Assembly (NCBI GenBank): GCA_905235375.1 | Contig: CAJOLH010000004.1 | Location: forward strand, 2,133-66,132 | Length of the DNA: 64,000 nt | Direction: 5' to 3' | Origin: an uncultured Bacteroidales bacterium | GTDB lineage: Bacteria; Bacteroidota; Bacteroidia; Bacteroidales; UBA3663 | Part shown: piece by piece, positions 1 through 64,000 of the stretch | Layout: every line of letters begins with the position of its first letter | Position numbering within the stretch: position 1 is the stretch's first letter | Notes under the pieces: model-generated | What the model was told of the DNA's origin: nothing | The model's database searches: none | Seen by the model: the letters and a program-made list of their open reading frames with translations, nothing else | Program-made: the position numbers and the translations under genes

Positions 1-235
1 AGCTGTAAGGTGTTCAGCAGATAAGCGACGGATATATGATTTGTTATATGGAAAAAGACATCTTCAGTAAGCAAAAACAATAAAATGAGCCTAATTCACC
101 TTATTTAATGGAGTGAAGTAGGCTGAATTATTAGGAAAATATGTTACTTTGCAGCATCAATTTCGGATGTCCGAATAAGGTCACACTGATTCCTCAGATT
201 CACACAGATTTTGCTTGCGCACGCCCGGCGTTCTA

Positions 236-372
236 TTTTATTGAACACGGAATGCACTGGAAAATGGTGGATCCCAATGGAGACCTGAGTGCGTTTCTGC
301 GTCGCACTCAGGACGGAATCCACTGATGTTTGACGCGAAATACATTCTGTGAGATTCGTGTGATCCGTGATA
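236..372 (+). repeat. A element copy 1 (hairpin 284..312)
   Basis: CGAACACGGAATGCACTG...CCTGAGTGCG-TTTCTGCGT-CGCACTCAGG...TTGACGCGA. Confidence 0.85.
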
Positions 373-390
373 GATACATCCTACGTTCTT

Positions 391-505
391 TTTTATCGAA
401 CACGGAACTCACTGAGGACACGGAAATTTAGCTGGTTCTAATGGAGGCCTGAGTGCATTGCTACGTCGCACTCAGGACGGAAGACACTGAGGCTTGACGC
501 AAAAT
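391..505 (+). repeat. A element copy 2 (hairpin 448..476)
   Basis: Same architecture as copy 1, with a 9-bp stem CCTGAGTGC/GCACTCAGG. Confidence 0.85.
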
Positions 506-641
506 GAACTCATTGGACTTTAAGGACTTTTGCTTGCGCACTCCAGGGAGAGTAATTCCGTAAATGTCCGAAAAGACGAAAAAGGACGAAAATAATTTGT
601 AGTTATTTCCGCGTTTTTCGATGTTGTTATATAGAAGCCAA

Positions 642-2795
642 ATGAAACACCTACTTCACATCCTCCCATGCTGCGCCCTGCTGCTGCTCTGCAGCTGCAC
701 CACTTCGCGCAAGCAGGTCGCTCAGCGAGAGCAGACCACCTTTCAGACTGCGGGCCACTGGAAACCCGCAACGGATATCCGCTCGGACCTCGTGATGGTC
801 TATGGCGCCAACGACCGCCCAAGAGAGACTTTCAGCCAGCGCGTGCAGTCGTGGCGCGACCGAGGCTACACCACTCACTTCATGACCGGCATCGCCTGGG
901 GAGAGTATCAGGACTACTTCACGGGACGATGGGACGGCCAATGGCACCTCGACGAGGGACAGAAGCAGATGAACGGCGACACCATCTGGCACGGCCACCT
1001 GATTCCGTATATCGTGCCTACGCACAACTACCTGAAATACTTCAAGGAACGCCATATCAAACCCGTCATCGATGCCGGCATCAGCTCGATCTTCCTCGAA
1101 GAGCCTGAGTTCTGGGCACGCAGCGGCTACAGCGAGGCTTTCAAGCGCGAATGGCAGGAATATTACGGTTTTGCGTGGCGACCGCAGCACGAGTCGGCTG
1201 AAAACACCTACCTCTCGAACAAACTGAAATATCACCTCTACTACCGTGCGCTCGACGAGACCTTCACCTACGCCAAGCAGTACGGTCAGCAGCAGGGCAT
1301 GGAGGTGCGCTGCTACGTCCCCACCCATTCGCTGCTGAACTATGCCCAGTGGCAGATTGTCAGCCCGGAAGCGTCGCTGGCTTCGATGAAGAACTGCGAC
1401 GGCTACATTGCGCAGGTGTGGACAGGAACCTCGCGCGAGCCGAACTTCTTCGACGGCAGGATGAAGGAACGCACCTTCGAGACCGCATTCCTCGAATATG
1501 GATGTATGTATTCGATGGTGGCTCCCACCAACCGCAGGGTGTATTTCCTCACCGACCCCATCGAGGACCGCGCCAAGGACTGGCAGGACTACCGCCGCAA
1601 CTACCAGGCCACGTTCACCGCCCAGCTGCTCTATCCCGGCAATAACTTCTATGAGGTTATGCCATGGCCCGACCGCATCTATGAGGGGCATTACCGCAAG
1701 AGCCTTGACAGCAACGAGCGCATCCGCATCCCGCGATTCTACAGCACCCAAATGCAGGTGATGATCAACACACTGAACGATATGCCCGTGAGCGACAACC
1801 AACTCAGCGGCACACAAGGGGTGGGCATCCTGATGTCAAATTCACTGATGTTCCAGCGTTCGCCACGGCCCGTGGAGGGCTATGACGACCCGCAGCTGAG
1901 CAACTTCTACGGGTTGGCTCTGCCACTGCTGAAACGCGGCGTACCCGTAGGCATCGTACACCTTGAGAACACCGGCTATGCCGACACCTGGAAGGGCGTC
2001 AGGGTGCTGCTGATGAGCTATTCCAACCAGAAACCCATGACGGCTGCCGAGAACGAACACCTCGCCCACTGGGTAGCGCGGGGTGGACACCTCATCTACG
2101 CTGCGCGTGACAACGACCCCTTCCAGCACGTCCTCGAATGGTGGAACCAGGGCACGATGAACTACCAGGCTCCTGCCGACCACCTGTTCGAGTTGATGGG
2201 TATTCCTCCTGCAGCTCCCGAGGGCACCTACCACTACGGGCGCGGCTCAGTGCAGATTATCCGCAGGGATCCCAAGGAGTTTGTCATGCAGCAACAAGGC
2301 GATGCACCCCTGCTCACGGCTGTGGGCAATGTGCTGAAGGACATCAGTTTCAAGAACCATTTCCGTCTCACACGCGGCGCATACGAGCTGGCGGCGGTGC
2401 TTGATGAGGACGTTGTGAGCAATGAACCGCTCACCCTGCAAGGCTGCTTCATCGACCTCTTCGACCCCCAACTGCCTGTGGTTCGACAGAAGACCGTGCG
2501 CCCTGGCGAACAGGCTTTCCTATATAATATAGAGAAGGTGCGCAAGCAACGCCGCCCGCAGGTGCTCGCAGCCGCCTCGCGCCAGTCGGAAGAACAGGTC
2601 TCTGCCCACTCCTATGCGTTCACTGCCAAGAGCCCTGCCGAAACCACGAACGTGATGCGTATCCTCCTGCCTTCCGAACCAAAGCGGGTCACGGTCTCTG
2701 CAGACAGCGAAAACCACTGGGACGAGGATAGTCATACCCTCTTCCTTACGTTCGAGAACCAGCCTGATGGTGTCAGGGTGGAGATAGATTTTTAA
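642..2795 (+). CDS. exported lipoprotein of unknown function (about 717 aa)
   Basis: ORF 621..2795. The ATG at 642 gives MKHLLHILPCCALLLLCSC, a lipobox-type signal. The ORF is long and codon-biased, with a long shadow ORF on the opposite strand. I cannot name a family motif. Confidence 0.6.
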   Translation: MKHLLHILPCCALLLLCSCTTSRKQVAQREQTTFQTAGHWKPATDIRSDLVMVYGANDRPRETFSQRVQSWRDRGYTTHFMTGIAWGEYQDYFTGRWDGQWHLDEGQKQMNGDTIWHGHLIPYIVPTHNYLKYFKERHIKPVIDAGISSIFLEEPEFWARSGYSEAFKREWQEYYGFAWRPQHESAENTYLSNKLKYHLYYRALDETFTYAKQYGQQQGMEVRCYVPTHSLLNYAQWQIVSPEASLASMKNCDGYIAQVWTGTSREPNFFDGRMKERTFETAFLEYGCMYSMVAPTNRRVYFLTDPIEDRAKDWQDYRRNYQATFTAQLLYPGNNFYEVMPWPDRIYEGHYRKSLDSNERIRIPRFYSTQMQVMINTLNDMPVSDNQLSGTQGVGILMSNSLMFQRSPRPVEGYDDPQLSNFYGLALPLLKRGVPVGIVHLENTGYADTWKGVRVLLMSYSNQKPMTAAENEHLAHWVARGGHLIYAARDNDPFQHVLEWWNQGTMNYQAPADHLFELMGIPPAAPEGTYHYGRGSVQIIRRDPKEFVMQQQGDAPLLTAVGNVLKDISFKNHFRLTRGAYELAAVLDEDVVSNEPLTLQGCFIDLFDPQLPVVRQKTVRPGEQAFLYNIEKVRKQRRPQVLAAASRQSEEQVSAHSYAFTAKSPAETTNVMRILLPSEPKRVTVSADSENHWDEDSHTLFLTFENQPDGVRVEIDF

Positions 2796-2888
2796 CCCAA
2801 AATTGCCAAAACTGTAAGGTTTTGAGGACCGATGAGATATTTTCGGAGAAAAACTGGACAGAAATTTGGATGTTTTGGCATTTTGATT

Positions 2889-2896
2889 TATATTTG
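2889..2896 (+). promoter_or_regulatory. Bacteroidota -7 box TATATTTG (start of the shared leader cassette)
   Basis: Matches the TAnnTTTG consensus. TTTG lies about 15-20 nt upstream. Confidence 0.6.
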
Positions 2897-2940
2897 CGGT
2901 GTCCATTTCGACTTATCGAAAACAAAAGCGGATAATAACT

Positions 2941-3066
2941 AAGGGGTCGCAGAGCTCAAAATTAATTAAAAGAAAAACGGGACAAGATTGGTCACGGCTT
3001 TTTAGATTAGCTTCTTTTGATAATTTTACAATTAATTTTCTTATAATTTTGAGCGAAGCGACCCCT
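2941..3066 (+). repeat. E element (MITE-like, about 22-bp terminal inverted repeats GGGGTCGC(T/A)(T/G)(C/A)GCTCAAAATT)
   Basis: The left arm 2941-2964 is the reverse complement of the right arm 3044-3066. Confidence 0.85.
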
Positions 3067-3404
3067 AAAAAACTCGAAAAATGAGACAATAAAGGTTTCG
3101 TTGGTTTCGTGGTTTTTCGGAATCCGAAAATACGATGGGGGTAATTCCGATAATGCTCGAAATAACGAAAAAGGACGAAAATTGGATCACGGATCATGGG
3201 GATTGAACGGATGTCCGAATAAGGGCACACAGATTCCTCAGATTCACACAGATTTTTGCTTGCGCACTCCCGAGTAGTCTGCGAGTCGCCAAGGAGTTTT
3301 TTTCTCTACGGACTCATTGGACTTTAAGGACTTTTGCTTACGCACGGCAGGTTTATTGCATTTCTAAATAATATCATTTACTAACTTACTAAAAAAAACG
3401 AATC

Positions 3405-5717
3405 ATGAAGAGATCTTTATTAACATTTCTGAGTTTCGTAGTCTCTGCGCTAGTTGTGGCACAGACTACAGATGAGAAGCCGATACTGACTATTGGCTGT
3501 ATTTCCGACTTCCACAACGAGAAGAGCCTGGTGCAAACCAACGACCCGTCGAAGGTGCAACTACGAGGTTCTGTGCCCATCATTTTTGAGAAGATGGCTC
3601 AGGAAGAGGATGTTGACGTAATCCTTGTGGGCGGTGACTGCACCAGTGAGGCCGAGGTGAGCGAGGAGGTATGGATGGCAGTGAAGACATTGCTGCACAA
3701 CACCATCCGAAGCGGATTCAAGGCAGACAAACCAACGCCAGTGCTTTACGTTGCAGGCAACCACGACTACGAGCTGTCGGCCAGGAAAGACGGTGTAAGA
3801 ATCTTCAATGCTGCCGACTACTACACCTATCCCATGAAACAGGATGTGGGCGAGTTGGCTGAGGGCGAATACACCACCGAGAGCCTTACATTCAGCGACG
3901 GTCCAAAAGACGTGATGAGCGCGTACCACTACAACGTTTACGGATTCGACTTTGTAGGTCTCAACTGCGGCAAGTACAGCTTTGACTGGTCGGACGACTA
4001 CCAGTATCCCATCGCATCGGTGGAATGGGTGGACAAGAAGCTCGACGAGATCTACGAGGATGACCCCGACAAGACGGTATTCTTCTTCCTGCATATTCCG
4101 TTCAACGACTCCAACAGCCTGCGCTTCTACGACAAAGGCCTGAAGGACAACGAGTCGTCGCAGAAGCTGAAGGCTGCCCTGAGCAAGCACCCGAACCTGA
4201 TCATGCTCTACGGTCACGACCACGGCGGCGACCGTGCCTTCACCCGCCGTACCTCGGCACAACGCGTGACGCTGTACGACAGCAACGGCCGCGTCATCCC
4301 ATCATTTGACAAGACACACGTGAAGGGCGCTACAGCAGATCCCGAGAACGATGTCTGCGACGAGGTTCAGGAGTTTGCACTCTACAATGCCTATAAGAAC
4401 AAGTACTTGGGCGACCTTCCTGACAACAGGCTCCAGCCTATCGACACGAAGAGCTTCAACGTGATCTTCACGCGTAACACGACGGGAGGCTCCTACACCG
4501 TTTCGATCGATGACTGCGCCCTGCACAACGGATCGTCGGCTGCCAGCTTCTCCGAGCAGGGAGCCACTGCCATCCTGATGTACAAGGTGGACGGCTATGA
4601 GGACGGAAAGCTCGTAGCGCACAAGACCAACGACCTCGTGGAGGGTGACGACTACCTCGTGGTGCGCTACCCCGACGCAAAGGGCTACTACGTGATGGGC
4701 TGCAAGTCGGTGGAAAATGACAAGTGCATGGCAAGCATTCATGTAGATAACAACGAGGACGGCAGCATCCTCTACATTCCCGAGAACAGCGCGCCTGAAT
4801 GTGTGTGGACGCTCGCTACCCCCAAGAGAGATGAATACTACTATATCAAGAGCTCGCTCACAGGCCGCTACCTGGACTGCAATGAATACAACCTCACCAC
4901 GCTCGAAGAGAAGGGACGCTGCACGGTGCAGAAGATTGCCGACGGAGTGCCTGCCTACCACATCGCCACTGAACATGCAGGCAGGGAGAGCAACTACCAA
5001 AGGAACCTGTTCTGCGGCTCCAACGGCTACTTCTCGACCAACATTGTAGCTAATGACATTTACCTCTACAAGGTGACGGATCTCACAGCTGACAACGAAA
5101 TTACTGCCGTACGCAGCGACAAGGTGGAGCTTGGCGAGAAGTATGTGATTGTGGGCAACTGTGACAAAGACAAGTCAAAGTGGTACATCCTCACCAACAA
5201 AGACTATATCAAGCCCGACGATGGCGGCCACCGCATGGTTCCTATTCCGGTTGACCCGACGGAGACCATCTCTCTTACTGACGACCCCGACAAGTCATGT
5301 CTGTGGGAGTTTGAGGATGCCACACCGGAGAGAGGCACACCGAGCTTCTTCTCCTCGTTCATGGGCAGTGCCCGCCACTACCTAAGCGGCATCGACCCTG
5401 GCACGCTGGACACGGGTACTCCCAACATCATTCAGGGCCTCATGATTTATGTCTATGCTGACAGAGTGGTGCTTCAGATGAAGAACTACCATAAGACAGG
5501 CTATATGGCTGACAGCGGTATTACCGTGAACGAGACGCTGGGCACCTATACTTCCTACCGCACGGTACAGAAAGTTCCTGTTGGCATCAAAGAAGTGGAG
5601 CTGAAGGACGCGTTCTATGAAGAGAAGGACGTGATCTACAACCTTACAGGTGTGCGCGTGAACAATCCTTCCCATGGCATCTATATCAGAAACGGGAAGA
5701 AGATGGTGGTGAAATAA
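3405..5717 (+). CDS. calcineurin-like metallophosphoesterase with C-terminal T9SS sorting domain
   Basis: Signal peptide MKRSLLTFLSFVVSALVVAQ. Metallophosphatase motif series DFHNE, GGDCT, GNHDYE, LHIP, GHDHGG. The C-terminus VIYNLTGVRVNNPSHGIYIRNGKKMVVK matches the type-A T9SS CTD pattern. Confidence 0.8.
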   Translation: MKRSLLTFLSFVVSALVVAQTTDEKPILTIGCISDFHNEKSLVQTNDPSKVQLRGSVPIIFEKMAQEEDVDVILVGGDCTSEAEVSEEVWMAVKTLLHNTIRSGFKADKPTPVLYVAGNHDYELSARKDGVRIFNAADYYTYPMKQDVGELAEGEYTTESLTFSDGPKDVMSAYHYNVYGFDFVGLNCGKYSFDWSDDYQYPIASVEWVDKKLDEIYEDDPDKTVFFFLHIPFNDSNSLRFYDKGLKDNESSQKLKAALSKHPNLIMLYGHDHGGDRAFTRRTSAQRVTLYDSNGRVIPSFDKTHVKGATADPENDVCDEVQEFALYNAYKNKYLGDLPDNRLQPIDTKSFNVIFTRNTTGGSYTVSIDDCALHNGSSAASFSEQGATAILMYKVDGYEDGKLVAHKTNDLVEGDDYLVVRYPDAKGYYVMGCKSVENDKCMASIHVDNNEDGSILYIPENSAPECVWTLATPKRDEYYYIKSSLTGRYLDCNEYNLTTLEEKGRCTVQKIADGVPAYHIATEHAGRESNYQRNLFCGSNGYFSTNIVANDIYLYKVTDLTADNEITAVRSDKVELGEKYVIVGNCDKDKSKWYILTNKDYIKPDDGGHRMVPIPVDPTETISLTDDPDKSCLWEFEDATPERGTPSFFSSFMGSARHYLSGIDPGTLDTGTPNIIQGLMIYVYADRVVLQMKNYHKTGYMADSGITVNETLGTYTSYRTVQKVPVGIKEVELKDAFYEEKDVIYNLTGVRVNNPSHGIYIRNGKKMVVK

Positions 5718-5750
5718 GTAACTCAGATTGTCGATAACAAAACGATGTTT

Positions 5751-5898
5751 GGGGGTCGCTTCGCTCAAAATTATAAGAAAATTAATTTTTAAAATTATCA
5801 AAAGAAGATGGTCCAAAATTGCCGTGACCAATTTCGACTCGTTTTTCTTATAATTTTTTGATTCAATTTTTTGGAAATTTTGAGCGCAGCGACTGCCC
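5751..5898 (-). repeat. E element, opposite orientation
   Basis: Matches the reverse complement of 2941..3066. Starts 34 nt after the metallophosphoesterase stop. Confidence 0.85.
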
Positions 5899-5902
5899 AC
5901 AT

Positions 5903-6050
5903 TTTCGAACACGGAATGCACTGAGGACACGGAAATTAGCGGGTCACAAAGGAGGCCTGAGTGCGTTTCTTCGTCGCACTCAGGACGGATGCCACTGAGG
6001 CTTGACGCGAGACGTGTTCCGTGAGTTTCGTGTGTTCCGTGGTAGAATTC
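5903..6050 (+). repeat. A element copy 3 (hairpin 5956..5984)
   Basis: This is the longest copy and includes the 3' GTGTTCCGTGAGTTTCGTGTGTTCCGTGG segment. Confidence 0.85.
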
Positions 6051-6473
6051 GACAATTCACGATAAAGGACAAGGGCACCAAGGAGTTATTATTCTCTACG
6101 GACTTTTGGGACTTTAAGGACTTTTGCTTGCGCACTCCCGGGATTAAAGGGCACACTGATTCCACTGATTCACACAGATTTTCGCTTGCGCGCTTCGAGG
6201 ATAGGCAGTGGCTCTTCAATCTATCACGAATTGGCGAATTAGCAAATTTCTCTACGGATGTCTTTTTCTCTACGGACTTCAGGGACTCTAAGGACTTTTG
6301 CTTGCGCGCGCCAATGATAGTCCATTATGTCAGACTCCATAGAGCCAAAGAAATCTGTGGAAATCTGTGAAATCTGTGTGACATGTGCCGATGTTCTGCC
6401 GCACGGAGTGCAGGGGTTAGGTCACACAGATTTCGCAGATGAACACAGATTTTTGCTTGCGCACTCCCAGCGT

Positions 6474-6597
6474 TTTTTATTATCGAACACGGAAGACACC
6501 GAGGACACTGAAATTAGCGGGTCACAAGGGAGGCCTGAGTGCGTTTCTGCGTCGCACTCAGGACTGAAGCCACTGATGCTTGACGCGAAATATATTC
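6474..6597 (+). repeat. A element copy 4 (hairpin 6534..6562)
   Basis: Same architecture as the other A copies. Confidence 0.85.
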
Positions 6598-6770
6598 CTT
6601 AGAGAGAAGAATCGGACAGACCTCAGTGTCCTCCGTCCAGTGGACAATGCAGCGCTGTCCACTGGTCTCCCTTGGACGCATAAGATTCCGTGTCTTCGGT
6701 GTATTCCGTGGTAGATAAAAATTGTTCTGCAGCAGAAAAAAAGTTCTGTAGTAGATGCCTCCAACATTCT

Positions 6771-6860
6771 TTTTTTCGAACACGGAATGCACTGAGGACA
6801 CTGAAATTAGTGGGTCCCATGGAGGCCTGAGTGCGTTTCTGCGTCGCACTCAGGACGGAA
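6771..6860 (+). repeat. A element copy 5, 3'-truncated (hairpin 6826..6854)
   Basis: Same 5' half and hairpin as the other A copies. Confidence 0.8.
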
Positions 6861-6875
6861 AAACATCCGGAAGAT

Positions 6876-7502
6876 TTACACGTATAGTTGGAACACTACA
6901 TGATCGTTCTTTTCCATCCTGAGCTTGATGCTGTCGAAGATGCTTTTATGATCCTCATTCAATTGGTCAAGAGGGATGGAGTCGAGTACCTGCCGACACT
7001 CTTGCATCTTGTTGGCTTCCCGATATAACTCTGCCTTCATCAACAGATCTACTGCTGAGTTAAAATTGAACGAATCGTTCAATTCGACAACCGTTTTCGC
7101 GAAGAACTCAAAATCTTCATCTGAAGGTTTGTGGACTTTCTTGCTTCTATAGAAATAGTCGTTATAGGATTGGATTAACCAGAATCGGAGATTATTAAGT
7201 GTTCTATCGTCCACTCCTTCTGCCTGGATCTGGACGTACGCTTCTTTCCACTCGGGGAAAGTCAGTTCGCCAAATGCGGATGAGTAGCTGTCACCTTCTC
7301 CGCACCAATTTTTATATTCCTCATAATATTTGCCACAGTTGGGGCATTTCTGTACTGGAGATACCATTGGAAGCATTGGCGCAATCCTTTTGTTATCGGA
7401 CCAAAAGGTGGCGCCGCAGGTATTCCCTGATGCCATTGTAAACAGTTCTTTCTTCGTCCCACAATAAGGGCACTTCACGATTTTAGCTTTTCCTGGAGTC
7501 AT
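6876..7502 (-). CDS. hypothetical protein with N-terminal double CxxC zinc ribbon
   Basis: 208-aa ORF with CPYCG...CPNCG in the first 60 aa and a helical acidic C-terminal half. Lies in a locally AT-rich segment. No family recognised. Confidence 0.5.
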   Translation of the reverse strand: MTPGKAKIVKCPYCGTKKELFTMASGNTCGATFWSDNKRIAPMLPMVSPVQKCPNCGKYYEEYKNWCGEGDSYSSAFGELTFPEWKEAYVQIQAEGVDDRTLNNLRFWLIQSYNDYFYRSKKVHKPSDEDFEFFAKTVVELNDSFNFNSAVDLLMKAELYREANKMQECRQVLDSIPLDQLNEDHKSIFDSIKLRMEKNDHVVFQLYV

Positions 7503-7760
7503 AGTCTGTACTATTTTAAATAAACTTTTTGTTGTAAATTTTTGTTGTGTGCAAAATTAAGACCAAAAAATTGGATTGACAAGATGTTTGGGATTTTTTT
7601 TCACGATTTTTTGGAAAAAGAGTTCATAATATTTGGAGATTTGCAAAATAAATAGAATGATATTATTGAAAGGCATGCTACACTAACCGAAAGTCCGTCG
7701 AATTATAAGGGTGAGATTAATATTCCCGAGTATGTCGATTTCGAAGGCGACAAGTATTGT

Positions 7761-8165
7761 GTGTATTGTATTTACAGTTCGGCTTTCGACGGAAGCGAAG
7801 AATTGACTAAAGTGACCATCGCGAAAACAGTGGAGTATATCGGCTTTGCGGCTTTCGCCCACACAGGCTTGACTTCTGTGGAAATTCCGGAAAGCGTGAC
7901 GATGATCAATGCTTGCATTTTCGCTGAATGCCTTAGTTTGCAATCGGTTACTATACCGAGCAGCGTAGAAAAAATTTCAGATTATGCCTTCGATAATTGC
8001 ACTAGCTTGAGAAAGATTGTTATAAGAAGGACTACCCCTCCGTCTTTGCATGAAGACGCATTCGCAGATGTCGATAAATCGAAGATCACGGTCTATATAC
8101 CTAAGGGCAGCATGAAATACTATAATAATAGAACATGGAAAGACTTCATCCTCGTTGAGGAATAA
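7761..8165 (+). CDS. BspA-type leucine-rich-repeat protein, short or 5'-truncated
   Basis: Repeats of the form (V)TIPxSVxxIGxxAFxxCxxL. The frame is open back to 7656 and already reads like LRR sequence (GEINIPEYVDFEGDKY), but it has no ATG and no signal peptide. It may be a gene fragment. Confidence 0.45.
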   Translation: MYCIYSSAFDGSEELTKVTIAKTVEYIGFAAFAHTGLTSVEIPESVTMINACIFAECLSLQSVTIPSSVEKISDYAFDNCTSLRKIVIRRTTPPSLHEDAFADVDKSKITVYIPKGSMKYYNNRTWKDFILVEE

Positions 8166-8184
8166 GGGAAAAATATTAAGAAAA

Positions 8185-8363
8185 AAGGCTTCGCCAGAAA
8201 AAGCCCCGGGCTCGATGCTGGACGAAAAAGGCTCTGTAGATTTGCTCAGATTAACCGGATTTTCCGCTTGAACCGACATAACAGAAATCCGATGAATCCG
8301 AGCAAATCCGTAGAGTTTTTTAACGTTAATGATCGTATAATGAACCGTTAATGGTCATTAATG
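8185..8363 (+). repeat. F element copy 1 (about 180 bp, long hairpin 8232..8315 + T-run)
   Basis: Roughly 80% identical to 20609..20786 by eye. Follows a + strand stop codon. Confidence 0.85.
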
Positions 8364-8385
8364 TTTTGATGTAGATGATTTGAGA

Positions 8386-11298
8386 TTAGAAGCTGATGAG
8401 GAAATCGACGAGGTTCTGGTCGGGGGAAAGGGAGAACTTGCGGCGGAGACGGAGGCGGGCACTTTCGACGCCACGTACGGAGAGGTTGGTGAAGGTGGCG
8501 ATCTGCTTGGTGGAGAGATTGAGGCGCAGGAGGGCGCAGAACTTCAGGTCGCTGGCGGTGAGCGAGGGGTATCGCTCCTGCAGGTTGCGGAAGAAGTGTT
8601 CGTGGATGAGGTCGAAGTTCTTCTGGTAGATGCTCCAGAACTCGAGGTTGCCTTCAGTCTGCTGGATGCGCTTGAGGAGGGCATTCATCTCGCGCACCGA
8701 GATGTTGCCCTTTTTCTGTTCCTCCTGCATTGATTCGCGGAGGTTCTCGATGACCTTTTCCTTCGAGAAGACATCCATGGCCAAGGTAGCAAGATCCTTG
8801 GACTTGGAGGAGAGCTCGGTTTCGAGTATCTGCCGCTGCTGCTGTGCGATGCGCTGTTCCTGCTCGAGCATGATGATGCGCTGTTCGCGGCTCTCCCGTT
8901 CATGCTGATGCTGCTGCAGGAGGATGGCACGGCGCGTGCTCCATCGGGCATAGATCCATGCTACAATGCCGATGATGCCAAGATAAAGAAGGATGGACCA
9001 CCAGCGGAAATACCAGGGTTGGAGGATGCGGAAATGCAGCTGGAGCGTATCGAGGGTTTCCCCTGTGGCACCAAGCGCCTCAGCCTGAAGCGTATAGGTA
9101 CCGGGGGTCAGATTGTTGAGCGTCAGCTGCCGGTCGGTGATTGGAATGTCGCGATTGGGACCTTCGGGGATGGAATAGCGGAACGAGATGCCACTCCCGT
9201 TGTAGTCGGGATAGGAGAAGATGAGGTTGATATTGGGTTCGATGACGGGCACACCATCGATGAGCTCCTGATGCGAGATGTCCTGTCGCTGTCCGTTGCT
9301 CTTGTTGAAATAGGACGTGGAGACAGCAATGCGTGGCTGGATGAGCGAAGCGAAATGACGTGCAGCGAGGTCGTATCGCACCACGCCGCCCGACATGTTG
9401 AAGTAGGCACAGTCGCCGAACTGAAAGACGTTGGCGCACCTGTCGCCCGCCAACATACCGAGCGAAGAGACGGGGATGTACTGACGCAGACAAAGGCTGT
9501 CGGCCTGCTTGTCGATGAGGGCATAGCCCTTCTGCCCTGCCAACCACACGCCGTAGGAGCCAGCATCGGTAGCGTTGAAGACATCCTGCGTACTGGTGAG
9601 AAGACGGTTGAGCGGTTCGTAGGGGACGATGCGCTGCGAAAGGTCGTCGTAGGTGTAGAGCCGCTGTTCGTCGCTCAGCACGATGTTCCCGAAGAACTTC
9701 ATGACATGGCAGGTGGAAGCTCCTCCCTCCTCACCGTCGAGGCGTTCGAACGAGCGGAGGTGCTGGACGGCACGCAGGTCGCGATCGAGCGTGATGCAGA
9801 AGACTCCCTTCTGCATATTGACCGCCCAGATGTGCCCCTGGTGATCGACCTCGAAATGACGGATGGGTGACGAGAACCCTTCGACATTGTGACTGAAGAC
9901 CCACTTGCCCTGATGCTGACGATAGATGCGCAGACGGGTGTAGGACGATTCGACAAGAACATCCTGGTCCCAAATGCGGCATTGCTGAAGGCACGTGCTG
10001 CTGGCATCAGTGTCAGGTACGGGATTGAGCTGATAGCCGTGGTCGGCATCGACCATGAACGTACTGCGATTGCAGCCGAGAAAAAACTGATCTCCAATGC
10101 GGGTGATGTGCCAGTTCTGCCCTTCAGTGTTGGGCACAAGGGTCGCCTCTCCCTGACGCTCGCCTTTCGCTGAGGAGATGGAGTCGGCATCGATGGGGAT
10201 ATGGTAGAAGCCCTCGTTGGTGGCCATGAGAAGTTCACCCTGATGGAGCTGAAGCCCATAGACGGTGCCGATGGACTGATGGACGGGCGAAGGTCTGAGG
10301 CAGGTGATGGGGAAGCCGCAATGAATGAGGGCTATGCCGTTGTCGAGACAAGCCCAGACGTTGTTGTCGGCATCGCAGAAGAGGTTGAGCACCGAGTTGT
10401 TGACCAATCCGTCAGCGACGTTGTAATGCCAAAGCAGCTTACCACTGAGGTCGAGACCGTAGATACCATCGCGGATAGTGCCGATGACGAGCGTGCTGTC
10501 GCGGGTGAAGACAGCACGGTTTATGGTGGCACGGCGCAACTGTTCGTCGATGTTGGTATGGTAGGGAATGGTGAGCCCGGAGGCGGGACGATGCAGATAG
10601 AGCGCGGCATTCTCGGTGCAGAGCAGCATATCGCCAGTGGAACGAAGCTGAAAGCCTGCCACGATGCGACTGTTGCCATAACGCGAAGCGGGAATGGCGG
10701 GTTCGTAGTCGTGCCCCGTGAAGCGATAGTAACCGCCTTCGATTAGTTGCGCCCACAGCTGTCCGCCTATCTGATGGAGATAGAGCGGATGCTTATCGCT
10801 GACGTTGATGGGGCTGACACTGCCCTTTCCATCGTTGGCATCAGGGTCGTAACGGAAGATGGAGGCAAAGGTCTGGAAGTAGATGACATTGTCCTGCTGC
10901 AAGATGAACCAAGGCTCCTCGTGTTCGATCGGGAAGTCACCGATGAGGGGACGCAGCGAGGTGTAGATGAAATGCCCGAAGGTATCGCGTTCGAAGTAAC
11001 CGAAATCTTCGTAGGTACCTACATAGATGCGGCTACCTACTGCCTTTACCGTACGGATGATGGTATTGTCGGCGATGGAGGCAGACGACCACTGGAAGCC
11101 GTCGTAAACCAGAAGACACTTATTGGTGGCAAAATAGACGATGCCGTTCTGATCCTGCGAGCAGCACCACACCTGCGAGCCGATAGAGAGTCCGTAGTCG
11201 GCAGGCGTAAAATTGGTGATGACGGGTCGGAACCCTGCAGCCTGCATGACCATACATACGGGCAGGAGCCACAAGAGGAGGAGGAAACGGAGCTTCAT
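8386..11298 (-). CDS. transmembrane one-component regulator: beta-propeller/Y_Y_Y sensor + LuxR-type HTH
   Basis: The ATG at 11298 gives the signal MKLRFLLLLWLLPVCMVMQA. The upstream part of ORF 8386..11526 runs through the SusC promoter region and is an artefact. Y_Y_Y-like ISFRYSIPEG...TPGTYTLQAEA is followed by the TM segment WWSILLYLGIIGIVAWIY, a coiled coil, and C-terminal LTASDLKFCALLRLNLSTKQIATFTNLSVRGVESARLRLRRKF (LuxR/GerE HTH). Confidence 0.8.
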   Translation of the reverse strand: MKLRFLLLLWLLPVCMVMQAAGFRPVITNFTPADYGLSIGSQVWCCSQDQNGIVYFATNKCLLVYDGFQWSSASIADNTIIRTVKAVGSRIYVGTYEDFGYFERDTFGHFIYTSLRPLIGDFPIEHEEPWFILQQDNVIYFQTFASIFRYDPDANDGKGSVSPINVSDKHPLYLHQIGGQLWAQLIEGGYYRFTGHDYEPAIPASRYGNSRIVAGFQLRSTGDMLLCTENAALYLHRPASGLTIPYHTNIDEQLRRATINRAVFTRDSTLVIGTIRDGIYGLDLSGKLLWHYNVADGLVNNSVLNLFCDADNNVWACLDNGIALIHCGFPITCLRPSPVHQSIGTVYGLQLHQGELLMATNEGFYHIPIDADSISSAKGERQGEATLVPNTEGQNWHITRIGDQFFLGCNRSTFMVDADHGYQLNPVPDTDASSTCLQQCRIWDQDVLVESSYTRLRIYRQHQGKWVFSHNVEGFSSPIRHFEVDHQGHIWAVNMQKGVFCITLDRDLRAVQHLRSFERLDGEEGGASTCHVMKFFGNIVLSDEQRLYTYDDLSQRIVPYEPLNRLLTSTQDVFNATDAGSYGVWLAGQKGYALIDKQADSLCLRQYIPVSSLGMLAGDRCANVFQFGDCAYFNMSGGVVRYDLAARHFASLIQPRIAVSTSYFNKSNGQRQDISHQELIDGVPVIEPNINLIFSYPDYNGSGISFRYSIPEGPNRDIPITDRQLTLNNLTPGTYTLQAEALGATGETLDTLQLHFRILQPWYFRWWSILLYLGIIGIVAWIYARWSTRRAILLQQHQHERESREQRIIMLEQEQRIAQQQRQILETELSSKSKDLATLAMDVFSKEKVIENLRESMQEEQKKGNISVREMNALLKRIQQTEGNLEFWSIYQKNFDLIHEHFFRNLQERYPSLTASDLKFCALLRLNLSTKQIATFTNLSVRGVESARLRLRRKFSLSPDQNLVDFLISF

Positions 11299-11338
11299 GG
11301 TGGATAAAATATTTAGAAAGAGGGTGCGTTTTCGGGCA

Positions 11339-11346
11339 CAAAGATA
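11339..11346 (-). promoter_or_regulatory. -7 box TATCTTTG for the Y_Y_Y/LuxR regulator
   Basis: Lies 41 nt upstream of the 11298 start. Confidence 0.5.
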
Positions 11347-11508
11347 CGAATTATTATTGAAACGTGGAAATTTTTTTATAATTATTTCATTATTCAACTC
11401 AATAATTAACAATAGATTGTAAAAAAGAGCGTAGGAAAAGCGTAGTAGAAGCAAATCGTAGCGTAGTAGATTCGTAGTATAATATTTGGACGTAAGGTAG
11501 AAAAACCC

Positions 11509-11516
11509 TATCTTTG
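11509..11516 (+). promoter_or_regulatory. -7 box TATCTTTG (shared leader cassette, SusC operon)
   Basis: Matches the TAnnTTTG consensus. TTTGG lies about 22 nt upstream. Confidence 0.6.
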
Positions 11517-11561
11517 CAGCGTCCATTACGAGAAATCGAAAACAAATGCGAATAATAACAA

Positions 11562-11690
11562 GGGGGTCGCTTCGCTCAAAATTCTCAAAAAATTAAATCA
11601 AAAAATTATAAGAAAAACGGGGCGAGATGGTCACGGCTTTTTAGATCACCTTCTTTTGATAATTTTTTATAATATTGAGCGAAGCGACAC
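11562..11690 (+). repeat. E element
   Basis: Same orientation and context as 2941..3066. The right arm is degenerate (GCGACAC). Confidence 0.85.
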
Positions 11691-12163
11691 TAAAACAAAA
11701 CATCGAAAAACCTGGGACAAAAAATTTTCGTTGATTTCGTGGTTTTCGTGGTTTTTCGGAATACTAAAATACGAGGGAGGTAATTCTGAAAATGTCCGAA
11801 AAGACGAAAAAGGACGAAAATTGGATCACGGATCATGGGGATTGAACGGATGTCCGAATAAGGTCACACAGATTCCTCAGATTCACACAGATTTTGCTTG
11901 CGCACACCCGTGATTGTCTGCGAGTCGCCAAGGAGGTATTTTTCTCTACGGACTTATTGGACTTTAAGGACTCTTTGCTTGCGCACTCCAGGGAGAGTAA
12001 TTCCGAAAATGTCCGAAAAGACGAAAAAGATCCGAAAAGACGAAAAAGGACGAAAATGGTTTGTAGTCATTTCCGTGTTTTTCGAAGTTGCCATGAAGCG
12101 AACATTCCAACAACCTACACATCTTATATATTATTAATCCACAAAAACCAAATCCAATTAAGT

Positions 12164-15100
12164 ATGAAAAAGCAAACACTTGCATTATTGCTTGTCCTTG
12201 CAATGGTTCCCGTGTCGTTGTTGGCACAGAGCTTAGGCAAGGTGAAGGGTCGCGTGCTCGATGAGTTCGGCGAACCTCTGTTGGGTGCTGTAGTACGCGT
12301 GGCGGGCACCGACATCGTCACCACCACCGACTACGACGGCAACTACGAACTCGAAGGTGTGGCATCGGATGCCACATTGACCTGCTCCTACCTTGGCATG
12401 ACGACAGAGAACGTGAAAGTGAAGGGCGGAACGATGAACTTCAACATGTCGCCCGACGTACAGAACCTTGAAGAGACCGTGGTGATAGGCTACGGCGCAG
12501 CCAAGTCGAAGGACCTGACCGCACCCATCGAGACCGTGAAGGCAGCCGACATCGTCAGCGTACCGACCTCATCGCCCATGGCAGCCCTGCAGGGCAAGGT
12601 GGCTGGTGTGAACATCGTGAACAGCGGTGTGCCTGGCGGCGGACCTACGGTGACCATCCGTGGTCTGGGATCGTTCAGCAACACTACCCCACTCTATGTG
12701 GTGGATGGAATGTTCTACGACAACATCAACTTCCTTAACAACAGTGACATCGAGGAGATGAGCATCATGAAGGACGCCAGCGCCAGCGCCATCTACGGTG
12801 TGCGTGCCGCCAATGGCGTGGTGATCATCACTACGAAGAAAGGCAAGAACAACGAACGCGCCAAGGTGTCGTACGACGGCTACGTGGGTATGCAGAAGGC
12901 CACGAACGTGCTTGAGATGTGTAATTCGAGCCAGTACGCACAGATGCTGCGCGAGAGCGGTGTGGACGAATACCTGCCGATGCTGAAGGCCAGTGTGGAA
13001 AAATACGGTGGCAACTTCGAGCAGAACCAGTACAACTCGGACACCGACTGGTACGACGAGCTGCTTCGCACAGCCGTGATCACCAACCACAGCCTGAACA
13101 TCAGCGGCGGCACCGACAGGGCCACCTACGGCGTGGGCATGAGTTACCTCTACCAGAACGGTATCATGGATGCCGACAACGACTATCAGCGTCTCAACTT
13201 CCGTGGCAATCTGGAGTACAAGGCGTTCAACTGGCTCACCGTGGGCATGAACGGCGTGTTCAGCCAGAGCACCCAGCAGCTGCCAAACAACGCTGCCTGG
13301 CAGCAGGCATTCAACATGCCCGGCATCTTCCCCGTGTTTGACAAGACAACCGCCGACATCTACACCGACGGCTATGCCAGCCCGAACACCATCGGCGTAA
13401 GCAATAACTTCTACAACCCTGTGGCTACGGCTGCATTCTTCGACTCGCAGAACAAGAACTACCAGGTGCTGAGCAACTTCTATGCACAGTTCAACCTCAT
13501 CCCTGAGAAGTGGAACTTCCGCACCAGCTACAGCTACGACTATTCGACCACACGTGCAACGGCATTCACGCCCCAGTACTACCTGGGCAACGTGCAGCAG
13601 ACTTCGACCACCAGTCTGACCAAGACCGACAGCAACTACAACAACTACGTTTGGGACAACACGATGACCTACACCGACCAGTGGGGCGACCACCGCTTGA
13701 CTGCCATGCTCGGCACCTCGCTGCGCCAGGAGCGTTACGACGGCCTTTGGGGCACTGCACAGAACGTACCCGAGGGACAGGACAGCTGGAAGTACCTCTC
13801 GCTGGGCGACAAGGAAGGCATCACCCTGGGTGACGGAGGCTACCGCTACCGTGCCCTCTCCTACTTCGCACGTTTCAACTACAACTATGCCGACAAGTAC
13901 CTGCTCATGGTAACCCTCCGCGAGGACGGCAGTTCGAAGTACAACGAGCCTTGGGGCTTCTTCCCCTCGATAGGTGCTGCCTGGGTAATCACCAACGAGG
14001 ACTTCATGAAGGATCAGGACATCTTCCAGTACCTGAAGTTACGTGCCAGCTGGGGCAAGCTCGGTAACGACAAGATTGCCGCCAGTGCAGGTTATGCAGC
14101 CAGCTCGACCGCACGTGCCGTCTTCGGCACAAACAATGCCCTCGACGGCTACATCAACGGTTCGACCTTCAGCTGGCTCAGCTGGGAAACCGTCAACGAG
14201 ACCAACATCGGCCTGAACTTCACCACCGCCCACAACCACCTCACCGGCGACATCGACTGGTACTATCGCATGACCAGCGACGCCGTGATCAGCCCCGCAC
14301 GCCCGATGCAGAACACCACCGTGGCAGGCAACTGGGCAGAAATCCTCAACATGGGTATCGACCTGACCCTGAACTGGAACCAGCGTCTCACCAAGGACTT
14401 CAGCTACCAGGTGGGTGCCACCCTCGGATGGCTGCACAATGAGGTGAACAGCCTGAAGGACGGCGTGAAGCAGGTGCAGACCAACGGCAAGGTCTATCAG
14501 ATTGTGGGCGAAAAGATGAACAGCTACTATGGCTACAAGGTGCTGGGCGTCTATCAGAATGCTGCCGAAATTGCAGCTGACCCTGTGGCCGTTGCCAACG
14601 GCCTTGAGCCCGGTGACTTCCGCTATGAGGACGTGAACGGCGACAACGTGATCGACGGCAGTGACAAGCAGGCCCTAGGCAGCTACGTGCCCGACATCAC
14701 CTACGGCCTGAACGCAGCCGTACAGTGGCGCAACCTCGACTTTGCCATCAGCTTCTACGGCCAGGCAGGAGGCGAACTCTGGAACCGCAAGCGCGCCCTG
14801 CGCTATGCTGCCCAGAACTACAACTTCGACCTTGCCCAGTTTGAGAACCGCTGGCATGGCGAAGGAACGAGCAACTCCGATCCTTCGGCCAAGGCCCTGA
14901 TGAAGAGCTGGAACGTGGGCGACAGCCAGAATGCCAGCTACTTCGTCGAAAGTGCCAACTACTTCCGTCTGCAGAACGTTTCGCTCGGCTATACGTTCAA
15001 GAATATCGAAATGGGCGGCTACACCCTGCCCAGCGCACGCGTCAGCCTCTCTGCCGACCGTCCTTTCACCTGGTTCTCGGCCAACTCCTTCTCGCCTGAG

Positions 15101-15181
15101 GTAAGCGATGCCGACGGTTGGGATTGGCAGGTCTATCCACTCTCCGCTACCTATACCCTGGGTGTGCAGATTAACTTCTAA
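12164..15181 (+). CDS. SusC/RagA-family TonB-dependent outer-membrane transporter
   Basis: The ATG at 12164 gives MKKQTLALLLVLAMVPVSLLAQS. CarboxypepD_reg-like GKVKGRVLDEFGEPLLGAVVRV, plug region, about 1000 aa, ends in an aromatic residue (VQINF). A SusD-like gene follows directly. The 11894 start in the ORF track crosses repeat DNA. Confidence 0.92.
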   Translation: MKKQTLALLLVLAMVPVSLLAQSLGKVKGRVLDEFGEPLLGAVVRVAGTDIVTTTDYDGNYELEGVASDATLTCSYLGMTTENVKVKGGTMNFNMSPDVQNLEETVVIGYGAAKSKDLTAPIETVKAADIVSVPTSSPMAALQGKVAGVNIVNSGVPGGGPTVTIRGLGSFSNTTPLYVVDGMFYDNINFLNNSDIEEMSIMKDASASAIYGVRAANGVVIITTKKGKNNERAKVSYDGYVGMQKATNVLEMCNSSQYAQMLRESGVDEYLPMLKASVEKYGGNFEQNQYNSDTDWYDELLRTAVITNHSLNISGGTDRATYGVGMSYLYQNGIMDADNDYQRLNFRGNLEYKAFNWLTVGMNGVFSQSTQQLPNNAAWQQAFNMPGIFPVFDKTTADIYTDGYASPNTIGVSNNFYNPVATAAFFDSQNKNYQVLSNFYAQFNLIPEKWNFRTSYSYDYSTTRATAFTPQYYLGNVQQTSTTSLTKTDSNYNNYVWDNTMTYTDQWGDHRLTAMLGTSLRQERYDGLWGTAQNVPEGQDSWKYLSLGDKEGITLGDGGYRYRALSYFARFNYNYADKYLLMVTLREDGSSKYNEPWGFFPSIGAAWVITNEDFMKDQDIFQYLKLRASWGKLGNDKIAASAGYAASSTARAVFGTNNALDGYINGSTFSWLSWETVNETNIGLNFTTAHNHLTGDIDWYYRMTSDAVISPARPMQNTTVAGNWAEILNMGIDLTLNWNQRLTKDFSYQVGATLGWLHNEVNSLKDGVKQVQTNGKVYQIVGEKMNSYYGYKVLGVYQNAAEIAADPVAVANGLEPGDFRYEDVNGDNVIDGSDKQALGSYVPDITYGLNAAVQWRNLDFAISFYGQAGGELWNRKRALRYAAQNYNFDLAQFENRWHGEGTSNSDPSAKALMKSWNVGDSQNASYFVESANYFRLQNVSLGYTFKNIEMGGYTLPSARVSLSADRPFTWFSANSFSPEVSDADGWDWQVYPLSATYTLGVQINF

Positions 15182-15219
15182 CCCATCACTCATTACCCAT
15201 AACATACAATCATCAAGTT

Positions 15220-16725
15220 ATGAAAAATATGAAGACTTTATTATACGTACTCCCTGCTGCAATGCTGGCACTGACCAGCTGCAACGACTACATCGACATT
15301 GATGCGGAGAACTCTATCGACGTGGATGCCATCGACTACACCGATGCGAGCACCATGCACGAGGCTGCCACAGGTGCCTACGCCACCATGCGCACACAGG
15401 GCATCCACTGGGCCAATGCCATGATCTGGCTGGGCCGTGACGACGACATGTCGTCGGGACGCGCCGATGACCAGGGCGATGCACTCAAGTTCGGCTACCC
15501 CGGCGGTTACACCAACCCGAATGCCTTCTGGGCAGTAGGCAACATGTGGAGCACGATGTACAACATCATCATCGACTGCAACTCGAACATCGATGCGCTC
15601 GACCAGTATGCCGAGAACCTCAGCACCGGCAGCGCAGATTACCAGAACTACCTGCAGTACAAGGGTGAAGTGCGCGTAGTGCGCGCCTGGGCCTACTACC
15701 AGCTCGTCACCAACTTCGGGCCCTGTGTGATCTATCGCGACAACACGCAGAACTCGTTCCGCCGCAACATCGTGGAGAAGGTCTATGACTACATCATCAC
15801 CGAGCTGCAAGAGGCTGCTGCCGGCATGGAGGCCAAGCGCCCCAACCAGATGTCGCGCCCCGGAGCATTCACCAAATACACAGCCGAGGCACTTGCCGCC
15901 CGCACGGCGCTGCTTGCCGGTAACTATGCACTGGTGGAGACACTCACCGACGACATCATCAATGGTGGAGGCTTCGAGCTTTACCCCGACTACTACAACC
16001 TCTTCAAGATCCCCGGCAAGCTCTGTAACGAAAGCCTCATGGAGGTGCAGTGCTCGGACTTCGGCACAGCCAGCGGCGACTATGTGGGCGTTGACCAGTG
16101 GTTCAACTTCCGTGGCGCAGGTCTCACCCTCTACGACGAGGCCGGCAACTGGAGCAACGGCATTGGCGGCTGGACGTTCATGCGCTACAGTCCCAAGTTC
16201 CTCCAGCTGATGGAGAGCCGTGGCGAGACCATTCGCTTGGAGACTTCGCTGCTTGTGGCTGGCACTACCACACGCGAGGGCTGGACTATCAACGGCGACC
16301 TGGACCGTACAGCCGAGATAGCTCAGATCTACGACGGCAAGGGCTATCTTCCCTTCGAGCAGATGACTGCTGGCAACAGCGAGTGGGGACGCAACAACAA
16401 CGTGCGCATCATCCGCTATGCCGAGGTGCTGCTGATGAATGCCGAGGCCAAAGTGCGCTTGGGCAAGAACGGTGATGCACCATTCAACCAGGTACGTACA
16501 CGCGCTCAGATGCCAACGGTGAGCGGCGTCAATGTAGATCAGATACTGGAGGAGCGCCGTGTGGAGCTCTGCGCCGAGTGGGGCCTGCGTTACACCGACC
16601 TCTGCCGCACCGGTCAGGCAGCCAGCGTGCTTGGCAAATATGGCTGGAACGAGGGCAGCCGCTATATCCCTGTGCCTTCGAACCAGATCATCAATACGCC
16701 CGAACTGGGTGAGGATCCCGAATAA
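15220..16725 (+). CDS. SusD/RagB-family nutrient-binding lipoprotein
   Basis: Lipoprotein signal ...LALTSCNDY. About 500 aa, 39 nt downstream of SusC. TPR-like SusD sequence features (RAWAYYQL, IRYAEVLLMNAEA, ERRVELCAEWGLRYTDL). Confidence 0.9.
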   Translation: MKNMKTLLYVLPAAMLALTSCNDYIDIDAENSIDVDAIDYTDASTMHEAATGAYATMRTQGIHWANAMIWLGRDDDMSSGRADDQGDALKFGYPGGYTNPNAFWAVGNMWSTMYNIIIDCNSNIDALDQYAENLSTGSADYQNYLQYKGEVRVVRAWAYYQLVTNFGPCVIYRDNTQNSFRRNIVEKVYDYIITELQEAAAGMEAKRPNQMSRPGAFTKYTAEALAARTALLAGNYALVETLTDDIINGGGFELYPDYYNLFKIPGKLCNESLMEVQCSDFGTASGDYVGVDQWFNFRGAGLTLYDEAGNWSNGIGGWTFMRYSPKFLQLMESRGETIRLETSLLVAGTTTREGWTINGDLDRTAEIAQIYDGKGYLPFEQMTAGNSEWGRNNNVRIIRYAEVLLMNAEAKVRLGKNGDAPFNQVRTRAQMPTVSGVNVDQILEERRVELCAEWGLRYTDLCRTGQAASVLGKYGWNEGSRYIPVPSNQIINTPELGEDPE

Positions 16726-16735
16726 TTCTTCTTTT

Positions 16736-16883
16736 CTATCACGTTTTTTCTATCACGAATTAGAGAATTTGAGAATTATTATTTGTGATGGCTTTGGTCA
16801 AGACTTAAAAATTCGATAATTCGATAATTCGTGATAAAAAAGAAAAACACGATAATTCGTGATAAGAAAATAACGTGATAAAG
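16736..16883. repeat. word hairpin (TATCACG / CGTGATA, AATTCGAT words) between SusD and GH144
   Basis: The left arm 16750-16780 faces the right arms 16810-16837 and 16848-16866. Confidence 0.8.
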
Positions 16884-16901
16884 ATAAAAAAGTCACTCAA
16901 C

Positions 16902-18257
16902 ATGAAACATTATCACAAATCACTGATAGGACTGGCAAGCCTTGCACTGCTCGTCTGCTCGTGCAACAGTTCGAACGAACAAACGAACCAAGAGGGCAGT
17001 CAGACAATCCAGCTGAGCGACAACGAGCTGCTTGACCTTGTGCAGCAGCAGTGCATGAACTACATGTGGGATGGTGCTGACCCGACCTCCGGACTTGCCT
17101 ACGAACGCATCCACCTCGATGGCGTTTATCCTGCGAACGACAAGATGACGATTACCACGGGTGGTTCGGGCTTCGGTGTTGCCGGCCTGATAGTCGGCAT
17201 GGATCGCGGCTGGATCAAACGTGCGGATGGCGTGGCTCGACTGACCCGCATCGTCGATTATCTGGCAAAGGCCGACCGCTACCACGGTGTCTGGTCGCAC
17301 TGGATGGACGGTCCTTCGGGCAAGACCATCCCCTTTGGCACGAAGGACAACGGAGGCGACCTCGTGGAGTCGTGCTTCCTGATGCAGTCGCTGCTTTGCG
17401 TGCGCCAATATCTGAAAGCTGATGTCGAAGCGGAAGCCTACGTCATCGACAAGATCAATGAGCTATGGAAGGCCATGGAGTTCGACTGGTACACACGCGA
17501 AGGCCAGCACGTAATCTATTGGCATTGGAGTCCCAACTATGGCTGGGAAATGAACTTCCCGCTGGAGGGCTACAACGAGTGCCTTATCACCTACATCCTT
17601 GCAGCTGCCAGTCCGACACACACCGTGCCTGCCGAATGTTATCACGAGGGCTGGGCACGCAGTGGCGGCATCAAGAGCGATGCTGCTCCCTACGGCTATC
17701 CGCTCGACGTGAAGCACAACTATGCCGAGGCGAACGGCGGTCCGCTGTTCTGGGCACACTACAGCTGGATTGGACTTTGTCCGAAGGGGCTCAAGGACCA
17801 ATATGCCGACTATTGGCACGTGACGGCTAATCATGCCCTTGCCAACTATGCCTACTGCGTGGATAATCCCAAGGGCTACAAGGGCTACAGCAAGGATTGC
17901 TGGGGCCTGACCGCCAGCTATTCGCCCGACGGATATGCAGCCCACGCTCCCAACCAGGACCTTGGCGTCATCACGCCAACCGCTGCCCTTTCGAGCTTCC
18001 CCTACACTCCCGAACAGAGCATGGCCGCCTTGCGTCATTTCTATTCGATGGAGTCGTTCCTCTGGGGCAAATACGGGCCGTTCGATGCCTTCTCGCTCGA
18101 TCCTTCGTGGACCCTTCCACGTTACCTTGCCATCGACCAGCTCACCATTGCACCCATGATCGAGAACTATCGCACAGGGCTGCTCTGGAAACTCTTCATG
18201 AGCTGTCCGGAAGTGCAGGAGGGACTGACGAAACTGGGGTTTACAATTAACAATTAA
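16902..18257 (+). CDS. GH144-like (DUF3131, 'glucoamylase family') putative endo-beta-1,2-glucanase lipoprotein
   Basis: The ATG at 16902 gives MKHYHKSLIGLASLALLVCSCNS. Size (about 450 aa) and sequence character match my recollection of the DUF3131/GH144 family. The assignment is from memory, not a search. Confidence 0.55.
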   Translation: MKHYHKSLIGLASLALLVCSCNSSNEQTNQEGSQTIQLSDNELLDLVQQQCMNYMWDGADPTSGLAYERIHLDGVYPANDKMTITTGGSGFGVAGLIVGMDRGWIKRADGVARLTRIVDYLAKADRYHGVWSHWMDGPSGKTIPFGTKDNGGDLVESCFLMQSLLCVRQYLKADVEAEAYVIDKINELWKAMEFDWYTREGQHVIYWHWSPNYGWEMNFPLEGYNECLITYILAAASPTHTVPAECYHEGWARSGGIKSDAAPYGYPLDVKHNYAEANGGPLFWAHYSWIGLCPKGLKDQYADYWHVTANHALANYAYCVDNPKGYKGYSKDCWGLTASYSPDGYAAHAPNQDLGVITPTAALSSFPYTPEQSMAALRHFYSMESFLWGKYGPFDAFSLDPSWTLPRYLAIDQLTIAPMIENYRTGLLWKLFMSCPEVQEGLTKLGFTINN

Positions 18258-18311
18258 TAATTAACAATTAATAATTAATAATTAACAATTAATAATTAAC
18301 AATTAATAATT
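18244..18311. repeat. tandem CAATTAATAATTAA (14-bp) repeat, G-free on the + strand, between GH144 and GH3
   Basis: About 4.5 units. The repeat begins inside the last codons of GH144 (..TINN*). Confidence 0.9.
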
Positions 18312-18320
18312 GGATTGGCT

Positions 18321-20591
18321 ATGAAGAAAACAATATGGGGATTGGCCCTGATGCTGGGCTTGGCAAGCTGTTCGGGCAACAAGTCGGGAAGCGAGATGGA
18401 TGCGTTCATCAATGACCTGATGGGCAAGATGACCCTCGAAGAGAAGTTAGGCCAACTGAATCTGCCTGTGACCGGTGACATCGTGACCGGAGCTGCACAG
18501 TCGAGCAATGTGGCCGAGAACATCCGTGCAGGACGCGTAGGCGGACTCTTCAACCTGAAGGGTGCCGACCGTGTGGCTGAACTGCAGCGGATTGCCGTCG
18601 AAGAAAGCCGACTCGGAATACCTTTGATCTTCGGCATGGACGTAATACATGGCTATGAGACCGTCTTTCCCATCCCGCTGGGACTTTCGTGCACCTGGGA
18701 CATGGATGCAGTGGAGCGTTCGGCACAGATAGCTGCACAGGAAGCCACGGCTGATGGCATCTGCTGGACCTACAGCCCCATGGTAGATATCTGCCACGAT
18801 GCACGCTGGGGCCGCATCTCGGAAGGCAACGGCGAGGATCCCTACCTCGGCAGCCGCATTGCCGAAGCGATGGTGCGCGGCTATCAGCAGGGCGACCTCG
18901 CAAGTGCCAACACCATGATGGCATGCGTGAAGCACTTTGCCCTCTATGGAGCACCCGAGGCAGGTCGTGACTACAATACCGTCGATATGAGCCTCTGGCG
19001 AATGTATAACGAATACTTCCCGCCCTACAAGGCCGCCTGCGAAGCTGGTGCAGGGAGCTACATGGCCAGCTTCAACATCGTCAACGGCGTACCGGCAACA
19101 GGCAACCGCTGGCTCCTGACCGACGTGCTGCGCAAGCAGTGGGGCTTCGATGGCTTCGTGGTGAGCGACTACACAGGCATCTACGAGATGATCGCCCACG
19201 GCATGGGCGACCTCAAGGAGGTGAGTGCCCTGGCCCTGCACGCAGGACTCGACATGGACATGGTGAGCGATGGCCTGGTAGGCACGCTTGCCGAGAGCCT
19301 CAAGGAGGGACGTACCTCACAGGCAGATATCGACCAGGCTTGCCGCCGCATCCTTGAGGCGAAATACAAGCTGGGACTCTTCGATGACCCATACCGCTAC
19401 TGTGACACCACACGTTATGCCAACGAGGTCTATACCGAAGAGAATCGTCGTGAGGCACGCAGGATTGCCAGCGAGAGCTTTGTGCTGCTGAAGAACGAGG
19501 GCGACATCCTTCCCCTGAAGCGTCAGGGCAAGATTGCCCTCATCGGACCTTTGGCCAACACCCGTGCCAACATGCCAGGCACCTGGAGCGTAGCTGCCAC
19601 CAGCGAGCGCTACAGCACCGTGGTAGAAGGACTGCGGCGTGCCGTGGGTGACAAGGCACAGGTGCTCTATGCCAAGGGCTGCAACCTGATGTACGATGCA
19701 AAGGCAGAAGCCGATGCCACCATGTTCGGACGTGAGATGCGCGACAGCCGCAGTGATGCAGCCATGCGTGCAGAAGCACTGGCCATTGCGCGTCAGGCCA
19801 ACGTCATCGTCTTTGCCGGCGGTGAGGCTTCGGAGATGGCTGGCGAATGTTCAAGCCGTGTGGGCTTAGAGATGCCCGATGCACAGCATGACCTCCTCGT
19901 TGAACTCGTGAAGCTCGGCAAACCCATCGTGCTGCTCAACTTCTCGGGTCGTCCGATGATCCTGAACTGGGAAACCGAGCACATCCCTGCCATCCTTGAG
20001 GTATGGTTCGGTGGCAGTGAGGCAGCCGATGCCATTGCCGATGTCGTCTTCGGCGATGTAGTTCCTTCGGGCAAACTCACCACGAGCTTCCCACGCCACG
20101 TGGGCCAGTTGCCGATGAGCTACAGCCACTACAACACGGGACGTCCCGTGCAGGCCGATGCGTTCGTGAAGTTCCAGAGCTGCTACATGGACGTGAGCAA
20201 CAAACCGCTCTATCCCTTCGGCTACGGGCTGAGCTACACCACCTTCAGCTATTCGCCTGTCACCTTGAGCAGCAACGAGCTGACGAATGACGGCAAGATC
20301 GAGGCCAAGGTGACCGTGAGCAACACCGGCTCATGCACCGGCACCGAAGTCGTACAGCTTTATATCCGCGACCTCGTGGGCAGCGTGACCCGACCGGTGA
20401 AGGAGCTCAAGGGCTTCCAGCGCATTACCCTGAAGGAGGGCGAGAGCTGCAACGTAAGCTTCACCATCGATGCCGACTTGCTGAAGTTCTACAATGGCGA
20501 CCTCGAATACGTTTGCGAACCGGGCGAGTTTGAAGTGATGATCGGCACCAACAGCGCCGATGTGCAAAGTGCAAAGTTTGCGTTGAAGTGA
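18321..20591 (+). CDS. GH3 beta-glucosidase (BglX-like) lipoprotein
   Basis: MKKTIWGLALMLGLASCSG signal. GH3 hallmarks: KHFALYG, GFDGFVVSDY (nucleophile Asp context), and a C-terminal fibronectin-like domain (VVQLYIRD...PVKELKGF). Confidence 0.9.
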   Translation: MKKTIWGLALMLGLASCSGNKSGSEMDAFINDLMGKMTLEEKLGQLNLPVTGDIVTGAAQSSNVAENIRAGRVGGLFNLKGADRVAELQRIAVEESRLGIPLIFGMDVIHGYETVFPIPLGLSCTWDMDAVERSAQIAAQEATADGICWTYSPMVDICHDARWGRISEGNGEDPYLGSRIAEAMVRGYQQGDLASANTMMACVKHFALYGAPEAGRDYNTVDMSLWRMYNEYFPPYKAACEAGAGSYMASFNIVNGVPATGNRWLLTDVLRKQWGFDGFVVSDYTGIYEMIAHGMGDLKEVSALALHAGLDMDMVSDGLVGTLAESLKEGRTSQADIDQACRRILEAKYKLGLFDDPYRYCDTTRYANEVYTEENRREARRIASESFVLLKNEGDILPLKRQGKIALIGPLANTRANMPGTWSVAATSERYSTVVEGLRRAVGDKAQVLYAKGCNLMYDAKAEADATMFGREMRDSRSDAAMRAEALAIARQANVIVFAGGEASEMAGECSSRVGLEMPDAQHDLLVELVKLGKPIVLLNFSGRPMILNWETEHIPAILEVWFGGSEAADAIADVVFGDVVPSGKLTTSFPRHVGQLPMSYSHYNTGRPVQADAFVKFQSCYMDVSNKPLYPFGYGLSYTTFSYSPVTLSSNELTNDGKIEAKVTVSNTGSCTGTEVVQLYIRDLVGSVTRPVKELKGFQRITLKEGESCNVSFTIDADLLKFYNGDLEYVCEPGEFEVMIGTNSADVQSAKFALK

Positions 20592-20608
20592 CGCGGGAAT
20601 ATTATTAA

Positions 20609-20786
20609 AAAGCATCGCCAGAAAAGCCTTCAGGCTCGATGCTGGACGTAAGAACTCTACGGATTTTCTCGGATTTACCGGATTTTCTGCTTGAACCGAC
20701 TTAACAGAAATCCGATGAATCTGGAAAATCCGTAGAGTTTTTAACGTTAATGACCGTATAATGGGCCGTTAATTACCATTAATACT
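20609..20786 (+). repeat. F element copy 2 (hairpin 20655..20737 + T-run)
   Basis: Follows the GH3 stop. CTCTACGGATTTTC...GAAAATCCGTAGAG then TTTTT. Confidence 0.85.
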
Positions 20787-20864
20787 GTTAAATCGATGTA
20801 TTTGTGGGTGATTGTTATGGTTTGATTAAACCTGAGAGCGAAAAGAGAGTCTATAAAGGCGGAT

Positions 20865-23831
20865 ATGAAGATTTATCAATCGTTCCCATTGGGACGCAGA
20901 TTGTTACTCCTCTGCTTCATCCTGCTTGGGTGGAGCAGTTGTGTAGTGTCGTATGCGTTCAACATCACTGGACGCGTGGCTTCGGCGACCGATGACACAC
21001 CTTTGGCAGGGGCTACCATTCGACTGCTGACACTTCCCGACTCGACCTTCATAGTGGGCACGTTTGCTGACCGAGAAGGCAACTTCATCCTACACTCATC
21101 GCGATTGGACGGGATGCTCAGAGGAAGAAAGGCACAACAGCGCGTACTGGTACACTTCACCTACGTGGGTTTCCAGGAGACGCTGAAGACGTTCACGCTG
21201 AATCACCGGCAAAAGGCATTCGCGCTGGGCGACGTGTTTATGCAAGAGGAGCATCGCCTGTTGGGCGAAACCGTCGTTTCAGCCACTCCTCCACCGATGG
21301 TGATTCGAGAGGATACCATCGAATACTACGCCAGCAGCTACCAGCTGGAACCCGATGCCACCGCTGAAGACCTGCTGAAGCGTCTCGCCGGCATAGAAGT
21401 CAGTGCCGACGGAAGCATCACCGCACAAGGCGAGACGGTGACGAAGGTCTATGTGGATGGCAAGGAGTTCTTTGGTTCGAACATCCAGGCTACGACGAAG
21501 AACCTCACAGCCGATATGTTCGAATCGGTGCAAGTGGTGGACATGAAGACCGAGGAGAGCCGTCTCACGGGCATCGACAACGGTGAACGCGAGAAGGTAA
21601 TCAACTTCAAGCTGAAGCCGAAGATGCGACGCGGATACTTCGGCAATGCAGCAGGCGCTTGGGGAGACGGCAGCGGCATTGACGAGCGCTTCGAGACCAA
21701 AGGTATGTTGGGATACTTCAGAGGCAACAACCAGAACGCGCTGGTGGCGAATGCGAACAACACCAACAACACGGGCTTCGGCGACATGGGTGAAAGGGTG
21801 ATGCGCAACTCGTCGATGCGCGGCAACCGTAACAGCGGACGACGCGGTGACGGACTGAACACCTCGTGGAGCACGGGACTCAACATCAACTACGACAAGG
21901 GCAACCGACTGCGCGACGAGAACACACCCTTTGCCATCGGCGGCGACGTACTCTACGGTGGAGAGAAACAGAGCGAGCAGTCGTCGTCGCACCGCATCAA
22001 CTACCTGAAGTCGGGAAATACCGGCACAGACACCGAACAAACGGGTGACAACAAGGGACAGAACGTGCAGCTCGACTTCAAGTTCGAAAAGACTTGGGGC
22101 AAAGTGGCCGACGGCGAGCACCGGCTGCAAATCAATCCCGAACTGGCCTTCAACAAGACAGAGACCGACGAACATTCGACAAGCCGAAACTACCACCTCG
22201 ACCCAGATGCAGAGGATGAAATCACAGCTGACCCCACGACCTACATCAGCCAGACCCAGCGTGCAAGCAACATGAAGCAGCAGGGTGTGACCTATGACAT
22301 TGCGCTTACCTATTCGTATGCCAAGAAGACCTCACGAGGCAGACGACGCAGCAGCATACGTGTCAGTCTGAACGGCAGGTACAACGACGGTGACCACTAC
22401 ACACAATCGTTCACCAGTTACGACAGCCTGCTCGTCGATAACCCGAGCCTTTTGAACGACACCACCATCAACCAATGGCAGGAGGAGCGCCAGAACTCCT
22501 TGACGTATCGCCTGCGCCTGACCCATGTGGAACCCATTGCCGAACATCACTTCATCGAAATGGGCGCGACGGGCAGTTTCACACACAACAGTCATCGCCA
22601 GCTCTACCACTTCTGGGACAATCAGCGCGAGCAGTACGCCGACACAGTCAACGGACGTTCGAACATCGACTACAGCACCGACTCGCGCACGCAGCAGAAC
22701 AGCTACACGCTGTCGGCCAGCTATCGCTACGTCACTGAGCGCGTCAACGCTTCGTTGGGCATGGATCTACTTCCCAACACCCAGGACTACACCGATTATT
22801 ACGACCGCACACGCGACTATAGCCGTTCGTACATGAACCTTGCGCCACGTTTGGAATACCGCTACAACTGGAACCGCAGGAAGAACCTGCGCATCACGCT
22901 GAACGGCAGGACGACGCAGCCTTCGATCAACCAACTGCAAGCCCGCAAGAACCAGACATCGGCTACCCACGTGACTTTGGGTAACCAAGACCTGGAACCC
23001 TCCTACCAGACCAATATGCAGATACGCTATCGTGCCAACAGCAGAGAGACGGGTCGTACGCTGGAGGCTTCGGTCAACGCCAGCGCCCAATTCAACACCT
23101 TGGCATCCAAGCGCTGGTACAGCGCCGACCTCCGCACGGACACGACGATGACGGTGAACCTCGACGGACTGGGCGCATGGAACGTGCAGGGCGAATTCCG
23201 GGGTTCGTTCCCCTTTGCCGACAACCACTGGTATGTAACCACGCAGACCACCTTAGGCTACAGGGAGAGCGTGGGATATGCCAACCTGAAGAGCACCGAC
23301 ACACAAGTGAACCATATACACAACATTACGGCAAGCGAACTTGCGGGTATCGCTTACCGTAACGACAAGCTCAACGTGGAGCTGCTTGGAAATTACAACC
23401 TCGGGTACAGCGAGGCGACAATAGTCACGTCGGGGAACTTAGGAACGACCCACCAGTTCGGCGTGCGGAGCAACATCAGTGCCCGTCTGCCATGGAACCT
23501 GAGTTGTTCGACCAACATCGCCTACACCGGACGACGCGGATATTCGGCAGGCTTGACACGCAACCAGACCATCTGGGACGCGCAGCTCTCGCGTGCATTC
23601 CTGAAGCGCAAGAACCTCTCGGCCTTCGTGAAGGTGTTCGACATCCTGCATCAGAAGACCAGCATCTGGCGCACCATCTCAGCCACGTCAATCACCGACC
23701 GTGAAAGCACGACACTCAAGCAATATTTCCTCGTGGGATGCAGCGTGAGGTTCAATCAGCGGGGCGGTCGAGGTCAAGGAGGTCGCGGAGGACAAGATGG
23801 ACGGGGTATGCGTGAACGCCGTCAGGAATAG
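20865..23831 (+). CDS. TonB-dependent-receptor-like outer-membrane beta-barrel protein with CarboxypepD_reg N-domain and Arg/Gly-rich C-tail
   Basis: 988 aa. N-terminal NITGRVASATDDTPLAGATIRL, plug-like segment (TVVSATPP...IEVSADGSITAQGETVTKVYVDGKEF), and a long beta-rich body. The terminal strand ...LVGCSVRF is followed by NQRGGRGQGGRGGQDGRGMRERRQE. There is no SusD partner. Confidence 0.7.
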   Translation: MKIYQSFPLGRRLLLLCFILLGWSSCVVSYAFNITGRVASATDDTPLAGATIRLLTLPDSTFIVGTFADREGNFILHSSRLDGMLRGRKAQQRVLVHFTYVGFQETLKTFTLNHRQKAFALGDVFMQEEHRLLGETVVSATPPPMVIREDTIEYYASSYQLEPDATAEDLLKRLAGIEVSADGSITAQGETVTKVYVDGKEFFGSNIQATTKNLTADMFESVQVVDMKTEESRLTGIDNGEREKVINFKLKPKMRRGYFGNAAGAWGDGSGIDERFETKGMLGYFRGNNQNALVANANNTNNTGFGDMGERVMRNSSMRGNRNSGRRGDGLNTSWSTGLNINYDKGNRLRDENTPFAIGGDVLYGGEKQSEQSSSHRINYLKSGNTGTDTEQTGDNKGQNVQLDFKFEKTWGKVADGEHRLQINPELAFNKTETDEHSTSRNYHLDPDAEDEITADPTTYISQTQRASNMKQQGVTYDIALTYSYAKKTSRGRRRSSIRVSLNGRYNDGDHYTQSFTSYDSLLVDNPSLLNDTTINQWQEERQNSLTYRLRLTHVEPIAEHHFIEMGATGSFTHNSHRQLYHFWDNQREQYADTVNGRSNIDYSTDSRTQQNSYTLSASYRYVTERVNASLGMDLLPNTQDYTDYYDRTRDYSRSYMNLAPRLEYRYNWNRRKNLRITLNGRTTQPSINQLQARKNQTSATHVTLGNQDLEPSYQTNMQIRYRANSRETGRTLEASVNASAQFNTLASKRWYSADLRTDTTMTVNLDGLGAWNVQGEFRGSFPFADNHWYVTTQTTLGYRESVGYANLKSTDTQVNHIHNITASELAGIAYRNDKLNVELLGNYNLGYSEATIVTSGNLGTTHQFGVRSNISARLPWNLSCSTNIAYTGRRGYSAGLTRNQTIWDAQLSRAFLKRKNLSAFVKVFDILHQKTSIWRTISATSITDRESTTLKQYFLVGCSVRFNQRGGRGQGGRGGQDGRGMRERRQE

Positions 23832-23838
23832 CTTTTAT

Positions 23839-23994
23839 CTTATCACGAATTAGAGAATTTGAGAATTAATAATAACTCTACGAATTAATCGGATTAAACG
23901 GACATTTATCGTCGAGACGAACAAATAATCTGTTAAATCCGATTAATTCGTAGAGAGTTCAAAAAAATCGCTAATTCGATAATTCGCGATAAAA
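23839..23994. repeat. nested word hairpins between the convergent TBDR and PPIase genes
   Basis: Outer arms are 23839-23868 and 23971-23994. Inner arms are 23876-23902 and 23929-23955, with 20 bp perfect (CTCTACGAATTAATCGGATT). Confidence 0.85.
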
Positions 23995-24019
23995 GAAAAC
24001 TCGGGATAAGATTAAGATA

Positions 24020-24763
24020 TTATTCTTCGAGAACAGAAATCTGCATCGTGATGTCCTCGACGGGACGGTCACCAGGCTGGGTCTTGACAAGCTGAATCTT
24101 ATCGACAACATCCAGTCCCTCTTCGACTTCGCCAAAGACGGTGTAGTTCTGATCGAGGAAGGGCGTGCCACCGATGGTGGTATAGACCTCACGCTGCTCG
24201 GCACTGTATTTGGGTTCGCCCTGTTCCTTGGCCAGCGCGTAGGTCTTTTTCTGCAGCTCTTCCTGCAAAGCCATCAGTCCTGCATTGTCGCGATTCTTGC
24301 GCAGTTCGATGATGCGGTTGCGGTTCTCGACCACAAGGTCATTGAAGATGTTCTGCAACTGCTGCTGAGCCAGCTGACGCTCAAGCTGGGTAAGTTTTCC
24401 GGCACTGTAAATCTCGCCAGTGACGATATAGAACTGACTGCCGCTGGAACGCTTCTCAGGATTGACCTCATCGCCCTGACGGGCGGCTGCCAACGCTCCC
24501 TTCTTGTGTATCAGCGCCTGATTGAACTCGGCAGGGATGGTATAGTCGGGACCACCGGCACCGAGATGTGCAGTGGGTGAGGCACCACGAGAATCGGGAT
24601 CGCCACCCTGAACCATGAAATTCTTGATGACACGATGGAAAAGCGTTCCATTGTAATAGCCTTCACGAGCCAACTTGAGGAAGTTATCGCGATGAAGGGG
24701 TGTCTCGTCGTAGAGACGCACGGTGATGTCACCGAGACTTGTCTTGATTAATACTTTTGACAT
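24020..24763 (-). CDS. cyclophilin-type peptidyl-prolyl cis-trans isomerase with internal helical insertion
   Basis: FHRVIKNFMVQGGDP and GSQFYIV motifs. A roughly 70-aa insertion (KLTQLERQLAQQQLQNIF...) precedes the C-terminal FGEVEEGLDVVDKI. Confidence 0.9.
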   Translation of the reverse strand: MSKVLIKTSLGDITVRLYDETPLHRDNFLKLAREGYYNGTLFHRVIKNFMVQGGDPDSRGASPTAHLGAGGPDYTIPAEFNQALIHKKGALAAARQGDEVNPEKRSSGSQFYIVTGEIYSAGKLTQLERQLAQQQLQNIFNDLVVENRNRIIELRKNRDNAGLMALQEELQKKTYALAKEQGEPKYSAEQREVYTTIGGTPFLDQNYTVFGEVEEGLDVVDKIQLVKTQPGDRPVEDITMQISVLEE

Positions 24764-24987
24764 GTTATGGGGTTATGAGGGGTTGTGCAAACCATTGCAT
24801 TTGCAATAGTCAGATGGCAATAATATGTTTTTCAACATATTTTTCCTATAAATATGAAGTTTTCTATCGAATAATTTGCTCAAAAGACCAAAAACCCATA
24901 TCTTTGCATCGTGTTTTTCATGGTATTAGATTTTAAGGTTAATGCAAAGGGTCGTTGTGAAACGCCCCTTTCGCATTTTTAAACCCT

Positions 24988-26265
24988 TTATTCGTACTCG
25001 AACACTCCGTTTTCAGTATGGAGCGTGACCTTGGCACCCTCGGAACGTGCTTCGACGTGACCGATAATCTGCGCATCGATGTTGAAGCTGTGGGCAATGT
25101 CGATGACCTCCTGGGCATATTCGGCAGGCAGATAGACTTCGAGCCGATGGCCCATGTTGAACACCTTATACATCTCGGACCAATCGGTAGCCGACTGCTC
25201 GTGAATGGTGCGGAACAGCGGCGGGATGGGGAAGAGATGATCCTTGATGACGTGCAGATTCTGGATGAAGTGGAGCACCTTGGTCTGTGCGCCTCCCGAG
25301 CAGTGTACCATGCCGTGGAGGATGGAGTTCAAAGAGTTTGAGGGGTTCGAGGGGTTCGAGAGGTTTGAGGGGTTCGAGGGGTTTGAGGGGTTTGAGGGGT
25401 TCGAGGGGTTTGAGAGGTTTGAGAGGTGAGAGCGGAACACATCGAGCATCTTCTTGACCACTGGGGCATAGGTGCGCGTGGGACTGAGCACGAGCTTTCC
25501 GGCATCGAGAGGACTGCCCTCCACCGGGTCAGTGAGACGAAGCTGTCCGCTATAGACGAGCGATTCGGGCACTGCATGATCGTAAGACTCTGGATATTTC
25601 CCGGCAAGATACTTGGCGAAGACATCATGACGAGCCGAGGTCAGACCGTTGGAACCCATGCCTCCGTTGTATTCCTTCTCGTAGGTGGCTTGTCCGAAAC
25701 TTGCGAGGCCGACGATGACGTCTCCAGCAGCGATGTTGGCATTGTCGATGACGTCAGAGCGCTTCATGCGACAGGTGACCGTGGAATCGACGATGATGGT
25801 GCGAGCCAAGTCACCGATGTCGGCAGTCTCTCCACCTGTTCCATAGACACCGATTCCCATCTCACGCAGTTCTGCCATCAGTTCGTCGTTGCCATTGATG
25901 ATGGCGCTGATGACTTCGCCCGGGATGAGCATCTTGTTGCGCCCAATGGTCGATGAGACAAGGATGTTATCAACAGCACCCACACAGATGAGGTCGTCGA
26001 TATTCATGATGAGAGAATCCTGTGCAATGCCCTTCCAGACGGAGAGGTCGCCTGTCTCCTTCCAATACATGTAGGCCAAAGACGTCTTTGTGCCTGCACC
26101 ATCGGCATGCATGATGTTACAATAGTCGGGATCGCCTCCGAGGATGTCGGGAATGATTTTGCAGAAAGCCTGTGGATAGAGGCCCTTGTCGATGTGCTTG
26201 ATGGCGTTGTGCACATCTTCCTTGCTGGCACTTACGCCGCGCATCATATATCTTTGGTCAGCCAT
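24988..26265 (-). CDS. purM: AIR synthase-related protein (Bacteroidota-type phosphoribosylformylglycinamidine cyclo-ligase) carrying a 36-aa (SNP)n insertion
   Basis: The ATG at 26265 gives MADQRYMMRGVSASKEDVH. PurM-like DGAGTK and GMVHCSGGAQTK regions. Codons 25325..25432 are a 9-bp tandem repeat translated as LSNLSNPSNPSNPSNPSNPSNLSNPSNPSNSLN. Confidence 0.75.
   Translation of the reverse strand: MADQRYMMRGVSASKEDVHNAIKHIDKGLYPQAFCKIIPDILGGDPDYCNIMHADGAGTKTSLAYMYWKETGDLSVWKGIAQDSLIMNIDDLICVGAVDNILVSSTIGRNKMLIPGEVISAIINGNDELMAELREMGIGVYGTGGETADIGDLARTIIVDSTVTCRMKRSDVIDNANIAAGDVIVGLASFGQATYEKEYNGGMGSNGLTSARHDVFAKYLAGKYPESYDHAVPESLVYSGQLRLTDPVEGSPLDAGKLVLSPTRTYAPVVKKMLDVFRSHLSNLSNPSNPSNPSNPSNPSNLSNPSNPSNSLNSILHGMVHCSGGAQTKVLHFIQNLHVIKDHLFPIPPLFRTIHEQSATDWSEMYKVFNMGHRLEVYLPAEYAQEVIDIAHSFNIDAQIIGHVEARSEGAKVTLHTENGVFEYE
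25325..25432 (-). repeat. 12 tandem 9-bp units (GRGGTTYGAG-type) inside purM
   Basis: Read directly from the sequence. The units are GGGTTCGAG, GGGTTTGAG and AGGTTTGAG. Confidence 0.95.
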
Positions 26266-26347
26266 AGAATTACGTTTTAGCGGGTGCAAAGATAGTGATA
26301 AAAAACGAACTCACCAAATTTTACCCCTTTTTTCTTACTTTTACCAG

Positions 26348-27931
26348 TTAAAAGCACTGGGCAACGAGTGCATCAGCGCAGCGACCGCCATCCATAGCCG
26401 ACGAAACGATGCCGCCGGCAAACCCTGCGCCTTCGCCACAGGGATAGAGGCCTTGCACGACAGGATGACAGAGCGACAGCTTGTCACGTGGTATGCGAAC
26501 GGGTGACGAAGTGCGTGTCTCGGTGCCCACAAGCAAGGCTTCGGCAGTAAGGAAGCCGTGTGCACGCCGACCGAAGTAACGGAGCCCCTCCTGCATACGC
26601 GCACTGATGAACTTAGGCAGCCAGAAGTGCAATGGACTGGCCACGACACCCGGGGTGTAGGACGAAGCGGGAAGGTTGGCCGACAACCTGCCATTGACAA
26701 AGTCGGTCATACGTTGGGCAGGAGCCACCTGCGTGCGTCCACCATTGAGCCAACATTGATGTTCGATGGCCTCCTGAATAGCCATCATCGCAAGGGGACT
26801 GCTGACATCGATGTCGAGATGAAGCTGACTGGCAAGCAGCGGGATGTCGTCGGTACGAATCTCGGTAACCATGGCAGCATTGGCCCAACGGCCGCCACGC
26901 GAACTGGCGCTCATACCGTTGACTACAACCTGATCGGACTTCGTGGCAGAAGGGACGATGACTCCACCGGGACACATACAGAAACTATAGACACCACGAC
27001 TGTCGCACTGCGTGACAAAACTGTATTCGGCAGGAGGCAGGTACTGGCCCCTCCCCTCTTTGGAATGATACTGTATCTGATCGATAAGTGTCTGTGGGTG
27101 TTCCAAACGGCAACCGATGGCCAGTCCCTTCGCTTCGATGAGGATGCCTTCTGCATGGAGCATCGTGTAGATATCGCGTGCAGAATGACCCGTAGCAAGG
27201 ATGACGGGACCCATGAACTCACGTCCATCGAGGGTAGTGACACCTACCACCTTGTTGTCGGAAAGGATCAAACGCGAGACCACTGTCTCGAAATGTATCT
27301 CGCCTCCACAAGAGAGGATGGTCTCACGAATGCTGGAGATGATGGTGGGAAGTTTGTCGGTGCCGATATGCGGGTGCGAAGCATCGAGGATGCCCGTATC
27401 GGCACCAAACTGGCACAAACCTTCGAGCACGCCCTGTACATTGCCACGCTTCTTCGAACGTGTGAAGAGCTTGCCGTCGGAGAATGCCCCTGCCCCACCT
27501 TCGCCAAAGCAATAGTTGGAGTTTGGATTGACGCACTGCTCGCGGGTGATGAGGGCTACGTCACGACGACGGTCGCCCACCATGCGGCCACGCTCGATGA
27601 CGATGGGACGAACGCCCAGCTCGATGAGCCGAAGGGCAGCAAAAAGTCCACCCGGACCCGCGCCTACGACCACAGCCTGATGGGCATGAGGCGGCAGCTC
27701 ACGGTATTCCACCATGCGATAAGTCTGCTGCGGAGGTTCCTCATTGATATACAGATCGACATCGAGCTGCACCATCACCTGACGCTGGCGTGCATCGATG
27801 CTGGTGTGCTTCATGCGCACGCCACGCAATGCTTTCCGGCTGATGGCAAGCTCACGGCAGATCTGGTCTTCAAGCTTCTCTGCATCGCGCCACACCTGTG
27901 GCAGTACACGAATTTTGATATTCTTGATCAT
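26348..27931 (-). CDS. NAD(P)/FAD-dependent oxidoreductase (COG2509-like)
   Basis: 527 aa with the dinucleotide fold VVVGAGPGGLFAALRL. The ATGA start/stop overlap with radA at 27928..27931 implies an operon. Confidence 0.75.
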   Translation of the reverse strand: MIKNIKIRVLPQVWRDAEKLEDQICRELAISRKALRGVRMKHTSIDARQRQVMVQLDVDLYINEEPPQQTYRMVEYRELPPHAHQAVVVGAGPGGLFAALRLIELGVRPIVIERGRMVGDRRRDVALITREQCVNPNSNYCFGEGGAGAFSDGKLFTRSKKRGNVQGVLEGLCQFGADTGILDASHPHIGTDKLPTIISSIRETILSCGGEIHFETVVSRLILSDNKVVGVTTLDGREFMGPVILATGHSARDIYTMLHAEGILIEAKGLAIGCRLEHPQTLIDQIQYHSKEGRGQYLPPAEYSFVTQCDSRGVYSFCMCPGGVIVPSATKSDQVVVNGMSASSRGGRWANAAMVTEIRTDDIPLLASQLHLDIDVSSPLAMMAIQEAIEHQCWLNGGRTQVAPAQRMTDFVNGRLSANLPASSYTPGVVASPLHFWLPKFISARMQEGLRYFGRRAHGFLTAEALLVGTETRTSSPVRIPRDKLSLCHPVVQGLYPCGEGAGFAGGIVSSAMDGGRCADALVAQCF

Positions 27932-29382
27932 TTAAATAAGAGTCGGAATGCCTCATCAACACGGGCGACGGGACAGATCTGTATCTTGAGCGCCTTTGCA
28001 TCGATGCTCTTGAGTGCAATGTTTGGAATGAGAATACGTTCGAAACCAAGTTTTTCGGCCTCACGGATGCGTTGCTCCAGACGCGCCACAGGGCGTATCT
28101 CGCCCGAAAGACCCACTTCGCCCGTCATGCAGGTGAGCGTGGGGAGCGGCATATCCAGATTGGAGGAAAGGATAGCCGCCATCACTGCAAGGTCCATGGC
28201 AGGGTCGGAGACACGCAGACCGCCGGCTATGTTGAGGAACACATCCTTCTGCGCCAGTTTGAAGCCGACCCGCTTCTCAAGGACAGCAAGCAGCATGTTC
28301 AAGCGTCGCTGGTCGAATCCCGTGGTGGAACGCATCGCAGTGGCATAGACGCTGGTACTGACGAGTGCCTGCGTCTCGATGAGGAAGGGACGCATACCTT
28401 CGATGGCAGCAGCGATGGCAACACCCGAGAGGTCCTTGTGGTCGGAGTTAAGCAGGAGTTCGGAAGGATTGGTCACTTGCCGGAGACCCGTGCCAAGCAT
28501 CTCGTAGATGCCCAGTTCGGAGGTCGAACCAAAACGATTCTTGATGGCACGGAGGATGCGGTACATATAATGCTGGTCACCCTCGAACTGAAGGACAGTA
28601 TCGACGATGTGTTCGAGCACCTTCGGTCCAGCAAGCGAACCCTCCTTGGTGATGTGGCCGATGAGGATGACGGGGGTACCCGACTCCTTGGCGAACTTGA
28701 GGATTCGCGCAGCACATTCGCGCACCTGACCGACACTGCCCGCACTCGACTCAAGGTCATCGGTGGCGATGGTCTGAATGGAGTCGATGACAAGGATATC
28801 AGGCTCGACATTCGCTACATGAGTGAAGATGGCATCAAGATTGGTCTCGCAAGCAATGAAGACGGAGTCGAGGGGGGAGGCATCCAAAGATGGCTGCGAC
28901 TGAGACACGGCAGAAGGTGACGATGATAAACGGGTGGCGCGGAGTTTGAGCTGATAGGCAGACTCCTCGCCCGAACAATAGAGAACCTTACGGTCACGTA
29001 TGTTCATCACCGTCTGCAGAACCAGCGTTGACTTGCCGATGCCGGGGTCACCGCCCAGCAGTACCATCGAACCAGGCACCAGTCCACCACCCAGCACTCG
29101 GTTGAGTTCGTCGTCGTGCATATCGATGCGCTGCTCCTCGCGTGCCTCGATTTCGGAAAGACGGCGAGGACGTTCGTTCTGTCCTGGAAGACCTAACGTG
29201 CCTCCATGACTCCACTGCACGCCACCAGACTTGCGGGAAGCCTTGCCGATGGCTCCCGTATGCGTATCGACAATCTCTTCGACACAGGTACCCCATTCGC
29301 CGCACGACGGACACTTGCCGAACCACTTGGGCTCTTCGCAGCCACACGAGCTGCAAAAATAGGCGGTCTTCTTCTTTGCCAT
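27928..29382 (-). CDS. radA: DNA repair protein RadA
   Basis: N-terminal zinc ribbon CSSCGCEEPKWFGKCPSCGEW, Walker A GGDPGIGKST, RadA-specific KNRFG, and a Lon-protease-like C-domain. Confidence 0.93.
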   Translation of the reverse strand: MAKKKTAYFCSSCGCEEPKWFGKCPSCGEWGTCVEEIVDTHTGAIGKASRKSGGVQWSHGGTLGLPGQNERPRRLSEIEAREEQRIDMHDDELNRVLGGGLVPGSMVLLGGDPGIGKSTLVLQTVMNIRDRKVLYCSGEESAYQLKLRATRLSSSPSAVSQSQPSLDASPLDSVFIACETNLDAIFTHVANVEPDILVIDSIQTIATDDLESSAGSVGQVRECAARILKFAKESGTPVILIGHITKEGSLAGPKVLEHIVDTVLQFEGDQHYMYRILRAIKNRFGSTSELGIYEMLGTGLRQVTNPSELLLNSDHKDLSGVAIAAAIEGMRPFLIETQALVSTSVYATAMRSTTGFDQRRLNMLLAVLEKRVGFKLAQKDVFLNIAGGLRVSDPAMDLAVMAAILSSNLDMPLPTLTCMTGEVGLSGEIRPVARLEQRIREAEKLGFERILIPNIALKSIDAKALKIQICPVARVDEAFRLLFK

Positions 29383-29525
29383 ATCTTATGAAAAACTATT
29401 TACGGCGCAAATATAGTGATTTTTTCGATAACTTGTATAAAAAATGCCCAAATAACCGCAAATTCCTTGCTCACTTGTGGAAAATGACTTATCTTTGCAG
29501 CGTAAACGAAGAAACGGGAAACAAT

Positions 29526-30281
29526 ATGGAACAGAAACGCGCAATCATTATGGGAGCCACCTCGGGCATCGGATATGCCGTGGCCAAGCGGCTCAGTGCC
29601 CAAGGCTGGCAACTAGGCATCGCCGGTCGTAGAATGGACAGACTCATCGAGATGCAGCGCAAGGACCTCAACATCGTCGCCACGCAGCAGATCGACGTGA
29701 CGCGGGACGAGGCCTCGCAGCAACTGCTCACGCTCATCGGTAAGATGGGCGGCAACATCGACCTCTACTTCCACAGTTCCGGCATCGGGTACCAGAACCC
29801 CGGGCTCGACACCGACAAGGAACTATCGACAGTGATGACCAATGCCCTCGGGTTCACTCGCATGGTGGTGACAGTGTTCAAATACTTCGAGGAGCGCCCC
29901 GAACGGGAGGGACAGATTGCCGTCATCAGCAGCATCGCAGGCACCAAAGGATTGGGGGCAGCCCCCGCATATTCGGCTACAAAGCGCTACGTCAATCACT
30001 ATCTGGAATGTCTCACCCAGCTGAAGCACATCAAGGGCCTCAGGCACCTGACCATTTCGGATATCCGTCCGGGCTTTGTCAAGACGCCCTTGTTGGACGA
30101 CGGAGGCCGCTACCCATTACAGCTCGACGTGGACAAGGTGGCAGCAGAGATTGTCGAAAAAGTGGAGAAGAAAAAGCAGATCATCACCATCGACTGGCGC
30201 TATCGCATATTGGTCATGTTCTGGCGGCTGGTGCCCCGATGGCTATGGGTGAGGATGCGAATAGTGTCGAAGGACGCATAA
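29526..30281 (+). CDS. short-chain dehydrogenase/reductase (SDR)
   Basis: The ATG at 29526 (MEQKRAIIMGATSGIGYA) sits 29 nt after a TATCTTTG box. It has the TGxxxGxG-type and YSATK (YxxxK) motifs. The 29142 start in the ORF track overlaps radA in antisense and is an artefact. Confidence 0.85.
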   Translation: MEQKRAIIMGATSGIGYAVAKRLSAQGWQLGIAGRRMDRLIEMQRKDLNIVATQQIDVTRDEASQQLLTLIGKMGGNIDLYFHSSGIGYQNPGLDTDKELSTVMTNALGFTRMVVTVFKYFEERPEREGQIAVISSIAGTKGLGAAPAYSATKRYVNHYLECLTQLKHIKGLRHLTISDIRPGFVKTPLLDDGGRYPLQLDVDKVAAEIVEKVEKKKQIITIDWRYRILVMFWRLVPRWLWVRMRIVSKDA

Positions 30282-30286
30282 TCGAA

Positions 30287-30326
30287 GACGTGGCAATTTG
30301 CGCTTGAGAGCACAAATTGCCACGTC
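30287..30326. terminator. bidirectional terminator hairpin between the convergent SDR and Omp28-like genes
   Basis: A 14-bp perfect stem GACGTGGCAATTTG / CAAATTGCCACGTC. Confidence 0.6.
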
Positions 30327-30363
30327 GGGTTATATAATAGTAGTATGTGTTTGAGCAGAGAAA

Positions 30364-32142
30364 TCAATGCCACTCCTTGGCGACCTTATCGCCACGCACA
30401 ACGATATTCAACCCATGTACGGGTGATGCGGAAACTCGTCCCGAAGCATCGTAATAGCGTGGAGCGGCATCATCGTTCGAAATCGAGCGAATGCCCTCGT
30501 CGTCTTTGCCGAACTGTGCAGCGGTGATAGCCATCGTATTGGCCACCTCGCACTTGGTCTTGTCGCTGGGGTCGTAATCGTGGACGAAAGCGAGAATGCC
30601 GAGATTCTCGAAGACGTAGTTATGGTTGTAGGAGATGACACATTCGTAGGTGTAATCATCACCCTCCCATTCGATGACGTCGCCCCAGGTGCTGTTCACG
30701 CGCCTTCCCACATTGTAGTGGATATACTCGCCGCTTGCACCCGCCTGGCTGATGGCAGGCAGATTGGTCTCGGTGAGGACTACGGTGATGCGGGCGGGCT
30801 GTCGTGTGAAGTCGGCCTTGGCACGCGAACCAGTTACGCGCACCTTGATCTGAAGGTTCTCCTTGTCGGCCTCGGCAGTTACCTTGAGGCTCACAAAGGA
30901 CGTCTCGCGCATACGCTCACGGATGAGGGAGTACATCTCCTGCTTGCTGCCAGGATTGCTGACGGGCGTAATCTCGCCAGGCTGGGTATAGCGATCGTAC
31001 ATCACCGCAGGGGCATACTGACTGTCGTAGAACCAGCACCAGTCGGTATCGAAGCGGGTGGTGAAGTTGTCAGTGTAGTAGCCGGCATGATGCTCGATGG
31101 TGAAGAGGCGGCCCTCAAACTCAGGTTCGTTCACGGCATCGTGAATGTAGCTCGCCACACGAGGACAGTTGACGCACTTCTCGGTGGTGAACTCCTCAAG
31201 CAGGACATTACGCACGAAGCTGTGGAGCGTCACGTTGAAAGTACCTGTCATCGAGTTGTCGCTCATGTTCTCGTCCTTCCCCTCATTGAGGTTGTCGATG
31301 GTAAGGGTGAGCGTGCGCTCGGCAGGATCCATGGTCTGAATGCCCGGGAAGTTCGCAGTGAGCTTCACGGTCTTCGACTCGCCGTAGGCTATGACGGAAT
31401 CGCAATGAACAGCATAAGTGTCGGCAATGCCCTCGATGGCACAAAGCACGTCGAAGCCCGTAATCGTCATGGTAGCATTGTTGCGCACCTGCAACGAGAA
31501 ACTGAACGTTCCCTCATCCACCACGAAATTCTTCTGAAGTGTAATGCCTTCGAGCGTGAGGTCGTACTTGGGCAGATTGTCGCCATTGAAGACGGCTTCG
31601 ACACAAGTAGTATAGTTCTCACTATGGTCAGTCCATTCATCGCTGCCCGACTGCACGAAGCACGACAGTCCGGGCACGCCCTTCTCCAAGGCACTCATCG
31701 CCTTGCAGGTACTCTTCTGATGATAGGAATAGCCGACATAGAGGGCACCGGTTTCTGCAGTGATGGCAAGAGGGGTATCGAGGGTGACATCGTTCCAATT
31801 CTTCGAGACACTCTCGGCAGTTCCCTCGGCGAGGTTTTCGCCGTTGAGGTCACTGCGCACCCAGACGCGCAGTTCATCGACATTCAGTCGGGAGGCAAGG
31901 GCTGCACTGACTTCACGCAGTTCGTTGCCTGCAAACATCTTCACCTTGTCGGCAGAAAGCAGGATGGCGGCACTGGTCCATGTGTCTTTCTGCGTAGAGA
32001 CATTGGCGAAATATTCGTCCGACGTCGAGGGAAAAGGTCCCATCTCGCCAAGGCAATAACCCACATGGAAACCCGATGTCTGAGCATTGCCCACCCCGAT
32101 AAGAGTGAGCAATGCGGTTAGGATTAACGTAATACGTTTCAT
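30364..32142 (-). CDS. Omp28-related/thioredoxin-like surface protein with T9SS C-terminal sorting domain
   Basis: Signal MKRITLILTALLTLIGVGNAQ. EEFTTEKCVNCPRV (CxxC in an Omp28-like context, recalled). C-terminus YYDASGRVSASPVHGLNIVVRGDKVAKEWH is CTD-like. Confidence 0.5.
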   Translation of the reverse strand: MKRITLILTALLTLIGVGNAQTSGFHVGYCLGEMGPFPSTSDEYFANVSTQKDTWTSAAILLSADKVKMFAGNELREVSAALASRLNVDELRVWVRSDLNGENLAEGTAESVSKNWNDVTLDTPLAITAETGALYVGYSYHQKSTCKAMSALEKGVPGLSCFVQSGSDEWTDHSENYTTCVEAVFNGDNLPKYDLTLEGITLQKNFVVDEGTFSFSLQVRNNATMTITGFDVLCAIEGIADTYAVHCDSVIAYGESKTVKLTANFPGIQTMDPAERTLTLTIDNLNEGKDENMSDNSMTGTFNVTLHSFVRNVLLEEFTTEKCVNCPRVASYIHDAVNEPEFEGRLFTIEHHAGYYTDNFTTRFDTDWCWFYDSQYAPAVMYDRYTQPGEITPVSNPGSKQEMYSLIRERMRETSFVSLKVTAEADKENLQIKVRVTGSRAKADFTRQPARITVVLTETNLPAISQAGASGEYIHYNVGRRVNSTWGDVIEWEGDDYTYECVISYNHNYVFENLGILAFVHDYDPSDKTKCEVANTMAITAAQFGKDDEGIRSISNDDAAPRYYDASGRVSASPVHGLNIVVRGDKVAKEWH

Positions 32143-32152
32143 TGATCAATGT

Positions 32153-35100
32153 TTATTTCATGACCTTCTGGACGCTGACACTGCCGTCGGCATTGTTCCT
32201 GCGAACGATGTTAACGCCATTGACCATACCGTTGGCCTTGCGACCGTCGATGGTGTAGATCTGAGCGGCATTGGCAGCCTCGACAGCTTCGATGCTGCGG
32301 ATGGCATCGGGCTGCTTGACGCTGACGATGTTCACATCATCAAGGCGGATGATGTACTGACCGTTGCAGTCGTGGTGGCGGAACAGGAGCAGGATATCCT
32401 TGCCCATGTAGTCAGCCATGTCGAACTCTCGGTACTGCCAACCATCCATGGCACCAGCCTCTTCGAGGAGCGTCTCGCTGCAGACAGGCTCGGTCAAGGC
32501 AACCTGCTGGACGTCGATTCCTGCCTCAGCATCGTACTCAGCAATGTAGAGGCTGTAGTGCTCTGCCCAGCGGTAGGGGCTGAAGGCGGCCACATAGTAC
32601 GAGAGTGTTGCACCGCCTTCGGCAGGCATGGAGATGACGGGCGAAAGAGTCCAGTTGTCGGGTTCGATGGCACCGAGATAGTTGCTGAAAGAGATGGAGG
32701 CCAGACACTGGCTGCCGCTATGGCAGTATTCAGGACGATCGCCCCAAAGGTTAGAGCCAAGATCCCAGGTCTCACCGTCGCCATCAGGATCGGCAGTGGC
32801 CCAACCAGCTGCATCGTCCTCGAAGTCGCCAAGCAGGATGAAGCCTTCAGCAGCAGGGTCAAGGGCTGTGCCGTGGCAGATCACCTCAACATCGCCTGCA
32901 CTGGTGCTGATCACCACCTTGCCGTCGTAGGTGCCAGCCTCCTCAGGATAGAACCAGAGGGTGACATCGATGGTCTTGTTGAACTGGGCAGTATAGGTGG
33001 TCTCGATGCCATAGAATGGAGCTTCGCCGGTGATTTCACCTACGCTGAGCGTGTTCGAACCCGTATTATGAAGGGTTACGGTGGCAGTCTTATAGCGATT
33101 GTAACCTACGTATGTATCCTCGAAGGTCACTTCCGGATTGAGCACCTCAACGCCATCGGGGTTGAAGTCCTGCAGCTTGATGCGGATGTTCGAAATCTCT
33201 ACCTTGTCGCCCTCGGGCACGGTGCCGTCACCATTGTGGAACCAGCCCCACTGATAAGAATGGTTGCCGGGGATACAGGCGAGGTAATCAGCCCAGAATT
33301 CGTCATTGGCAAAGACATCCGAGCTGGCATCAGCGCCATCCGAACCGTATGCCTGCTTCGTGCCGGAAGTCATCGGGTGAGAAGCGGTGATTACGGTATA
33401 GCTGCTGTAATAATGGTCGTAGGAACCTTCCACGACAGGACGTCCCCACATCTGTCCATCCCATGATACGTAGGCAAGCTTGCCCTCAGGAATCGAGAGG
33501 TTCATCTGGAAGGAGGCGGTGGAGTATTCGCTGTTGTCGCCGGCATTCTTGTTGGTGGCCTTGCCATCGACAATAACAAAAGGATAAGCCTCGTTCACTG
33601 ACCATGAGGTGATGTATTCAGCTCCCTCGACCACAAGGCTGCCGAAGTCAGGCATATCCATCACACTGGCAGTAACCTGGGCAGTGAATGTACCTGCCGA
33701 AGTGACGATGGTGTAGGTAGCCGTCTTTTCACCCGATACCTTGGCCTCCATAGCAATCGGGATGTTGACCTCCTGCATCGTAGCAGTACTGGCGAGTCCG
33801 CTGATGTCGGCGGTGAACTCCTCATTGTCGCTTGTGACGCTGGAGATGACAAGGTCGTTGCCGCCGAGGTTCTTGAGTGTGATGCTGCCATTCTTTGCTA
33901 CAGTGCCTCCAATGGGAAGGATGGCATTGCCGAGCGATACCTCTGGCGTGAGCAATGCAGCAGAGTCAGCATTAAGCACAGCCTCCGTATATTCAATGTC
34001 ATAGACGTAGAGGCGGTTTTCGGCAAGACCTGAGTAGTAGCTGCCGTCATACTGGAAGCGGATGAAGTGCTCGCCTGGAGCAAACTCCCAGTCACCCGAC
34101 ATGTCTTCGTCAGCACCCGTGAACGAAGCCTTGGCTCCATTGAGCGTGTCGATGAAGTAACCACCTGCATTGTAATACCAGTAGCTGACATTGTTCGAAA
34201 CACCCTTCCAAGCTACAGTAGCAAGCTTGCCCTCGGGAACGGAGAAGGCAAGGTTGAGCCACGACGATCCGTAGGCGCCATAGGTGGTAGAGGTGGCTAC
34301 CTGGGTGCCATCTTCGAGGGTTACAATCTCAAACGGATACTCAATGCCGGTAGTTGCCGTGAAGTTGCCGCTCTTGATGACAGGGCTGTAGTCGGGATAA
34401 TCCTTGGCCGCACCGGCAAGGTCAACCACGAGCGTAGATTCGCCAGCTCCGTTGTCGTAGGTGATGGTTACGATACCCTCGTATTCTCCAGCCTTGTTGG
34501 CAAGGAAATCAAACGAAAGGTCGAGTGTGCACTGAGCAGGAACGGTGCCACCGGTAACGGCAGATGTGAAGGCATCGTCCTCTGCCTCAAGCTCGATCAC
34601 GAAGTCGGCATCCTTGCCGCCTGTATTGATGAGCTGGAAGCCCTTGGAAGCAGATGTGCCCACAAAGCACTCGCCGAAGTCAATCGACTCAGTGAAGGTG
34701 ATGACGTTAGCCACCTCGGGATTGGGCAGCACGGCAGTGAACGACTTATAGACGCGGATGTTGCCGTAGGTATATCTTGCAAGGAACGCTGTACGGCTGG
34801 TGATGGTGGCAATGGTGCCATCCTCGTTGATGGTAAGGTCGAAAACAAGCTCCTCGGCTGGAGTCAATGCGCCCGTTTCGCTCACCGTTCCAGCTACCAG
34901 CATAGCGGTGTAGTAGCCGCCCATGTAGTTACCGCAAGCCACACCAGCTGTTCCAGTAGCAATAGTTATGGTCTTGGCTTCGGCATCATAGACGCCATCC
35001 ACCGGATAGTCGTACGACTGGAAGTACGAACCGGCTGACGATGCCTCCATATCGAAAAGGTTGGTGAACGTGGCTTTGGTTCCATCGAGAGCAAGACCGA

Positions 35101-35428
35101 CGTTATAAGTAAAGATGTCACCACCCTCATAGTTGAACGTATAGCCGTTATGACACGATTGCGCTACAGCGAAGTAAGGCACCGTATCCACTTCAGCGGC
35201 ATCAAGACGAGCCAATGGCGCACGACGGGCAGGACGGGTTGCTGCGGGAGCTGCTCCGTCAAACAGACCTTCGACGGTGTTTGGGGTGGCCAGGAAGGTC
35301 ACATCACTGGGGTTGAGCGTTGCTTTCAACTCTGCAGCGTTGATTTTCTGCTGTGGAACGAGCTGCTGCGCTTCAGCAGTAGCTGTCAGGCAGAGAACGG
35401 CTGCCAAGGGGAGTAAGATTCTCTTCAT
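32153..35428 (-). CDS. large T9SS-secreted adhesin-like protein (choice-of-anchor D/J-type Ig-like repeats)
   Basis: The ATG at 35428 gives MKRILLPLAAVLCLTATAEAQ. Repeated FG(E)xxVGxxxxxxxxLxNTG modules. Cleaved-adhesin/choice-of-anchor-J-like segment DFEDDAAGWATADPDGDGETWDL. C-terminus IYTIDGRKANGMVNGVNIVRRNNADGSVSVQKVMK is a T9SS CTD. Confidence 0.7.
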   Translation of the reverse strand: MKRILLPLAAVLCLTATAEAQQLVPQQKINAAELKATLNPSDVTFLATPNTVEGLFDGAAPAATRPARRAPLARLDAAEVDTVPYFAVAQSCHNGYTFNYEGGDIFTYNVGLALDGTKATFTNLFDMEASSAGSYFQSYDYPVDGVYDAEAKTITIATGTAGVACGNYMGGYYTAMLVAGTVSETGALTPAEELVFDLTINEDGTIATITSRTAFLARYTYGNIRVYKSFTAVLPNPEVANVITFTESIDFGECFVGTSASKGFQLINTGGKDADFVIELEAEDDAFTSAVTGGTVPAQCTLDLSFDFLANKAGEYEGIVTITYDNGAGESTLVVDLAGAAKDYPDYSPVIKSGNFTATTGIEYPFEIVTLEDGTQVATSTTYGAYGSSWLNLAFSVPEGKLATVAWKGVSNNVSYWYYNAGGYFIDTLNGAKASFTGADEDMSGDWEFAPGEHFIRFQYDGSYYSGLAENRLYVYDIEYTEAVLNADSAALLTPEVSLGNAILPIGGTVAKNGSITLKNLGGNDLVISSVTSDNEEFTADISGLASTATMQEVNIPIAMEAKVSGEKTATYTIVTSAGTFTAQVTASVMDMPDFGSLVVEGAEYITSWSVNEAYPFVIVDGKATNKNAGDNSEYSTASFQMNLSIPEGKLAYVSWDGQMWGRPVVEGSYDHYYSSYTVITASHPMTSGTKQAYGSDGADASSDVFANDEFWADYLACIPGNHSYQWGWFHNGDGTVPEGDKVEISNIRIKLQDFNPDGVEVLNPEVTFEDTYVGYNRYKTATVTLHNTGSNTLSVGEITGEAPFYGIETTYTAQFNKTIDVTLWFYPEEAGTYDGKVVISTSAGDVEVICHGTALDPAAEGFILLGDFEDDAAGWATADPDGDGETWDLGSNLWGDRPEYCHSGSQCLASISFSNYLGAIEPDNWTLSPVISMPAEGGATLSYYVAAFSPYRWAEHYSLYIAEYDAEAGIDVQQVALTEPVCSETLLEEAGAMDGWQYREFDMADYMGKDILLLFRHHDCNGQYIIRLDDVNIVSVKQPDAIRSIEAVEAANAAQIYTIDGRKANGMVNGVNIVRRNNADGSVSVQKVMK

Positions 35429-35584
35429 AATTTTGTTAGGAATTAAATTGAAAAAAGATGAATTCTTTGCTTCTAAATAACAACATCGAAAAATGCGGAA
35501 ATGACTACAAAATATTTTCAAATTCGTCTTTTCGAGTTTTGTTTTGGGGTCACTTTTGTTTTCGATATGTCGAAATACTCGCTG

Positions 35585-35592
35585 CAAATATA
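35585..35592 (-). promoter_or_regulatory. -7 box TATATTTG (shared leader cassette, 1091-aa T9SS gene)
   Basis: The reverse complement of CAAATATA. Confidence 0.6.
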
Positions 35593-35718
35593 GCGGAAAT
35601 CTGAAAATACAGCAAGAAAAGTGGCTTTCCGATTCGTCATTTTCTTGAAATTGATTAAAAAAAACAGATTTCTCATCAAAAATCTTGCTTTTTGTTCGTT
35701 ATTTATGCCAAAATAAAG

Positions 35719-35726
35719 TATCTTTG
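35719..35726 (+). promoter_or_regulatory. -7 box TATCTTTG for the TPR/AraC regulator
   Basis: Lies 40 nt upstream of the 35766 start. Confidence 0.5.
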
Positions 35727-35765
35727 CAATCGATTCAGTACGAAACCGACTCTATTGCTCATCTG

Positions 35766-37268
35766 ATGAAGCGTATTTTTATACTTCTGCTATTCATATA
35801 CCTCATCCTGCCTCTGTCCGCGATGACCCATCGCGAGGAAGCTGACAGCCTTGTTGCCGTAGCTGGCCGGTGTTACAGCGAATACCGCTATATGGATGCC
35901 CTGGATATTTTGGCAAAGGCGGTCAGTGTGGCAGAAAAAAACCACAACGAACAGGCTTACCTGAATGCCCTGCTCTCGATTGGCAACATACATACCATAT
36001 TCAAGGACTACGAACAGGCCCTGCATTACTATTCGCAATGCTACGACCGCTCCGTTCAGTTAGGGCTGGATGTCATGCGCTCCCGCGCAGGCAACAACAT
36101 GCTGATGTGCTATTGCATGATGGGCAACAAAGCCGAGGCGCAACGCTGCTACGAAATGGTGCGCGAGCTCAACCTGGAGGACTCGGACCTGAACCGCTTC
36201 TACGGTTTCCTGAACCAGGGTCTGCTGGCTCGTGTCAAGAAAGACCTCCATGCAGCCATCTTCTTCCACACACAAGCGCTCGAATATGCACAGAACCACG
36301 AGATGGACGGGCATTTTGCAGCATCACAGATGGGACAGATAGGAACGCTCGAAGAGGAACTGGGCAACGACGAACAGGCGCTGAAGTGGTATCTCGACTG
36401 CGAAACATTCTCCAAGCAGAAAGGCTACATGAGCCCACTGGCAACCAGTTACGAACGCCTGGCAGGGCTCTATCGCCGGCAACACAACGATTCAGCCTCG
36501 ATGCGTTACCAAAGGCTCTGCGTCCAGCTCACCGACTCGCTTTTCAACGAACGTGAATTCAACAGCAAACGCGGGCAGATAGTCGATTACGAGACACAAT
36601 ACAACATCCACAAGATTAGCTCCCTCACCCGCAGCAACCGCGCCCTCATCATTGGCATATCCATCATCGGCATGATGCTCATCGTGCTCGCGTGCCTCAT
36701 CATCTACATCTTCAGGCAGAACCGCCAGCTGGTCACCACCCAACGCTTGCTTATCGACAAGCACAACGAACTGAACCAGCAGCTCGAACGCGAACGGCGA
36801 CTGCGCGAGTATTTGACCGCCGACACGCCAGCCGACGAGCCTTTCGACGACACCGCCACCTCCGAATCCGCCTCCGATGCCCCTCCCCTGCTCAGCAAGC
36901 AGCAGACCGACCTGCTCCTGAAGGCCATCGCCACCGTGATGGACGACCAGACCGTCATCAGCGACCCCGACTTCAGCCTGCAGGCCTTGGCAACCCGTGT
37001 CGATTCGAATACGAAATATGTGTCGTGGGCCATCAATGCCACCTACGGAAAGAACTTCAAGACATACCTCAACGAATATCGCATCCGCGAGGCTGCGCGC
37101 CGGCTCGCCGACCCGCAGCGTTACGGCAACCCGACGATGGCAACACTCGCCGAGCAATTGGGCTACAAGTCACCCACCAGCCTCACCCAGGCCTTCAAGC
37201 GCATCTTCGGCATGACACCTGCCGCCTACCAGAAACTTGTAAAATTACCTGAGGATAAAGAACGATAA
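35766..37268 (+). CDS. transmembrane one-component regulator: TPR sensor + AraC-type HTH
   Basis: The ATG at 35766 gives MKRIFILLLFIYLILPLSA. TPR-like repeats, the TM segment ALIIGISIIGMMLIVLACLIIYIF, a coiled coil, and a C-terminal AraC HTH (YLNEYRIREAARRL...LGYKSPTSLTQAFKRIFGMTPAAY). Confidence 0.8.
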   Translation: MKRIFILLLFIYLILPLSAMTHREEADSLVAVAGRCYSEYRYMDALDILAKAVSVAEKNHNEQAYLNALLSIGNIHTIFKDYEQALHYYSQCYDRSVQLGLDVMRSRAGNNMLMCYCMMGNKAEAQRCYEMVRELNLEDSDLNRFYGFLNQGLLARVKKDLHAAIFFHTQALEYAQNHEMDGHFAASQMGQIGTLEEELGNDEQALKWYLDCETFSKQKGYMSPLATSYERLAGLYRRQHNDSASMRYQRLCVQLTDSLFNEREFNSKRGQIVDYETQYNIHKISSLTRSNRALIIGISIIGMMLIVLACLIIYIFRQNRQLVTTQRLLIDKHNELNQQLERERRLREYLTADTPADEPFDDTATSESASDAPPLLSKQQTDLLLKAIATVMDDQTVISDPDFSLQALATRVDSNTKYVSWAINATYGKNFKTYLNEYRIREAARRLADPQRYGNPTMATLAEQLGYKSPTSLTQAFKRIFGMTPAAYQKLVKLPEDKER

Positions 37269-37282
37269 ACACACTAATCACT

Positions 37283-39034
37283 ATGACCAAACAAATCAAA
37301 ACACTATTTGCTGCAGCATTGATGATTGCCTGCTGCACATTTACGCTGTTTGCCCAGGCTCCCTCCAAGACCTGGAATCCCAACCTCAAGAACGGAATGT
37401 ACCGCAATCCCGTCATCGATGCCGACTACTCCGACCCCGATGTCTGCCGTGTGGGCAACGACTACTACATGACTGCATCGTCGTTTGCCTGCTTCCCCGG
37501 CCTGCAAATCCTCCACAGTACCGACCTGGTGAACTGGGAACTCATCGGCCATGCCTTGACCGAAGACTATCCCGTGCTCCCCGAATACGAGGGCACCGAC
37601 CTTGACTGGCACAAGAAGATACAGCACGGCAACTACGTGTGGGCACCCGCTATCCGTTATCACGACGGGTGGTTCTACATCTATTGCGGCGACCCCGACC
37701 AAGGTCTCTTCATGACCAAGACACAGGATCCCGCAGGCACTTGGGAGCCCATCGTATGGGTGAAGAAAGGCAAGGGACTGATCGACTGCTGTCCGCTGTG
37801 GGACGACGACGGCAATGCCTACATCTCGCACGGCTGTGCCGGATCGCGTGCCGGCGTGAAGTCCGTCCTCTTCGTGGCTCCAATGTCGGCCGACGGCACA
37901 CGGGTGACCGGCCCGTCGCGTATAGTCTATGACGGACACGAGGACCAGCCCACCATCGAAGGCACAAAGTTCTACAAGCGCAACGACTACTACTACATCT
38001 TCAGCCCCGCCGGCGGCGTGAAGTACGGCTGGCAGGTGGAGCTTCGCAGCCGCAGCCCCTTCGGCCCCTACGAGGAGTATGTCGGCTTGGCTCAGGGCAA
38101 GTCGAAGGTCAATGGCCCTCACCAGGGCGCATGGGTCGATACGCAGAACGGCGAGGACTGGTTCCTTCACTTCCAGGACAAGCACGCCTACGGACGCGTG
38201 GTACATCTGCAGCCTGCACGCTGGGTGAACGACTGGCTCGTGATCGGCGAAGATAAGGATGGCGACGGATGCGGCGATGCCGTGGCCCAATGGAAGAAGC
38301 CCAACCTCCCCTCTTCGGGCGAATTCCAGCCTGTCGAGGACGATGAGTTCGATTCTCCCGAACTTGGCCTGCAATGGCAGTTCGAAGGCCCCTACAGCCA
38401 CTACTGGTACTTCTGCGATGCCAACAAGAGCAAGCTGCGTCTCTACGGCGTGCAGCGTCCCGACGGCTTCAAGAACCTCTCCGACCTGCAGAACGCACTG
38501 CTCCAGAAGTTCCCAACCGAGAACTTCACTGCGACCGCCAAGATGCAGTTCATCCCCAACCCCGAATACAAGGACAAGGGCGAAGAAGGCGGCTTCATCA
38601 TCAAGGGGCAGGACTATGCAGCCATCAAGATTGTCAGCACAAGCGACGGCTGTGAGTTGCGCTACGTCACCTGCACAGATGCCATGAAGGGCAAGGCCGA
38701 GAATGTCGTGGAAAGCGTTGGTCTGGAGATGTCGAAGCAGAAGGCGCCCTACACGCAGAAGTATGCCGTCGATGACATCCCACAGGCACGCATGGCTTCA
38801 CAGGATGTGTATGTGCGCGTCGCGGTGAAGAGTGAAGGTATAGGCAACGCCATCCAGTCGAAAGCACAGTTCTACTATAGCCTCGACGGAAAGAAATATA
38901 AGAAGATTGGTGACGTATTCACCGTGAAAGAAGGCCGCTGGATCGGCGCAAAGCTCGGTTTCTACAACGCCCGTCCTGGAGTGAAGAATGACGGTGCCTT
39001 CCTCGACATTGACTGGATCAGATTCGAAAAGTAG
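37283..39034 (+). CDS. GH43 beta-xylosidase/alpha-L-arabinofuranosidase with C-terminal beta-sandwich domain
   Basis: Signal peptide, then NPVIDADYSDPDVCRVGNDYYMTASSF (GH43 catalytic Asp context), APAIRYHDGWFYIY, and EGTKFYKRNDYYYIF. Confidence 0.88.
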   Translation: MTKQIKTLFAAALMIACCTFTLFAQAPSKTWNPNLKNGMYRNPVIDADYSDPDVCRVGNDYYMTASSFACFPGLQILHSTDLVNWELIGHALTEDYPVLPEYEGTDLDWHKKIQHGNYVWAPAIRYHDGWFYIYCGDPDQGLFMTKTQDPAGTWEPIVWVKKGKGLIDCCPLWDDDGNAYISHGCAGSRAGVKSVLFVAPMSADGTRVTGPSRIVYDGHEDQPTIEGTKFYKRNDYYYIFSPAGGVKYGWQVELRSRSPFGPYEEYVGLAQGKSKVNGPHQGAWVDTQNGEDWFLHFQDKHAYGRVVHLQPARWVNDWLVIGEDKDGDGCGDAVAQWKKPNLPSSGEFQPVEDDEFDSPELGLQWQFEGPYSHYWYFCDANKSKLRLYGVQRPDGFKNLSDLQNALLQKFPTENFTATAKMQFIPNPEYKDKGEEGGFIIKGQDYAAIKIVSTSDGCELRYVTCTDAMKGKAENVVESVGLEMSKQKAPYTQKYAVDDIPQARMASQDVYVRVAVKSEGIGNAIQSKAQFYYSLDGKKYKKIGDVFTVKEGRWIGAKLGFYNARPGVKNDGAFLDIDWIRFEK

Positions 39035-39035
39035 T

Positions 39036-39113
39036 CTTCTTAATCCCTTGGTCCCTTTCAATCCTTTCGAACCCCTTGAACCCTCTTAACCCCTCTTAAT
39101 CCCTTGAACCCCT
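39036..39113 (+). repeat. about 8.5 tandem 9-bp units of the same family (complementary orientation) between GH43 and the symporter
   Basis: CTTAATCCC TTGGTCCCT TTCAATCCT TTCGAACCC CTTGAACCC TCTTAACCC... Confidence 0.9.
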
Positions 39114-40612
39114 ATATTGTACTGGGTGTCATCGCCCTTTACTTCCTCATGGTGTTCGGCGTCAGCTGGTGGACTACCCGCCGTCGTGACCGCGACACCG
39201 AAACCTTCTATCGTGGCGATCGCAAGAGCCCCTGGTGGGTGGTGGCGATTGCCATGATTGGTACGTCCATCTCAGGCGTGACCTACGTCAGTGTGCCCGG
39301 CATGGTCGAAGCCAAGCAGATGAGCTACATCCAGATGGTGCTGGGCTTCGTCTGCGGATATTTCGCCGTGGCCTACATCCTGCTGCCTCTTTACTATCGC
39401 TTGGGGCTGTCGAGCATCTACGTCTATCTGGAGCAGCGCTACGGACGCTATGCCCACAAGACGGGTGCGGCGTTCTTCCTCCTGAGTAAGTATCTCGGCT
39501 GCGCAGTCAGGATGTATCTTACCGCCGTCGTGCTGCAGCTCGTGCTCTTCGACCAGCTGGGCGTACCCTTCGGACTTTCGGTGGCGTGCATCATGCTCAT
39601 CGTCTGGCTCTATTCGTTCCGGGGTGGTGTGAAGACGCTTGTCTGGACCGACCTGCTGCAGACACTCTGCCTGCTTTCGGCGATGATCGGGTTCGTGATC
39701 TGCATCAGTTCCGCCATGGGGTTGGACTTCACGGGGCTATGCAGCACCATTTCCGACAGTCCGATGTCGAGGGTATGGTTCTTCGACGATGCCAACGATA
39801 CCCGCTACTTCTGGAAGCAGTTCCTGGGCGGTATGTTCACCACCATCGCCATGACCGGTCTCGATCAGGACATGATGCAGAAAAACCTCTCGTGCAAGTC
39901 GCTGAAGGAGGCACAGAAGAACATGGTCTCTTACGGTTTCGGATTCCTGCCCGTCAACATCATCTTCCTTTCCTTAGGTATATTATTATATATGTACGCG
40001 CGCGAAGTGGGTGTTGATAAGAGTGGCGACGAACTCTTCCCCTATCTTGCCACAGGCATCAATCCAACCACGGGACAACCTTTCCTGCCCCTCATTGTGA
40101 GTGTGCTCTTCGTCCTTGGATTGGTGGCCGCTGCCTTCTCGTCGGCAGGTTCGGCAGTCACTGCACTGACCACCGCCATAATGGTCGATTTCCTGCGCAA
40201 GACACCCAATGAGGAAGGAGAGGGAAGTTTGAAGGGTTCGAGAGGTTTGAGGGGTTCGATAGAAGGCAAGCGTTTCCGTGTCCACATCATCAATTCCATC
40301 ATGATGGGGTTCATGATCTACCTGTTCCATCTGCTGTCATCGGGCTCGGTCATCAACGCTGTCTATGTGGTGGCATCCTATACCTACGGTCCGCTCATCG
40401 GACTCTTCTTCTTCGGCATGTTTACCAGACGCAAGGTGAATGACGGCTGGTGGATACCTGCCATCTGCATCGCTTCGCCTCTCCTCTGCTGGATTCTCGA
40501 CCAGCACTCCGAAGCATGGTTCAATGGCTATAAGATCGGCTACGAGATGCTGCTCATCAATGGTGCTCTGACGGCTATAGGACTGCTGGCAGCATCTTTG
40601 AGGAAAAATTGA
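39104..40612 (+). CDS. sodium:solute symporter family transporter with a short repeat-encoded loop insertion
   Basis: Polytopic membrane protein of about 500 aa with an SSS-like N-terminus. The TTG start at 39104 lies inside the 9-bp repeat tract, and an alternative ATG is at 39150. Residues SLKGSRGLRGSIE (40227..40262) are encoded by the GAGGGGTTY repeat. Confidence 0.75.
   Translation: MNPYIVLGVIALYFLMVFGVSWWTTRRRDRDTETFYRGDRKSPWWVVAIAMIGTSISGVTYVSVPGMVEAKQMSYIQMVLGFVCGYFAVAYILLPLYYRLGLSSIYVYLEQRYGRYAHKTGAAFFLLSKYLGCAVRMYLTAVVLQLVLFDQLGVPFGLSVACIMLIVWLYSFRGGVKTLVWTDLLQTLCLLSAMIGFVICISSAMGLDFTGLCSTISDSPMSRVWFFDDANDTRYFWKQFLGGMFTTIAMTGLDQDMMQKNLSCKSLKEAQKNMVSYGFGFLPVNIIFLSLGILLYMYAREVGVDKSGDELFPYLATGINPTTGQPFLPLIVSVLFVLGLVAAAFSSAGSAVTALTTAIMVDFLRKTPNEEGEGSLKGSRGLRGSIEGKRFRVHIINSIMMGFMIYLFHLLSSGSVINAVYVVASYTYGPLIGLFFFGMFTRRKVNDGWWIPAICIASPLLCWILDQHSEAWFNGYKIGYEMLLINGALTAIGLLAASLRKN
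40227..40262 (+). repeat. 4 tandem 9-bp units of the same family inside the symporter CDS
   Basis: GTTTGAAGG GTTCGAGAG GTTTGAGGG GTTCGATAG. Confidence 0.9.
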
Positions 40613-40705
40613 CCCCCAGCGCCCTTTACAGAAAAAACGAACGACCTAACTTTCCCAAGTGAGGTCGTTTTCAAAATACTACTATATAAAAAAAATTCTA
40701 TTCTG

Positions 40706-40778
<73 letters not shown>

Positions 40779-40880
40779 AATATTATCTGAAAAGCGGGTG
40801 CAAAGATAGCGTTTTTTTGTTATATCTCCAAATTTTTCGGGAAGAATTTGTCGATTTGGACAAAAATTCAACAATTTCAC

Positions 40881-41885
40881 TTAGAAATAGACATCGAAAT
40901 CGAGCAAAATAGGCAGATGGTCACTATATCCGCCCTCGTATTGATAGCCATAATAGCTTCGCGCAGGGCGATGCCCCAGATGGCTGACATCCTCGGCAAG
41001 CATAAACGGGAGACAGAAAGCTCGGGCATGGGCTATCGAGCAGGAGGGCGAGGATGCCGTGTTCACAACGAACTGGTCGAGGAAGCCCCATTCGCCCTGA
41101 TACTTGTGGCTGCCGTAAGCCGAGGGATGCCGCTTCAACGCCTTTTGTAGCGGGCTCATCAGATTCACATACTCCCTGCCCCACCATGCCTTTGACTCAC
41201 GCGCATAGTCGTTCATGTCGCCCATAATGATGAGGGTGGGATGCAGACGGCAGCGACGGATGCTGTCAGCCACGTGCATCACCGTATGATGGGCGGCATC
41301 GCGAGCTGGCTGCGACCGCTTGGCGCCTCCCATTCGGCTGGGCAGATGGCAGACGATGACGTCGAGTGTGTCGCCATTCACCACACGCCCTGCGGCATGG
41401 AGTACGTCGCGCGTCGGACGGACACCCTCGGGCACAGCTACGCGATGGAAGTCGGCATGGAGCAGCTTGAAGTCGGTAGGCTGATAGAGCAATGCCGTCT
41501 GTATGCCTCGCACATCGGGACCGTCGCTCACGATATAGTTGTAATGCAGATCCCAAAGGGGTGTGGAGTGCGTCCAATAGTGCATCACACTGTCGCCTTC
41601 GATTTCGACCAACCCCACAATCATGGGAGCCTTGCCATCGCCGGCAGCAATGATGACGCGCGACAACTGCAACAGCTTCTGACGCAGACGCGAGCGCGTC
41701 CAATGACGAATGCCCTCAGGCGTGAACTCGTCATCCTGATGGAGCGGATCATCAGAAGGCCAGAACGCATTCTCAACATTCCAGAACATGATACGCTGAT
41801 GCTGCACGTTCACCCTGTCCTGAGCCATGGAAAGGGCAAAGGAAGAGAAGAGGATAGATAAGGAGAAAATGATTGCAAATCGCAT
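40881..41885 (-). CDS. endonuclease/exonuclease/phosphatase (EEP) family protein, secreted
   Basis: The ATG at 41885 gives the signal MRFAIIFSLSILFSSFALSMA. EEP-like features FWNVENAF, MGDMND, and a C-terminal SDHLPI motif. Confidence 0.7.
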   Translation of the reverse strand: MRFAIIFSLSILFSSFALSMAQDRVNVQHQRIMFWNVENAFWPSDDPLHQDDEFTPEGIRHWTRSRLRQKLLQLSRVIIAAGDGKAPMIVGLVEIEGDSVMHYWTHSTPLWDLHYNYIVSDGPDVRGIQTALLYQPTDFKLLHADFHRVAVPEGVRPTRDVLHAAGRVVNGDTLDVIVCHLPSRMGGAKRSQPARDAAHHTVMHVADSIRRCRLHPTLIIMGDMNDYARESKAWWGREYVNLMSPLQKALKRHPSAYGSHKYQGEWGFLDQFVVNTASSPSCSIAHARAFCLPFMLAEDVSHLGHRPARSYYGYQYEGGYSDHLPILLDFDVYF

Positions 41886-41955
41886 GTGAAAAGAAAAGAT
41901 GCTAAAAAACCGGACCATCAGGACGATGATCCGGTGTGCCTTTATCGAAACTCAA

Positions 41956-42492
41956 TTAAGCTTCGGCAGCAGCTTCAGCGGCCTCTGCAGCAGCAGCAGC
42001 CTCAGCAGCGGCGGCGGCAGCCTTGGCAGCAGCCTCGGCCTTCTTGGCAGCGAGAGCCTCAGCCTTGGCGTTCTTAACAGCAACCTCAGCGTTAGCAGCT
42101 TCCTTCACCTTCTTGGCAGCCTCGGCAGCAAGACCAGAAATCTTGGAAGAGATCTTAGCCTCCTTAGCCTTCGTCCAAGCCTCAAACTTGGCCTGAGCCT
42201 GCTCAGCGGTGAGAGCACCCTTCTTCACACCTCCATTGAGATGCTTCATCAGGAGAACACCCTTGTAGGAGAGAATGCGGCCAGCAGTCAGTGTGGGCTG
42301 TGCACCAGTCTCCACCCAGTAGAGGGCGCGTTCGAAATTGAGATGAATAGTAGCAGGGTTGGTGTTGGGATTGTAAGTACCGATCTTCTCAATATACTTA
42401 CCATCACGTGGCGCTCTGCTATCTGCGACTACGATGCTATAAACTGCGTAGTCCTTGTGACCATGTCGTGCAAGACGGATCTTTGTAGCCAT
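41956..42492 (-). CDS. rpsP: 30S ribosomal protein S16 with Ala/Lys/Glu-rich C-terminal extension
   Basis: [46 protein letters not shown] is canonical S16. About 95 extra residues end in [25 protein letters not shown]. Confidence 0.93.
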
Positions 42493-42752
42493 TTCGCAAA
42501 TTGATTTAAAGATGTTAATACTCATGCAATCCTTGGCGGGAGTGGTGACACGTCACGTTCCCCGGTTTTGCGACCGCAAAGGTAGATAATTTATGCTTAT
42601 AAACAAAATATTTGTGGTGAAAATTTCGCGATTCATCGAAATTTACCTTCCTGACCAATAAACTTTTCGGGTTTTGCAAGGTCAAAAAGACAAAGTTGGT
42701 AATTATCAATAAACAAATAACTATTTATTCACCACAAACAAACCACAAGAAA

Positions 42753-43256
42753 ATGAAAAAGATTCTTTTAGCAGCACTCTGCTGCATGACAATGGCAACA
42801 AGCATCGTGCTGGCACAGGACCAGTCACAGAGACGAGGAATGCGCGAGGGTAATCGCCAACAGATGTTCCAACTCGCCGACACCGCCATCACCAACCACC
42901 TCAATCTCACCACCGCTCAGCAGGTCGAGATTGCCAAGCTCAACGAGAGCTTCCGCGAACAGATGAGGGCAGAAGCCGAAAAGGGCAGGAATCTCGATAG
43001 GGAGGCACGCGCCGCTCATCGCACCGAGATGGAGGCAAAGCGCGCTGAAGGACGCAAGCAACTCCGCGCCATCCTAGGCACCGAGCTCTACATCGAATAC
43101 CTCGAAAAGGCCATCGATCAGCGTCCGATGATGATGGGCGGACAGCGCGGACCACGCCCCGACGGACAGAATATGCAGCGCCAGCGTGGTATGCGCCAGA
43201 ACGATTTCGGCGGCAATGCCTTCAGAGGCGGCGGCTTCGATGAAGGTGGATTCTAA
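42753..43256 (+). CDS. small secreted helical protein (Spy/CpxP- or DUF4890-like)
   Basis: The ATG at 42753 gives MKKILLAALCCMTMATSIVLAQ. Charged helical repeats (LTTAQQVEIAKLNESFREQMRAE...) and a Gly/Arg-rich tail. The family call is tentative. Confidence 0.45.
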   Translation: MKKILLAALCCMTMATSIVLAQDQSQRRGMREGNRQQMFQLADTAITNHLNLTTAQQVEIAKLNESFREQMRAEAEKGRNLDREARAAHRTEMEAKRAEGRKQLRAILGTELYIEYLEKAIDQRPMMMGGQRGPRPDGQNMQRQRGMRQNDFGGNAFRGGGFDEGGF

Positions 43257-43830
43257 AATAATCTTTTGTGGTCGCTTCGCTCAAAAGAGCATAGCGACCA
43301 CCTACTACATGAATATCGAAAATCCGGAAATATCTAAAAATATTTTCGGACTTTTTCGTTTTTTCGGACATTTTCGGAATTACACCCATCGTATTTTGGA
43401 TTCCGAAAAACCACGAAAACATCGAAACCAACGAAAACTTTATTACTTCGTCCTTTTCAAGTCTTTGGATGTTTATTTCGATCACTGATCACACGAATCA
43501 CACGGATTATCTGTCGGCACAAAGGAAACCAGTGGTCATTGCTTTGCCGACCACTGGGCGGATAAAACGGATCCTTGCCCGTCATCTTATCTCTATGGTG
43601 TTTTTCTTATTTCTCTACGGACTTCAAGGACTTAATGGACTATCCCTGGAGTGCACAAGCAAAAGTCTGTGCCCTTACATCTCTACAGATTTCACAGATT
43701 TATCAGATTAGCGGCTCGGTCTTAAATAAATCCGTTCAATCCGAGAAATCCGTAGAGGAATGGGACTATCATTGACGTGCGCAAGCAAAAGTCCTTATAG
43801 TCCCGAAAGTCCGTAGAGAATAAATGATCT
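43257..43830 (-). repeat. mosaic repeat block with D, C and B modules in reverse orientation
   Basis: 43342-43445 is the reverse complement of the D module (compare 3088-3185). 43775-43822 is the reverse complement of a C module. 43650-43712 is a B-like module in reverse. Confidence 0.8.
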
Positions 43831-43878
43831 CCTTATGGTGCGGCATCGAACTGACCGTTGCAGAAGAATGGTAATTTA

Positions 43879-43956
43879 AGAAAAAGTCCCATTTTTAGCT
43901 CAAAAAATTGAGAAAAAGTCCCATTTTTGGCTCAAAATATTGAGAAAAAGTCCCCA
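43879..43956 (+). repeat. 2.4 direct repeats of a 32-bp unit (GAGAAAAAGTCCCATTTTTRGCTCAAAAWATT) just upstream of the ATPase promoter
   Basis: Read directly from the sequence. Each unit contains TTGAG...CTCAA dyad symmetry. Confidence 0.85.
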
Positions 43957-44010
43957 AGCTCTTGTTTTTGTTGAAAAAAAGACCTATATTTGCAACCTAA
44001 ATCAGCGATT

Positions 44011-45387
44011 ATGTTATATAGGAAGTTTACAAGCAAAATCGAAGAGCACCTTCTTCATCAGCCCAACAAGATCTTGTTGGTCAATGGTGCCAGACAGATT
44101 GGCAAATCGTACCTGATTAGATATGTCGGACAGAAACTATTCAAGAACTACATAGAAATCAATCTGAAGGAAGACAGCGAAGGACTTAAAATCTTCAATT
44201 CTGTCGCCAGCACAGAAGACTTCTATTTGCAATTGGGAGCCATCGCAGGAAACCGATTAGGCAAAAAAGAGGACACACTGGTATTCCTAGACGAAATCCA
44301 AAGTTATCCACACCTGATGACCATGCTCAAGTTCCTCAATCAAGAGGGACGCTTTACTTATATAGCAAGCGGTTCGCAGTTAGGTGTAGCTTTGTCCCAA
44401 ACGGCATCCGTACCCATCGGCAGCATTTCCATCGAAGAGATGTATCCGCTCGACTTCGAGGAATTTCTTTTGGCTATGAACTGCAGCCAAGACACCATCA
44501 TCGGTATTCGCGAAAGGTTTGTTGCCAAGAAATCGGTGAATGACTCCATCCACAATTACATGATGCAGCAATTCAAGCTGTATTTGTTGGTTGGAGGTAT
44601 GCCTGACGCTATCAACACGTTCAAGGAGACCCGAAATATTGCACAAGTCAGGAACATACAACGCGATATACATAGGCTTTACAGAATCGACGCATCACAA
44701 TATGACGAAGAGAGAAAGCTAGTTATTCGAAAGCTCTTCGACCTCATTCCCTCCAATATGGAGAACAAGAAAAAGAGGGTCATAGTGAAACGCATCGAAG
44801 AAACAAACAGACACAAGCAATTCAGTGATTATGCTGAAGAGTTCGAATATCTGACCAACTCGGGAATTGCCCTTTCTGTACAAGCCATCAGCAACCCAAG
44901 ATTTCCTCTGCTCGAATCCGAGAGCAAGAATCTCATCAAGCTTTATATGAACGACGTTGGCCTACTGACCAATCTTCTTTACGGCAACAACATCAATGCA
45001 GTGCTCAGAGATGAAAAAAGCATCAACCTTGGTTCTGTCTATGAATCAGTTGTGGCGCAGGAATTGCACGCTCACGGCTTCCACTTGCACTATTATGACA
45101 ACAAGCAGAAGGGCGAAGTGGATTTCATGGTTGACGATTACAAGCAGCTCACCGTGCTTCCCATCGAGGTTAAATCCGGTAAGGATTACAAAGTGCACAG
45201 TGCCCTCGACAAACTCCTTGAAAACCCAGACTACAACATCAAGCAGGCCGTCGTACTCAGCAACAACCAGTCCGTTTATTCAGAGCATGGCATCGTCTAT
45301 CTCCCCATCTACTATTGTATGTTCTTCGACCAAAATGCCTCTGCCAGTGATGAGTGCATCATCCCGGAGATACGATTGGAGTTGTAA
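44011..45387 (+). CDS. AAA-family ATPase (AAA_14 + DUF4143 architecture)
   Basis: The ATG at 44011 gives MLYRKFTSKIEEHL. Walker A GARQIGKS, Walker B LVFLDEIQ, and a C-terminal DUF4143-like EVDFMV...PIEVKSG motif. Lies in an AT-rich segment. Confidence 0.8.
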   Translation: MLYRKFTSKIEEHLLHQPNKILLVNGARQIGKSYLIRYVGQKLFKNYIEINLKEDSEGLKIFNSVASTEDFYLQLGAIAGNRLGKKEDTLVFLDEIQSYPHLMTMLKFLNQEGRFTYIASGSQLGVALSQTASVPIGSISIEEMYPLDFEEFLLAMNCSQDTIIGIRERFVAKKSVNDSIHNYMMQQFKLYLLVGGMPDAINTFKETRNIAQVRNIQRDIHRLYRIDASQYDEERKLVIRKLFDLIPSNMENKKKRVIVKRIEETNRHKQFSDYAEEFEYLTNSGIALSVQAISNPRFPLLESESKNLIKLYMNDVGLLTNLLYGNNINAVLRDEKSINLGSVYESVVAQELHAHGFHLHYYDNKQKGEVDFMVDDYKQLTVLPIEVKSGKDYKVHSALDKLLENPDYNIKQAVVLSNNQSVYSEHGIVYLPIYYCMFFDQNASASDECIIPEIRLEL

Positions 45388-45551
45388 GATTTCTCACTAT
45401 TCAGAATAGTCAAACAATCGCCGATACCATTGGTCACGCCCAACTTTCCCGCCTCATGCTCCTCTGGCGCGGTGTGGAGCTTGCAGTTGCGGAAGAATGG
45501 TAATTTTGAGAGAAAAAGAATAGTTAAAATTAGTTTTCATATTATCTAACA

Positions 45552-46217
45552 ATGAACCCTAAATATTGGACAAGCATAAAGAATGCCATCAAGAGCTTCT
45601 GGGCTACTAGAAGTTCTGTCGGTGTTCTGCCAGGCAAGCAGCTTGATGACTTTCTGAAACTAATCAAACAAGTAGCTATGGATGCTAGTGTACCTGAGTC
45701 TTGTATATACACCAAAAACAACCGCATCCCAGGTTATTACCGTGCTAGCAAAGACTGGGATCTAATCATAGTCTCTCCACAAAAGAATTTAATTGCCGCA
45801 ATCGAACTGAAATCTCAGGTAGGTTCTTACGGCAACAACTTAAATAATCGCACAGAAGAATCATTAGGTTCTTCGGAAGATTTCTGGACAGCTTTTAGAG
45901 AAAAAGCTTTCCCTTGCAAACAATCGCCCTGGTTGGGATATATGATGTTGGTGGGTAAAGACGAAGACTCCACGCACAAAGTTAAAGTTTCAGAACCTCA
46001 TTTCTCTGTACGTCCTGAATTCAAGGAAGCCACCTATCTTGACAGATATTGTATCTTGTGCCAAAGACTGATTCTCGAGCACAAGTATAACGCAGTGGGG
46101 TTAATCACAACGTCTGGTCCAAATCATTGCGAAAGCATCGCCAACAACATCTCCATCGAATCTTTTCTTGATAGTTTCCGAGGCCATTTATTAGGTTGTG
46201 AAGATGAGTTCAAGTAA
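45552..46217 (+). CDS. type II restriction endonuclease, PD-(D/E)xK fold, XhoI/PaeR7I-like
   Basis: 221 aa. DWDLIIVSPQKNLIAAIELKSQVGSYGNNLNNRTEESLG fits D...ExK and my recollection of the XhoI family signature. Overlaps the downstream methyltransferase gene by 14 nt. Confidence 0.6.
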   Translation: MNPKYWTSIKNAIKSFWATRSSVGVLPGKQLDDFLKLIKQVAMDASVPESCIYTKNNRIPGYYRASKDWDLIIVSPQKNLIAAIELKSQVGSYGNNLNNRTEESLGSSEDFWTAFREKAFPCKQSPWLGYMMLVGKDEDSTHKVKVSEPHFSVRPEFKEATYLDRYCILCQRLILEHKYNAVGLITTSGPNHCESIANNISIESFLDSFRGHLLGCEDEFK

Positions 46218-47805
46218 TCTTATATATGGCAAGCGCACAAATGGAGGACAGCAAGGCGACGTTTTTACACATCCATACGTCGTAAAGTACATGCTGGACA
46301 TGGTCGGTTACAATCCTGACAAGGATTTATCGACCCTATCCATTATGGAGCCATCCTGTGGCGAAGGCGAATTTCTCGTCGAAATCGTGCATCGTCTCCA
46401 GTTGTCTGCCGAGCGTTTTAGCTTTGACTTGAACAAAGCATACCACACATGTATCCATGCCTCAGATATCGATGCCTCGAAGATAAAGAAATGTCTGGAT
46501 CGTCTCAATACCCTCTTTCCATCCATCATTCATCCCGAACAGATTATCAAAACCGAAGATTATCTGCTGAATGACCAGCCCACGGTGGATATTGTAGTAG
46601 GCAATCCTCCCTATATTCGTTACGAACAGATTCCCGAAAACAAGTTGCCTATCTACAAAAAGCTGTTCCCCACATTCTATTATAGGGCAGACATGTACGT
46701 GCTATTCTATGAGAAGTCACTTCGCCAGCTAAAACCACATGGCCGACACTGCTTCATTTGTTCCAATCGCTGGATGCGCAATCAATATGGCAAAGTGCTT
46801 CGCAAGATGGTCGCACAATCCTTCAGAATAGAGAGAATCATCAATATGGAAGGAGCAGATGCCTTCCAAGAAGATGTCTTGGCTTATCCTGCAGTAACGT
46901 TGTTCTCCAACAACAAGCAAAGCGACAGCTATCTTTACGCTGAGATTTCGTCGGTGAGCCAATTACGTAATGAAGAAACAATTGAACGTCCTTGCCCCAA
47001 TGACGAGGATTGGAGCCGTATGTTTGCCAAGGATTCTTTACACGACTTATTCCCACTCATCGAAGAACAGGGGTTCAAGATCGGCATTGGTGTAGCTACA
47101 GGAGCTGATAAAATTTTCATCTCCCATGATTTAAGAGGTAAAATCGAAGACTCTCTACTTCTGCCTGCGATACATGGGCAAGACCTCCGAGCCAATAAAA
47201 TGAACTGGAATGGGAGGATGCTATTCAATCCCTACGACAAAAATGGGGAGCTCATCAACCTTGACTCCTACCCTCTTTGCAAATCATATCTGGAGAGTCA
47301 TCGCAAAGCATTATCAAATCGGGCCAAGGCAAAGCACAACCCATCCAAGTGGTATGGAACCATTGATAGAATCTATCCTGCCCTCCAACATGAAGCCAAG
47401 ATACTTCTGCCTGATATTTCGGGCAATTCCTTCATTTTTATTGATGAGGGTAACTATTATCCGCTACACAATATATATTATATCATTGGTGGCACGACAA
47501 AACAACTCTATCTGTTGGCAGCTATTCTGATGTCTGATTTTGCACGCGGTCAGCTTGCAAGCCTTACCAATCACATGAATGGAGGCTATCCTCGCTGGCA
47601 GAGTCAATACCTCAAGAAGTTGAGGATTCCTGTTATTAATTCTATTCCCAAGGATCTTGCTGACAAGCTTCTACATTCATACCGAACACGAAATAATGAC
47701 GAAATCAATTATTATGTTTCTCTAATAATCGAGAATGGCAAGCAAGACTCAAAAGGAAGAATACACAGAAAAAAACCGATGCAGTTGCAATTAGTTTTTG
47801 ATTGA
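46204..47805 (+). CDS. N6-adenine DNA methyltransferase (gamma class)
   Basis: The ATG at 46204 gives MSSSNLIYGK. The SAM motif I EPSCGEGEF precedes the catalytic motif IV VVGNPPYI. At about 533 aa, its size is similar to M.PaeR7I/M.XhoI. Confidence 0.85.
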   Translation: MSSSNLIYGKRTNGGQQGDVFTHPYVVKYMLDMVGYNPDKDLSTLSIMEPSCGEGEFLVEIVHRLQLSAERFSFDLNKAYHTCIHASDIDASKIKKCLDRLNTLFPSIIHPEQIIKTEDYLLNDQPTVDIVVGNPPYIRYEQIPENKLPIYKKLFPTFYYRADMYVLFYEKSLRQLKPHGRHCFICSNRWMRNQYGKVLRKMVAQSFRIERIINMEGADAFQEDVLAYPAVTLFSNNKQSDSYLYAEISSVSQLRNEETIERPCPNDEDWSRMFAKDSLHDLFPLIEEQGFKIGIGVATGADKIFISHDLRGKIEDSLLLPAIHGQDLRANKMNWNGRMLFNPYDKNGELINLDSYPLCKSYLESHRKALSNRAKAKHNPSKWYGTIDRIYPALQHEAKILLPDISGNSFIFIDEGNYYPLHNIYYIIGGTTKQLYLLAAILMSDFARGQLASLTNHMNGGYPRWQSQYLKKLRIPVINSIPKDLADKLLHSYRTRNNDEINYYVSLIIENGKQDSKGRIHRKKPMQLQLVFD

Positions 47806-48024
47806 ATAGTAAAATTTCTCGCAGACGCAGTCAAGACCCATCAGGGTTAAGACCAAAAGCCCGTTTCCGCCCAGCATGCAGACAAGGAAAAGCAGGGTTA
47901 ACTCATACAAGTAAAGTCCTGCCAGGGTTAAGACGAGAAGTAGTAAACTCTTTGTAGGGGTAAAGTCTAATTCCAGTCAAGTTATTTCAGGGAACTACAG
48001 AAGAATTCTTCTTATTTTCGAAGC

Positions 48025-48490
48025 ATGACCATTTTGCGCCAAGATTGGGTATTCTTCAATCGCGGCATACCCTTTCTTGGCCAACTTTGGTTATGCTCCA
48101 AACGGATAAAGCACTCTAACGGCCGACAGAGTGCTTTTTCCAACCGAGGAATACCCTTTTTTAGCCGAAATTGGTCATGCTCCTGTCGCGGCATACCCTT
48201 TCCTGGCCAACTTTGGTTATGCTCCAAACGGAAAAAGCACTCTGACGGCCGACAGAGTGCTTTATCCAAACGAGGAATACCCTTTCTTGGCCGAAATTGG
48301 TTATGCTTCTGTCGCTGCATACCCTTTCTTTGCCAACTTTGGTTATGCCCCAAACGGAAAAAGCACTCTGACGGCCGACAGAGTGCTTTTTCCAACCGAG
48401 GCATACCCTTTCTTGGCCGAAATTGGTCATGCTCCAATCACGGCATACACTTTTTTGGCCAAGATTGGTTATGCTCCAAACGACGACTGT
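48025..48490 (+). repeat. tandem array, 126-bp period (3 x 42-bp subunits), about 3.7 units
   Basis: Unit starts are at 48061, 48187, 48313 and 48439. Each full unit has GCACTCTG-ACGGCCGA-CAGAGTGC flanked by an A-run and a T-run. Confidence 0.95.
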
Positions 48491-48494
48491 ATTT

Positions 48495-48575
48495 CGAACA
48501 CGAATAGCACGAATCATACGAATAAAAAGAAAGTTTTGATAAAACTTATTCGAAAGATTCGATAGATTCGTGTTC
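48495..48575. repeat. word hairpin (ACGAAT words) between the tandem array and the DPP-IV stop
   Basis: CGAACACGAATAGCACGAATCATACGAAT faces ATTCGAAAGATTCGATAGATTCGTGTTC. Confidence 0.75.
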
Positions 48576-48649
48576 CTTCCCCAACAATACTAAGCTTCAA
48601 GCATCAGCATTATACGTTTTTGGGAGCAGCGAAAAGTCTCTCAGATAAG

Positions 48650-50908
48650 TCAGAGGTTCTTCTTGAAGTAAGAGCAGACTTTCTTGTAGATGTGGACGTT
48701 GCTGTTGCCGCCTTGGATGAAGTGATTGCGGTTGGTATAGACCATCATGTCGAAATCGAGGTCATTCTGGACGAAAGCTTCTGCCACTTCGTAGGTGTTC
48801 TGTGGATGCACATTGTCGTCGGCTGTGCCTGTGACGATGAGCAGCTGGCCCTTGAGATCCTGGGCGCGACTCAGGACGGAGCTCTTGCGATAGCCTTCGG
48901 CATTCTGCTGCGGTGTGCGCATGAAACGCTCGGTATAGATGGTGTCGTAGAACTTGAAGTCGGTGACGGGAGCCACTGCCACACCTGCCTTGAAGACATC
49001 GTTGCCGCCACACATCGTCATCAGCGTATTGTAACCGCCGAAGCTCCAGCCCCAAATGCCGATACGACTGGCATCGACGTAGGGCAGCGAAGCAGCATAA
49101 CGACCAGCGGAGAGCTGATCTTCAGCTTCACGCACACCTAATTCGCAATAGACCTGACGCTCCCACTGCGCACCGCGACATGCCGTGCCTCGGCCATCGA
49201 CGGTCAAAGCTACAAAACCCTCCTGTGCTAAATACATCGGGAAGCCGAACTCCCAACGGTCTAGCACCTCCTGCGAGCCAGGGCCACCGTATTGCTCGAG
49301 CACACACGGAGCCTTGCCGCTGACATTGTTCGGACGGATGACATAGCCATTGAGCTTGTCGCCACGTTCGGTGGTCATCTGGAAGAACTCACGCTTGGGC
49401 TGACCAGCCACTTCCTTGCGAAGAGCGGCATTGTCCTCCAAGGTCTTAATGACCTTCAGCGTCTGCACACTTTCGAGCGTGACGCGGGTGGGCGTTTCGG
49501 CATCACTGTAGTAGTGCTGCATATAGATGAAGCCACGGCTGAAGGCTGCACTGTGCGTACCTCGGCAACCTGCCCCATCACGTCCGCCATTGAAGAGAGG
49601 CACCATCACACCCTTGGCGTCAATCTTATAGATGCCACGGGTCAGTTCGGAGGGGACTGACGAGCCCTTGCCGACGTAAGCCACCTGCACGTAGGCGCAA
49701 CGCGAAACGGGGTCGTAGCCATAGACGTTGGTCAGGTCGAAATTGCCCTTGGTGAGCTGACGCTGCTGCTGACCCAACATATTATAATAATATAGGTGTC
49801 GCCAACCCGACCGTTCGCTGGCAAAGGTGAAGCCATTCTCGTCGAACTGGATGGCATCGAGGTCAGCCTCGGCGATATACTGGTCGTTGGTGTCCTCAAG
49901 GATGAGCTTGGATACGCCACTGCGGGGATTGACGAAATAGAGTGACAGCTTGTTCTGCAGGCGGTTCATGGTCACAACTGCCAGCTTTTCCTCGTCCTTG
50001 GTGAACTGGATGCGCGGGATGTAGCCATCAGCATCAACGGGCACTTTGAGTTGATTGAGTTTCTTCGTATAGACATCGTATGACCAGGCAGAGATCTTGG
50101 AATTTACTTCGCCTGCCACGGGATATTTATAGACATACTGACCCGGGTAGAACTCATACTCGGGGTGTTCGGGGAACTGGCCCTTGTAGGTGGGCAGGTA
50201 ATATTCCTTCACGTCGCTCTCGTCCCACTTGAGGAAGCAGAACGTCTTCGAGTCGGGACTCCAGGCAATCGCCCTGTCCATCGAAAACTCCTCCTCATAG
50301 ACCCAGTCGGGCACACCGTTGATGATCTTGTTGCGCGCACCGTCGTCGGTCACTTGCCGCTCGGCGAGGTCGATGCCTGCCGACATCACGCGCACATAGA
50401 AGAGATTGTTGTCGCGCATGAAGACGAGCTGACGACCGTCGGGAGCCATCGTCACCGCCTGCACCTTGCCTTCGGTGAGACGCTTGAAGGTCTGACGACG
50501 CACGCCACTGGCTTCGATGACATAGTAGAAATAGTCGGCCTTGTAGCTACGGCGATAGATCGACTCACGATTGCTCCACACGAGGAGACGTTCCTCGTCC
50601 TGTGAGAGTTCGTAGCCCGAAATCCTGAGTTTGCTGACGTCGAGCCCCTCTTCGGGCTTCACCTTGTTGAGATTGAGCAGCGTATCGACGGCGTGACCGT
50701 TGCTGTACTGATATTTTACGATGGCACGACCATCGGCTGTGATGGCGGTGTAATGCTTGCCGTCAGCTGTGCTACGGAAAGCAGGCACACTGTTGCCGCG
50801 ATAATGTCCACCACGGACAGCTTCCACCGTGATAGGTTCAGCTGCATTGGCTGCAACCGAAAAGGTCATGACAATCAAGCCAACGAGCAAAGAAAGATGC
50901 TTTTTCAT
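48650..50908 (-). CDS. dipeptidyl-peptidase IV (S9B prolyl oligopeptidase family)
   Basis: The ATG at 50908 gives MKKHLSLLVGLIVMTFSVAANA. N-terminal beta-propeller, nucleophile elbow GWSFGGY, and GTADDNVH near the C-terminus. Confidence 0.88.
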   Translation of the reverse strand: MKKHLSLLVGLIVMTFSVAANAAEPITVEAVRGGHYRGNSVPAFRSTADGKHYTAITADGRAIVKYQYSNGHAVDTLLNLNKVKPEEGLDVSKLRISGYELSQDEERLLVWSNRESIYRRSYKADYFYYVIEASGVRRQTFKRLTEGKVQAVTMAPDGRQLVFMRDNNLFYVRVMSAGIDLAERQVTDDGARNKIINGVPDWVYEEEFSMDRAIAWSPDSKTFCFLKWDESDVKEYYLPTYKGQFPEHPEYEFYPGQYVYKYPVAGEVNSKISAWSYDVYTKKLNQLKVPVDADGYIPRIQFTKDEEKLAVVTMNRLQNKLSLYFVNPRSGVSKLILEDTNDQYIAEADLDAIQFDENGFTFASERSGWRHLYYYNMLGQQQRQLTKGNFDLTNVYGYDPVSRCAYVQVAYVGKGSSVPSELTRGIYKIDAKGVMVPLFNGGRDGAGCRGTHSAAFSRGFIYMQHYYSDAETPTRVTLESVQTLKVIKTLEDNAALRKEVAGQPKREFFQMTTERGDKLNGYVIRPNNVSGKAPCVLEQYGGPGSQEVLDRWEFGFPMYLAQEGFVALTVDGRGTACRGAQWERQVYCELGVREAEDQLSAGRYAASLPYVDASRIGIWGWSFGGYNTLMTMCGGNDVFKAGVAVAPVTDFKFYDTIYTERFMRTPQQNAEGYRKSSVLSRAQDLKGQLLIVTGTADDNVHPQNTYEVAEAFVQNDLDFDMMVYTNRNHFIQGGNSNVHIYKKVCSYFKKNL

Positions 50909-50909
50909 A

Positions 50910-52127
50910 TCAATCCATTCTATTTTTATAATCTTCGTAATTGTATTCACGCAAAATATCAATTGAACCATCCTCTCGGAAGAAAGCGATGGCGGGATGG
51001 GCAACACCATTGAACGTATGCGTCTTGACCGTAGTGTAGTGGATCATGTCCTCGAAGAGGATATATTCGCCCACCTGCAACTGGTGGTCGAAACGCCAGG
51101 AGCCGAGGAAGTCGCCGCTCAAGCAACTGTTGCCTCCCAAGCGATAGACATATCCACGACCATCGGCATCGTCAATCACGCCATGGTCGGCTGCTGCATC
51201 GTCGGCTGCCGACAGTGGCAGCGACTGCGCACCACGCACTGCCGGCTGATAAGGCATCTCCAGGCAGTCGGGCATGTGACAGGCGAAAGAGACATTGAGA
51301 ATAGCCGTCAGTATGCCATGATTCTCGACGACATCGACCACCTGACTCAGCAACGGGCCGGTCTGCCAGGCAAAGGCACTGCCCGGTTCAAGGATAATCT
51401 TGAGCCAAGGATAGCGCTGGCGCAAGCCTCGGAGCAGACCAACGAGATGACGCGTGTCGTAATCCCTGCGCGTCATCAGATGACCTCCGCCCAGATTGAG
51501 CCACTTAATCTGCGGGAACCACTTCGAGAACTTGTCCTCAAGGTGTGCCAAGGTTCTTTCCAGTGTGTAGGAGTCGTCCTCGCAATGGCAATGGCAATGG
51601 AAGCCTTCTAAGCCTTTGGGAAGTTCGGCAGGAAGGTCATCAGCGAGGACACCGAACCTCGACCCGGGAGCACAAGGATTATAGATGGCGGTTTCGATCT
51701 CGCTATATTCCGGATTGACCCTTATTCCACACGACGCCTTCCCCTTTGCCATGGGATAGAAACGGCTGAACTGGGCCATGGAATTGAAGGTGATGTGCCC
51801 CGAACAACGCAGGATCTCGGCGAAGTTCTCATCCGTATAGGCAGGGCTGTAGGTGTGAGCAGGCGATCCGAACTCCTCGAAGGCAAGACGCGCCTCCCAC
51901 ACCGACGACGCCGTGGTGTGACTGATGTATTCGCGAAAGACGGGAAACGTACGCCAGAGGGCATACGCCTTGAAGGCAAGGATGATCTCCACCCCCGCTT
52001 CGGTCGCCACATCACGAATCAGCGAAAGGTTCCTGCGCAGCAATTTCTCTTCAAGGATATAGCAGGGTGAAGGGAAACGACGATAGTCCGACTCACGGAG
52101 ATAAGATTCGATGGAATTATGAATCAT
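50910..52127 (-). CDS. nspC: carboxynorspermidine/carboxyspermidine decarboxylase
   Basis: 405 aa. PCYILEEKLLRRNL...ILAFKAY...GGNSCLSGD pattern of the NspC group of PLP decarboxylases. The stop lies 1 nt upstream of the DPP-IV start. Confidence 0.8.
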   Translation of the reverse strand: MIHNSIESYLRESDYRRFPSPCYILEEKLLRRNLSLIRDVATEAGVEIILAFKAYALWRTFPVFREYISHTTASSVWEARLAFEEFGSPAHTYSPAYTDENFAEILRCSGHITFNSMAQFSRFYPMAKGKASCGIRVNPEYSEIETAIYNPCAPGSRFGVLADDLPAELPKGLEGFHCHCHCEDDSYTLERTLAHLEDKFSKWFPQIKWLNLGGGHLMTRRDYDTRHLVGLLRGLRQRYPWLKIILEPGSAFAWQTGPLLSQVVDVVENHGILTAILNVSFACHMPDCLEMPYQPAVRGAQSLPLSAADDAAADHGVIDDADGRGYVYRLGGNSCLSGDFLGSWRFDHQLQVGEYILFEDMIHYTTVKTHTFNGVAHPAIAFFREDGSIDILREYNYEDYKNRMD

Positions 52128-52226
52128 CTTGGGTCTTATAGGTTGTATTTCGGCTGCAAAGTTAGGAAATTATTCCCACATTTTAAAATATTTGTCCAAA
52201 TATTTCGCCATCTTGCAAAAAAAAAC

Positions 52227-52234
52227 TATCTTTG
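52227..52234 (+). promoter_or_regulatory. -7 box TATCTTTG for speA
   Basis: Lies about 90 nt upstream of the 52323 start. Confidence 0.5.
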
Positions 52235-52322
52235 CACCCGCAAAAATATTTGATATTTGCATCTCCCTGCTAATGGTTGCGGGGTTTATGTTGAACGGAT
52301 AATTGTAAAATTGTAAATTCAG

Positions 52323-54221
52323 ATGAAGAAATGGCATATTGAGGACTCTGCGGAGCTCTACAATATTCATGGATGGGGTGTCAACTATTTTGACATCAAC
52401 GAGAAGGGGCACGTAGTGGTTACCCCGAAGAAGGACGGTGTGCAGGTGGATCTGCGCGAAGTGATGGACGAGCTGGCGCTGCGCGACATTCAGGCGCCGG
52501 TGCTGCTGCGTTTCCCCGACATTCTCGACAACCGCATCGAGCGAATGTCGCAATGCTTCCAGCGAGCTGCCGAGGAGTACGGCTACAAGGGGGAATGTTT
52601 CACCGTCTATCCCATCAAGGTCAATCAGATGCAGCCCGTCGTCTCGGAGATGGTGAGCCACGGCAAGAAGTTCAACCTGGGACTGGAGGCGGGCTCGAAA
52701 CCCGAGCTGCACGCCGTCATTGCCGCCTGCACCGACTACGACTCCATCATCATCTGCAACGGCTACAAGGACGAATCGTTTGTCGAGCTAGCCCTGCTTG
52801 CCCAGAAGATGGGCAAACGGATCTTCATCGTTGCCGAAAAACTCAACGAGCTCGAAACCATCAACCAAATTGCCAAGCGCCTGAATGTGCATCCTAACAT
52901 TGGCATACGCATCAAACTGGCCTCATCGGGTTCGGGCAAATGGGAGGAGTCGGGCGGCGATGCCTCGAAGTTCGGATTGACCAGTTCCGAACTGCTCGAA
53001 GCCGTCGAATACCTGGAATCGCATGGATTGAAAGACTGCCTGAAGCTCATTCACTTCCACATCGGCTCACAAGTCACCAACATCCGCTATGTCAAGACCG
53101 CCATCCGCGAAGCCTCACAGTTCTATGTGCAGCTCCGCAAGATGGGCTACGACGTGGAGTTTGTAGATGCTGGAGGCGGACTGGGTGTAGATTACGACGG
53201 CACACGCAGCGCCTCGAACTGCTCGTCGGTGAACTATTCGATCCAAGAGTACATCAACGACATCATGTACCAGATCATGGACGCGGCCGACAAGAACGAA
53301 CTGCCCCACCCCAATATCATCACCGAGTCGGGACGTTCGTTGTCGGCCCACCATTCGATACTCGTCATGGAGGTACTCGAGACTGCCACACTGCCCGAGA
53401 TGCCCGAAGAGTGGGAAGTAGGACCCGAAGACCACGAACTGGTGAAGGAACTGTACGAGATATGGGACACCCTGACACAGCGATCGGCCCTTGAGTCGTG
53501 GCACGATGCCCAGCAGATACGCGACGAAGTGCTCCAACTCTTCAGCCACGGCATCATTGACCTGAAGACACGCGCACAGATCGAAAAACTCTTCTGGAGT
53601 GTCACACGCGAAATCAACAATCTCATTTCGGGCATGAAGCGTGTGCCCGAAGAGCTGCACAACATCCCGAAGCTCCTTGCCGACAAGTACTACTGCAACT
53701 TCTCGCTTTTCCAATCGCTGCCCGACATGTGGTCCATCGACCAGATATTCCCCATCATGCCCATCCAGCGTCTGAACGAGAAGCCTGACCGCAAAGCTAC
53801 GCTGCAGGACATGACGTGCGACTCGGATGGAAAGGTGCAGAGCTACATTGCCGAAAACCAGATCGTCAATGCCATGCCAATCCATTCGCTCAGGAAGAAC
53901 GAGAAGTATTACCTCGGCGTATTCTTAGTGGGAGCATACCAGGAGATCTTAGGTGACCTCCATAACCTTTTCGGCGACACCAACGCCGTGCATATCACGG
54001 TCAACAAGAACGGCTACGAGATAGACCGAACCATCGATGGAGAAACCGTACAGGATGTGCTGCGATGGGTGGAGTACGACACCAAGAAAATGGTTCGCAT
54101 CCTGGAGACCTGGGTCACCAAATCGGTCAAGACGGGCAGCATCACGCTCGAAGAAGGCAAGGAGTTCCTCAACAACTACCGAAACGGTCTGTACGGATAC
54201 ACTTACCTCGAAAGAGACTAA
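52323..54221 (+). CDS. speA: biosynthetic arginine decarboxylase
   Basis: 632 aa. The N-terminus WHIEDSAELYNIHGWGVNYFDINEKGHVVV and the YPIKVNQ, GLEAGSKPEL and GGGLGVDYDG motifs are typical SpeA. Confidence 0.92.
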   Translation: MKKWHIEDSAELYNIHGWGVNYFDINEKGHVVVTPKKDGVQVDLREVMDELALRDIQAPVLLRFPDILDNRIERMSQCFQRAAEEYGYKGECFTVYPIKVNQMQPVVSEMVSHGKKFNLGLEAGSKPELHAVIAACTDYDSIIICNGYKDESFVELALLAQKMGKRIFIVAEKLNELETINQIAKRLNVHPNIGIRIKLASSGSGKWEESGGDASKFGLTSSELLEAVEYLESHGLKDCLKLIHFHIGSQVTNIRYVKTAIREASQFYVQLRKMGYDVEFVDAGGGLGVDYDGTRSASNCSSVNYSIQEYINDIMYQIMDAADKNELPHPNIITESGRSLSAHHSILVMEVLETATLPEMPEEWEVGPEDHELVKELYEIWDTLTQRSALESWHDAQQIRDEVLQLFSHGIIDLKTRAQIEKLFWSVTREINNLISGMKRVPEELHNIPKLLADKYYCNFSLFQSLPDMWSIDQIFPIMPIQRLNEKPDRKATLQDMTCDSDGKVQSYIAENQIVNAMPIHSLRKNEKYYLGVFLVGAYQEILGDLHNLFGDTNAVHITVNKNGYEIDRTIDGETVQDVLRWVEYDTKKMVRILETWVTKSVKTGSITLEEGKEFLNNYRNGLYGYTYLERD

Positions 54222-54247
54222 ACTAATAACATTACCCTGATAAAAGC

Positions 54248-54285
54248 GAAATGCAATCGTCATCACGACGACTGCATTTCTTTTT
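54248..54285 (+). terminator. intrinsic terminator of speA
   Basis: GAAATGCAATCGTC-ATCAC-GACGACTGCATTTC followed by TTTTT. Confidence 0.7.
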
Positions 54286-54547
54286 GCCTTAATAATTAAT
54301 TACACATACAATTTGCTATTCACTAATTAAGAGTAATAACCTTTATAAAGATTTATAAAGAATTGCTTCAAAATCACGGTGCAAAGATACACGTATTTTG
54401 TTAAGTTGCCAAATAATTTTGTAACATCAATCTTTTGTATTGTTCCATAAATTGAAAAAAATACAATTTTTATATAATTCTGGCAGAAACAAAGCCATTT
54501 TTGACAAAAAAAAGGACGTTTTAGACAAAATCAAGAACGATTGCAAC

Positions 54548-55948
54548 TCATTTTTCGATGTCGAACTCCATAACATCTGCCAATCCATTGGTACAAGCTC
54601 GCCACTCGGGCAACCCTTCGCCATTGGGATTTCCCGTCTTCATGAAGTTAGTCCAATAGTCAACCATCCGCTCACTGAGTGCCTCGTCGGCTTCGCCCAA
54701 AGGACGCCAGCAACGCTTGACCGTGTTGAAAACATACCAAAGCTCGGAGGAATGGAAAGCACCTGATCCATTGCCAGGCAAACGGCGGCGGAACTCATAG
54801 ACGTAGGGAGCTTCGCCCTTTTCGGCAAGTCGGGAAGCGAGATATGCGTAAGACTCGCCCATGCGGGTGAAAGCCATATCGTCGAGTGTGCTGCCCATCA
54901 TGATGGGAATATGCGGGACGAAATCCTTTTCGAGGCAAGCAGAGAGACCGCCTTCGAGCACCTTGCCATCGACATTGGGCTGAAGCATGAGGAACGGCAA
55001 ATTGTGAGCGGCAGTGTATCGTCCGATAACCTCCTGCAACTGGTCGTAGCTCATCTGGCGCAAATCGCGGATGCTCAGATCGCCCATGAGGGTCTTTCCC
55101 AACTGTTCGTATTCAGCGAGAGGCAAAGCACTCATCCCTTCACTGCCATCGGGATTGATGGCACCACCGCTTTGGATGATGGCCTTGGCAATCTTTCCCT
55201 TGGTCATCGGAGAGCAAAGAAGATTGCGGACACTCATGGCACCTGCACTCTGCCCGAAGATGGTGATGTTGTCGGGATCCCCTCCGAAGTTTGCGATATT
55301 TTCGCGTGTCCAGTCGAGCGCCTTGATCTGGTCGAGCATACCATAGTTGCCGGAGATGTGGTCGGCATTTTCAGCAGAAAGGTCGGGATGGGTCAGGAAA
55401 CCAAATACGCCCAGACGATAGTTGATGGTGACAAGGATGACTCCGCGTTTGGCATAGGCATCGCCATCGAACTCCTTTTCGTAGCCAAAGCCTGCGATGA
55501 AGGCACCGCCATGAATCCAGAATGCAACGGGGAGCTTGTCGCCCTTCTTGGCATCAGCAGGTTTCCATACATTCAGATAGAGACAGTCCTCGCTCATCTG
55601 GGGATCGCCTTCGGAGAAGAACTCCTTCACATAATCCACTTGGCCGTATTCGCTGATAACAGTGGAATCGGGACCTGCCACGTGGGGCGGCTGAAATGAG
55701 ATAGGGCCAAAGTGATCGGCAAGCAGCACATTATCCCAAGGAAGAACCGGCTGCGGTGCCACCCAGCGCAACGCGCCAATGGGAGGCGCAGCATAAGGGA
55801 TTCCCTTAAAGACGATGACATCAGGATCATCGGAAGGAATGCCCTGAACCTTACCTCCAGTCACTTCACATACCAGCGGACTTGGAGTTTCGGTGGTGCA
55901 CGCAGTCAGGCAAAGCACCATCATAGTGGTTGCAATTAAGTTTTTCAT
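54548..55948 (-). CDS. type-B carboxylesterase/lipase family lipoprotein
   Basis: Signal MKNLIATTMMVLCLTAC. GIPYAAPP, HGGAF and FGQSAGA (nucleophile elbow) motifs. Confidence 0.82.
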   Translation of the reverse strand: MKNLIATTMMVLCLTACTTETPSPLVCEVTGGKVQGIPSDDPDVIVFKGIPYAAPPIGALRWVAPQPVLPWDNVLLADHFGPISFQPPHVAGPDSTVISEYGQVDYVKEFFSEGDPQMSEDCLYLNVWKPADAKKGDKLPVAFWIHGGAFIAGFGYEKEFDGDAYAKRGVILVTINYRLGVFGFLTHPDLSAENADHISGNYGMLDQIKALDWTRENIANFGGDPDNITIFGQSAGAMSVRNLLCSPMTKGKIAKAIIQSGGAINPDGSEGMSALPLAEYEQLGKTLMGDLSIRDLRQMSYDQLQEVIGRYTAAHNLPFLMLQPNVDGKVLEGGLSACLEKDFVPHIPIMMGSTLDDMAFTRMGESYAYLASRLAEKGEAPYVYEFRRRLPGNGSGAFHSSELWYVFNTVKRCWRPLGEADEALSERMVDYWTNFMKTGNPNGEGLPEWRACTNGLADVMEFDIEK

Positions 55949-56081
55949 ATAATATATTATAAATAATTTGAGATGGTTTTCAGCGTCTATATAACATCCT
56001 TGTTTGGGGTCACATCGCTCTGCTCTGCGACCCCTTTGTTATTATCCGCATTTGTTTCCGAATAGTTCGAAATGGGCGCTG

Positions 56082-56089
56082 CAAAGATA
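56082..56089 (-). promoter_or_regulatory. -7 box TATCTTTG (shared leader cassette, carboxylesterase gene)
   Basis: The reverse complement of CAAAGATA. Confidence 0.6.
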
Positions 56090-56502
56090 GCAATATTTTG
56101 GATAATTACCAAAAAAGAATGAATTTTCTTTACACCAAAAAACAAGAAAACACAAAAAAAGCCCAGACTTTCACAAGCCCGGACTAATCAGATATACACA
56201 CACACTTATGAAAAACTAACCAATAATCTTAAATTTCCAATTTACTAACATATCATTTTTTTACGCTGCAAAGGTACGGCAAATTTCTCAATTACGCAAG
56301 AGGCGGTAAATTACGAGGAACTTGTATCAGAAAAAACGATATTGATTTTCAGCATCTTGTACGATTTTACTCCTAAATAAATGTAGATATACAGGGAAAC
56401 TGCTTATTTCACAGATTTACCAGGAAATTACAAATCTGGCACGATTTCGAACCTGTTCGATTGTTCAAAGCAAGAAGTGAAGACAACCATTGACATAAAA
56501 AC

Positions 56503-56528
56503 CGTAGGCTGTCTCACGACAGCCTACG
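56503..56528 (-). terminator. orphan intrinsic terminator (functional orientation: minus strand)
   Basis: An 11-bp perfect stem CGTAGGCTGTC/GACAGCCTACG with a 4-nt loop. The T-run (GTTTTTAT) is present only on the minus strand. Confidence 0.6.
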
Positions 56529-56942
56529 ATAAAAAATCATTCACTTATTGTTACCATTTATTGCCTTATGGTGCAAAGATATAACATTTTAAAATACAAT
56601 CCAAATATTTTGAGCATCTATTTTCCTATTTCATAACGAATCGCCCAATTTTCCCCATAAAAGCGCCAACGAAGAAACGAAAAACAGTATAAATCTGCAT
56701 GGTGAAGCCTGATTTTGACCCGACTCTTGTTTCTCGCTTGCGAAACTTGTTGATTCTATGGGACTCCAAGTAACTTTAAGGGCAAGATGGGACGAATGAT
56801 TTTCGGGGTTCATTCTTTCTACAAGCAAAAATACGTCCCTTTTGAGACTCAGATTGAATACTATGCATATCAATCTTATCAATTACGGCCTTGGTTTGGC
56901 AGAAAAAATGACAAATAAGACCGACATTTGAAAAAAACACGC

Positions 56943-56950
56943 TATATTTG
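56943..56950 (+). promoter_or_regulatory. -7 box TATATTTG for the aminotransferase-LicC-LicD operon
   Basis: Lies 80 nt upstream of the 57030 start. Confidence 0.5.
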
Positions 56951-57029
56951 TAAACTTTTTATCAAGACAGACTACATCTGATTATAAAAATAGACTACAT
57001 CTGAAAACAATTATCCGATTGCAGGCATT

Positions 57030-58067
57030 ATGATTTTCTTAGATCGCAATGAATTCAATTTCGAACCTTCGCAGAAGGTGATTGATGCTGTAAAGAACTT
57101 TAACCCCCAGGAGCTCTGCTTTTATACCCGCATTTACGACCAAGGCAAAAAGAGCGTCGTGTCGGTTCGACTGAGCGAAATTTATGGAGTGCCGGAGCAG
57201 CAAGTACTTTTGGGTTATGGTGGCGAGGACATCCTCAAGAATGTCGTCCACTACTATCTCACCAAGGGTGACAACCGTTCCATCCTCATTCCAGAATTCT
57301 CGTGGTGGTACTACAACCGCATTGCCAGCGAATGTGGCGGCGAGACACACATGTACCCCCTCCATGAGCAGGAAGACACATTTGCATACGATGTTGATGA
57401 AGTCATCCGCTATACTTGCGATGTGCATCCGCGTATGCTCCTCATAGCTTCGCCCAACAATCCCACCGGCAACAGCCTCACACCCGATGAGATAACACGC
57501 ATCATGGAAAATATCCCAACCGACACCATGGTGCTCATCGACGAGGCTTACGCTTCGTTCATCTCTGCCGACACCCAATATATCGCACCTTTAGTAGAAC
57601 GGCACAGTAACCTCATCATTTCACGCACACTCTCGAAGTTCTATGGACTTCCCGGTCTGCGCATGGGTTTCGGATTCATGGGCAAGGGTCATGACGGTTT
57701 CCTCAATTATGCCAACAAATACCTTGGATATAACCGCTTCTCGGAGGCAGTGGCACTGGCAGCACTTGAAAGCGACGATCATTATCGCGAGGTAGCCAAT
57801 CAGATGCAATGGGATCGCGACCTTTTCAAGAAAGAGCTGGGCCAACTCCCCGGGTTCAAGGTTTATAAGTCGGTAGCCAACTTCATTCTGATAAAATATC
57901 CAATCGAGATCAAAGAGGCACTGCAAGAAGCCTTGCGCGTGCAGGAATACAAGATCAAGTTCATGTCGGACAAGGGCCTCGAATCCTGCCTCCGTATCAC
58001 ATTGGGTCGCCCCGAACAAATAAAGGTGGTGGTAGAAACCATCAAAAATGTATTTCTTTCACGATGA
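57030..58067 (+). CDS. class I/II PLP-dependent enzyme of the HisC/CobD (aminotransferase or phospho-amino-acid decarboxylase) type
   Basis: 345 aa. ASPNNPTG, IDEAY, and the PLP-Lys motif SRTLSKFYGLPGLRMG. ATGA overlap with the next gene. Confidence 0.75.
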   Translation: MIFLDRNEFNFEPSQKVIDAVKNFNPQELCFYTRIYDQGKKSVVSVRLSEIYGVPEQQVLLGYGGEDILKNVVHYYLTKGDNRSILIPEFSWWYYNRIASECGGETHMYPLHEQEDTFAYDVDEVIRYTCDVHPRMLLIASPNNPTGNSLTPDEITRIMENIPTDTMVLIDEAYASFISADTQYIAPLVERHSNLIISRTLSKFYGLPGLRMGFGFMGKGHDGFLNYANKYLGYNRFSEAVALAALESDDHYREVANQMQWDRDLFKKELGQLPGFKVYKSVANFILIKYPIEIKEALQEALRVQEYKIKFMSDKGLESCLRITLGRPEQIKVVVETIKNVFLSR

Positions 58068-58825
58068 AAGCCCTCATCCTTGCCGCTGGCACGGCTTCGC
58101 GTCTGCGTCCGTTGACCAACGACACCCCGAAGTGCCTCCTTCAAGTGGGTCAGCGAAGCCTGCTACAGCGTTCGATGGACGCATTGCTGCAGAACGGCAT
58201 CCGCCAGTTTGTCATTGTCACCGGATACCTGCACGAGAAAATAGAGCAGTTTGTGAGCCAGCAATATGGCGACAGCATTGAAGTCACATTCATCCACAAC
58301 GACATCTATGCTTCGACCAATAACATCTATTCGCTTTGGCTTGCACGTCCAGCGGTGGAGGGCACAGACTTCCTCCTGCTCGACAGCGACCTGCTCTACG
58401 ATGCTCAAATCATCACACGCGTACTTGCCGACGACGAACCGAATGTGCTGACACTCATTTGTCATCCGCTGGGCGAAGAAGAGATGAAGGTGGTCACAGT
58501 TTCCAGCCGTGACCACACAAAAGGAGAGAATGCAGGAACCATCCTCGATATCAGCAAAACCTGCCGTCCCGACGAGGCAGCCGGCGAAAGCCTTGGCATC
58601 GAAAAGATGAGCCCGACCTACAGTCGAGCCCTCTTTGAAGAACTTGACCGAATGATGAACCGGGAACATCTTGAAAACAAATTCTACGAACTCGCCTTTG
58701 TGCGCCTTATCCAACAAGGTCATACCTTCAGCGTTCTTGATGTCTCCGACCTCTTCAGCTGCGAACTGGACACCGTGGAGGACTTCGAGAATGCCAAGCT
58801 GAAGATTCCTGCATCGCTCTACTGA
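58064..58825 (+). CDS. LicC-like nucleotidyltransferase (phospho-base cytidylyltransferase family)
   Basis: MKALILAAGTASRLRPLTNDTPKCLL is the NTP-transferase signature. 253 aa. The stop is 1 nt before the LicD start. Confidence 0.8.
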   Translation: MKALILAAGTASRLRPLTNDTPKCLLQVGQRSLLQRSMDALLQNGIRQFVIVTGYLHEKIEQFVSQQYGDSIEVTFIHNDIYASTNNIYSLWLARPAVEGTDFLLLDSDLLYDAQIITRVLADDEPNVLTLICHPLGEEEMKVVTVSSRDHTKGENAGTILDISKTCRPDEAAGESLGIEKMSPTYSRALFEELDRMMNREHLENKFYELAFVRLIQQGHTFSVLDVSDLFSCELDTVEDFENAKLKIPASLY

Positions 58826-58826
58826 A

Positions 58827-59645
58827 ATGGCCACCTACGACATTCGCCCTCTTCAACTGCGTATTCTGCGCATTCTCCTTGCCGTCCAACAGGTCTGCGA
58901 AGAGCACGACCTGCGCTATTTCATCATCGCCGGCACCCTTCTTGGGGCCGTGCGTCACAAAGGATTTATCCCCTGGGACGATGATCTCGACATCGCTATG
59001 CCGCGCAAGGACTATGACCTGTTGTGCCAACATGCCAGCGAGTGGCTTCCCGTGCCCTACGAGCTGGTAAGCTACGAAACCGACCCCGAAAACTACCCTC
59101 TCCCCTTCGCGAAGGTACAGGATGCCAGCACCACGCTCATCGAACGTATGCACCTCAAATACCTCGGTGGAATCTACATCGACCTCTTCCCTCTCGATGG
59201 AATGCCACAGAGCGGGATACGTCGTCGCCTACACTTCATGCATTACGAATGGTATAAGCGTGCCCTCTACCTCGTGCATCGTGACCCATACAAGCACGGA
59301 CATGGTCCATCGTGTTGGATTCCCCTACTCTGCCGAAAACTCTACACGATGCAGGAGATCCAAGAGAAGTTAAGGCAGTTGCAACGCCGTTGGGACTATG
59401 ATGCCAGCGACTATGTGGTGGATCATGACGATGGATTGAAGGGAGTGATGAAGAAGTCCGTGTTGGGCAAACCGACACCTATTGCCTTTGAGGATGCCAC
59501 CGTCTGGGGTGTAGAACATCCGCATGAGTACCTTTCGCAAAAATATGGAGCGTATATGGTCATCCCTGACGGAGACCACCAGCGCCAACACAACTTCCAT
59601 CTTCTCGATCTCGACCTTCCTTATAGGGATTATTTGAAGGAATAA
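58827..59645 (+). CDS. LicD-family phosphotransferase
   Basis: LLGAVRHKGFIPWDDDLDIAMPR is the LicD signature (DxD). Confidence 0.85.
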   Translation: MATYDIRPLQLRILRILLAVQQVCEEHDLRYFIIAGTLLGAVRHKGFIPWDDDLDIAMPRKDYDLLCQHASEWLPVPYELVSYETDPENYPLPFAKVQDASTTLIERMHLKYLGGIYIDLFPLDGMPQSGIRRRLHFMHYEWYKRALYLVHRDPYKHGHGPSCWIPLLCRKLYTMQEIQEKLRQLQRRWDYDASDYVVDHDDGLKGVMKKSVLGKPTPIAFEDATVWGVEHPHEYLSQKYGAYMVIPDGDHQRQHNFHLLDLDLPYRDYLKE

Positions 59646-59654
59646 TTATTTTTT

Positions 59655-59826
59655 GGGGATTTTAAGGGATTCTTAGGGATATTTAGGGATTTTAAGGGAC
59701 GTTACTTTTGGCTATAGAAAATAGACCCAAGAAACATTTGTCCTTTAAAATCCCTAAGAATCCCTTAATATCCTTAAATATCCCTAAGAATCCCTTAATA
59801 TCCCTAAAATCCCTTAGAATCCCTTA
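59655..59826. repeat. word hairpin (TAAGGGATT-type units of about 11 bp) between the convergent LicD and GH9-like genes
   Basis: The left arm 59655-59699 faces the right arm 59740-59826. The right arm runs into the GH9-like stop codon. Confidence 0.9.
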
Positions 59827-62175
59827 TCGAATTCCATATAGGTAAGCCAGGAGCATCATTTTGCCACGCATCGTCTCACGCGGCGTGAACTCTGCATTTA
59901 CCCACATATAACGCTGATTGAAATAGGATTCCTGACGCGGCCAATTTTCAGCCCACGAGGGATAGCACCGATTAAGGAGAATACGCGCGTCACCGCCATT
60001 ATCAGGAGACCATACTTCCGTGCCATTGAAAGGTGTCTGACCTGGATGACTCTCAGGAGTGCCATCGTTGCGACCGGTCGTATAAATGTCGGTAAGATGA
60101 CGCTGGCCTAAGCCTGTCATTTCAACAATATTTCCAGGATTCCTGCCCAATGCCCATCCTGCTTCGAGGTATAGAGCACGTTCGAGCTGCTGGCGACGTG
60201 CCTTGGTATAGGCGATGTGATGCGCCAGGACTACAAGATGCAGGTTCTGCGACGTCTGCCACCGTGCATCGTTGGCTGCACGACGCGATGGACGCTGATC
60301 GACATAGCTGACGTTGTAGGCATCGGCATGACGGTTGAGGCTTGACTTCAAGTTGGCATAAAGCTCAGGATAATGACGTTCGCGCGGACAGCACAGATAG
60401 GCAGCAGCAGCATAGAACTGGAAATATCCCACTTCACCTGCCTTGAAGACATTCGTTACATTGGCGGCAAAGAGTCCCTGCCTGCCCTTGTTGAAGAGCG
60501 GCGTATCGCTGTTGGTAATCATGTTCTCCGAAGCAAGGACATCCTCCCATTCCCTTTCGCCCGTGACATTATAGAGGAAGGCAGCAGCCATCTGACGGAA
60601 GTCCCGTCCACGCATACTGATGCTTCCGATATCCTGCATATCGTCGAGCTGAGAGTTTTCCTGACGTGAGGCATAGCGGAAAGCACGGATCGCTTCCTGG
60701 GTGTAATAATTGCACAATGAGTCATTGCCCTGAATGCGGAATGCTTCAGCAGTGATGGCACAGTTGGCGGCATTGGCCCATGCTGCCATCGTGGTGCAAC
60801 CCGCCTGGAACATGATGGTCCATTCGGACGAAGGATTGGTGACACCCTGCGAATAACCTTCACCATCGCGTATGCTCAAGAAGAAGTCCACCTCATTGCG
60901 GGCTTCGTCGATAAGGTCAGGCAGACCATTACCGCTCTCGCGAATGCCAAGGTTATCCTCTGACAAACGTCCCTCAGTGAGAATATAGGGCAGCAACAGG
61001 TCATAGATGTTGGAGACGTGAGCAAGATGACGATCCCAGTCGAACGCATCAGAATGTCCGCCCTTTACATCGACAGCCACTGGATTGCCAGGCAGACGAT
61101 GCTGCCAAAAGATGGAAGAGAGCGCCGGTTTGAAGTGTGGTTCATCCCAAACGTCGGTGCGCAATGCCCTCCATGCAGGATCCCACGGCTGGAAATCGGT
61201 CTTGTAGATGGTAAATCCCTTCGGATCGACCTCTGGAATGAATTGTGGCTGACGTGGCACTGGGGTGACGTGCACGGGGTCAATGGGTTCGCCCAAACGC
61301 ATATAATAGTAGCCGCGCAGTGAATAACGATAGGGCTGATAGTAAATATCGGGATTGACATCGAAGTCCATGCTACAGCCAACGTCCTCGACGACGAGAC
61401 GATAACGCCCTGGGGCAGACACCTTGAAATCGACATTCCACACATCAGTACCAACAAGATTCTTCTGACCTGCCTCATGGGACGAAGCGGAGGCAGACTT
61501 CCAGAAACGCACATTACCCACCGCCTGTTTGCGACGTGTGTTTACGTTGTAGAGCCAAACCTTCTTTCCTTCGAAGGTCTTGTAGTCACGCTGACCACCA
61601 TCGCCAAGCCACATATAGAGATCGGCAGCCTTGACCATCTCGGCAGGACTATATCCAACGATATTGACATGAACGGCCTCAGACTGTGACGTCCAGATAT
61701 CGTACTTCACGGAAGTGGTAGTCTGATCAGACCCCAGACCAACAGGAATATTGACCTGATAGGTACAGCCCTGACGCATGGACTGCGGCAGTTGGAGGAA
61801 GAGCCAATGGTCGAGCTCTGACGTAAGCGTATGATCAAGGTTCATGGGTTTGCTCTTACGATAGACGGCTTTGGGCGACGACAACGTGAAGGTCTTGTCG
61901 TCGGAAGAAGAGACTTGCCATAAGGCAGCCTGTGAAGCTATCGCGGCATCGAGGCGAGGGCCAAAGACGAGAAGCGTATCATCGCCATCGGCAAAACTAT
62001 GCCCCAAATAAGCACTGGGTCCCGTGGCATCATCGCGATAGCGAACCTCGCCATCGCGGAAATGAAGCATCAGGTAATCCTTGTCAACCACTTGAATGCC
62101 AATGAGCCGACTTGCCAAGGCGCTGGAAGAAACAAGGACAGAAAAAAGTGTGATTAGAATTGATAAACGTCTCAT
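59824..62175 (-). CDS. secreted GH9-like (alpha/alpha)6 glycoside hydrolase with N-terminal Ig-like domain
   Basis: Signal peptide. VNIVGYSPAEMVKAADLY resembles the GH9 Ig-like N-domain, GGHSDAFDWDRH resembles GGWxDAGDxxK, and LPDLIDEARNEVDFFLSI resembles PDILDExxWxxDxL. The match is by eye only. Confidence 0.5.
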   Translation of the reverse strand: MRRLSILITLFSVLVSSSALASRLIGIQVVDKDYLMLHFRDGEVRYRDDATGPSAYLGHSFADGDDTLLVFGPRLDAAIASQAALWQVSSSDDKTFTLSSPKAVYRKSKPMNLDHTLTSELDHWLFLQLPQSMRQGCTYQVNIPVGLGSDQTTTSVKYDIWTSQSEAVHVNIVGYSPAEMVKAADLYMWLGDGGQRDYKTFEGKKVWLYNVNTRRKQAVGNVRFWKSASASSHEAGQKNLVGTDVWNVDFKVSAPGRYRLVVEDVGCSMDFDVNPDIYYQPYRYSLRGYYYMRLGEPIDPVHVTPVPRQPQFIPEVDPKGFTIYKTDFQPWDPAWRALRTDVWDEPHFKPALSSIFWQHRLPGNPVAVDVKGGHSDAFDWDRHLAHVSNIYDLLLPYILTEGRLSEDNLGIRESGNGLPDLIDEARNEVDFFLSIRDGEGYSQGVTNPSSEWTIMFQAGCTTMAAWANAANCAITAEAFRIQGNDSLCNYYTQEAIRAFRYASRQENSQLDDMQDIGSISMRGRDFRQMAAAFLYNVTGEREWEDVLASENMITNSDTPLFNKGRQGLFAANVTNVFKAGEVGYFQFYAAAAYLCCPRERHYPELYANLKSSLNRHADAYNVSYVDQRPSRRAANDARWQTSQNLHLVVLAHHIAYTKARRQQLERALYLEAGWALGRNPGNIVEMTGLGQRHLTDIYTTGRNDGTPESHPGQTPFNGTEVWSPDNGGDARILLNRCYPSWAENWPRQESYFNQRYMWVNAEFTPRETMRGKMMLLAYLYGIR

Positions 62176-62269
62176 GATATTTATAATTTAGGATTAAGTC
62201 TTGTCTTCACTTATAACACATCATCTTATTGACTAAAGCGACCAGCATTGAACAGGCCAATGAGGTGCT

Positions 62270-63169
62270 CTATTGATAAAGCGAAGCCATTTGAGCCGTA
62301 AGGTCGCGCATCTGATCACGCAGTGATTGAGGGGCAAGAACCTCGATGCTGGGACCATACTCCAGGAACTTGTTGATCAGGTCGGGGGTGACAGCAAGCT
62401 CATATTCGAAGACGCTACAGTCGGTGTGCGTCTCAACCTCTTGCTGGGAAGGATGTAATGGCAGAGTTCGGAAATAACTGCGCCAGAAAAGATTCACCTT
62501 GATCCGTATGTTCTCGATAATCGGACTGATCTTGGTATATGCGCCAAAATAATGGGCGAAATAGTCCTTCGATGAAAAATATTCAGGAATCTGGAAATCC
62601 ACATTCTCAAGGATACGCAGCTGCTGCATACGATCGAGGGCGAAGAGCTGTAAGTGCGAACTATGATCCTTGCGTGCCAACAGATACCATCGCTGCTGCG
62701 AAAGCTTCACACAGTAGGGTTCCGCGAAGCAGGTGTAGGGCTTGCTGTCAGAGAACTTCTTGTAGTCGAGTTCTATCGCCTTGCCCTTCGACATTGCTTC
62801 AATGATGGTGGGCAAGAAGAACTGGCCTGAAGGAACCTCTTCGAGCAAAATCCTTTCACGAACGGCAGTTTCCTCGCTCATCAGGTGTTTGATGGAGAAT
62901 GACGACAGCATCAACTCCGTGGCCTTCATGCTATTGTCACCCGCGATATAATAACGATAACGATCCTTCACATCACATTCAATCGAGACACCCAGCACAT
63001 CAAGGGCAGAACTAATGGCACGATTCAGCTGATTGCGAGTCAACTCCTCCCCTCCGCTCAGATCCACATTATGCACCCAAAGCTTATTCAGCTCCTCCCT
63101 GTTGAGCTTTTTATAGTTCAGCAGCGTATTCACGAGCCACATTCCATGCCGAAAACGCAGATTTTCCAT
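62270..63169 (-). CDS. WYL-domain transcriptional regulator
   Basis: 299 aa. N-terminal wHTH-like region, central WYL core (KLSQQRWYLLARKD), and a C-terminal WCX-like domain. Confidence 0.75.
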   Translation of the reverse strand: MENLRFRHGMWLVNTLLNYKKLNREELNKLWVHNVDLSGGEELTRNQLNRAISSALDVLGVSIECDVKDRYRYYIAGDNSMKATELMLSSFSIKHLMSEETAVRERILLEEVPSGQFFLPTIIEAMSKGKAIELDYKKFSDSKPYTCFAEPYCVKLSQQRWYLLARKDHSSHLQLFALDRMQQLRILENVDFQIPEYFSSKDYFAHYFGAYTKISPIIENIRIKVNLFWRSYFRTLPLHPSQQEVETHTDCSVFEYELAVTPDLINKFLEYGPSIEVLAPQSLRDQMRDLTAQMASLYQ

Positions 63170-63283
63170 AAAAATTCGACGAATTAACTATATTTAACAG
63201 AGGTGTATCAATGCTGGCAACACCCTGACCCGATCTTTGCAGTGTGAAAAACAAGAATAATCACACAAAAAAAGAATAAAACA

Positions 63284-63520
63284 ATGAAAAAAGCTGCAAT
63301 CATTATCGTCATCGTCGGCATGGTAGTTCTCGACCTTATCCTTTCAGGCATGAATGTCATCCTGGGACTGTTGCTCATCGTTGGAGCAGGAATGTTCGCT
63401 TATCTGATGGACTCGATGAATCACGAGCCTCGGCGCACCACCAGCATCACACGTGCGGCACGACAGAGCCGCGAGTTGCAAAAGACTACATCGAAGGCCG
63501 AACTAAGCATTGCCGTCTGA
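63284..63520 (+). CDS. small two-TM membrane protein
   Basis: 78 aa. MKKAAIIIVIVGMVVLDLILSGMNVILGLLLIVGAGMFAYL followed by a basic tail. Divergent from the WYL gene. Confidence 0.45.
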   Translation: MKKAAIIIVIVGMVVLDLILSGMNVILGLLLIVGAGMFAYLMDSMNHEPRRTTSITRAARQSRELQKTTSKAELSIAV

Positions 63521-64000
63521 TCACTTGATGACGCGAATCTTCATGCGCACGTCGGTCTTTGGGCGATTAACGGCATTGCTTTCGAGGGCAGCAATCTTCG
63601 TAATGACATCAAGCCCCTCGACAACCTCGCCATAACACGTGTACTCACCATAGATGTGATAGGCACCACCTATCGTACTATATGCTTCACGCTCAGCAGG
63701 AGTGAAGAAACGAGTACCAGGCATAGTGCGGGCGATGCTGTCGATATCGTGGTTGATGCGACGAGCCAACTGATTGTATTCGGCTATGCTTGTAGTCTTG
63801 AGCATCGCCAGCGAATCTTTCACAGCCTGGGTCATCACCTTGCGTTGGGCGGCCTTGCGTGCGTCTGCATTGTGGGTCTTTTCCCAATTATTGAGCGTGG
63901 CTTCGCTCATCACGTAGCCATCGACTATGAAGAACATCGACATGTCGGAATTGACCACACCTTCACGATGGGGAGCACAGAGCGCGCCCTTCTTCGGAAC
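63521..64000 (-). CDS. cyclophilin-type PPIase, 5' end beyond the window (partial)
   Basis: The frame is open to the window edge (..GALCAPHREGVVNSDMSMFFIV..). C-terminal YGEVVEGLDVITKI. It carries the same kind of helical insertion as the 24020..24763 paralogue. Confidence 0.8.
   Translation of the reverse strand, partial: VPKKGALCAPHREGVVNSDMSMFFIVDGYVMSEATLNNWEKTHNADARKAAQRKVMTQAVKDSLAMLKTTSIAEYNQLARRINHDIDSIARTMPGTRFFTPAEREAYSTIGGAYHIYGEYTCYGEVVEGLDVITKIAALESNAVNRPKTDVRMKIRVIK

What the first reader, a model, noticed from the sequence alone, without database searches (positions are those of the whole stretch)
2889..2952. One promoter-plus-5'-leader cassette sits in front of at least four, probably five, unrelated exported-protein genes
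Seen directly. From the -7 box onward, about 55 nt are conserved at four loci.

- (1) + strand, 2889: TATATTTGcggtgtccatttcgacttatcgaaaacaaaagcggataataactaaggggtcgc
- (2) + strand, 11509: TATCTTTGcagcgtccattacgagaaatcgaaaacaaatgcgaataataacaagggggtcgc
- (3) - strand, 56089: TATCTTTGcagcgcccatttcgaactattcggaaacaaatgcggataataacaaaggggtcgc
- (4) - strand, 35592: TATATTTGcagcgagtatttcgacatatcgaaaacaaaagtgacccc

A weaker fifth copy is at 144 (TTACTTTGcagcatcaatttcgga).

Similarity starts at the -7 box, not upstream of it. What is shared is therefore the first part of the transcript, including a small hairpin TTTCGA-NNNN-TCGAAA.

The downstream genes are a lipoprotein, a T9SS metallophosphoesterase, SusC, a T9SS adhesin and a lipoprotein esterase. 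All are exported.

Established knowledge: TAnnTTTG is the Bacteroidota sigma-A -7 element.

Inference: this is either a common post-transcriptional control site for an envelope/secretome regulon, or a promoter-carrying repeat that has seeded these loci.
Basis: partly seen in the sequence, partly recalled or inferred. Interest (0 to 1): 0.7.

Follow-up and report, generated by a model that had tools for sequence, protein, structure and literature searches.

The report
Transposase-less IS110 mini-elements parked on promoters
The repeated "promoter plus leader" is the end of a bridge-RNA-guided IS110-type mobile element that homes to the Bacteroidota -7 promoter box; the window holds transposase-less mini copies wedged between existing promoters and their genes, not a shared regulatory leader.

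Summary
Four strong copies and one weak copy of the motif lie at the stated places (0.2 expected by chance). The interpretation needs changing.

- **What the conserved stretch is.** After TTTGC-AG, the conserved ~45 nt is the left end (LE) of an IS110-family insertion sequence. In related rumen Bacteroidales, the same LE (up to 93% identical) leads into a bridge-like RNA, an IS110 RNA-guided transposase, and a right end ...TTGTTATATAGA-AG.
- **How the element finds its site.** In 26 of 35 transposase-bearing loci a guide string in that RNA copies the 6-10 nt left of the element. A second guide copies the right end. Both end in AG, the core dinucleotide.
- **The -7 box is the target, not cargo.** For this subgroup the target guide reads TTTGCAG.
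- **The window copies.** They carry no transposase and no bridge RNA. Four of the five keep a matching right end, so they are non-autonomous mini-elements of 93-577 nt.
- **Empty sites.** Orthologous esterase and SusC loci in related species have the same promoter with no insert.
- **Downstream genes.** Elsewhere, mini-elements also precede cytoplasmic genes.
- **Internal anatomy.** GATAATAACA is a sub-terminal inverted repeat of the right end.

Verdict: new variant of a known kind, of moderate interest.

The parts
2889..2897 (+). Copy 1: host -7 box TATATTTG plus C. This is the left target, not part of the element.
   Evidence: TAnnTTTGC precedes the module in about 23 of 28 unbiased metagenome copies.
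2898..2899 (+). Copy 1: position of the core dinucleotide, here GG (AG mutated).
   Evidence: Register from the LE alignment A1. The core is AG in all transposase-bearing relatives.
2900..2942 (+). Copy 1: LE module. It comprises the donor start TGTCCA, the hairpin TTTCGA-CTTA-TCGAAA (2906-2921), an A-rich spacer and the sub-terminal inverted repeat ATAATAAC (2932-2939).
   Evidence: CM hit of 47.0 bits. 86% identical to the LE of the L007/L172-type autonomous IS. IRL identified.
2943..3065 (+). Copy 1: internal palindromic module P (GGGGTCGC...GCGACCCC, about 123 nt).
   Evidence: (I9, I15). The same LE-P-RE layout recurs in mini-elements L009, L024, L164-L191.
3066..3350 (+). Copy 1: further modular repeats filling the leader. 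No recognisable right end; the Metallophos ATG is at 3405.
   Evidence: (D4, D5, D7, D9, D13). No TATAGAAG-type string is seen before 3405 in the sequence shown.
11509..11519 (+). Copy 2: host -7 box TATCTTTG, then C, then core AG (11518-11519).
   Evidence: The orthologous SusC promoter TAACTTTGCAG is unoccupied in L194/L195/L197.
11520..12096 (+). Copy 2: a 577-nt mini-element. It contains the LE 11520-11562 (hairpin 11526-11541 with one mismatch), palindrome P 11563-11688, nested modular repeats, and a degenerate RE-proximal module 12052-12096 (...GTTGCCATGA).
   Evidence: CM hit of 47.8 bits. LE 93% identical to the autonomous IS. Also.
12097..12098 (+). Copy 2: right core AG, followed by the unique 5'UTR. 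The SusC ATG is at 12164.
56079..56089 (-). Copy 3: host -7 box TATCTTTG, then C, then core AG (56080-56079).
   Evidence: The same promoter is present in the empty orthologues L105/L106/L107/L112.
55986..56078 (-). Copy 3: a 93-nt mini-element. It contains the LE with a bulged hairpin, a short GGGGTCGC...GTGACCCC hairpin, and the RE GGATGTTATATAGA.
   Evidence: CM hit of 44.1 bits. A 95-nt gap lies exactly here in four orthologous loci.
55984..55985 (-). Copy 3: right core position, mutated to CG. The esterase ATG is at 55948.
35582..35592 (-). Copy 4: host -7 box TATATTTG, then C, then core AG (35583-35582).
35472..35581 (-). Copy 4: a 110-nt minimal mini-element. The LE is truncated after AACAAAAG and lacks the IRL. 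The RE-proximal module is ...TTTGTAGTCATTTCCGCATTTTTCGATGTTGTTATTTAGA.
   Evidence: CM hit of 31.9 bits. Also (I5, I20).
35470..35471 (-). Copy 4: right core AG. The adhesin ATG is at 35428.
144..154 (+). Copy 5: -7-like box TTACTTTG, then C, then core AG (153-154).
155..635 (+). Copy 5: a 481-nt composite element with a divergent LE (CATCAATTTCGGATGTCCGAATAAGG; hairpin at the usual offset) and a canonical RE ...GATGTTGTTATATAGA (RE-proximal module 588-635).
   Evidence: (I5, D14). Not recognised by the LE models.
636..637 (+). Copy 5: right core AG. Only CCAA separates it from the likely true start ATG at 642 (MKHLLHILPCCALLLLCSC).

Best explanation
The cassette is the terminal DNA of an IS110-family, bridge-RNA-guided insertion sequence clade common in Bacteroidales. 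It is not a host leader.

**Architecture of autonomous members (about 1.7 kb):**
- left target, then core AG;
- LE: a ~6-nt donor start, a covarying hairpin, an A-rich spacer and the sub-terminal repeat ATATAACA;
- an internal TAnnTTTG promoter;
- a ~180-nt two-loop RNA;
- the IS110 recombinase gene;
- RE ...TTGTTATATAGA, then core AG.

**Guides.** One loop of the RNA carries a string identical to the left flank plus AG (the left target guide). The other carries a string identical to the RE end plus AG (the left donor guide). In the subgroup relevant here the target guide is (A)TTTGCAG(CG). The element therefore recombines into the sigma-A -7 box TAnnTTTGC|AG, right at the transcription start and always in the gene's orientation.

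**The window copies.** The five copies lack recombinase and RNA. Four keep both LE and RE; copy 1 keeps only the LE. They are non-autonomous mini-elements, some stuffed with other nested repeats. They were probably mobilised in trans by an autonomous sibling, then decayed (core mutated in copies 1 and 3).

**Consequence.** The host promoter now transcribes through the mini-element, so each gene has acquired a 93-577-nt structured 5' leader that begins with the LE hairpin.

**Shown here:** homology of the ends; guide-flank and guide-RE correspondence; core AG; empty sites; absence of transposase and RNA from the window; covariation of the hairpin and the inverted repeat.

**Inferred:** trans-mobilisation; transcription start at or near the core; any effect on expression.
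For: 1. **Link to a transposase.** A genome scan with the motif found 24 loci in six rumen Bacteroidales MAGs plus a 1.6-kb contig binned as Fibrobacter. In two MAGs and that contig the module continues into identical non-coding DNA. The contig (L007) shows that this DNA leads into an IS110-type transposase. The transposase of the diverged full copy in L012 matches NF033542 'IS110 family RNA-guided transposase' at 200.8 bits (cutoff 140), carries DEDD_Tnp_IS110 and Transposase_20, and matches IS621 transposase 8wt6 at E 5.5e-7.
2. **Complete copies.** L172 and L189 read TAnnTTTGC-AG-[CGTCCATTTCGAGAAATCG ... CCTGTTATATAGA]-AG-C.., with a host ATG about 40-70 nt later.
3. **Guide correspondence.** In 26 of 35 transposase-bearing loci a guide string ending in AG equals the 6-10 nt left of the LE (CTCGAAG, CGGACAG, CCTGAG, TATTACTGAG, TTTGTAGC, TTTGCAGC and others); three of these automatic matches needed correction by eye. 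The second guide tracks RE variants TATAGAAG, TATGGAAG and TATGATAG. The sense of both matches is what Durrant 2024 defines for LTG and LDG.
4. **Structured RNA.** 28 consensus pairs, 19 with compensatory changes, arranged as a closing stem and two stem-loops with internal loops that hold the guides.
5. **Same IS, different promoters.** Identical IS copies sit in different promoters with different TAnn and different right flanks (L034, L036, L037).
6. **Unbiased census.** A metagenome scan with an LE-internal pattern gave 28 distinct left flanks. T at -16 in 26/28, A at -15 in 22/28, and TTTGCAG in about 23/28. 14 of the 30 loci are full IS; the rest are mini.
7. **Empty sites.** The esterase orthologues (86% aa) in four species have the same promoter and a 95-nt gap exactly at the element. 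The SusC orthologue L194 has TAACTTTGCAG|CC plus a 50-nt UTR. L022 is an empty site for the L012 IS.
8. **Window contents.** No transposase by tblastn and no bridge-RNA remnant by nhmmer at E<=10. LEs are 81-93% identical to the autonomous LE.
9. **Hairpin.** At least 12 different stems at a fixed offset. 83% of cells paired, 5/6 pairs compensatory, covariation score 0.354 against 0.138 shuffled, 0/500 shuffles as high.
10. **Inverted repeat.** The sub-terminal repeat between LE and RE covaries: ATATAACT/AGTTATAT, ATAACATA/TATGTTAT, ATAACAGGA/TCCTGTTAT.
Against: - No autonomous copy was found in the window, and the rest of this genome could not be searched. A trans-acting source in this organism is therefore unproven.
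- Copy 1 has no recognisable right end and a GG core. Copy 3 has a CG right core. Copy 2 has a degenerate RE. Copy 5 has an LE the models do not recognise. These are fossils, and their mobility is inferred from family structure, not observed.
- The right-target and right-donor guides could not be located convincingly in the RNA. LTG and LDG sit on the 3' sides of their loops, whereas I recall them on the 5' sides in IS621, so the RNA is bridge-like rather than demonstrably the same design.
- The first genome scan forced TTTGCRGYG, so only the transposase-based and metagenome scans count as evidence for targeting.
- The alignment used for the hairpin statistics was fitted to the model.
Confidence: 0.85

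Rival explanations
1. A host cis-regulatory 5' leader shared by an envelope/secretome regulon, acting as the binding site of an RNA-binding protein or sRNA, or as a stabilising 5' hairpin.
For: All five window genes encode exported proteins. The module probably forms the 5' end of the mRNAs. The hairpin is structurally conserved.
Against: - It is absent from orthologues of the same esterase and SusC genes, which keep the promoter.
- It heads the IS110 transposase in many genomes.
- It precedes cytoplasmic genes elsewhere.
- Conservation of the hairpin and ATAACA extends to transposase-bearing elements inserted at non-promoter targets.
- There is no Rfam family.

Secondary co-option at individual loci is not excluded.
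Confidence: 0.05
2. A promoter-carrying mobile repeat: the element brings its own -7 box and thereby seeds new promoters.
For: Similarity begins at the -7 box. The repeat is mobile. Every copy is oriented toward a gene.
Against: - Empty orthologous sites already have TAnnTTTGC at the same place.
- The TAnn and everything upstream differ between copies, even for identical IS copies.
- The RNA's target guide equals TTTGCAG, which defines it as target and not donor.
- Sibling elements with other guides sit after unrelated sequences with no -7 box.
- The circle junction TATAGA-AG-CGTCC contains no TAnnTTTG.
Confidence: 0.04
3. Independent in-place decay: each window copy was once a full-length IS that lost its middle by deletion at that locus. 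On this view the copies did not spread as mini-elements.
For: The window copies are heterogeneous and degenerate. Full-length IS copies occupy the same kind of site in relatives.
Against: - The same LE-palindrome-RE layout recurs at many different loci and in several species (L009, L024, L164-L191).
- Nearly identical mini copies sit in different flanks (L164, L168, L175).
- Three window copies share the same 40-50-nt RE-proximal module, which is not present in the autonomous IS.
- No transposase or RNA remnants are left.
Confidence: 0.1

Closest known systems
IS621 / IS110-group bridge-RNA elements (Durrant et al. 2024, PMC11208160; Hiraizumi et al. 2024 and 2026)
   Same: - DEDD/RuvC-like plus Tnp recombinase: NF033542 and an 8wt6 match.
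- A ~180-nt structured RNA encoded in the LE upstream of the recombinase, with two internal loops.
- One guide reads like left target plus core, another like RE end plus core.
- The same core dinucleotide sits on both sides.
- Extra matched bases after the core resemble handshake guides.
   Different: - The core is AG, not CT.
- The RNA has its own internal TAnnTTTG promoter. No promoter is formed at the RE-LE junction, so the integrated element can instead be read from the host promoter it lands on.
- The guides lie on the 3' sides of the loops.
- The LE carries an additional ~45-nt terminal module (hairpin plus sub-terminal inverted repeat) upstream of the RNA gene.
- The target is a promoter element rather than REP-like repeats.
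- Abundant transposase-less derivatives exist.
IS900/IS901/IS1110-type mycobacterial IS110 members, which insert between the ribosome-binding site and the start codon of host genes in one orientation (recalled from memory, not checked here)
   Same: An IS110-family element that homes to a gene-expression signal in a fixed orientation, so that host signals drive the element.
   Different: There the target is a translation-initiation signal. Here it is the Bacteroidota -7 promoter box. No mini-derivatives are known to me for IS900.
ISPpu9/ISPpu10 of Pseudomonas putida (PMC12288879; bioRxiv 10.64898/2026.03.19.712850)
   Same: IS110 members that target a repeated intergenic sequence, have a native promoter for bridge RNA and tnp, and move non-coding modules separately ('modular transposition').
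   Different: Their targets are REP palindromes. The separately moving module is an sRNA gene, not an LE+RE mini-element lying in 5'UTRs.
Classical bacterial MITEs in 5' regions (Neisseria Correia elements; Porphyromonas gingivalis BrickBuilt; recalled from memory)
   Same: Small non-coding multi-copy repeats that end up between promoters and genes and become part of the mRNA leader, often nested or modular.
   Different: Classical MITEs have terminal inverted repeats and target-site duplications made by DDE transposases. These elements have only a sub-terminal repeat, a 2-nt core shared with the target, and RNA-guided site choice.

Membership tests
IS110-family (bridge-RNA-guided) insertion sequence | Encodes a DEDD/RuvC-like plus Tnp-domain IS110 recombinase | tested here: not met
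   No recombinase in the window (tblastn, best E 0.8). Met in the autonomous relatives that share the same LE. The window copies can therefore only be non-autonomous derivatives.
IS110-family (bridge-RNA-guided) insertion sequence | Structured non-coding RNA in the LE whose loops carry guides matching target and donor | tested here: not met
   No remnant in the window (nhmmer, E<=10). In relatives, 28 pairs with 19 compensatory, and LTG and LDG correspondence in 26 of 35 transposase-bearing loci. RTG and RDG were not resolved.
IS110-family (bridge-RNA-guided) insertion sequence | Ends homologous to those of autonomous members | tested here: met
   LE 81-93% identical to the L007/L172-type IS. 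CM scores of 32-48 bits. RE (T)GTTATATAGA present in copies 3, 4 and 5, degenerate in copy 2, absent in copy 1.
IS110-family (bridge-RNA-guided) insertion sequence | Same core dinucleotide on both sides, with no longer target duplication | tested here: met
   AG...AG in copies 2, 4 and 5. GG on the left of copy 1 and CG on the right of copy 3, each a single-base change. AG in all autonomous relatives.
IS110-family (bridge-RNA-guided) insertion sequence | Sequence-specific insertion at the site specified by the guide, with an empty site identifiable | tested here: met
   The left flank TTTGC-AG equals the LTG of the L007, L034 and L039 elements. Empty orthologous sites exist for copy 3 and copy 2.
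IS110-family (bridge-RNA-guided) insertion sequence | Circular RE-LE intermediate and recombinase/RNA-dependent insertion | not testable with these tools
   Needs PCR or long-read detection of junctions, or reconstitution.
Classical MITE | Terminal inverted repeats and a target-site duplication | tested here: not met
   The inverted repeat is sub-terminal and asymmetric: about 33-45 nt from the left core and 3 nt from the right core. Only the 2-nt core is shared. Hence 'MITE-like', not a MITE.
Curated cis-regulatory leader RNA (Rfam) | Match to a described RNA family | tested here: not met
   Only a tRNA passes in the window. Nothing relevant appears in four full elements at E<=1.
Regulon-wide conserved leader (JUMPStart/ops-like logic) | Element is conserved with the gene across orthologues and restricted to a functional class | tested here: not met
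   Absent from orthologues. Downstream genes elsewhere are about half cytoplasmic.

The most novel reading that the evidence does not exclude
A Bacteroidales clade of bridge-RNA IS110 elements has programmed its target guide to the phylum-specific sigma-A -7 box.

- Each insertion would hijack a host promoter to express the element.
- The clade has spawned donor-only mini-elements (LE hairpin, sub-terminal inverted repeat, RE) that are mobilised in trans.
- These mini-elements occupy roughly half of the TTTGCAG promoters in this 64-kb stretch, rewriting the 5'UTRs of PUL/CAZyme and other genes.
- The covarying LE hairpin and the IRL/IRR stem may fold the RE-core-LE junction of a single-stranded circle into a structured donor site. 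That would add a structural layer to donor recognition.
Probability: 0.35. Interest if true: 0.75.

Novelty: new variant of a known kind. Interest (0 to 1): 0.55.

Why it matters
1. **Annotation.** A motif that looks like a regulon-wide leader is mobile DNA. In rumen and gut Bacteroidales, conserved 'promoter+leader' motifs should be checked against IS110 ends before being called regulatory.
2. **Bridge recombinases.** This is a natural lineage with an AG core, a guide aimed at a promoter box, an internally promoted RNA, and an extra structured LE module. Its apparently trans-mobilised, cargo-free donors give natural data on minimal donor requirements.
3. **Microbiome gene expression.** These insertions add 0.1-0.6 kb of structured leader to SusC, glycoside hydrolase and other genes, and they differ between close relatives. 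A SusC orthologue 95% identical in protein carries a different insert at the same site. They are therefore a plausible source of strain-level expression differences.

Tried and rejected
- **Rfam.** The window at gathering threshold and four full elements at E<=1 gave nothing relevant.
- **Long-range RNA pairing.** I first read ATAACA and TGTTAT as closing a leader RNA. They are better explained as the DNA-level sub-terminal inverted repeat of the IS, because the pair also exists 1.7 kb apart in full elements.
- **A covariation idea.** I tested whether the 5' side of the second RNA loop covaries with the A-rich LE segment. It is not supported: own-element match 5.45 against 4.9 for non-cognate pairs.
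- **RTG and RDG.** I tried to read them from the 5' sides of the loops. One good case (L025, AAATTGC against GCAATTT) was not reproduced in the others (and inspection).
- **Empty site for copy 1.** The only relatives of the Metallophos protein have a different 5' context, so this was uninformative.
- **Exact-protein look-up of the esterase.** It returned only the window's own contig.
- **An 'RE-like' string at 43985-44025.** It is just the start of a coding sequence.
- **Literature.** Searches for IS110 with MITE, non-autonomous, TAnnTTTG or Prevotella found no description of promoter-box targeting or of such mini-elements. A 2026 preprint notes small IS110s and tandem non-coding units, but not these.
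Full report
**1. The observation**

A degenerate pattern spanning the -7 box and the first hairpin arm hits exactly these five places, against 0.2 expected; none of 100 shuffles reaches five. A profile HMM and a covariance model recover four of them at 32-48 bits. The copy at 144 is not recognised, so it is only loosely related in its left part. Upstream of TAnnTTTG the copies are unrelated.

A string ...GTTGTTATATAGAAG sits just before the unique 5'UTR in four of the five leaders. The leaders run from 93 to 577 nt for the four bounded elements, and about 500 nt for copy 1. The long ones are packed with other modular repeats.

**2. Where the module leads in other genomes**

A scan of species-representative genomes with the motif returned 24 loci in six rumen Bacteroidales MAGs, plus a 1.6-kb contig binned as Fibrobacter.

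In two MAGs and that contig, every copy has an identical module followed by identical non-coding DNA. The contig (L007) shows that this DNA leads into an ORF beginning MAKLGKKIKTAKGLELKVVNPDAAGIDISPKE. L012 has a full copy with a diverged module. Its protein has these matches:
- Pfam DEDD_Tnp_IS110 and Transposase_20;
- NCBIfam NF033542 'IS110 family RNA-guided transposase', 200.8 bits against a cutoff of 140;
- the IS621 and ISCro4 transposase structures.

Searching with that protein gave about 40 Bacteroidales loci, labelled Prevotella, Alloprevotella, Rikenellaceae, Parabacteroides, Bacteroides pyogenes and others, plus a few contigs binned to other phyla.

All share one architecture:
- a variable left flank;
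- AG;
- about 6 nt, a hairpin, an A-rich stretch, then (A)TATAACA;
- variable DNA;
- an internal TAnnTTTG box;
- about 180 nt of conserved non-coding sequence;
- the transposase gene;
- ...TTGTTATATAGAAG.

**3. Guides, core and target**

Two short strings inside the conserved non-coding region vary between elements.

The first equals the 6-10 nt immediately left of the element. Examples are CTCGAAG, CGGACAG, CCTGAG, TATTACTGAG, TTTGTAGC, TTTGCAGC, AAAATAG and TTATATAG. An automatic search found such a match in 26 of 35 loci; three of those were mis-placed and were corrected by eye.

The second equals the last 8 nt of the right end and changes with it: TATAGAAG, TATGGAAG, TATGATAG.

Durrant et al. 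define the left target guide and the left donor guide as pairing with the bottom strand. Each therefore reads like the top-strand left target plus core, or RE end plus core. That is the sense seen here. Both strings end in AG, so AG is the core dinucleotide: [LT]-AG-[LE...RE]-AG-[RT]. One to three further matched bases after AG correspond to the first bases of the LE, as expected of handshake guides.

The RNA region is structured. RNAalifold on 20 diverse elements gives a closing stem and two stem-loops with internal loops that hold the two guides. There are 28 pairs, 19 of them with compensatory changes. I could not locate the right-side guides convincingly. The guides also sit on the 3' sides of the loops, unlike my recollection of IS621. 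I therefore call the RNA bridge-like.

**4. The -7 box is the target**

For the subgroup whose LE matches the window (L007/L038/L172, L033, L034, L039, L040), the target guide is TTTG(C/T)AG. Several results agree.

- Three identical IS copies (two in Prevotella lacticifex, one in MAG RUG318) sit after TATTTTTGCAG, TATCTTTGCAG and TATCTTTGCAG. Their upstream DNA is unrelated and their right flanks differ.
- Complete copies in L172 and L189 read TAnnTTTGC-AG-[CGTCCATTTCGAGAAATCG...CCTGTTATATAGA]-AG-C.., with a host start codon about 40-70 nt beyond.
- My first scan had forced the left flank, so I repeated it on metagenome contigs with a pattern lying wholly inside the LE. Of 28 distinct left flanks, 26 have T at -16, 22 have A at -15, and about 23 have TTTGCAG.
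- The guide does not specify the TAnn, so its presence shows that the sites are real promoters.
- The exceptions are informative. One mini-element subfamily sits after GCGA-AG. There are also tandem copies, and one copy has a mutated core.

**5. The window copies are insertions**

*Esterase (copy 3).* Orthologues with 86% (one 83%) protein identity in four other species keep the same upstream region and the same promoter (GATATTTGC...). They then go straight into about 35 nt of UTR. The alignment shows a 95-nt gap exactly where the window has the element.

*SusC (copy 2).* An orthologue with 74% identity has the same divergent neighbour and the same CGTAGT-type upstream repeats. It has TAACTTTGCAG|CC followed by a 50-nt UTR. 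A 95%-identical orthologue has a different ~300-nt insert at the same TTTGCAG, followed by the homologous UTR tail. The site is therefore an insertion hot spot.

*L012 IS.* L022 provides an empty site (TTTTTTGCGTA|AGCAATTTT) for the L012 IS.

**6. What the window copies are**

The window has no IS110 recombinase and no remnant of the RNA. The LEs are 93%, 86%, 84% and 81% identical to the LE of the L172-type IS.

Boundaries:

| Copy | Strand | Core | Element | Size | Right core | Note |
|---|---|---|---|---|---|---|
| 2 | + | AG 11518-11519 | 11520-12096 | 577 nt | AG 12097-12098 | |
| 3 | - | AG 56080-56079 | 56078-55986 | 93 nt | CG 55985-55984 | right core mutated |
| 4 | - | AG 35583-35582 | 35581-35472 | 110 nt | AG 35471-35470 | |
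| 5 | + | AG 153-154 | 155-635 | 481 nt | AG 636-637 | 4 nt before the likely true ATG at 642 |
| 1 | + | GG 2898-2899 | LE from 2900 | - | - | no right end found |

The layout LE, palindrome, RE recurs at many loci and in several species, sometimes as near-identical copies in different flanks. I therefore read these as a propagating family of non-autonomous mini-elements rather than independent deletions.

[quoted passage not shown] It also shows that excision depends on donor-arm recognition. Trans-mobilisation is thus mechanistically plausible, but it is an inference here.

**7.

- TAnnTTTGC is host promoter and left target.
- AG is the core.
- CGTCCA is the donor start.
- TTTCGA-N4-TCGAAA is a hairpin found at the same offset in virtually all elements, with at least 12 different stem sequences. 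On a model-fitted alignment of 38 distinct sequences, 83% of cells pair and 5 of 6 pairs show compensatory changes. The covariation score is 0.354 against 0.138 for shuffles (0/500), and slid controls collapse.
- GATAATAACA(AG) is the left copy of a sub-terminal inverted repeat. Its partner is the TTGTTATAT of the right end. The two covary: ATATAACT with AGTTATAT, ATAACATA with TATGTTAT, TATAACAC with GTGTTATA, ATAACAGGA with TCCTGTTAT.
- RNAalifold on reconstructed RE-LE junctions returns this stem.

Because mini-elements retain exactly these parts, I infer they act in cis in transposition. How they act is unknown. A folded single-stranded junction is a speculation prompted.

**8. Exported proteins**

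All five window genes are exported. Among mini-element copies elsewhere:

- Cytoplasmic: radical-SAM/HemN, an alpha-amylase without a signal peptide, an HD-domain protein, a PurH-like protein and a GxGxxG flavoprotein-like protein.
- Secreted or lipoprotein: GH115, GH97, GH28 and DUF3089.

That is about half and half. The window contains a SusC/SusD pair and other exported-protein genes, which may explain five out of five. Within the window, 4-5 of the 8-9 TTTGCAG-type promoters are occupied. Unoccupied ones lie at 29361 (-), 29490 (+), 52164 (-) and 56276 (-).

**9. Comparison with what is known, and verdict**

The kind is known: an IS110-family element guided by a bridge RNA. What I did not find described is the following:
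- a clade with an AG core whose target guide is set to the Bacteroidota -7 box;
- its extra LE module;
- its abundant transposase-less derivatives that become 5' leaders.

From memory, the nearest precedent for homing to an expression signal is IS900-type insertion between the ribosome-binding site and the start codon.

I rate the finding a new variant of a known kind, with interest 0.55. The regulon reading is not supported. The 'repeat that seeded these loci' reading is right in spirit, but the promoter is the landing pad, not the cargo.

Noticed in passing
window 160-620, 3096-3350, 5896-6860, 11720-12090, 43330-43830: A second layer of modular intergenic repeats, for example GGTCACACAGATTCCTCAGATTCACACAGATTTTGCTTGCGCAC, CTCTACGGACTTATTGGACTTTAAGGACTTTTGCTTGCGCAC and TCCGAAAAGACGAAAAAGGACGAAAAT. 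Many have ~9-10-nt internal periodicity and occur in both orientations. They are nested inside the long mini-elements and also stand alone. One module (GATTGAACGGATGTCCGAATAAGG) resembles the LE of another IS110 subgroup.
   Followed up: partly
window 5752-5893: A free copy of the ~140-nt palindromic module P (GGGGTCGCTTCGCTCAAAATT...TTTTGAGCGCAGCGAC) downstream of the Metallophos gene, with no LE or RE next to it.
   Followed up: partly
window 11427-11495; L194 about 1380-1450; L198: CGTAGTAG-type direct repeats lie just upstream of the SusC promoter and are conserved upstream of orthologous SusC genes. They are a candidate operator for the divergently encoded regulator with Reg_prop repeats (8386-11526, - strand).
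   Followed up: no
window 25315-25440 and 40206-40277; 59650-59829; 48019-48482; 18240-18309: Short satellites: a 9-nt GGGGTTCGA/GGGGTTTGA array at two loci; a 10-nt TCCCTTAATA array with an inverted partner; three tandem 126-nt units; and a TTAACAATTAATAA array.
   Followed up: no
L193 (ENA ERZ28613667 scaffold_24663), about 25-330: A SusC orthologue 95% identical in protein carries a completely different ~300-nt insert at the same TTTGCAG promoter site, so the site is polymorphic between close relatives.
   Followed up: partly
L047 90-305, L048 about 1268; L030 2887-2931: Some autonomous elements have the target guide TTATATAG, which is the right end of sibling elements. They form tandem or nested arrays of LEs.
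   Followed up: partly
L164, L165, L168, L175, L188: A nearly identical mini-element subfamily (LE-palindrome-RE) sits after (T)GCGA-AG rather than after a -7 box. This suggests mobilisation by a sibling with a different target guide.
   Followed up: no
window 29361 (-), 29490 (+), 52164 (-), 56276 (-): Unoccupied promoters of the TAnnTTTGCAG type, two of them reading TTTGCAGCGTAAA. They are potential empty targets.
   Followed up: no
window 621-642: The mechanical ORF start at 621 lies inside the mini-element's right end. The likely true start of the lipoprotein gene is ATG 642, only 4 nt after the element. Before the insertion the mRNA was therefore probably nearly leaderless.
   Followed up: partly
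L007 / L038 (JAFVGH010000143.1, 1.6 kb, labelled Fibrobacter MAG): This short contig is the Bacteroidales IS itself. It is probably a binning artefact rather than evidence of the element in Fibrobacter.
   Followed up: no

Follow-up and report, generated by a model that had tools for sequence, protein, structure and literature searches.

Organization of the susC locus

The window analysed here is a stretch of 64,000 nucleotides (64 kb) from an uncultured Bacteroidales bacterium. It contains a susC gene that is preceded by a long leader and a divergently oriented sensor-regulator gene, and followed by susD and two further genes:

8386–11298, minus strand: divergent sensor-regulator gene (signal peptide, Reg_prop, weak Y_Y_Y, weak C-terminal HTH)
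about 11339–11352, minus strand: the sensor-regulator's own -7 box
11428–11479, plus strand: AGCGTAGTAGA words, 11-nt period, 4.8 copies (Tandem Repeats Finder, TRF), upstream of the susC promoter
11485–11521, plus strand: conserved susC promoter; -33 TTTG at 11485–11488, -7 TATCTTTG at 11509–11516, then CAGCG
12101–12163, plus strand: proximal leader, module-free and G-poor, conserved in orthologues from 12099–12149 onward
12164–15181, plus strand: susC (TIGR04056, 818 bits)
15220–16725: susD, downstream of susC
16875–18257: PF10091 glucoamylase-family gene, after susD
18315–20591: GH3 gene, after the PF10091 gene

With a PF10091 glucoamylase-family gene and a GH3 gene in it, the PUL probably acts on a beta-glucan. 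We placed the susC start at 12164, not 12165; the methionine encoded there opens the SusC signal peptide. A longer SusC N-terminus, starting at the in-frame ATG 12056 or TTG 11894, was rejected because the orthologues align from Met 12164 without upstream sequence. A minus-strand open reading frame reaching 11526 was also discarded, as the reading frame of the regulator opens at 11298 with a signal peptide and has its -7 box further upstream.

The susC promoter motif matches that of a dRNA-seq study of S. copri (bioRxiv 10.1101/2024.04.05.588293). TTTGCAGC is a common promoter consensus in this window. On inspection, we found no further TAnnTTTG inside the susC leader; the end of the C module described below, GACTTTTGC, is a 7/8 look-alike of the -7 motif, and the leader may contain an internal promoter or processing site. 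Upstream of the promoter and outside the pile of repeats, the AGCGTAGTAGA word array was kept in all orthologous loci in an alignment of seven loci. This conserved 11-nt word array is probably functional, and it is a candidate operator of the divergent sensor-regulator. At the other end, the segment 12101–12163 is presumed to be the translation-initiation region, partly on the basis of PMC3155529.

Module structure of the susC leader

The intervening stretch, 11522–12100, is composed of the following modules:

11522–11559, plus strand: 5′ cassette TCCATTACGAGAAATCGAAAACAAATGCGAATAATAAC, palindrome TT(T/A)CGA-N4-TCGAAA, beginning at the predicted transcription start
11562–11689, plus strand: E element, a long hairpin or MITE-like inverted repeat (arms 11566–11591 and 11663–11688)
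11699–11711, plus strand: left arm of the closing stem, AACATCGAAAAAC, complementary to 12077–12089
11725–11821, plus strand: preD (TTTTCGTGG words, 9-nt period) and D1 (CGAAAAAGGA words)
11822–11910, plus strand: linker and B module (CACAGATTnn three times, then TTTTGCTTGCGCAC), 97% identical to 164–227
11936–12058, plus strand: C module (CTCTAC, GGACTnnnn three times, TTTGCTTGCGCAC), then D2
12060–12100, plus strand: 3′ module, with the closing-stem right arm (12077–12089) and the right end GCCATGAAGCG; family consensus GTTATATAGAAGCG

TRF detected periods of 9–11 nt in about 2–4 copies within preD, D, B and C, in agreement with the original prediction, made from the sequence, that each module is a string of 9–11-nt 'syllables'. 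The E element named there does exist, its description being corrected to a long inverted repeat of about 125 nt with 26-nt arms that are 88% complementary. Other long copies, with inverted arms of the same kind, lie at 2942–3066 (plus strand) and 5755–5893 (minus strand), and short hairpin forms at about 43275–43305 and at 56007–56035. Folding of E as RNA gave -39 and -41 kcal/mol (z -5.7 and -5.6). C and D2 correspond to the two arms of one palindromic unit (compare 43610–43700 on the minus strand, and 6260–6345), and word arrays also occur as inverted pairs, CTCTAC...GTAGAG.

When the whole 645-nt leader was folded, AACATCGAAAAAC (11699–11711) paired with GTTTTTCGAAGTT (12077–12089) in both the MFE and the centroid structures, enclosing preD to D2. 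A short leader at another locus (L100), with the arms ATATAACATCGAAAA / TTTTCGATGTTATAT, folded into a 5′ hairpin and a 15-bp closing stem (z -4.9). The susC cassette palindrome has one mismatch and a fold of only -1.5 kcal/mol; across cassette copies, both halves of the stem are kept and the 4 nt between them vary. At the gathering threshold, Rfam 15 identified only a tRNA among structured-RNA families in the window, and at E<=1 on positions 1–12300 it gave only chance miRNA-type matches, far below threshold. We found no intrinsic-terminator attenuator: no sense T-run follows E, F or the closing stem, and the sole hairpin with a T-run is located after the GH3 stop codon (20727–20745).

Copies of the modules elsewhere in the window

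The same modules recur at other sites of the window:

143–641, plus strand: leader of a lipoprotein gene (ATG 642), the third one built from modules (B, F hairpin, G, F, C, D, 3′ module)
2889–3351, plus strand: colinear copy (-7 box, cassette, E, preD, D, link, B, C) without the 3′ module, preceding a secreted metallophosphoesterase gene (ATG 3405)
5718–6875: 1.16-kb spacer between convergent genes, not a leader (E on the minus strand, three F, two C, two B plus an inverted B, G, H)
35429–35593, minus strand: short leader element (-7 box, truncated cassette, D words, 3′ module) of a 1091-aa adhesin-like gene
43257–44010, minus strand: module array between two plus-strand genes (C, B-like, H, G, preD, D, 3′-module-like, short E)
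2902–2939; 35580–35554 (minus strand, truncated); 56077–56040 (minus strand, inside 56090–56027): further cassette copies

A blastn comparison of the leader with the window aligned 11509–11992 with 2889–3351 at 80.4% identity over 499 columns (E 1.2e-114). The order of -7 box and cassette, E, D, B and C was the same in both, as the original prediction had proposed for 11509–11992 and 2889–3353. Ungapped sub-blocks were 92% (3096–3256 versus 11735–11895) and 81% (2889–2963 versus 11509–11583) identical. By segment, the two colinear copies are 77–100% identical, and overall they differ by about 20%, plus indels. The susC B module is closer to the 164–227 copy (97%), and D2 and the 3′ module are closer to 508–662.

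TTTGTAGTCATTTCCGYGTTTTTCGAWGTTG, searched with up to three mismatches, occurs at 596–626 (plus), 12060–12090 (plus) and 35481–35511 (minus), three matches versus 0.00 expected from 100 shuffles. The three start-codon-proximal sites predicted for the 3′ module are thus correct, and two of the ranges given for them (596–639 and 35469–35511) were slightly too wide. TTTTGCTTGCGCAC, with up to one mismatch, has 11 copies in the window versus 0 expected, and CTCTACGGAYT has 10 versus 0.05 expected. A chance origin of the repeated words is excluded. At the 1091-aa gene, about 165 nt separate the -7 box (35593) from the ATG (35428) and about 50 nt separate the cassette from the 3′ module, bearing out the short leader with nearly joined ends that had been described there. 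The gene had been assigned to T9SS; its product contains choice-of-anchor J/D and Cleaved_Adhesin domains, and a domain search gave no match to a T9SS C-terminal domain. The fourth cassette copy, 56090–56027, which the prediction had missed, precedes a carboxylesterase gene.

The cassette directly follows a -7 box in all four window copies. Such regularity exceeds what random accretion would produce and suggests targeting or selection. The modules are not specific to leaders: they are also found downstream of genes, between the convergent genes (5718–6875), in the antisense array (43257–44010) and, as related word arrays, in spacers between operon genes. Of the 9.3 kb of intergenic DNA in the window, about 49% recurs as a repeat in some other intergenic region, and the repeat units are 40–220 nt long, non-coding and present in 3–11 copies per family in the 64 kb. 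In the three module-built leaders, the modules run with transcription, mostly in a single orientation; inverted module pairs are seen in some places only, for example at 6351–6452 and 20650–20740.

Orthologous leaders in sister species

We compared the locus with six sister-species loci, whose SusC proteins are 92–96% identical in amino acid sequence. Homology covers the regulator side and the promoter down to TTTGCAGCG (11521–11523) and resumes at 12099–12149, 15–65 nt before the ATG. The stretch between these points is about 55 nt long with no module at all in two loci (L002 and L003), and 250–510 nt long with other, unrelated hairpin modules in the remaining four (L080, L016, L005 and L010). 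The L010 leader corresponds to the L005 leader with an insertion nested within a hairpin. With such variation in length and content, the susC leader is an insertion hot spot.

The idea of the original prediction that leaders grow by gaining modules between conserved ends is upheld by the range of about 55 to about 510 nt and by the nested insertion. The nature of the fixed ends had to be revised. Members of the leader family do share the 5′ cassette and the 3′ end TTTTCGATGTTGTTATATAGAAGC, their interior being empty or consisting of E, other hairpins or an IS110 element. Cassette and 3′ module are not fixed features of the susC locus, however, as none of the six orthologous susC loci has either of them. 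At the level of the locus, the alignments put the fixed ends at the promoter (to 11521) and the last 15–65 nt before the ATG. Because the two predicted 'ends' are complementary, they are the arms of one dispersed palindromic element, with other modules in its loop.

Among loci totalling about 1 Mb from 80 species, almost no matches to the window modules were found, the sole cassette and E being in L005; the module families are accordingly lineage-restricted within this sample. L005 has a unit of cassette, E and closing stem in the spacer of two convergent genes, where there is no canonical -7 box. Elsewhere, a GNAT-like cytoplasmic gene has a cassette leader.

Copy number and transcripts in metagenomes

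A source-like metagenome run (X19) contains 94% of the words of the locus. Word depth in X19 was 15–18 in the flanks and 200–3000 in the modules (2975 in the E left arm, about 1000 in B and C), so that the modules are at 10–165 times the single-copy depth. Contigs break at module borders; seven match from 11509 and six from 11565, each with unlike preceding sequence. The metagenome copies become similar to one another exactly at the -7 box. The cassette was found in 22 metagenome contigs, at 12 or more distinct promoters, in a biased sample, the search pattern having required the -7 box.

In 12 metagenome contigs, each with another upstream promoter, an IS110-family element (PF01548 and PF02371) lies between GATAATAAC and TGTTATATAGAAGC of a cassette leader. 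The ends of this element differ from those of the repeat families, and the window itself has no IS110 copy.

None of the RNA runs represents this strain; they contained only 5–6% of the words of the locus, all from shared modules. RNA contigs stop at the repeat border 11509–11513; we rejected these ends as a transcription start, attributing them instead to graph branching at the repeat border. The cassette continues without a break into a 1.7-kb RNA contig of depth 130. In an L005-like organism, a susC mRNA carries at least 150 aligned leader nucleotides, or about 270 nt when the remainder of the contig is included.

Origin of the leader

We consider it probable (about 0.6) that the susC leader combines a conserved PUL promoter with some 580 nt of interspersed repeats that are nested, lineage-specific and of the REP/BIME/MITE-like kind, and that these are co-transcribed within an extended, structured 5′ UTR. 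This interpretation builds on direct observations: the repeats, how many copies they have and how they nest, the variation among orthologues and the conservation of the promoter. A palindromic leader element would lie directly after the -7 box, consisting of the 5′ cassette with its small hairpin and of inverted arms (...GATAATAAC/AACATCGAAAAAC and GTTTTTCGATGTT/GTTATATAGAAGCG). E lies between the cassette and the left arm, and the loop that the arms enclose contains preD, D, B, C and D2. The families to which these elements belong occur at high copy number, in both orientations, across the intergenic DNA of a rumen Prevotellaceae lineage. Repeats would pile up in the susC leader because extra DNA can be tolerated in this stretch, which comes after the transcription start and before the roughly 60 unstructured nucleotides required by Bacteroidota for initiation without a Shine-Dalgarno sequence. 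At this susC locus, the entire pile would be transcribed from the conserved promoter as a ~640-nt 5′ UTR of stable hairpins, which would serve no required function and is probably at most modulatory for mRNA stability and processing. The 470-bp colinearity with 2889–3351 would reflect the copying of a composite block from one dispersed leader to another, through ectopic recombination or gene conversion; independent assembly of two colinear copies is not favoured. The constant position of the cassette after a -7 box and the common direction of modules and transcription in the three module-built leaders speak against this reading.

How the repeats spread is suggested by their distribution. We found no transposase or RAYT gene among the ORFs of the window and no autonomous parent with the same ends. 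No consistent direct repeat was seen in the aligned flanks of six E copies or in a comparison of filled with empty leaders, the leader unit being flanked only by GCAGCG/GAAGCG. As a transposase, a clear target-site duplication and a same-ended parent were all missing from these searches, we infer mobility from distribution only. Scans of IMG/VR for the E arm and the C end gave 0 matches, and thus no sign of phage carriage.

A possible, though doubtful, alternative is that the leader is a shared cis-regulatory device formed by the cassette and the closing stem and selected before genes for mostly secreted or outer-membrane proteins. The cassette would act either as a hairpin at the 5′ terminus or, from about +5 to +20, as a palindromic operator (TTTCGA-N4-TCGAAA), and the words TCGAAAA, GGACT and CAGATT would be arrays of protein sites, on RNA or DNA, that set mRNA stability or transcription. 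The strict position of the cassette after the -7 box, the start of metagenome similarity at that box and the recurrence of the cassette at many promoters (in the biased sample above) are all consistent with this, as is the conservation of its stem halves around a variable spacer. In addition, (A)TCGAAAA occurs six times, in both orientations, in a 130-nt short leader; all five window genes with module-built or cassette-type leaders encode signal peptides; and the word array upstream of the promoter offers an analogous, probably functional case. However, the orthologous susC genes lack the cassette and the 3′ module, two of them having a plain 55-nt leader, so that such a device is dispensable for this PUL. 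The mismatched, weakly folding susC cassette, the unit between convergent genes without a promoter and the cassette leader of the GNAT-like gene also argue against it. Both closing-stem arms are present in only 4–5 copies, too few for covariation, and support from compensatory changes is therefore unavailable.

We regard as unlikely a third reading, in which the unit from the cassette to GAAGCG is a mobile leader that integrates site-specifically at the extended -7 consensus TTTGCAGCG of Bacteroidota promoters, retaining the target look-alike GAAGCG at its right end; such a unit would always start at the transcription start. On the left, the junction reads GCAGCG|(T/A/C)CC in every case; on the right, the unit ends in AGAAGCG at susC, L100, L087 and L091 (GAAGCC or GAAGCA in others); and the insertion relative to the orthologues begins within a few nucleotides of the -7 box. 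The IS110 copies, moreover, demonstrate targeted insertion into the same element. If the reading were true, short leaders would become long, structured 5′ UTRs through a portable leader, whose palindromic centre would be a landing pad for E, word-array hairpins and the IS110 element, and which would rewire post-transcriptional control of surface-protein and PUL genes within the lineage. But no recombinase is linked to the unit, the GCAGCG/GAAGCG repeat is short, imperfect and constant rather than target-derived, and the L005 copy lies away from a canonical promoter. TTTGCAGC being merely a common promoter consensus, the adjacency could stem from selection or inter-promoter recombination.

That short-read mis-joining of repeats created the composite leader and its colinear copy is highly improbable: unitigs do break at module borders, and 11551–11641 and 11772–11870 are not spanned by single-copy contigs, but near-single-copy X19 unitigs match the junctions of the locus exactly (10800–11550, 11642–11771, 11871–12003 and 11998–12800), an independent sample (X20) has 11638–11773 with two differences and contigs ending at 11560 and starting at 12051, and the colinear copies are, unlike collapsed repeats, about 20% apart with indels.

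Relation to known repeat systems

The best reading of the susC-leader repeats is as a Bacteroidota counterpart of mosaic repeats (BIME, BOX, MITE). BOX elements of Streptococcus pneumoniae consist of boxA, a variable boxB and boxC; they are intergenic, often lie in 5′ leaders and are predicted to form stable RNA structures. The present leaders resemble them in their modular build, with end modules that are conserved and internal ones that vary in number, but share no sequence relation with them, comprise many families rather than three, grow by nesting and have an end module that abuts the -7 box. Correia elements (CREE) of Neisseria, likewise small inverted-repeat elements close to genes, are co-transcribed and form 5′ UTR hairpins that alter mRNA processing or stability; they differ in having defined TIRs and a TA duplication, some of them also supplying promoters. 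As in MITEs, the elements described here are small, non-coding and multi-copy, with terminal inverted repeats in E and in the leader element.

REP/BIME/REPIN sequences of Enterobacteria and Pseudomonas are, according to PMC3733652 and PMC2817692, high-copy extragenic hairpins in variable mosaics, in both orientations, that form RNA hairpins, as is the case here. BIME-type mosaic clusters whose composition varies by locus are found at 143–641, 2889–3351, 5718–6875, 11522–12100 and 43257–44010, and CTCTAC...GTAGAG, similar to the GTAG tag of REPs, flanks many of the word-array hairpins. REPs are 20–40 nt long and GC-rich (PMC3733652), whereas the present units are AT-rich, longer and periodic (9–11-nt words). 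They also differ in that they belong to another phylum, in that one family starts exactly at transcription starts, in that no RAYT gene was seen in the window, and in that the leaders, mostly in one orientation, lack the regular Y/Z alternation of BIMEs. GTAG-type REPs were unreported in Bacteroidetes in a 2013 survey (PMC3733652). IS110-family elements target REP-type repeats, as described in PMC1525189, PMC11208160 and PMC11187229; this targeting by IS110/IS1111 elements, guided by bridge or seek RNA, is paralleled by the 12 contigs with an insertion at the same point of the cassette leader.

Within the Bacteroidales, the BrickBuilt MITE of Porphyromonas gingivalis is intergenic and species-restricted, has leader and tail subunits around tandem units and affects or contains promoter activity; its units are 23 nt long, in long tandem runs, with about 19 copies per genome (PMC4596501). 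In contrast, the present units are 9–11 nt long in about three copies, belong to many families, form hairpins as inverted pairs and have a much higher copy number. We found no 23-nt tandem run of the BrickBuilt type, the TRF periods being 9–13 nt with 2–5 copies. The original prediction did not recognize a described element class; the general class is in fact known (REP/BIME, BOX, MITEs, BrickBuilt), and the particular module families had no match in Rfam or in the literature searched.

Rumen Prevotellaceae are major fibre degraders, and the expression of their PULs is usually discussed in terms of sensor-regulators and sRNAs. Near-identical susC genes of close species carry 5′ UTRs of 55 to 640 nt with differing repeat repertoires, which makes it plausible that strains differ in mRNA stability or translation because of their leaders. 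In this window, about half of the intergenic DNA derives from repeats and contigs are interrupted at the modules, a point to consider when judging MAG quality and linking promoters with genes in this clade. Both the repeats and the IS110 element targeting them are potential strain markers, and they provide a natural model of how small repeats nest into hairpin centres, in a phylum, the Bacteroidota, in which REP-type systems are hardly described.

Homology at the susC promoter ends where the modules begin

The leader lies between a divergent sensor-regulator gene and a PUL, whose remaining members are a PF10091 glucoamylase-family gene followed by a GH3 gene:

8386-11298, minus strand: sensor-regulator gene (signal peptide, Reg_prop, weak Y_Y_Y match, weak C-terminal HTH match)
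12164-15181: susC (TIGR04056, 818 bits)
15220-16725: susD, part of the PUL

The closest SusC proteins (92-96% identical) come from MAGs of sheep, buffalo and cattle forestomach, and the runs containing the window sequence are ruminant gut metagenomes; the host is an uncultured rumen Prevotellaceae/Bacteroidales organism. Elsewhere in the window, 45552-47805 is a type II R-M island, with an XhoI-like restriction endonuclease gene (PF04555), then an Eco57I/N6 methylase gene, and an AAA_14/DUF4143 ATPase gene upstream.

In six orthologous loci of sister species (L002, L003, L005, L010, L016 and L080), the regulator side is homologous to the window, and the homology takes in the word array at 11428-11479, the -33 box and the -7 box. 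It ends at 11521-11523 and restarts only at 12099-12149. The array, which ends shortly before the -33 box, is composed of AGCGTAGTAGA words (11-nt period, 4.8 copies). Unlike the leader, it is kept in all six loci, and the sensor-regulator may bind there. Between the homology end points, L002 and L003 contain no modules, only about 55 nt, and the others carry different hairpin or word modules (L080, ~250 nt; L016, ~320 nt; L005, ~380 nt; L010, ~510 nt). The L010 leader equals that of L005 plus an insertion nested within a hairpin. With this range, from a module-free 55 nt to 510 nt of other modules, the leader is a hot spot at which small repeats are gained and lost.

Some modules of the relatives' leaders turn up again at other positions, either in the relatives' own loci or in sister loci. 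The module TATCACGAATTAGAGAATTTGAGAATT occurs in the window's susD-GH (16739-16797) and OMP-PPIase (23832-23870) spacers and within the susC leaders of L010 (5806-5863) and L080 (5809-5863), so that some families are common to several species, at different places.

The original prediction that leaders expand between fixed ends thus holds as to gain and loss of modules, but the cassette and the 3′ module, its proposed ends, belong to the inserted material. What stays fixed at the locus is the promoter, together with the final 15-65 nt ahead of the ATG. This proximal stretch is G-poor and contains no modules, which would fit the requirement, raised in PMC3155529, that Shine-Dalgarno-less Bacteroidota keep their initiation regions unstructured.

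The leader's modules sit nested inside one palindromic element

The susC leader has a colinear copy elsewhere in the window: a blastn search with the leader as query aligned 11509-11992 with 2889-3351 (80.4% identity, 499 columns, E 1e-114), and the module order is the one originally described. Both copies begin at a Bacteroidota -7 box (TATCTTTGCAGCG at 11509-11521, TATATTTGCGGTG at 2889) preceded by -33 ATTTGGA. These motifs match the ones that dRNA-seq mapped in Segatella copri, a species whose 5′ UTRs average only 69-76 nt (bioRxiv 10.1101/2024.04.05.588293). The susC leader then comprises:

11522-11559: cassette, 38 nt, palindrome TT(T/A)CGA-N4-TCGAAA
11562-11689: E, inverted repeat of ~125 nt (fold -39 kcal/mol, z -5.7)
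11699-11711: AACATCGAAAAAC
after this arm, in order: preD, D1, linker, B, C, D2
12077-12089: GTTTTTCGAAGTT within the 3′ module, complementary to 11699-11711

The long-range stem between 11699-11711 and 12077-12089 encloses preD to D2 and is present in the MFE fold of the 645-nt leader as well as in the centroid fold. In L100, a rumen contig with a short leader, the same arms form an unbroken 15-bp stem beside the cassette hairpin (predicted fold z -4.9). The two "fixed ends" do recur across the leader family, but, being complementary and paired, they are arms of one palindromic element with the other modules inside, not features of the susC locus.

The 3′ module and the cassette have further copies:

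596-626; 12060-12090; 35481-35511 (minus strand): 3′ module
56090-56027, minus strand: fourth cassette copy

The three 3′-module copies (0 expected) lie near three genes as proposed, with small corrections to the coordinates. One of these, at 32153-35428 (minus strand), encodes a 1091-aa protein with choice-of-anchor J/D, Cleaved_Adhesin and Ig-like domains; no T9SS C-terminal sorting domain, implied by its earlier label, scored above threshold in Pfam or NCBIfam.

Tandem Repeats Finder recovered the proposed "syllables" as 9-11-nt periods of about three copies within modules. The end common to B and C, TTTTGCTTGCGCAC, has 11 copies (0 expected), and CTCTACGGAYT has 10 (0.05 expected). C and D are related as well: at 43610-43700 (minus strand) and 6260-6345, TTTTGCTTGCGCAC separates C words (GGACTnnnn) on its left from inverted words (nnnnAGTCC...GTAGAG) on its right, and it is to this right arm that the D prefix TCCAGGGAGAGTAATTCC can be aligned. 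Among six aligned E copies (window 11540-11715, 2920-3090 and 5730-5915; L091, L102 and L005), the right arm TTATAATTTTGAGCGAAGCGACCCC is nearly invariant, and in the left arm, GGTCGC-NNN-GCTCAAAATT, the triplet varies (TTC, AGA, TGC, ACA, ATA), producing a 3-nt bubble in five of the six. The cassette directly precedes E in five.

Identity between the colinear copies varies from 77 to 100% by segment, and parts of the susC leader are nearer to a third leader (143-641). This is the mosaic pattern expected of recombination among dispersed repeats, and the best explanation of the 470-bp colinearity is that one leader received a composite block copied from another.

We favour, with a probability of roughly 0.6, nested accretion of lineage-specific REP/BIME/MITE-like repeats in a dispensable part of the leader. 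In a rival reading, selection maintains a cis-regulatory leader in which the cassette would act as a 5′ hairpin or operator and proteins would bind the word arrays. This would accommodate the strict abutment of the cassette on -7 boxes; it is nevertheless unlikely, as the cassette is absent from orthologues and the susC copy has a mismatch. Moreover, in an unbiased 1.12-Mb set that combines the window with loci from 80 species, the cassette was found only in the window and once in L005; the L005 copy belongs to a cassette-E-closing-stem unit that is flanked by convergent genes and has no canonical -7 box.

A leader family and its IS110-family guest in rumen metagenomes

A scan for the -7 box plus cassette, a pattern that itself requires the -7 box, retrieved 22 rumen contigs that between them carry at least a dozen distinct upstream promoters. 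The cassette is followed by a short D/3′-module hairpin in L100, by E in L091 and L102, and by other hairpins in L081, L087-L089, L094, L098 and L099. In the 12 remaining contigs (L082-L086, L090, L092, L093, L095-L097, L101), each with a different promoter, it is followed by one and the same element, assigned to the IS110 family by a 455-aa protein (DEDD transposase) with PF01548 and PF02371:

L085 366-2027: IS110-family element, inserted between GATAATAAC and TGTTATATAGAAGC of a cassette leader

Its junctions are ...GCGGATAATAAC/AGGAAGGTGCCAGGC and GCCTGGCACCTACATCC/TGTTATATAGAAGCC. Where the 3′ side is present, leaders end in GTTAT(A/T)TAGAAGC(G), 10-70 nt before the ATG; conserved ends with a variable interior, as predicted, are therefore a property of the leader family. 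The palindromic centre of the leader element is a landing pad; REP-type repeats are described as targets of IS110-family elements (PMC1525189, PMC11208160, PMC11187229). A mobile leader that targets promoters and integrates at TTTGCAGCG seems quite improbable.

None of the RNA runs contains this strain, and the evidence on transcription is indirect. In the rumen metatranscriptome X5, where the IS110-family element is abundant, a 1.7-kb RNA contig (depth 130) contiguous with the cassette is a copy of it. A 954-nt RNA contig from an L005-like organism contains susC, 154 aligned nt of leader and 115 further 5′ nt. RNA contig ends at 11509-11513 were rejected as a TSS because they coincide with a repeat border. 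The conserved promoter, and the finding of no second TAnnTTTG within the susC leader, argue for co-transcription of the leader at the window's locus.

The modules are general interspersed repeats

Of the 9.3 kb of intergenic DNA in the window, about 49% is matched by sequence from another intergenic region. Modules occur in spacers within the PUL operon and in other settings:

5718-6875: 1.16-kb module tract between convergent genes
43257-44010, minus strand (antisense), between two plus-strand genes: array of C, B-like, H, G, preD, D, 3′-module-like and a short E hairpin
20650-20745; 23870-23960; 8280-8320; 59650-59830: inverted-pair word arrays

Such convergent-gene, antisense and intra-operon sites identify the modules as general interspersed repeats. 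The 43257-44010 array begins where a gene for a small secreted protein (42753-43256) ends, and its stretch at about 43880-43960 contains some 2.5 copies of a 31-nt unit, GGGACTTTTTCTCAATATTTTGAGCCAAAAAT. Word arrays are often inverted pairs bounded by CTCTAC...GTAGAG, forming long hairpins at gene 3′ ends; that at 20650-20745 follows the GH3 stop, precedes TTTTT and resembles an intrinsic terminator. At 59650-59830, between convergent genes, five GGGATTnnnA face multiple TnnnAATCCC.

Two intragenic GGGGTTYGA arrays (9-nt period) look like in-frame repeat insertions: 25315-25440, with 14 units between the two Pfam domains of an AIRS-family gene (24988-26289, minus strand), and the shorter 40206-40277, near the C-terminus of an SSF transporter gene (39149-40612). 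A 126-nt tandem repeat at 48019-48482 (three overlapping 212-nt copies, 126 nt apart, 86-87% identity) overlaps a 160-aa ORF (48025-48507) with no Pfam match.

In the metagenome run X19, which holds 94% of the locus' words, word depth is 15-18 in single-copy flanks and 200-3000 in modules (2975 in the E left arm). Metagenome contigs break at module borders, and in several the similarity begins exactly at 11509 or 11565, with unlike sequence before. An assembly artefact is scarcely credible: near-single-copy unitigs in X19 match the junctions exactly, and the independent sample X20 also speaks against it.

Relation to known repeats

The leader repeats operate like BIMEs and REPINs. They resemble pneumococcal BOX elements, which have conserved end modules and a variable interior, and Correia elements, which form co-transcribed hairpins. 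Within Bacteroidales, they resemble the BrickBuilt MITE of P. gingivalis as described in PMC4596501. TIRs, small size and copy number of the MITE type are all present, a likeness to the named systems that falls short of membership: neither BIME-type alternation nor the BrickBuilt 23-nt run was found in the window repeats, and the modules gave no Rfam family match and no match in an IMG/VR scan. Alignment of the flanks of six E copies, and comparison of filled with empty leaders, showed no consistent target-site duplication, the one repeat around the leader unit being GCAGCG/GAAGCG. A 2013 survey reported no GTAG-type REPs for Bacteroidetes (PMC3733652); the CTCTAC...GTAGAG tags may offer a lead toward them.

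Under nested accretion, small lineage-specific repeats would nest one in another within the dispensable part of the leader, and the pile would be transcribed as a long, hairpin-rich 5′ UTR, whose effect may be at most modulatory.

Follow-up and report, generated by a model that had tools for sequence, protein, structure and literature searches.

We analyzed a 64-kb stretch of DNA (the window) from an uncultured Bacteroidales bacterium, in which a gene of purM type carries an in-frame tract of 9-bp tandem repeats (Table 1). The host open reading frame extends from 24988 to 26289 on the minus strand, and the length of its product is counted from the ATG at 26265. Pfam searches identified the AIRS (PF00586, E = 6.5e-10) and AIRS_C (PF02769, E = 5.7e-8) domains, both exceeding their gathering scores, and the purM equivalog model TIGR00878 gave 82.7 bits, below its cut-off of 236.35. 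Among solved structures, the host protein matched 3MDO with 685 bits (∼85% identical) and 3KIZ with 608 bits, both deposited as (putative) PurM, and it matched canonical PurM structures weakly, down to E = 7e-13. JGI annotates the proteins of relatives as the cyclo-ligase (phosphoribosylformylglycinamidine cyclo-ligase). By homology, we therefore assign the gene to a divergent PurM type found throughout Bacteroidota, and its enzymatic assignment is made on the same grounds.

Table 1. Repeat arrays of the window and the gene carrying the purM tract
Feature	Position	Strand	Description
purM-type gene (Bacteroidota-type, AIR synthetase-like)	24988..26265	-	425 aa, intact, under purifying selection
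Full tract	25325..25432	-	108 bp, including one degenerate unit at each end; 35 residues more than insert-free orthologues
Core array	25334..25423	+	Ten GGGTTYGAG/AGGTTTGAG units; minus-strand reading (S-N-P/L)n
Non-coding array	39036..39113	-	Plus strand C-rich; mixture of 9- and 10-bp units: GGGTTCAAG, GGGGTTAAGA, GGGATTAAGA, GGGTTCGAAA
Symporter array	40227..40262	+	3-4 units, in frame; G-rich strand is sense; read SLKGSRGLRGS

The tract had been described, in the original prediction made from the sequence, as twelve consecutive units encoding (SNP)n. Its span is as predicted, but the count of twelve is slightly generous; in a unit-by-unit fit, ten units had at most one mismatch to GGGTTYGAG, and these are bordered by the degenerate units GAGTTCAAA at 25325 and AGGTGAGAG at 25424. 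Tandem Repeats Finder placed the array at 25336-25427 with a period of 9, 10.2 copies and 89% matches, and also reported a 27-bp super-period with 93% matches. A pattern of two consecutive units had 12 matches in the window versus none in 100 shuffles. The tract is read in frame with purM on the minus strand as ...MLDVFRSH-LSNLSNPSNPSNPSNPSNPSNLSNPSNPSNSLNS-ILHGMVHCSGGAQTK, with ILHGMVHCSGG directly after LSNLSNPSNPSNPSNPSNPSNLSNPSNPSNSLNS, which is exactly the translation and the flanks that had been predicted. The plus strand is both the template strand of purM and the G-rich strand of the tract. A search of the window against Rfam returned only a tRNA, with no match at the repeat sites.

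The tract does not reside in a decayed gene. In comparisons with three relatives (L001, L002, and L003), the dN/dS of purM was 0.038-0.061, and nearly all family-invariant residues are kept in the window's protein. Since dN/dS is this low and these residues are retained, the tract-bearing gene is judged to be functional and not a pseudogene, with the conversion of FGAM to AIR as its putative reaction. No second purM copy was found within the 64-kb window, and the case that the prediction itself had named as fatal, a pseudogene accompanied by an intact copy elsewhere, thus finds no support in the purifying selection or in the gene content of the window. Metatranscriptome runs contained 5-6% of the gene's words, in contigs that derive from related species and do not resolve the tract of this strain. 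The exact PurM protein of the window had no record in the contig index searched.

We compared the tract region with that of 80 species-representative genomes carrying a purM orthologue at 69-89% identity. Exactly 24 residues separate the anchors VVKK... and ...HCSGGAQ in 78 of these orthologues (69-84% identical), and the same anchors are 59 residues apart in the window and 49 apart in its nearest MAG (L001, rumen Bacteroidales RGIG7607). Among the protein clusters listed, all 45 cluster representatives at ≥88% identity have an SNP-type insert, and 73 ordinary clusters at 83-87% identity read ...MRHE-IHGMVHC... with no insert. As judged from these sequences, the insert is limited to the window's clade. 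Two proteins that seemed to offer further PurM insertions, P0001 (548 aa) and P0102 (436 aa), were set aside as internal duplications typical of misassembly. HMMER aligned both flanks of the tract to the solved orthologue 3MDO, which places the tract between residues 281 and 282 of that protein. These comparisons bear out the prediction that the tract is an insertion, and no conserved non-repetitive segment, which would have spoken against it, was present at this site in the orthologues.

The insertion point coincides with the sole variable residues (H/Q/Y/S/P, then E/D/S/Q/K) between the invariant R278 and H317. It belongs to the C-terminal domain, where a variable two-residue turn is preceded by the conserved helix ...PVVKKMLDxxR and followed by a conserved strand and glycine loop, IHGMVHCSGG. 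A variable turn that is bordered on one side by a conserved helix and on the other by a conserved strand suggests that the tract emerges from an exposed turn or surface loop. An AlphaFold2 model computed from a 32-sequence alignment was unusable (mean pLDDT of 40.9), because all aligned homologues were ≥79% identical.

We further investigated the length of the tract, which had been predicted to be polymorphic. The 45 close protein clusters contained 16 tract alleles with 11, 14, 17, 20, 22, 26 or 35 extra residues, mostly in steps of three amino acids, and the allele of the window is the longest and most regular of them. The closest species representative among those whose DNA was compared (L318) has 90% nucleotide identity across purM and identical tract flanks, but its tract is exactly 72 nt, or 8 units, shorter, a 2-unit allele. 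Rumen metagenome unitigs that are 96-98% identical to the window contained alleles 45, 63, and 72 nt shorter, with the reservation that these are k = 31 unitigs, in which chimeras are possible in repeats. Flank-gap-flank pattern scans of the JGI metagenome collection returned no match. Copy number thus differs among relatives while the flanks are conserved, in keeping with the prediction. The sequence of the tract decays freely in relatives, for example to SLPSDATNG or SDATPLNPSEPLLTPQN. Between the window and its nearest MAG dS is about 1, near saturation, and each of the two tracts is still 89-93% regular.

As the prediction also held, slippage of a 9-bp unit spares the reading frame, and all of the alleles seen differ by whole codons. 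Head-to-tail units of a length that is a multiple of three, within an intact open reading frame, make the tract an in-frame coding VNTR. It is not a phase-variable contingency locus, in which the frame or the promoter spacing shifts; because its unit is 9 bp long, it cannot serve as an on/off switch.

The same 9-mer family had been noted at two other places in the window, one non-coding and one within a second coding sequence, and both were recovered. When up to one mismatch per unit was allowed, clusters occurred at only three loci of the window, namely purM and these two, and single GGGTTYGAG-type units were present at chance level. The non-coding array is situated between the upstream gene's stop codon and the start of a symporter gene, and its last unit supplies a TTG start at 39104. 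It is present in the window and in one relative (L195), where its last unit, TTGAACCCC, takes the place of an ATG. It is missing in six close relatives (L190-L194 and L202), in which ATGAACGCA (ATG) comes immediately after the upstream stop codon. The symporter array is located in a loop of a sodium:solute symporter (39104/39149-40612), inside its Pfam SSF domain, and it has an exact 26-nt stretch in common with the purM tract. Symporter relatives at ≥92% identity carry GLR/GSR/GLK inserts of varying length, from ∼2 to ∼10 GxR/GxK triplets as counted by eye on the alignment, and relatives at ≤84% identity have no GLR-type insert at the window's site. In one of the latter (L208), an independent insert was found nearby, composed of G-type units followed by inverted C-type units. 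On this alignment evidence, the symporter insert is, like that of purM, clade-specific and length-variable.

To place these arrays in a wider context, we searched 185,579 species genomes for three perfect units. At least 109 stretches were detected, at least 9 of them in RGIG7607 alone, and the matches listed also included the rumen Bacteroidales RGIG7573, RGIG8089, and SGB_5509, Prevotella sp. P3-122, an isolate with an 11-unit array at one locus (L125), and MAGs of Saprospiraceae and Chitinophagales. A shuffled control unit gave 48 stretches, mostly in Actinomycetota and none in Bacteroidales; it also had several loci per genome in two unrelated MAGs, so that the GGGTTYGAG unit is not alone in forming dispersed 9-bp arrays. 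Matches in Streptomyces, Acidobacteriota, and other phyla had raised the idea of a universal element, which we rejected, since the shuffled unit gives a similar background. By the same control, matches in other phyla are background, but the occurrence of many loci per Bacteroidota genome is not. In metagenome unitigs, depth was 770-3600 over the purM tract compared to ∼12 in its flanks, with many different loose ends; in an independent run (X1), it rose from ∼12 to 770-1600. This excess, together with the variety of flanking sequences, indicates that the array is abundant at other loci.

Across the sampled rumen loci and the window we examined 41 arrays, of which 23 lie well inside long open reading frames. 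The original prediction had called the repeat intergenic in type; non-coding copies do exist, but this label undersells the number of genic arrays in related genomes. The genic arrays include one in a histidine kinase (...RITVTLN-LQPLEPLEPLKPLKPLEPLEPLKPLN-NIVLQVSDTGPGI...), where Pfam HATPase_c spans the array, one in an ABC ATPase (ABC_tran) between the LSSGE signature and Walker B, where one species has 4 units and another has 3, and one within the Pfam TatD domain of a TatD hydrolase. Others were found in a helicase-like protein, read as GFE, and in glycoside-hydrolase-like proteins. Across genes and on either strand, the arrays are read as SNP, PQT, LKP/LEP, GFE, and GLR/GSR. Quantification of the frames in the 23 genic arrays gave 14 of SNP type, 2 LKP/LQP, 2 QTP/QTS, 2 GFE, and 3 GSR/GLR/GLS, counts that include some orthologous pairs (e.g., L113/L133) and are thus not all independent. 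In 18 of the 23, the C-rich strand is sense and the G-rich strand is template.

The GGGTTYGAG unit is stop-free in five of six frames, and in all six when Y is C. Variants with a stop codon, among them GGGTTAAGA, occurred in or beside apparently non-coding arrays, and the genic arrays examined consist of stop-free units. The suggestion that GGGTTYGAG alone is stop-free, and is present in genes for this reason, was weakened by inspection of the intergenic unit GGACTTTTG, which is also stop-free. No conserved flanks were identified among the 41 arrays beyond further repeat units, among which GGGTTAAGA was frequent where the setting appeared to be non-coding. Searches of the literature for the unit sequence, for the encoded peptide motifs, and by keyword returned no description of such arrays.

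Several known systems resemble these arrays in part. Bacterial coding VNTRs, such as MLVA-type loci and repeat-containing surface proteins, consist of units arrayed head to tail, each a multiple of three nucleotides long, with strain-variable copy number for which slippage is the accepted mechanism; their units are typically locus-specific and their hosts are surface or secreted proteins. The purM tract shares the head-to-tail, frame-compatible units and the variable copy number, but its host belongs to cytoplasmic core metabolism and its unit recurs at many loci. Considered by itself, the purM locus is a coding VNTR of the ordinary kind whose host gene is unusual. Cyanobacterial STRR (short tandemly repeated repetitive) sequences are likewise short tandem units dispersed over many loci of one genome. 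They are, however, heptamers, which keep the reading frame only at certain copy numbers and are found essentially between genes, and they occur in a different phylum, whereas the GGGTTYGAG unit is frame-compatible. In Plasmodium falciparum, low-complexity Asn/Ser-rich inserts of strain-variable length, ascribed to slippage, interrupt conserved housekeeping enzymes at loops. These hydrophilic repeat inserts recall the one in PurM, but they occur in a eukaryote and are driven by extreme A+T bias, not by a single defined unit with further readings on the opposite strand and in other frames.

Closest in behavior, by analogy, are the Rickettsia palindromic elements (RPEs), for which in-frame insertion into many unrelated genes has been described (PMC10969869). 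Both RPEs and (GGGTTYGAG)n arrays are dispersed in multiple copies within unrelated conserved genes and in non-coding DNA, and both are always frame-compatible, adding a peptide segment without destroying the host protein (PMC10969869 for the RPEs). The arrays have in-frame copies in many unrelated genes, with HATPase_c, ABC_tran, TatD, and SSF as examples. RPEs, however, are palindromic elements of ∼150 bp, each family with its own ORF and a conserved peptide, whereas (GGGTTYGAG)n is a pure 9-bp tandem array of variable copy number that is read in five frames. Palindromes, terminal inverted repeats, and conserved ends, which RPE- and MITE-like elements possess, are missing from the purM tract, which is a direct array only, and an inverted pair of arrays was seen solely in the symporter of L208. 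The purM tract thus falls outside the structural definition of an RPE, and the lack of defined ends or palindromes in the arrays argues against a classical MITE.

Taken together, these data make it highly probable that the purM tract is an in-frame coding minisatellite (VNTR) belonging to a genome-wide dispersed (GGGTTYGAG)n family in a rumen Bacteroidales clade (Prevotellaceae-like). A satellite array entered purM in the ancestor of the clade, at the variable turn, and its copy number would then have shifted by replication slippage or unequal recombination, as the pattern of alleles suggests. Because the arrays of the window and its nearest MAG are both highly regular in spite of the near-saturated dS, continuing slippage or unequal exchange probably also homogenizes the units (concerted evolution). 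The array may survive in genes since it always adds whole codons and its unit is stop-free in most frames, and the commonest frame would give a hydrophilic, turn-forming Ser-Asn-Pro peptide able to loop out of the fold. Both the excess of SNP-type frames and the association of stop-containing variants with apparently non-coding arrays suggest that selection acts as a filter on the position and frame of an array; neither points to a role for the encoded peptide. In PurM, the tract is in all likelihood a passenger that is neutral or carries a slight cost and takes no part in catalysis.

It is possible, though we hold it with some doubt, that the arrays are selfish or actively propagated DNA, spreading for instance when break repair switches its template to another array, or by RNA-templated addition, and that one landed in purM and then expanded. 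The recurrence of one unit at dozens of unrelated places in a genome, whatever the frame or strand, is consistent with such spreading, as are the exact stretch common to the purM and symporter arrays, the uneven distribution of the non-coding array among close relatives, and the independent second insertion into the same symporter loop in L208. On the other side, the arrays lack conserved flanks, terminal inverted repeats, and a clear target-site duplication; at purM, the junctions of filled and empty sites have diverged, and no such duplication is visible there. No associated enzyme was found, both genic arrays of the window are old and common to the whole clade, and recent mobility rests on one case of presence and absence, for which loss is another possible explanation. 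Active propagation extends the minisatellite reading and does not exclude it. In its furthest form, which we put forward tentatively, (GGGTTYGAG)n would be a previously undescribed bacterial intragenic satellite, a stop-free nonamer array that seeds itself at new sites, including essential genes, and persists where loops absorb it.

A function at the DNA level seems improbable, although the tract has features that could be read in this way. Its GGGG runs at 5-nt spacing form a canonical G-quadruplex motif, and at 25369-25399 and overlapping positions at least four runs of three or more G lie 1-7 nt apart, as in G-quadruplex-forming sequences; when G-quadruplexes were allowed, one was predicted and the predicted energy fell from -21.7 to -40.2 kcal/mol, with RNA rather than DNA parameters. 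Together with the arrays of GGGATTTTAA at 59.7 kb, the GGGTTYGAG-type arrays account for all canonical G-quadruplex motif sites of the 64-kb window except that at 52928. Such a tract, or one that binds a protein, might modulate transcription, replication, or recombination, and the preference for the G-rich strand as template would fit this. However, the arrays occupy arbitrary positions within genes, with unconstrained copy number and no positional logic, and the bias in orientation is explained equally well by which peptides are tolerated.

That the tract arose locally, by a chance 9-bp duplication within purM followed by slippage, with its likeness to other arrays due to coincidence or convergence, is very hard to credit. 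Slippage-type changes in copy number at the purM site are well supported, and any 9-bp unit can form arrays, as the 48 matches of the shuffled unit across prokaryotes illustrate. Against this, insert-free orthologues read CGT CAC GAT ATC CAC at the site, which has no likeness to the repeat unit; the identical unit, with the same C/T wobble, is found at three places in the window versus none expected; and the loci sampled from related genomes contain at least 41 arrays of it. A purely local origin is thus spoken against by the recurrence of this unit at dozens of sites, by the single case of presence and absence, and by the one independent re-insertion.

We consider it no less far-fetched that the repeat peptide is functional for PurM, as an adaptive flexible loop or linker that alters oligomerization, regulation, or localization. 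The insert does stay in frame through the whole clade, and genic arrays show a strong excess of the SNP-type frame. However, the insert ranges from 11 to 35 residues with a freely decaying sequence, the same DNA gives unrelated peptides in other genes, and nearly all of the species-representative orthologues across the order Bacteroidales do without it. Finally, the tract and its length are not an assembly artefact, an account we regard as barely credible: although unitigs built from short reads end within the tract and X1 contains cycles ("goes back 33/62"), two X1 unitigs match the window over 25269-25391 and 25394-25617 with no mismatches and so reproduce both halves of the tract, its longest internal exact repeat (26 nt) is shorter than k = 31, and homologous tracts are present in independent ENA, NCBI, JGI, and Logan assemblies.

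In the reading we prefer, that of a dispersed coding minisatellite, the single purM locus is a curiosity, and the tract is probably harmless to PurM. As a hypervariable marker in a core gene, it could nevertheless be used for strain typing of this uncultured rumen lineage. On the practical side, arrays of this kind break short-read assemblies, inflate local coverage, and can lead gene callers and domain models astray in rumen metagenomes. Of greater value is the wider pattern: one 9-bp unit has come to reside in the conserved domains of kinases, ABC ATPases, hydrolases, transporters, and PurM, using five reading frames very unevenly. This pattern constitutes a natural data set for asking at which places a protein fold can accept an insertion, how selection uses the reading frame to sift selfish or slippage-prone DNA, and how low-complexity loops in bacterial proteins originate. 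If the arrays are indeed self-seeding satellites, the genomes of rumen Prevotellaceae-like bacteria, and possibly those of Saprospiraceae and Chitinophagales, would hold hundreds of natural loop-insertion experiments, and the family would represent a tandem-repeat counterpart of the Rickettsia palindromic elements.

In close relatives without the non-coding 39036-39113 array, the upstream stop codon is followed directly by ATGAACGCA, which is the start of the symporter gene. In the window, the symporter ATG is replaced by TTGAACCCC, the final repeat unit of the array, which leaves the gene to begin at one of two places within 39104-39151: a repeat-derived TTG or the internal ATG at 39149. The same symporter loop that carries an in-frame array in the window has received an independent insertion at L208, a locus from a more distant relative (78% identity), where units of the G type (KGLKGLKG) run straight into inverted units of the C type (PQTSQTPQ).

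Arrays also recur within single genes of related MAGs: in the 8-kb loci L093, L126, L118, L149 and L158, several individual genes hold two or three separate arrays. In L126 they fall in two frames, with LEP/LKP read inside the HATPase domain and SNP farther downstream. Two long database homologues of PurM, P0001 (548 aa) and P0102 (436 aa), carry internal duplications of PurM segments, which are most likely misassemblies rather than repeat insertions.

The window contains further repeats of other kinds. The paired arrays near 59.7 kb form a long potential hairpin built from tandem repeats and include canonical G4 motifs, and every unit of the 126-bp repeat holds a terminator-like hairpin (AAAAAGCACTCTG...CAGAGTGCTTTTT). 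An identical REP-like hairpin bounds one repeat-rich intergenic region on either side. Modules of 9-10 bp, three at a time, make mosaics of almost all intergenic gaps in the window; the dispersed intergenic elements consist of three such tandem units followed by TTGCTTGCGCAC and fall into two families, tctctacGGACTTnnnGGACTnTAAGGACTT... and GCACACAGATTCCTCAGATTCACACAGATTT... The 12-mer of these elements was found 14 times, compared to 0.86 expected, and a search of Rfam returned no match at their positions.

Coordinates of repeat features in the window and of loci in other genomes
Feature	Position or locus	Strand or setting
Inverted pair of arrays	L208 2575-2721	inside symporter gene
(GGGATTTTAA)x4.5, 40-bp spacer, inverted (TCCCTTAAAA)x8.7	59656-59826	between two convergent ORFs
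126-bp tandem repeat, 3.4 copies, 90% identity, 42-bp sub-period	48060-48483	
(ACAATTA)x9.9, 21-bp super-period	18243-18311	gap between two + strand ORFs
REP-like hairpin GGAGGCCTGAGTGCG(tttcttcgt)CGCACTCAGG	~5950-5990, ~6527-6560	
Intergenic elements, ~50-60 bp	211, 530, 3256, 3334, 6124, 6182, 6298, 6453, 11894, 11975	+
Intergenic elements, ~50-60 bp, same kind	43651, 43777	-
Control-unit loci, Chloroflexota MAG	L296, L297, L300, L312	
Control-unit loci, Aridibacter MAG	L273, L289, L313	

Two unrelated MAGs each carried the shuffled control unit, (GGTGAGTYG)n, at several loci. Dispersed 9-bp satellites specific to one genome may thus occur more widely.
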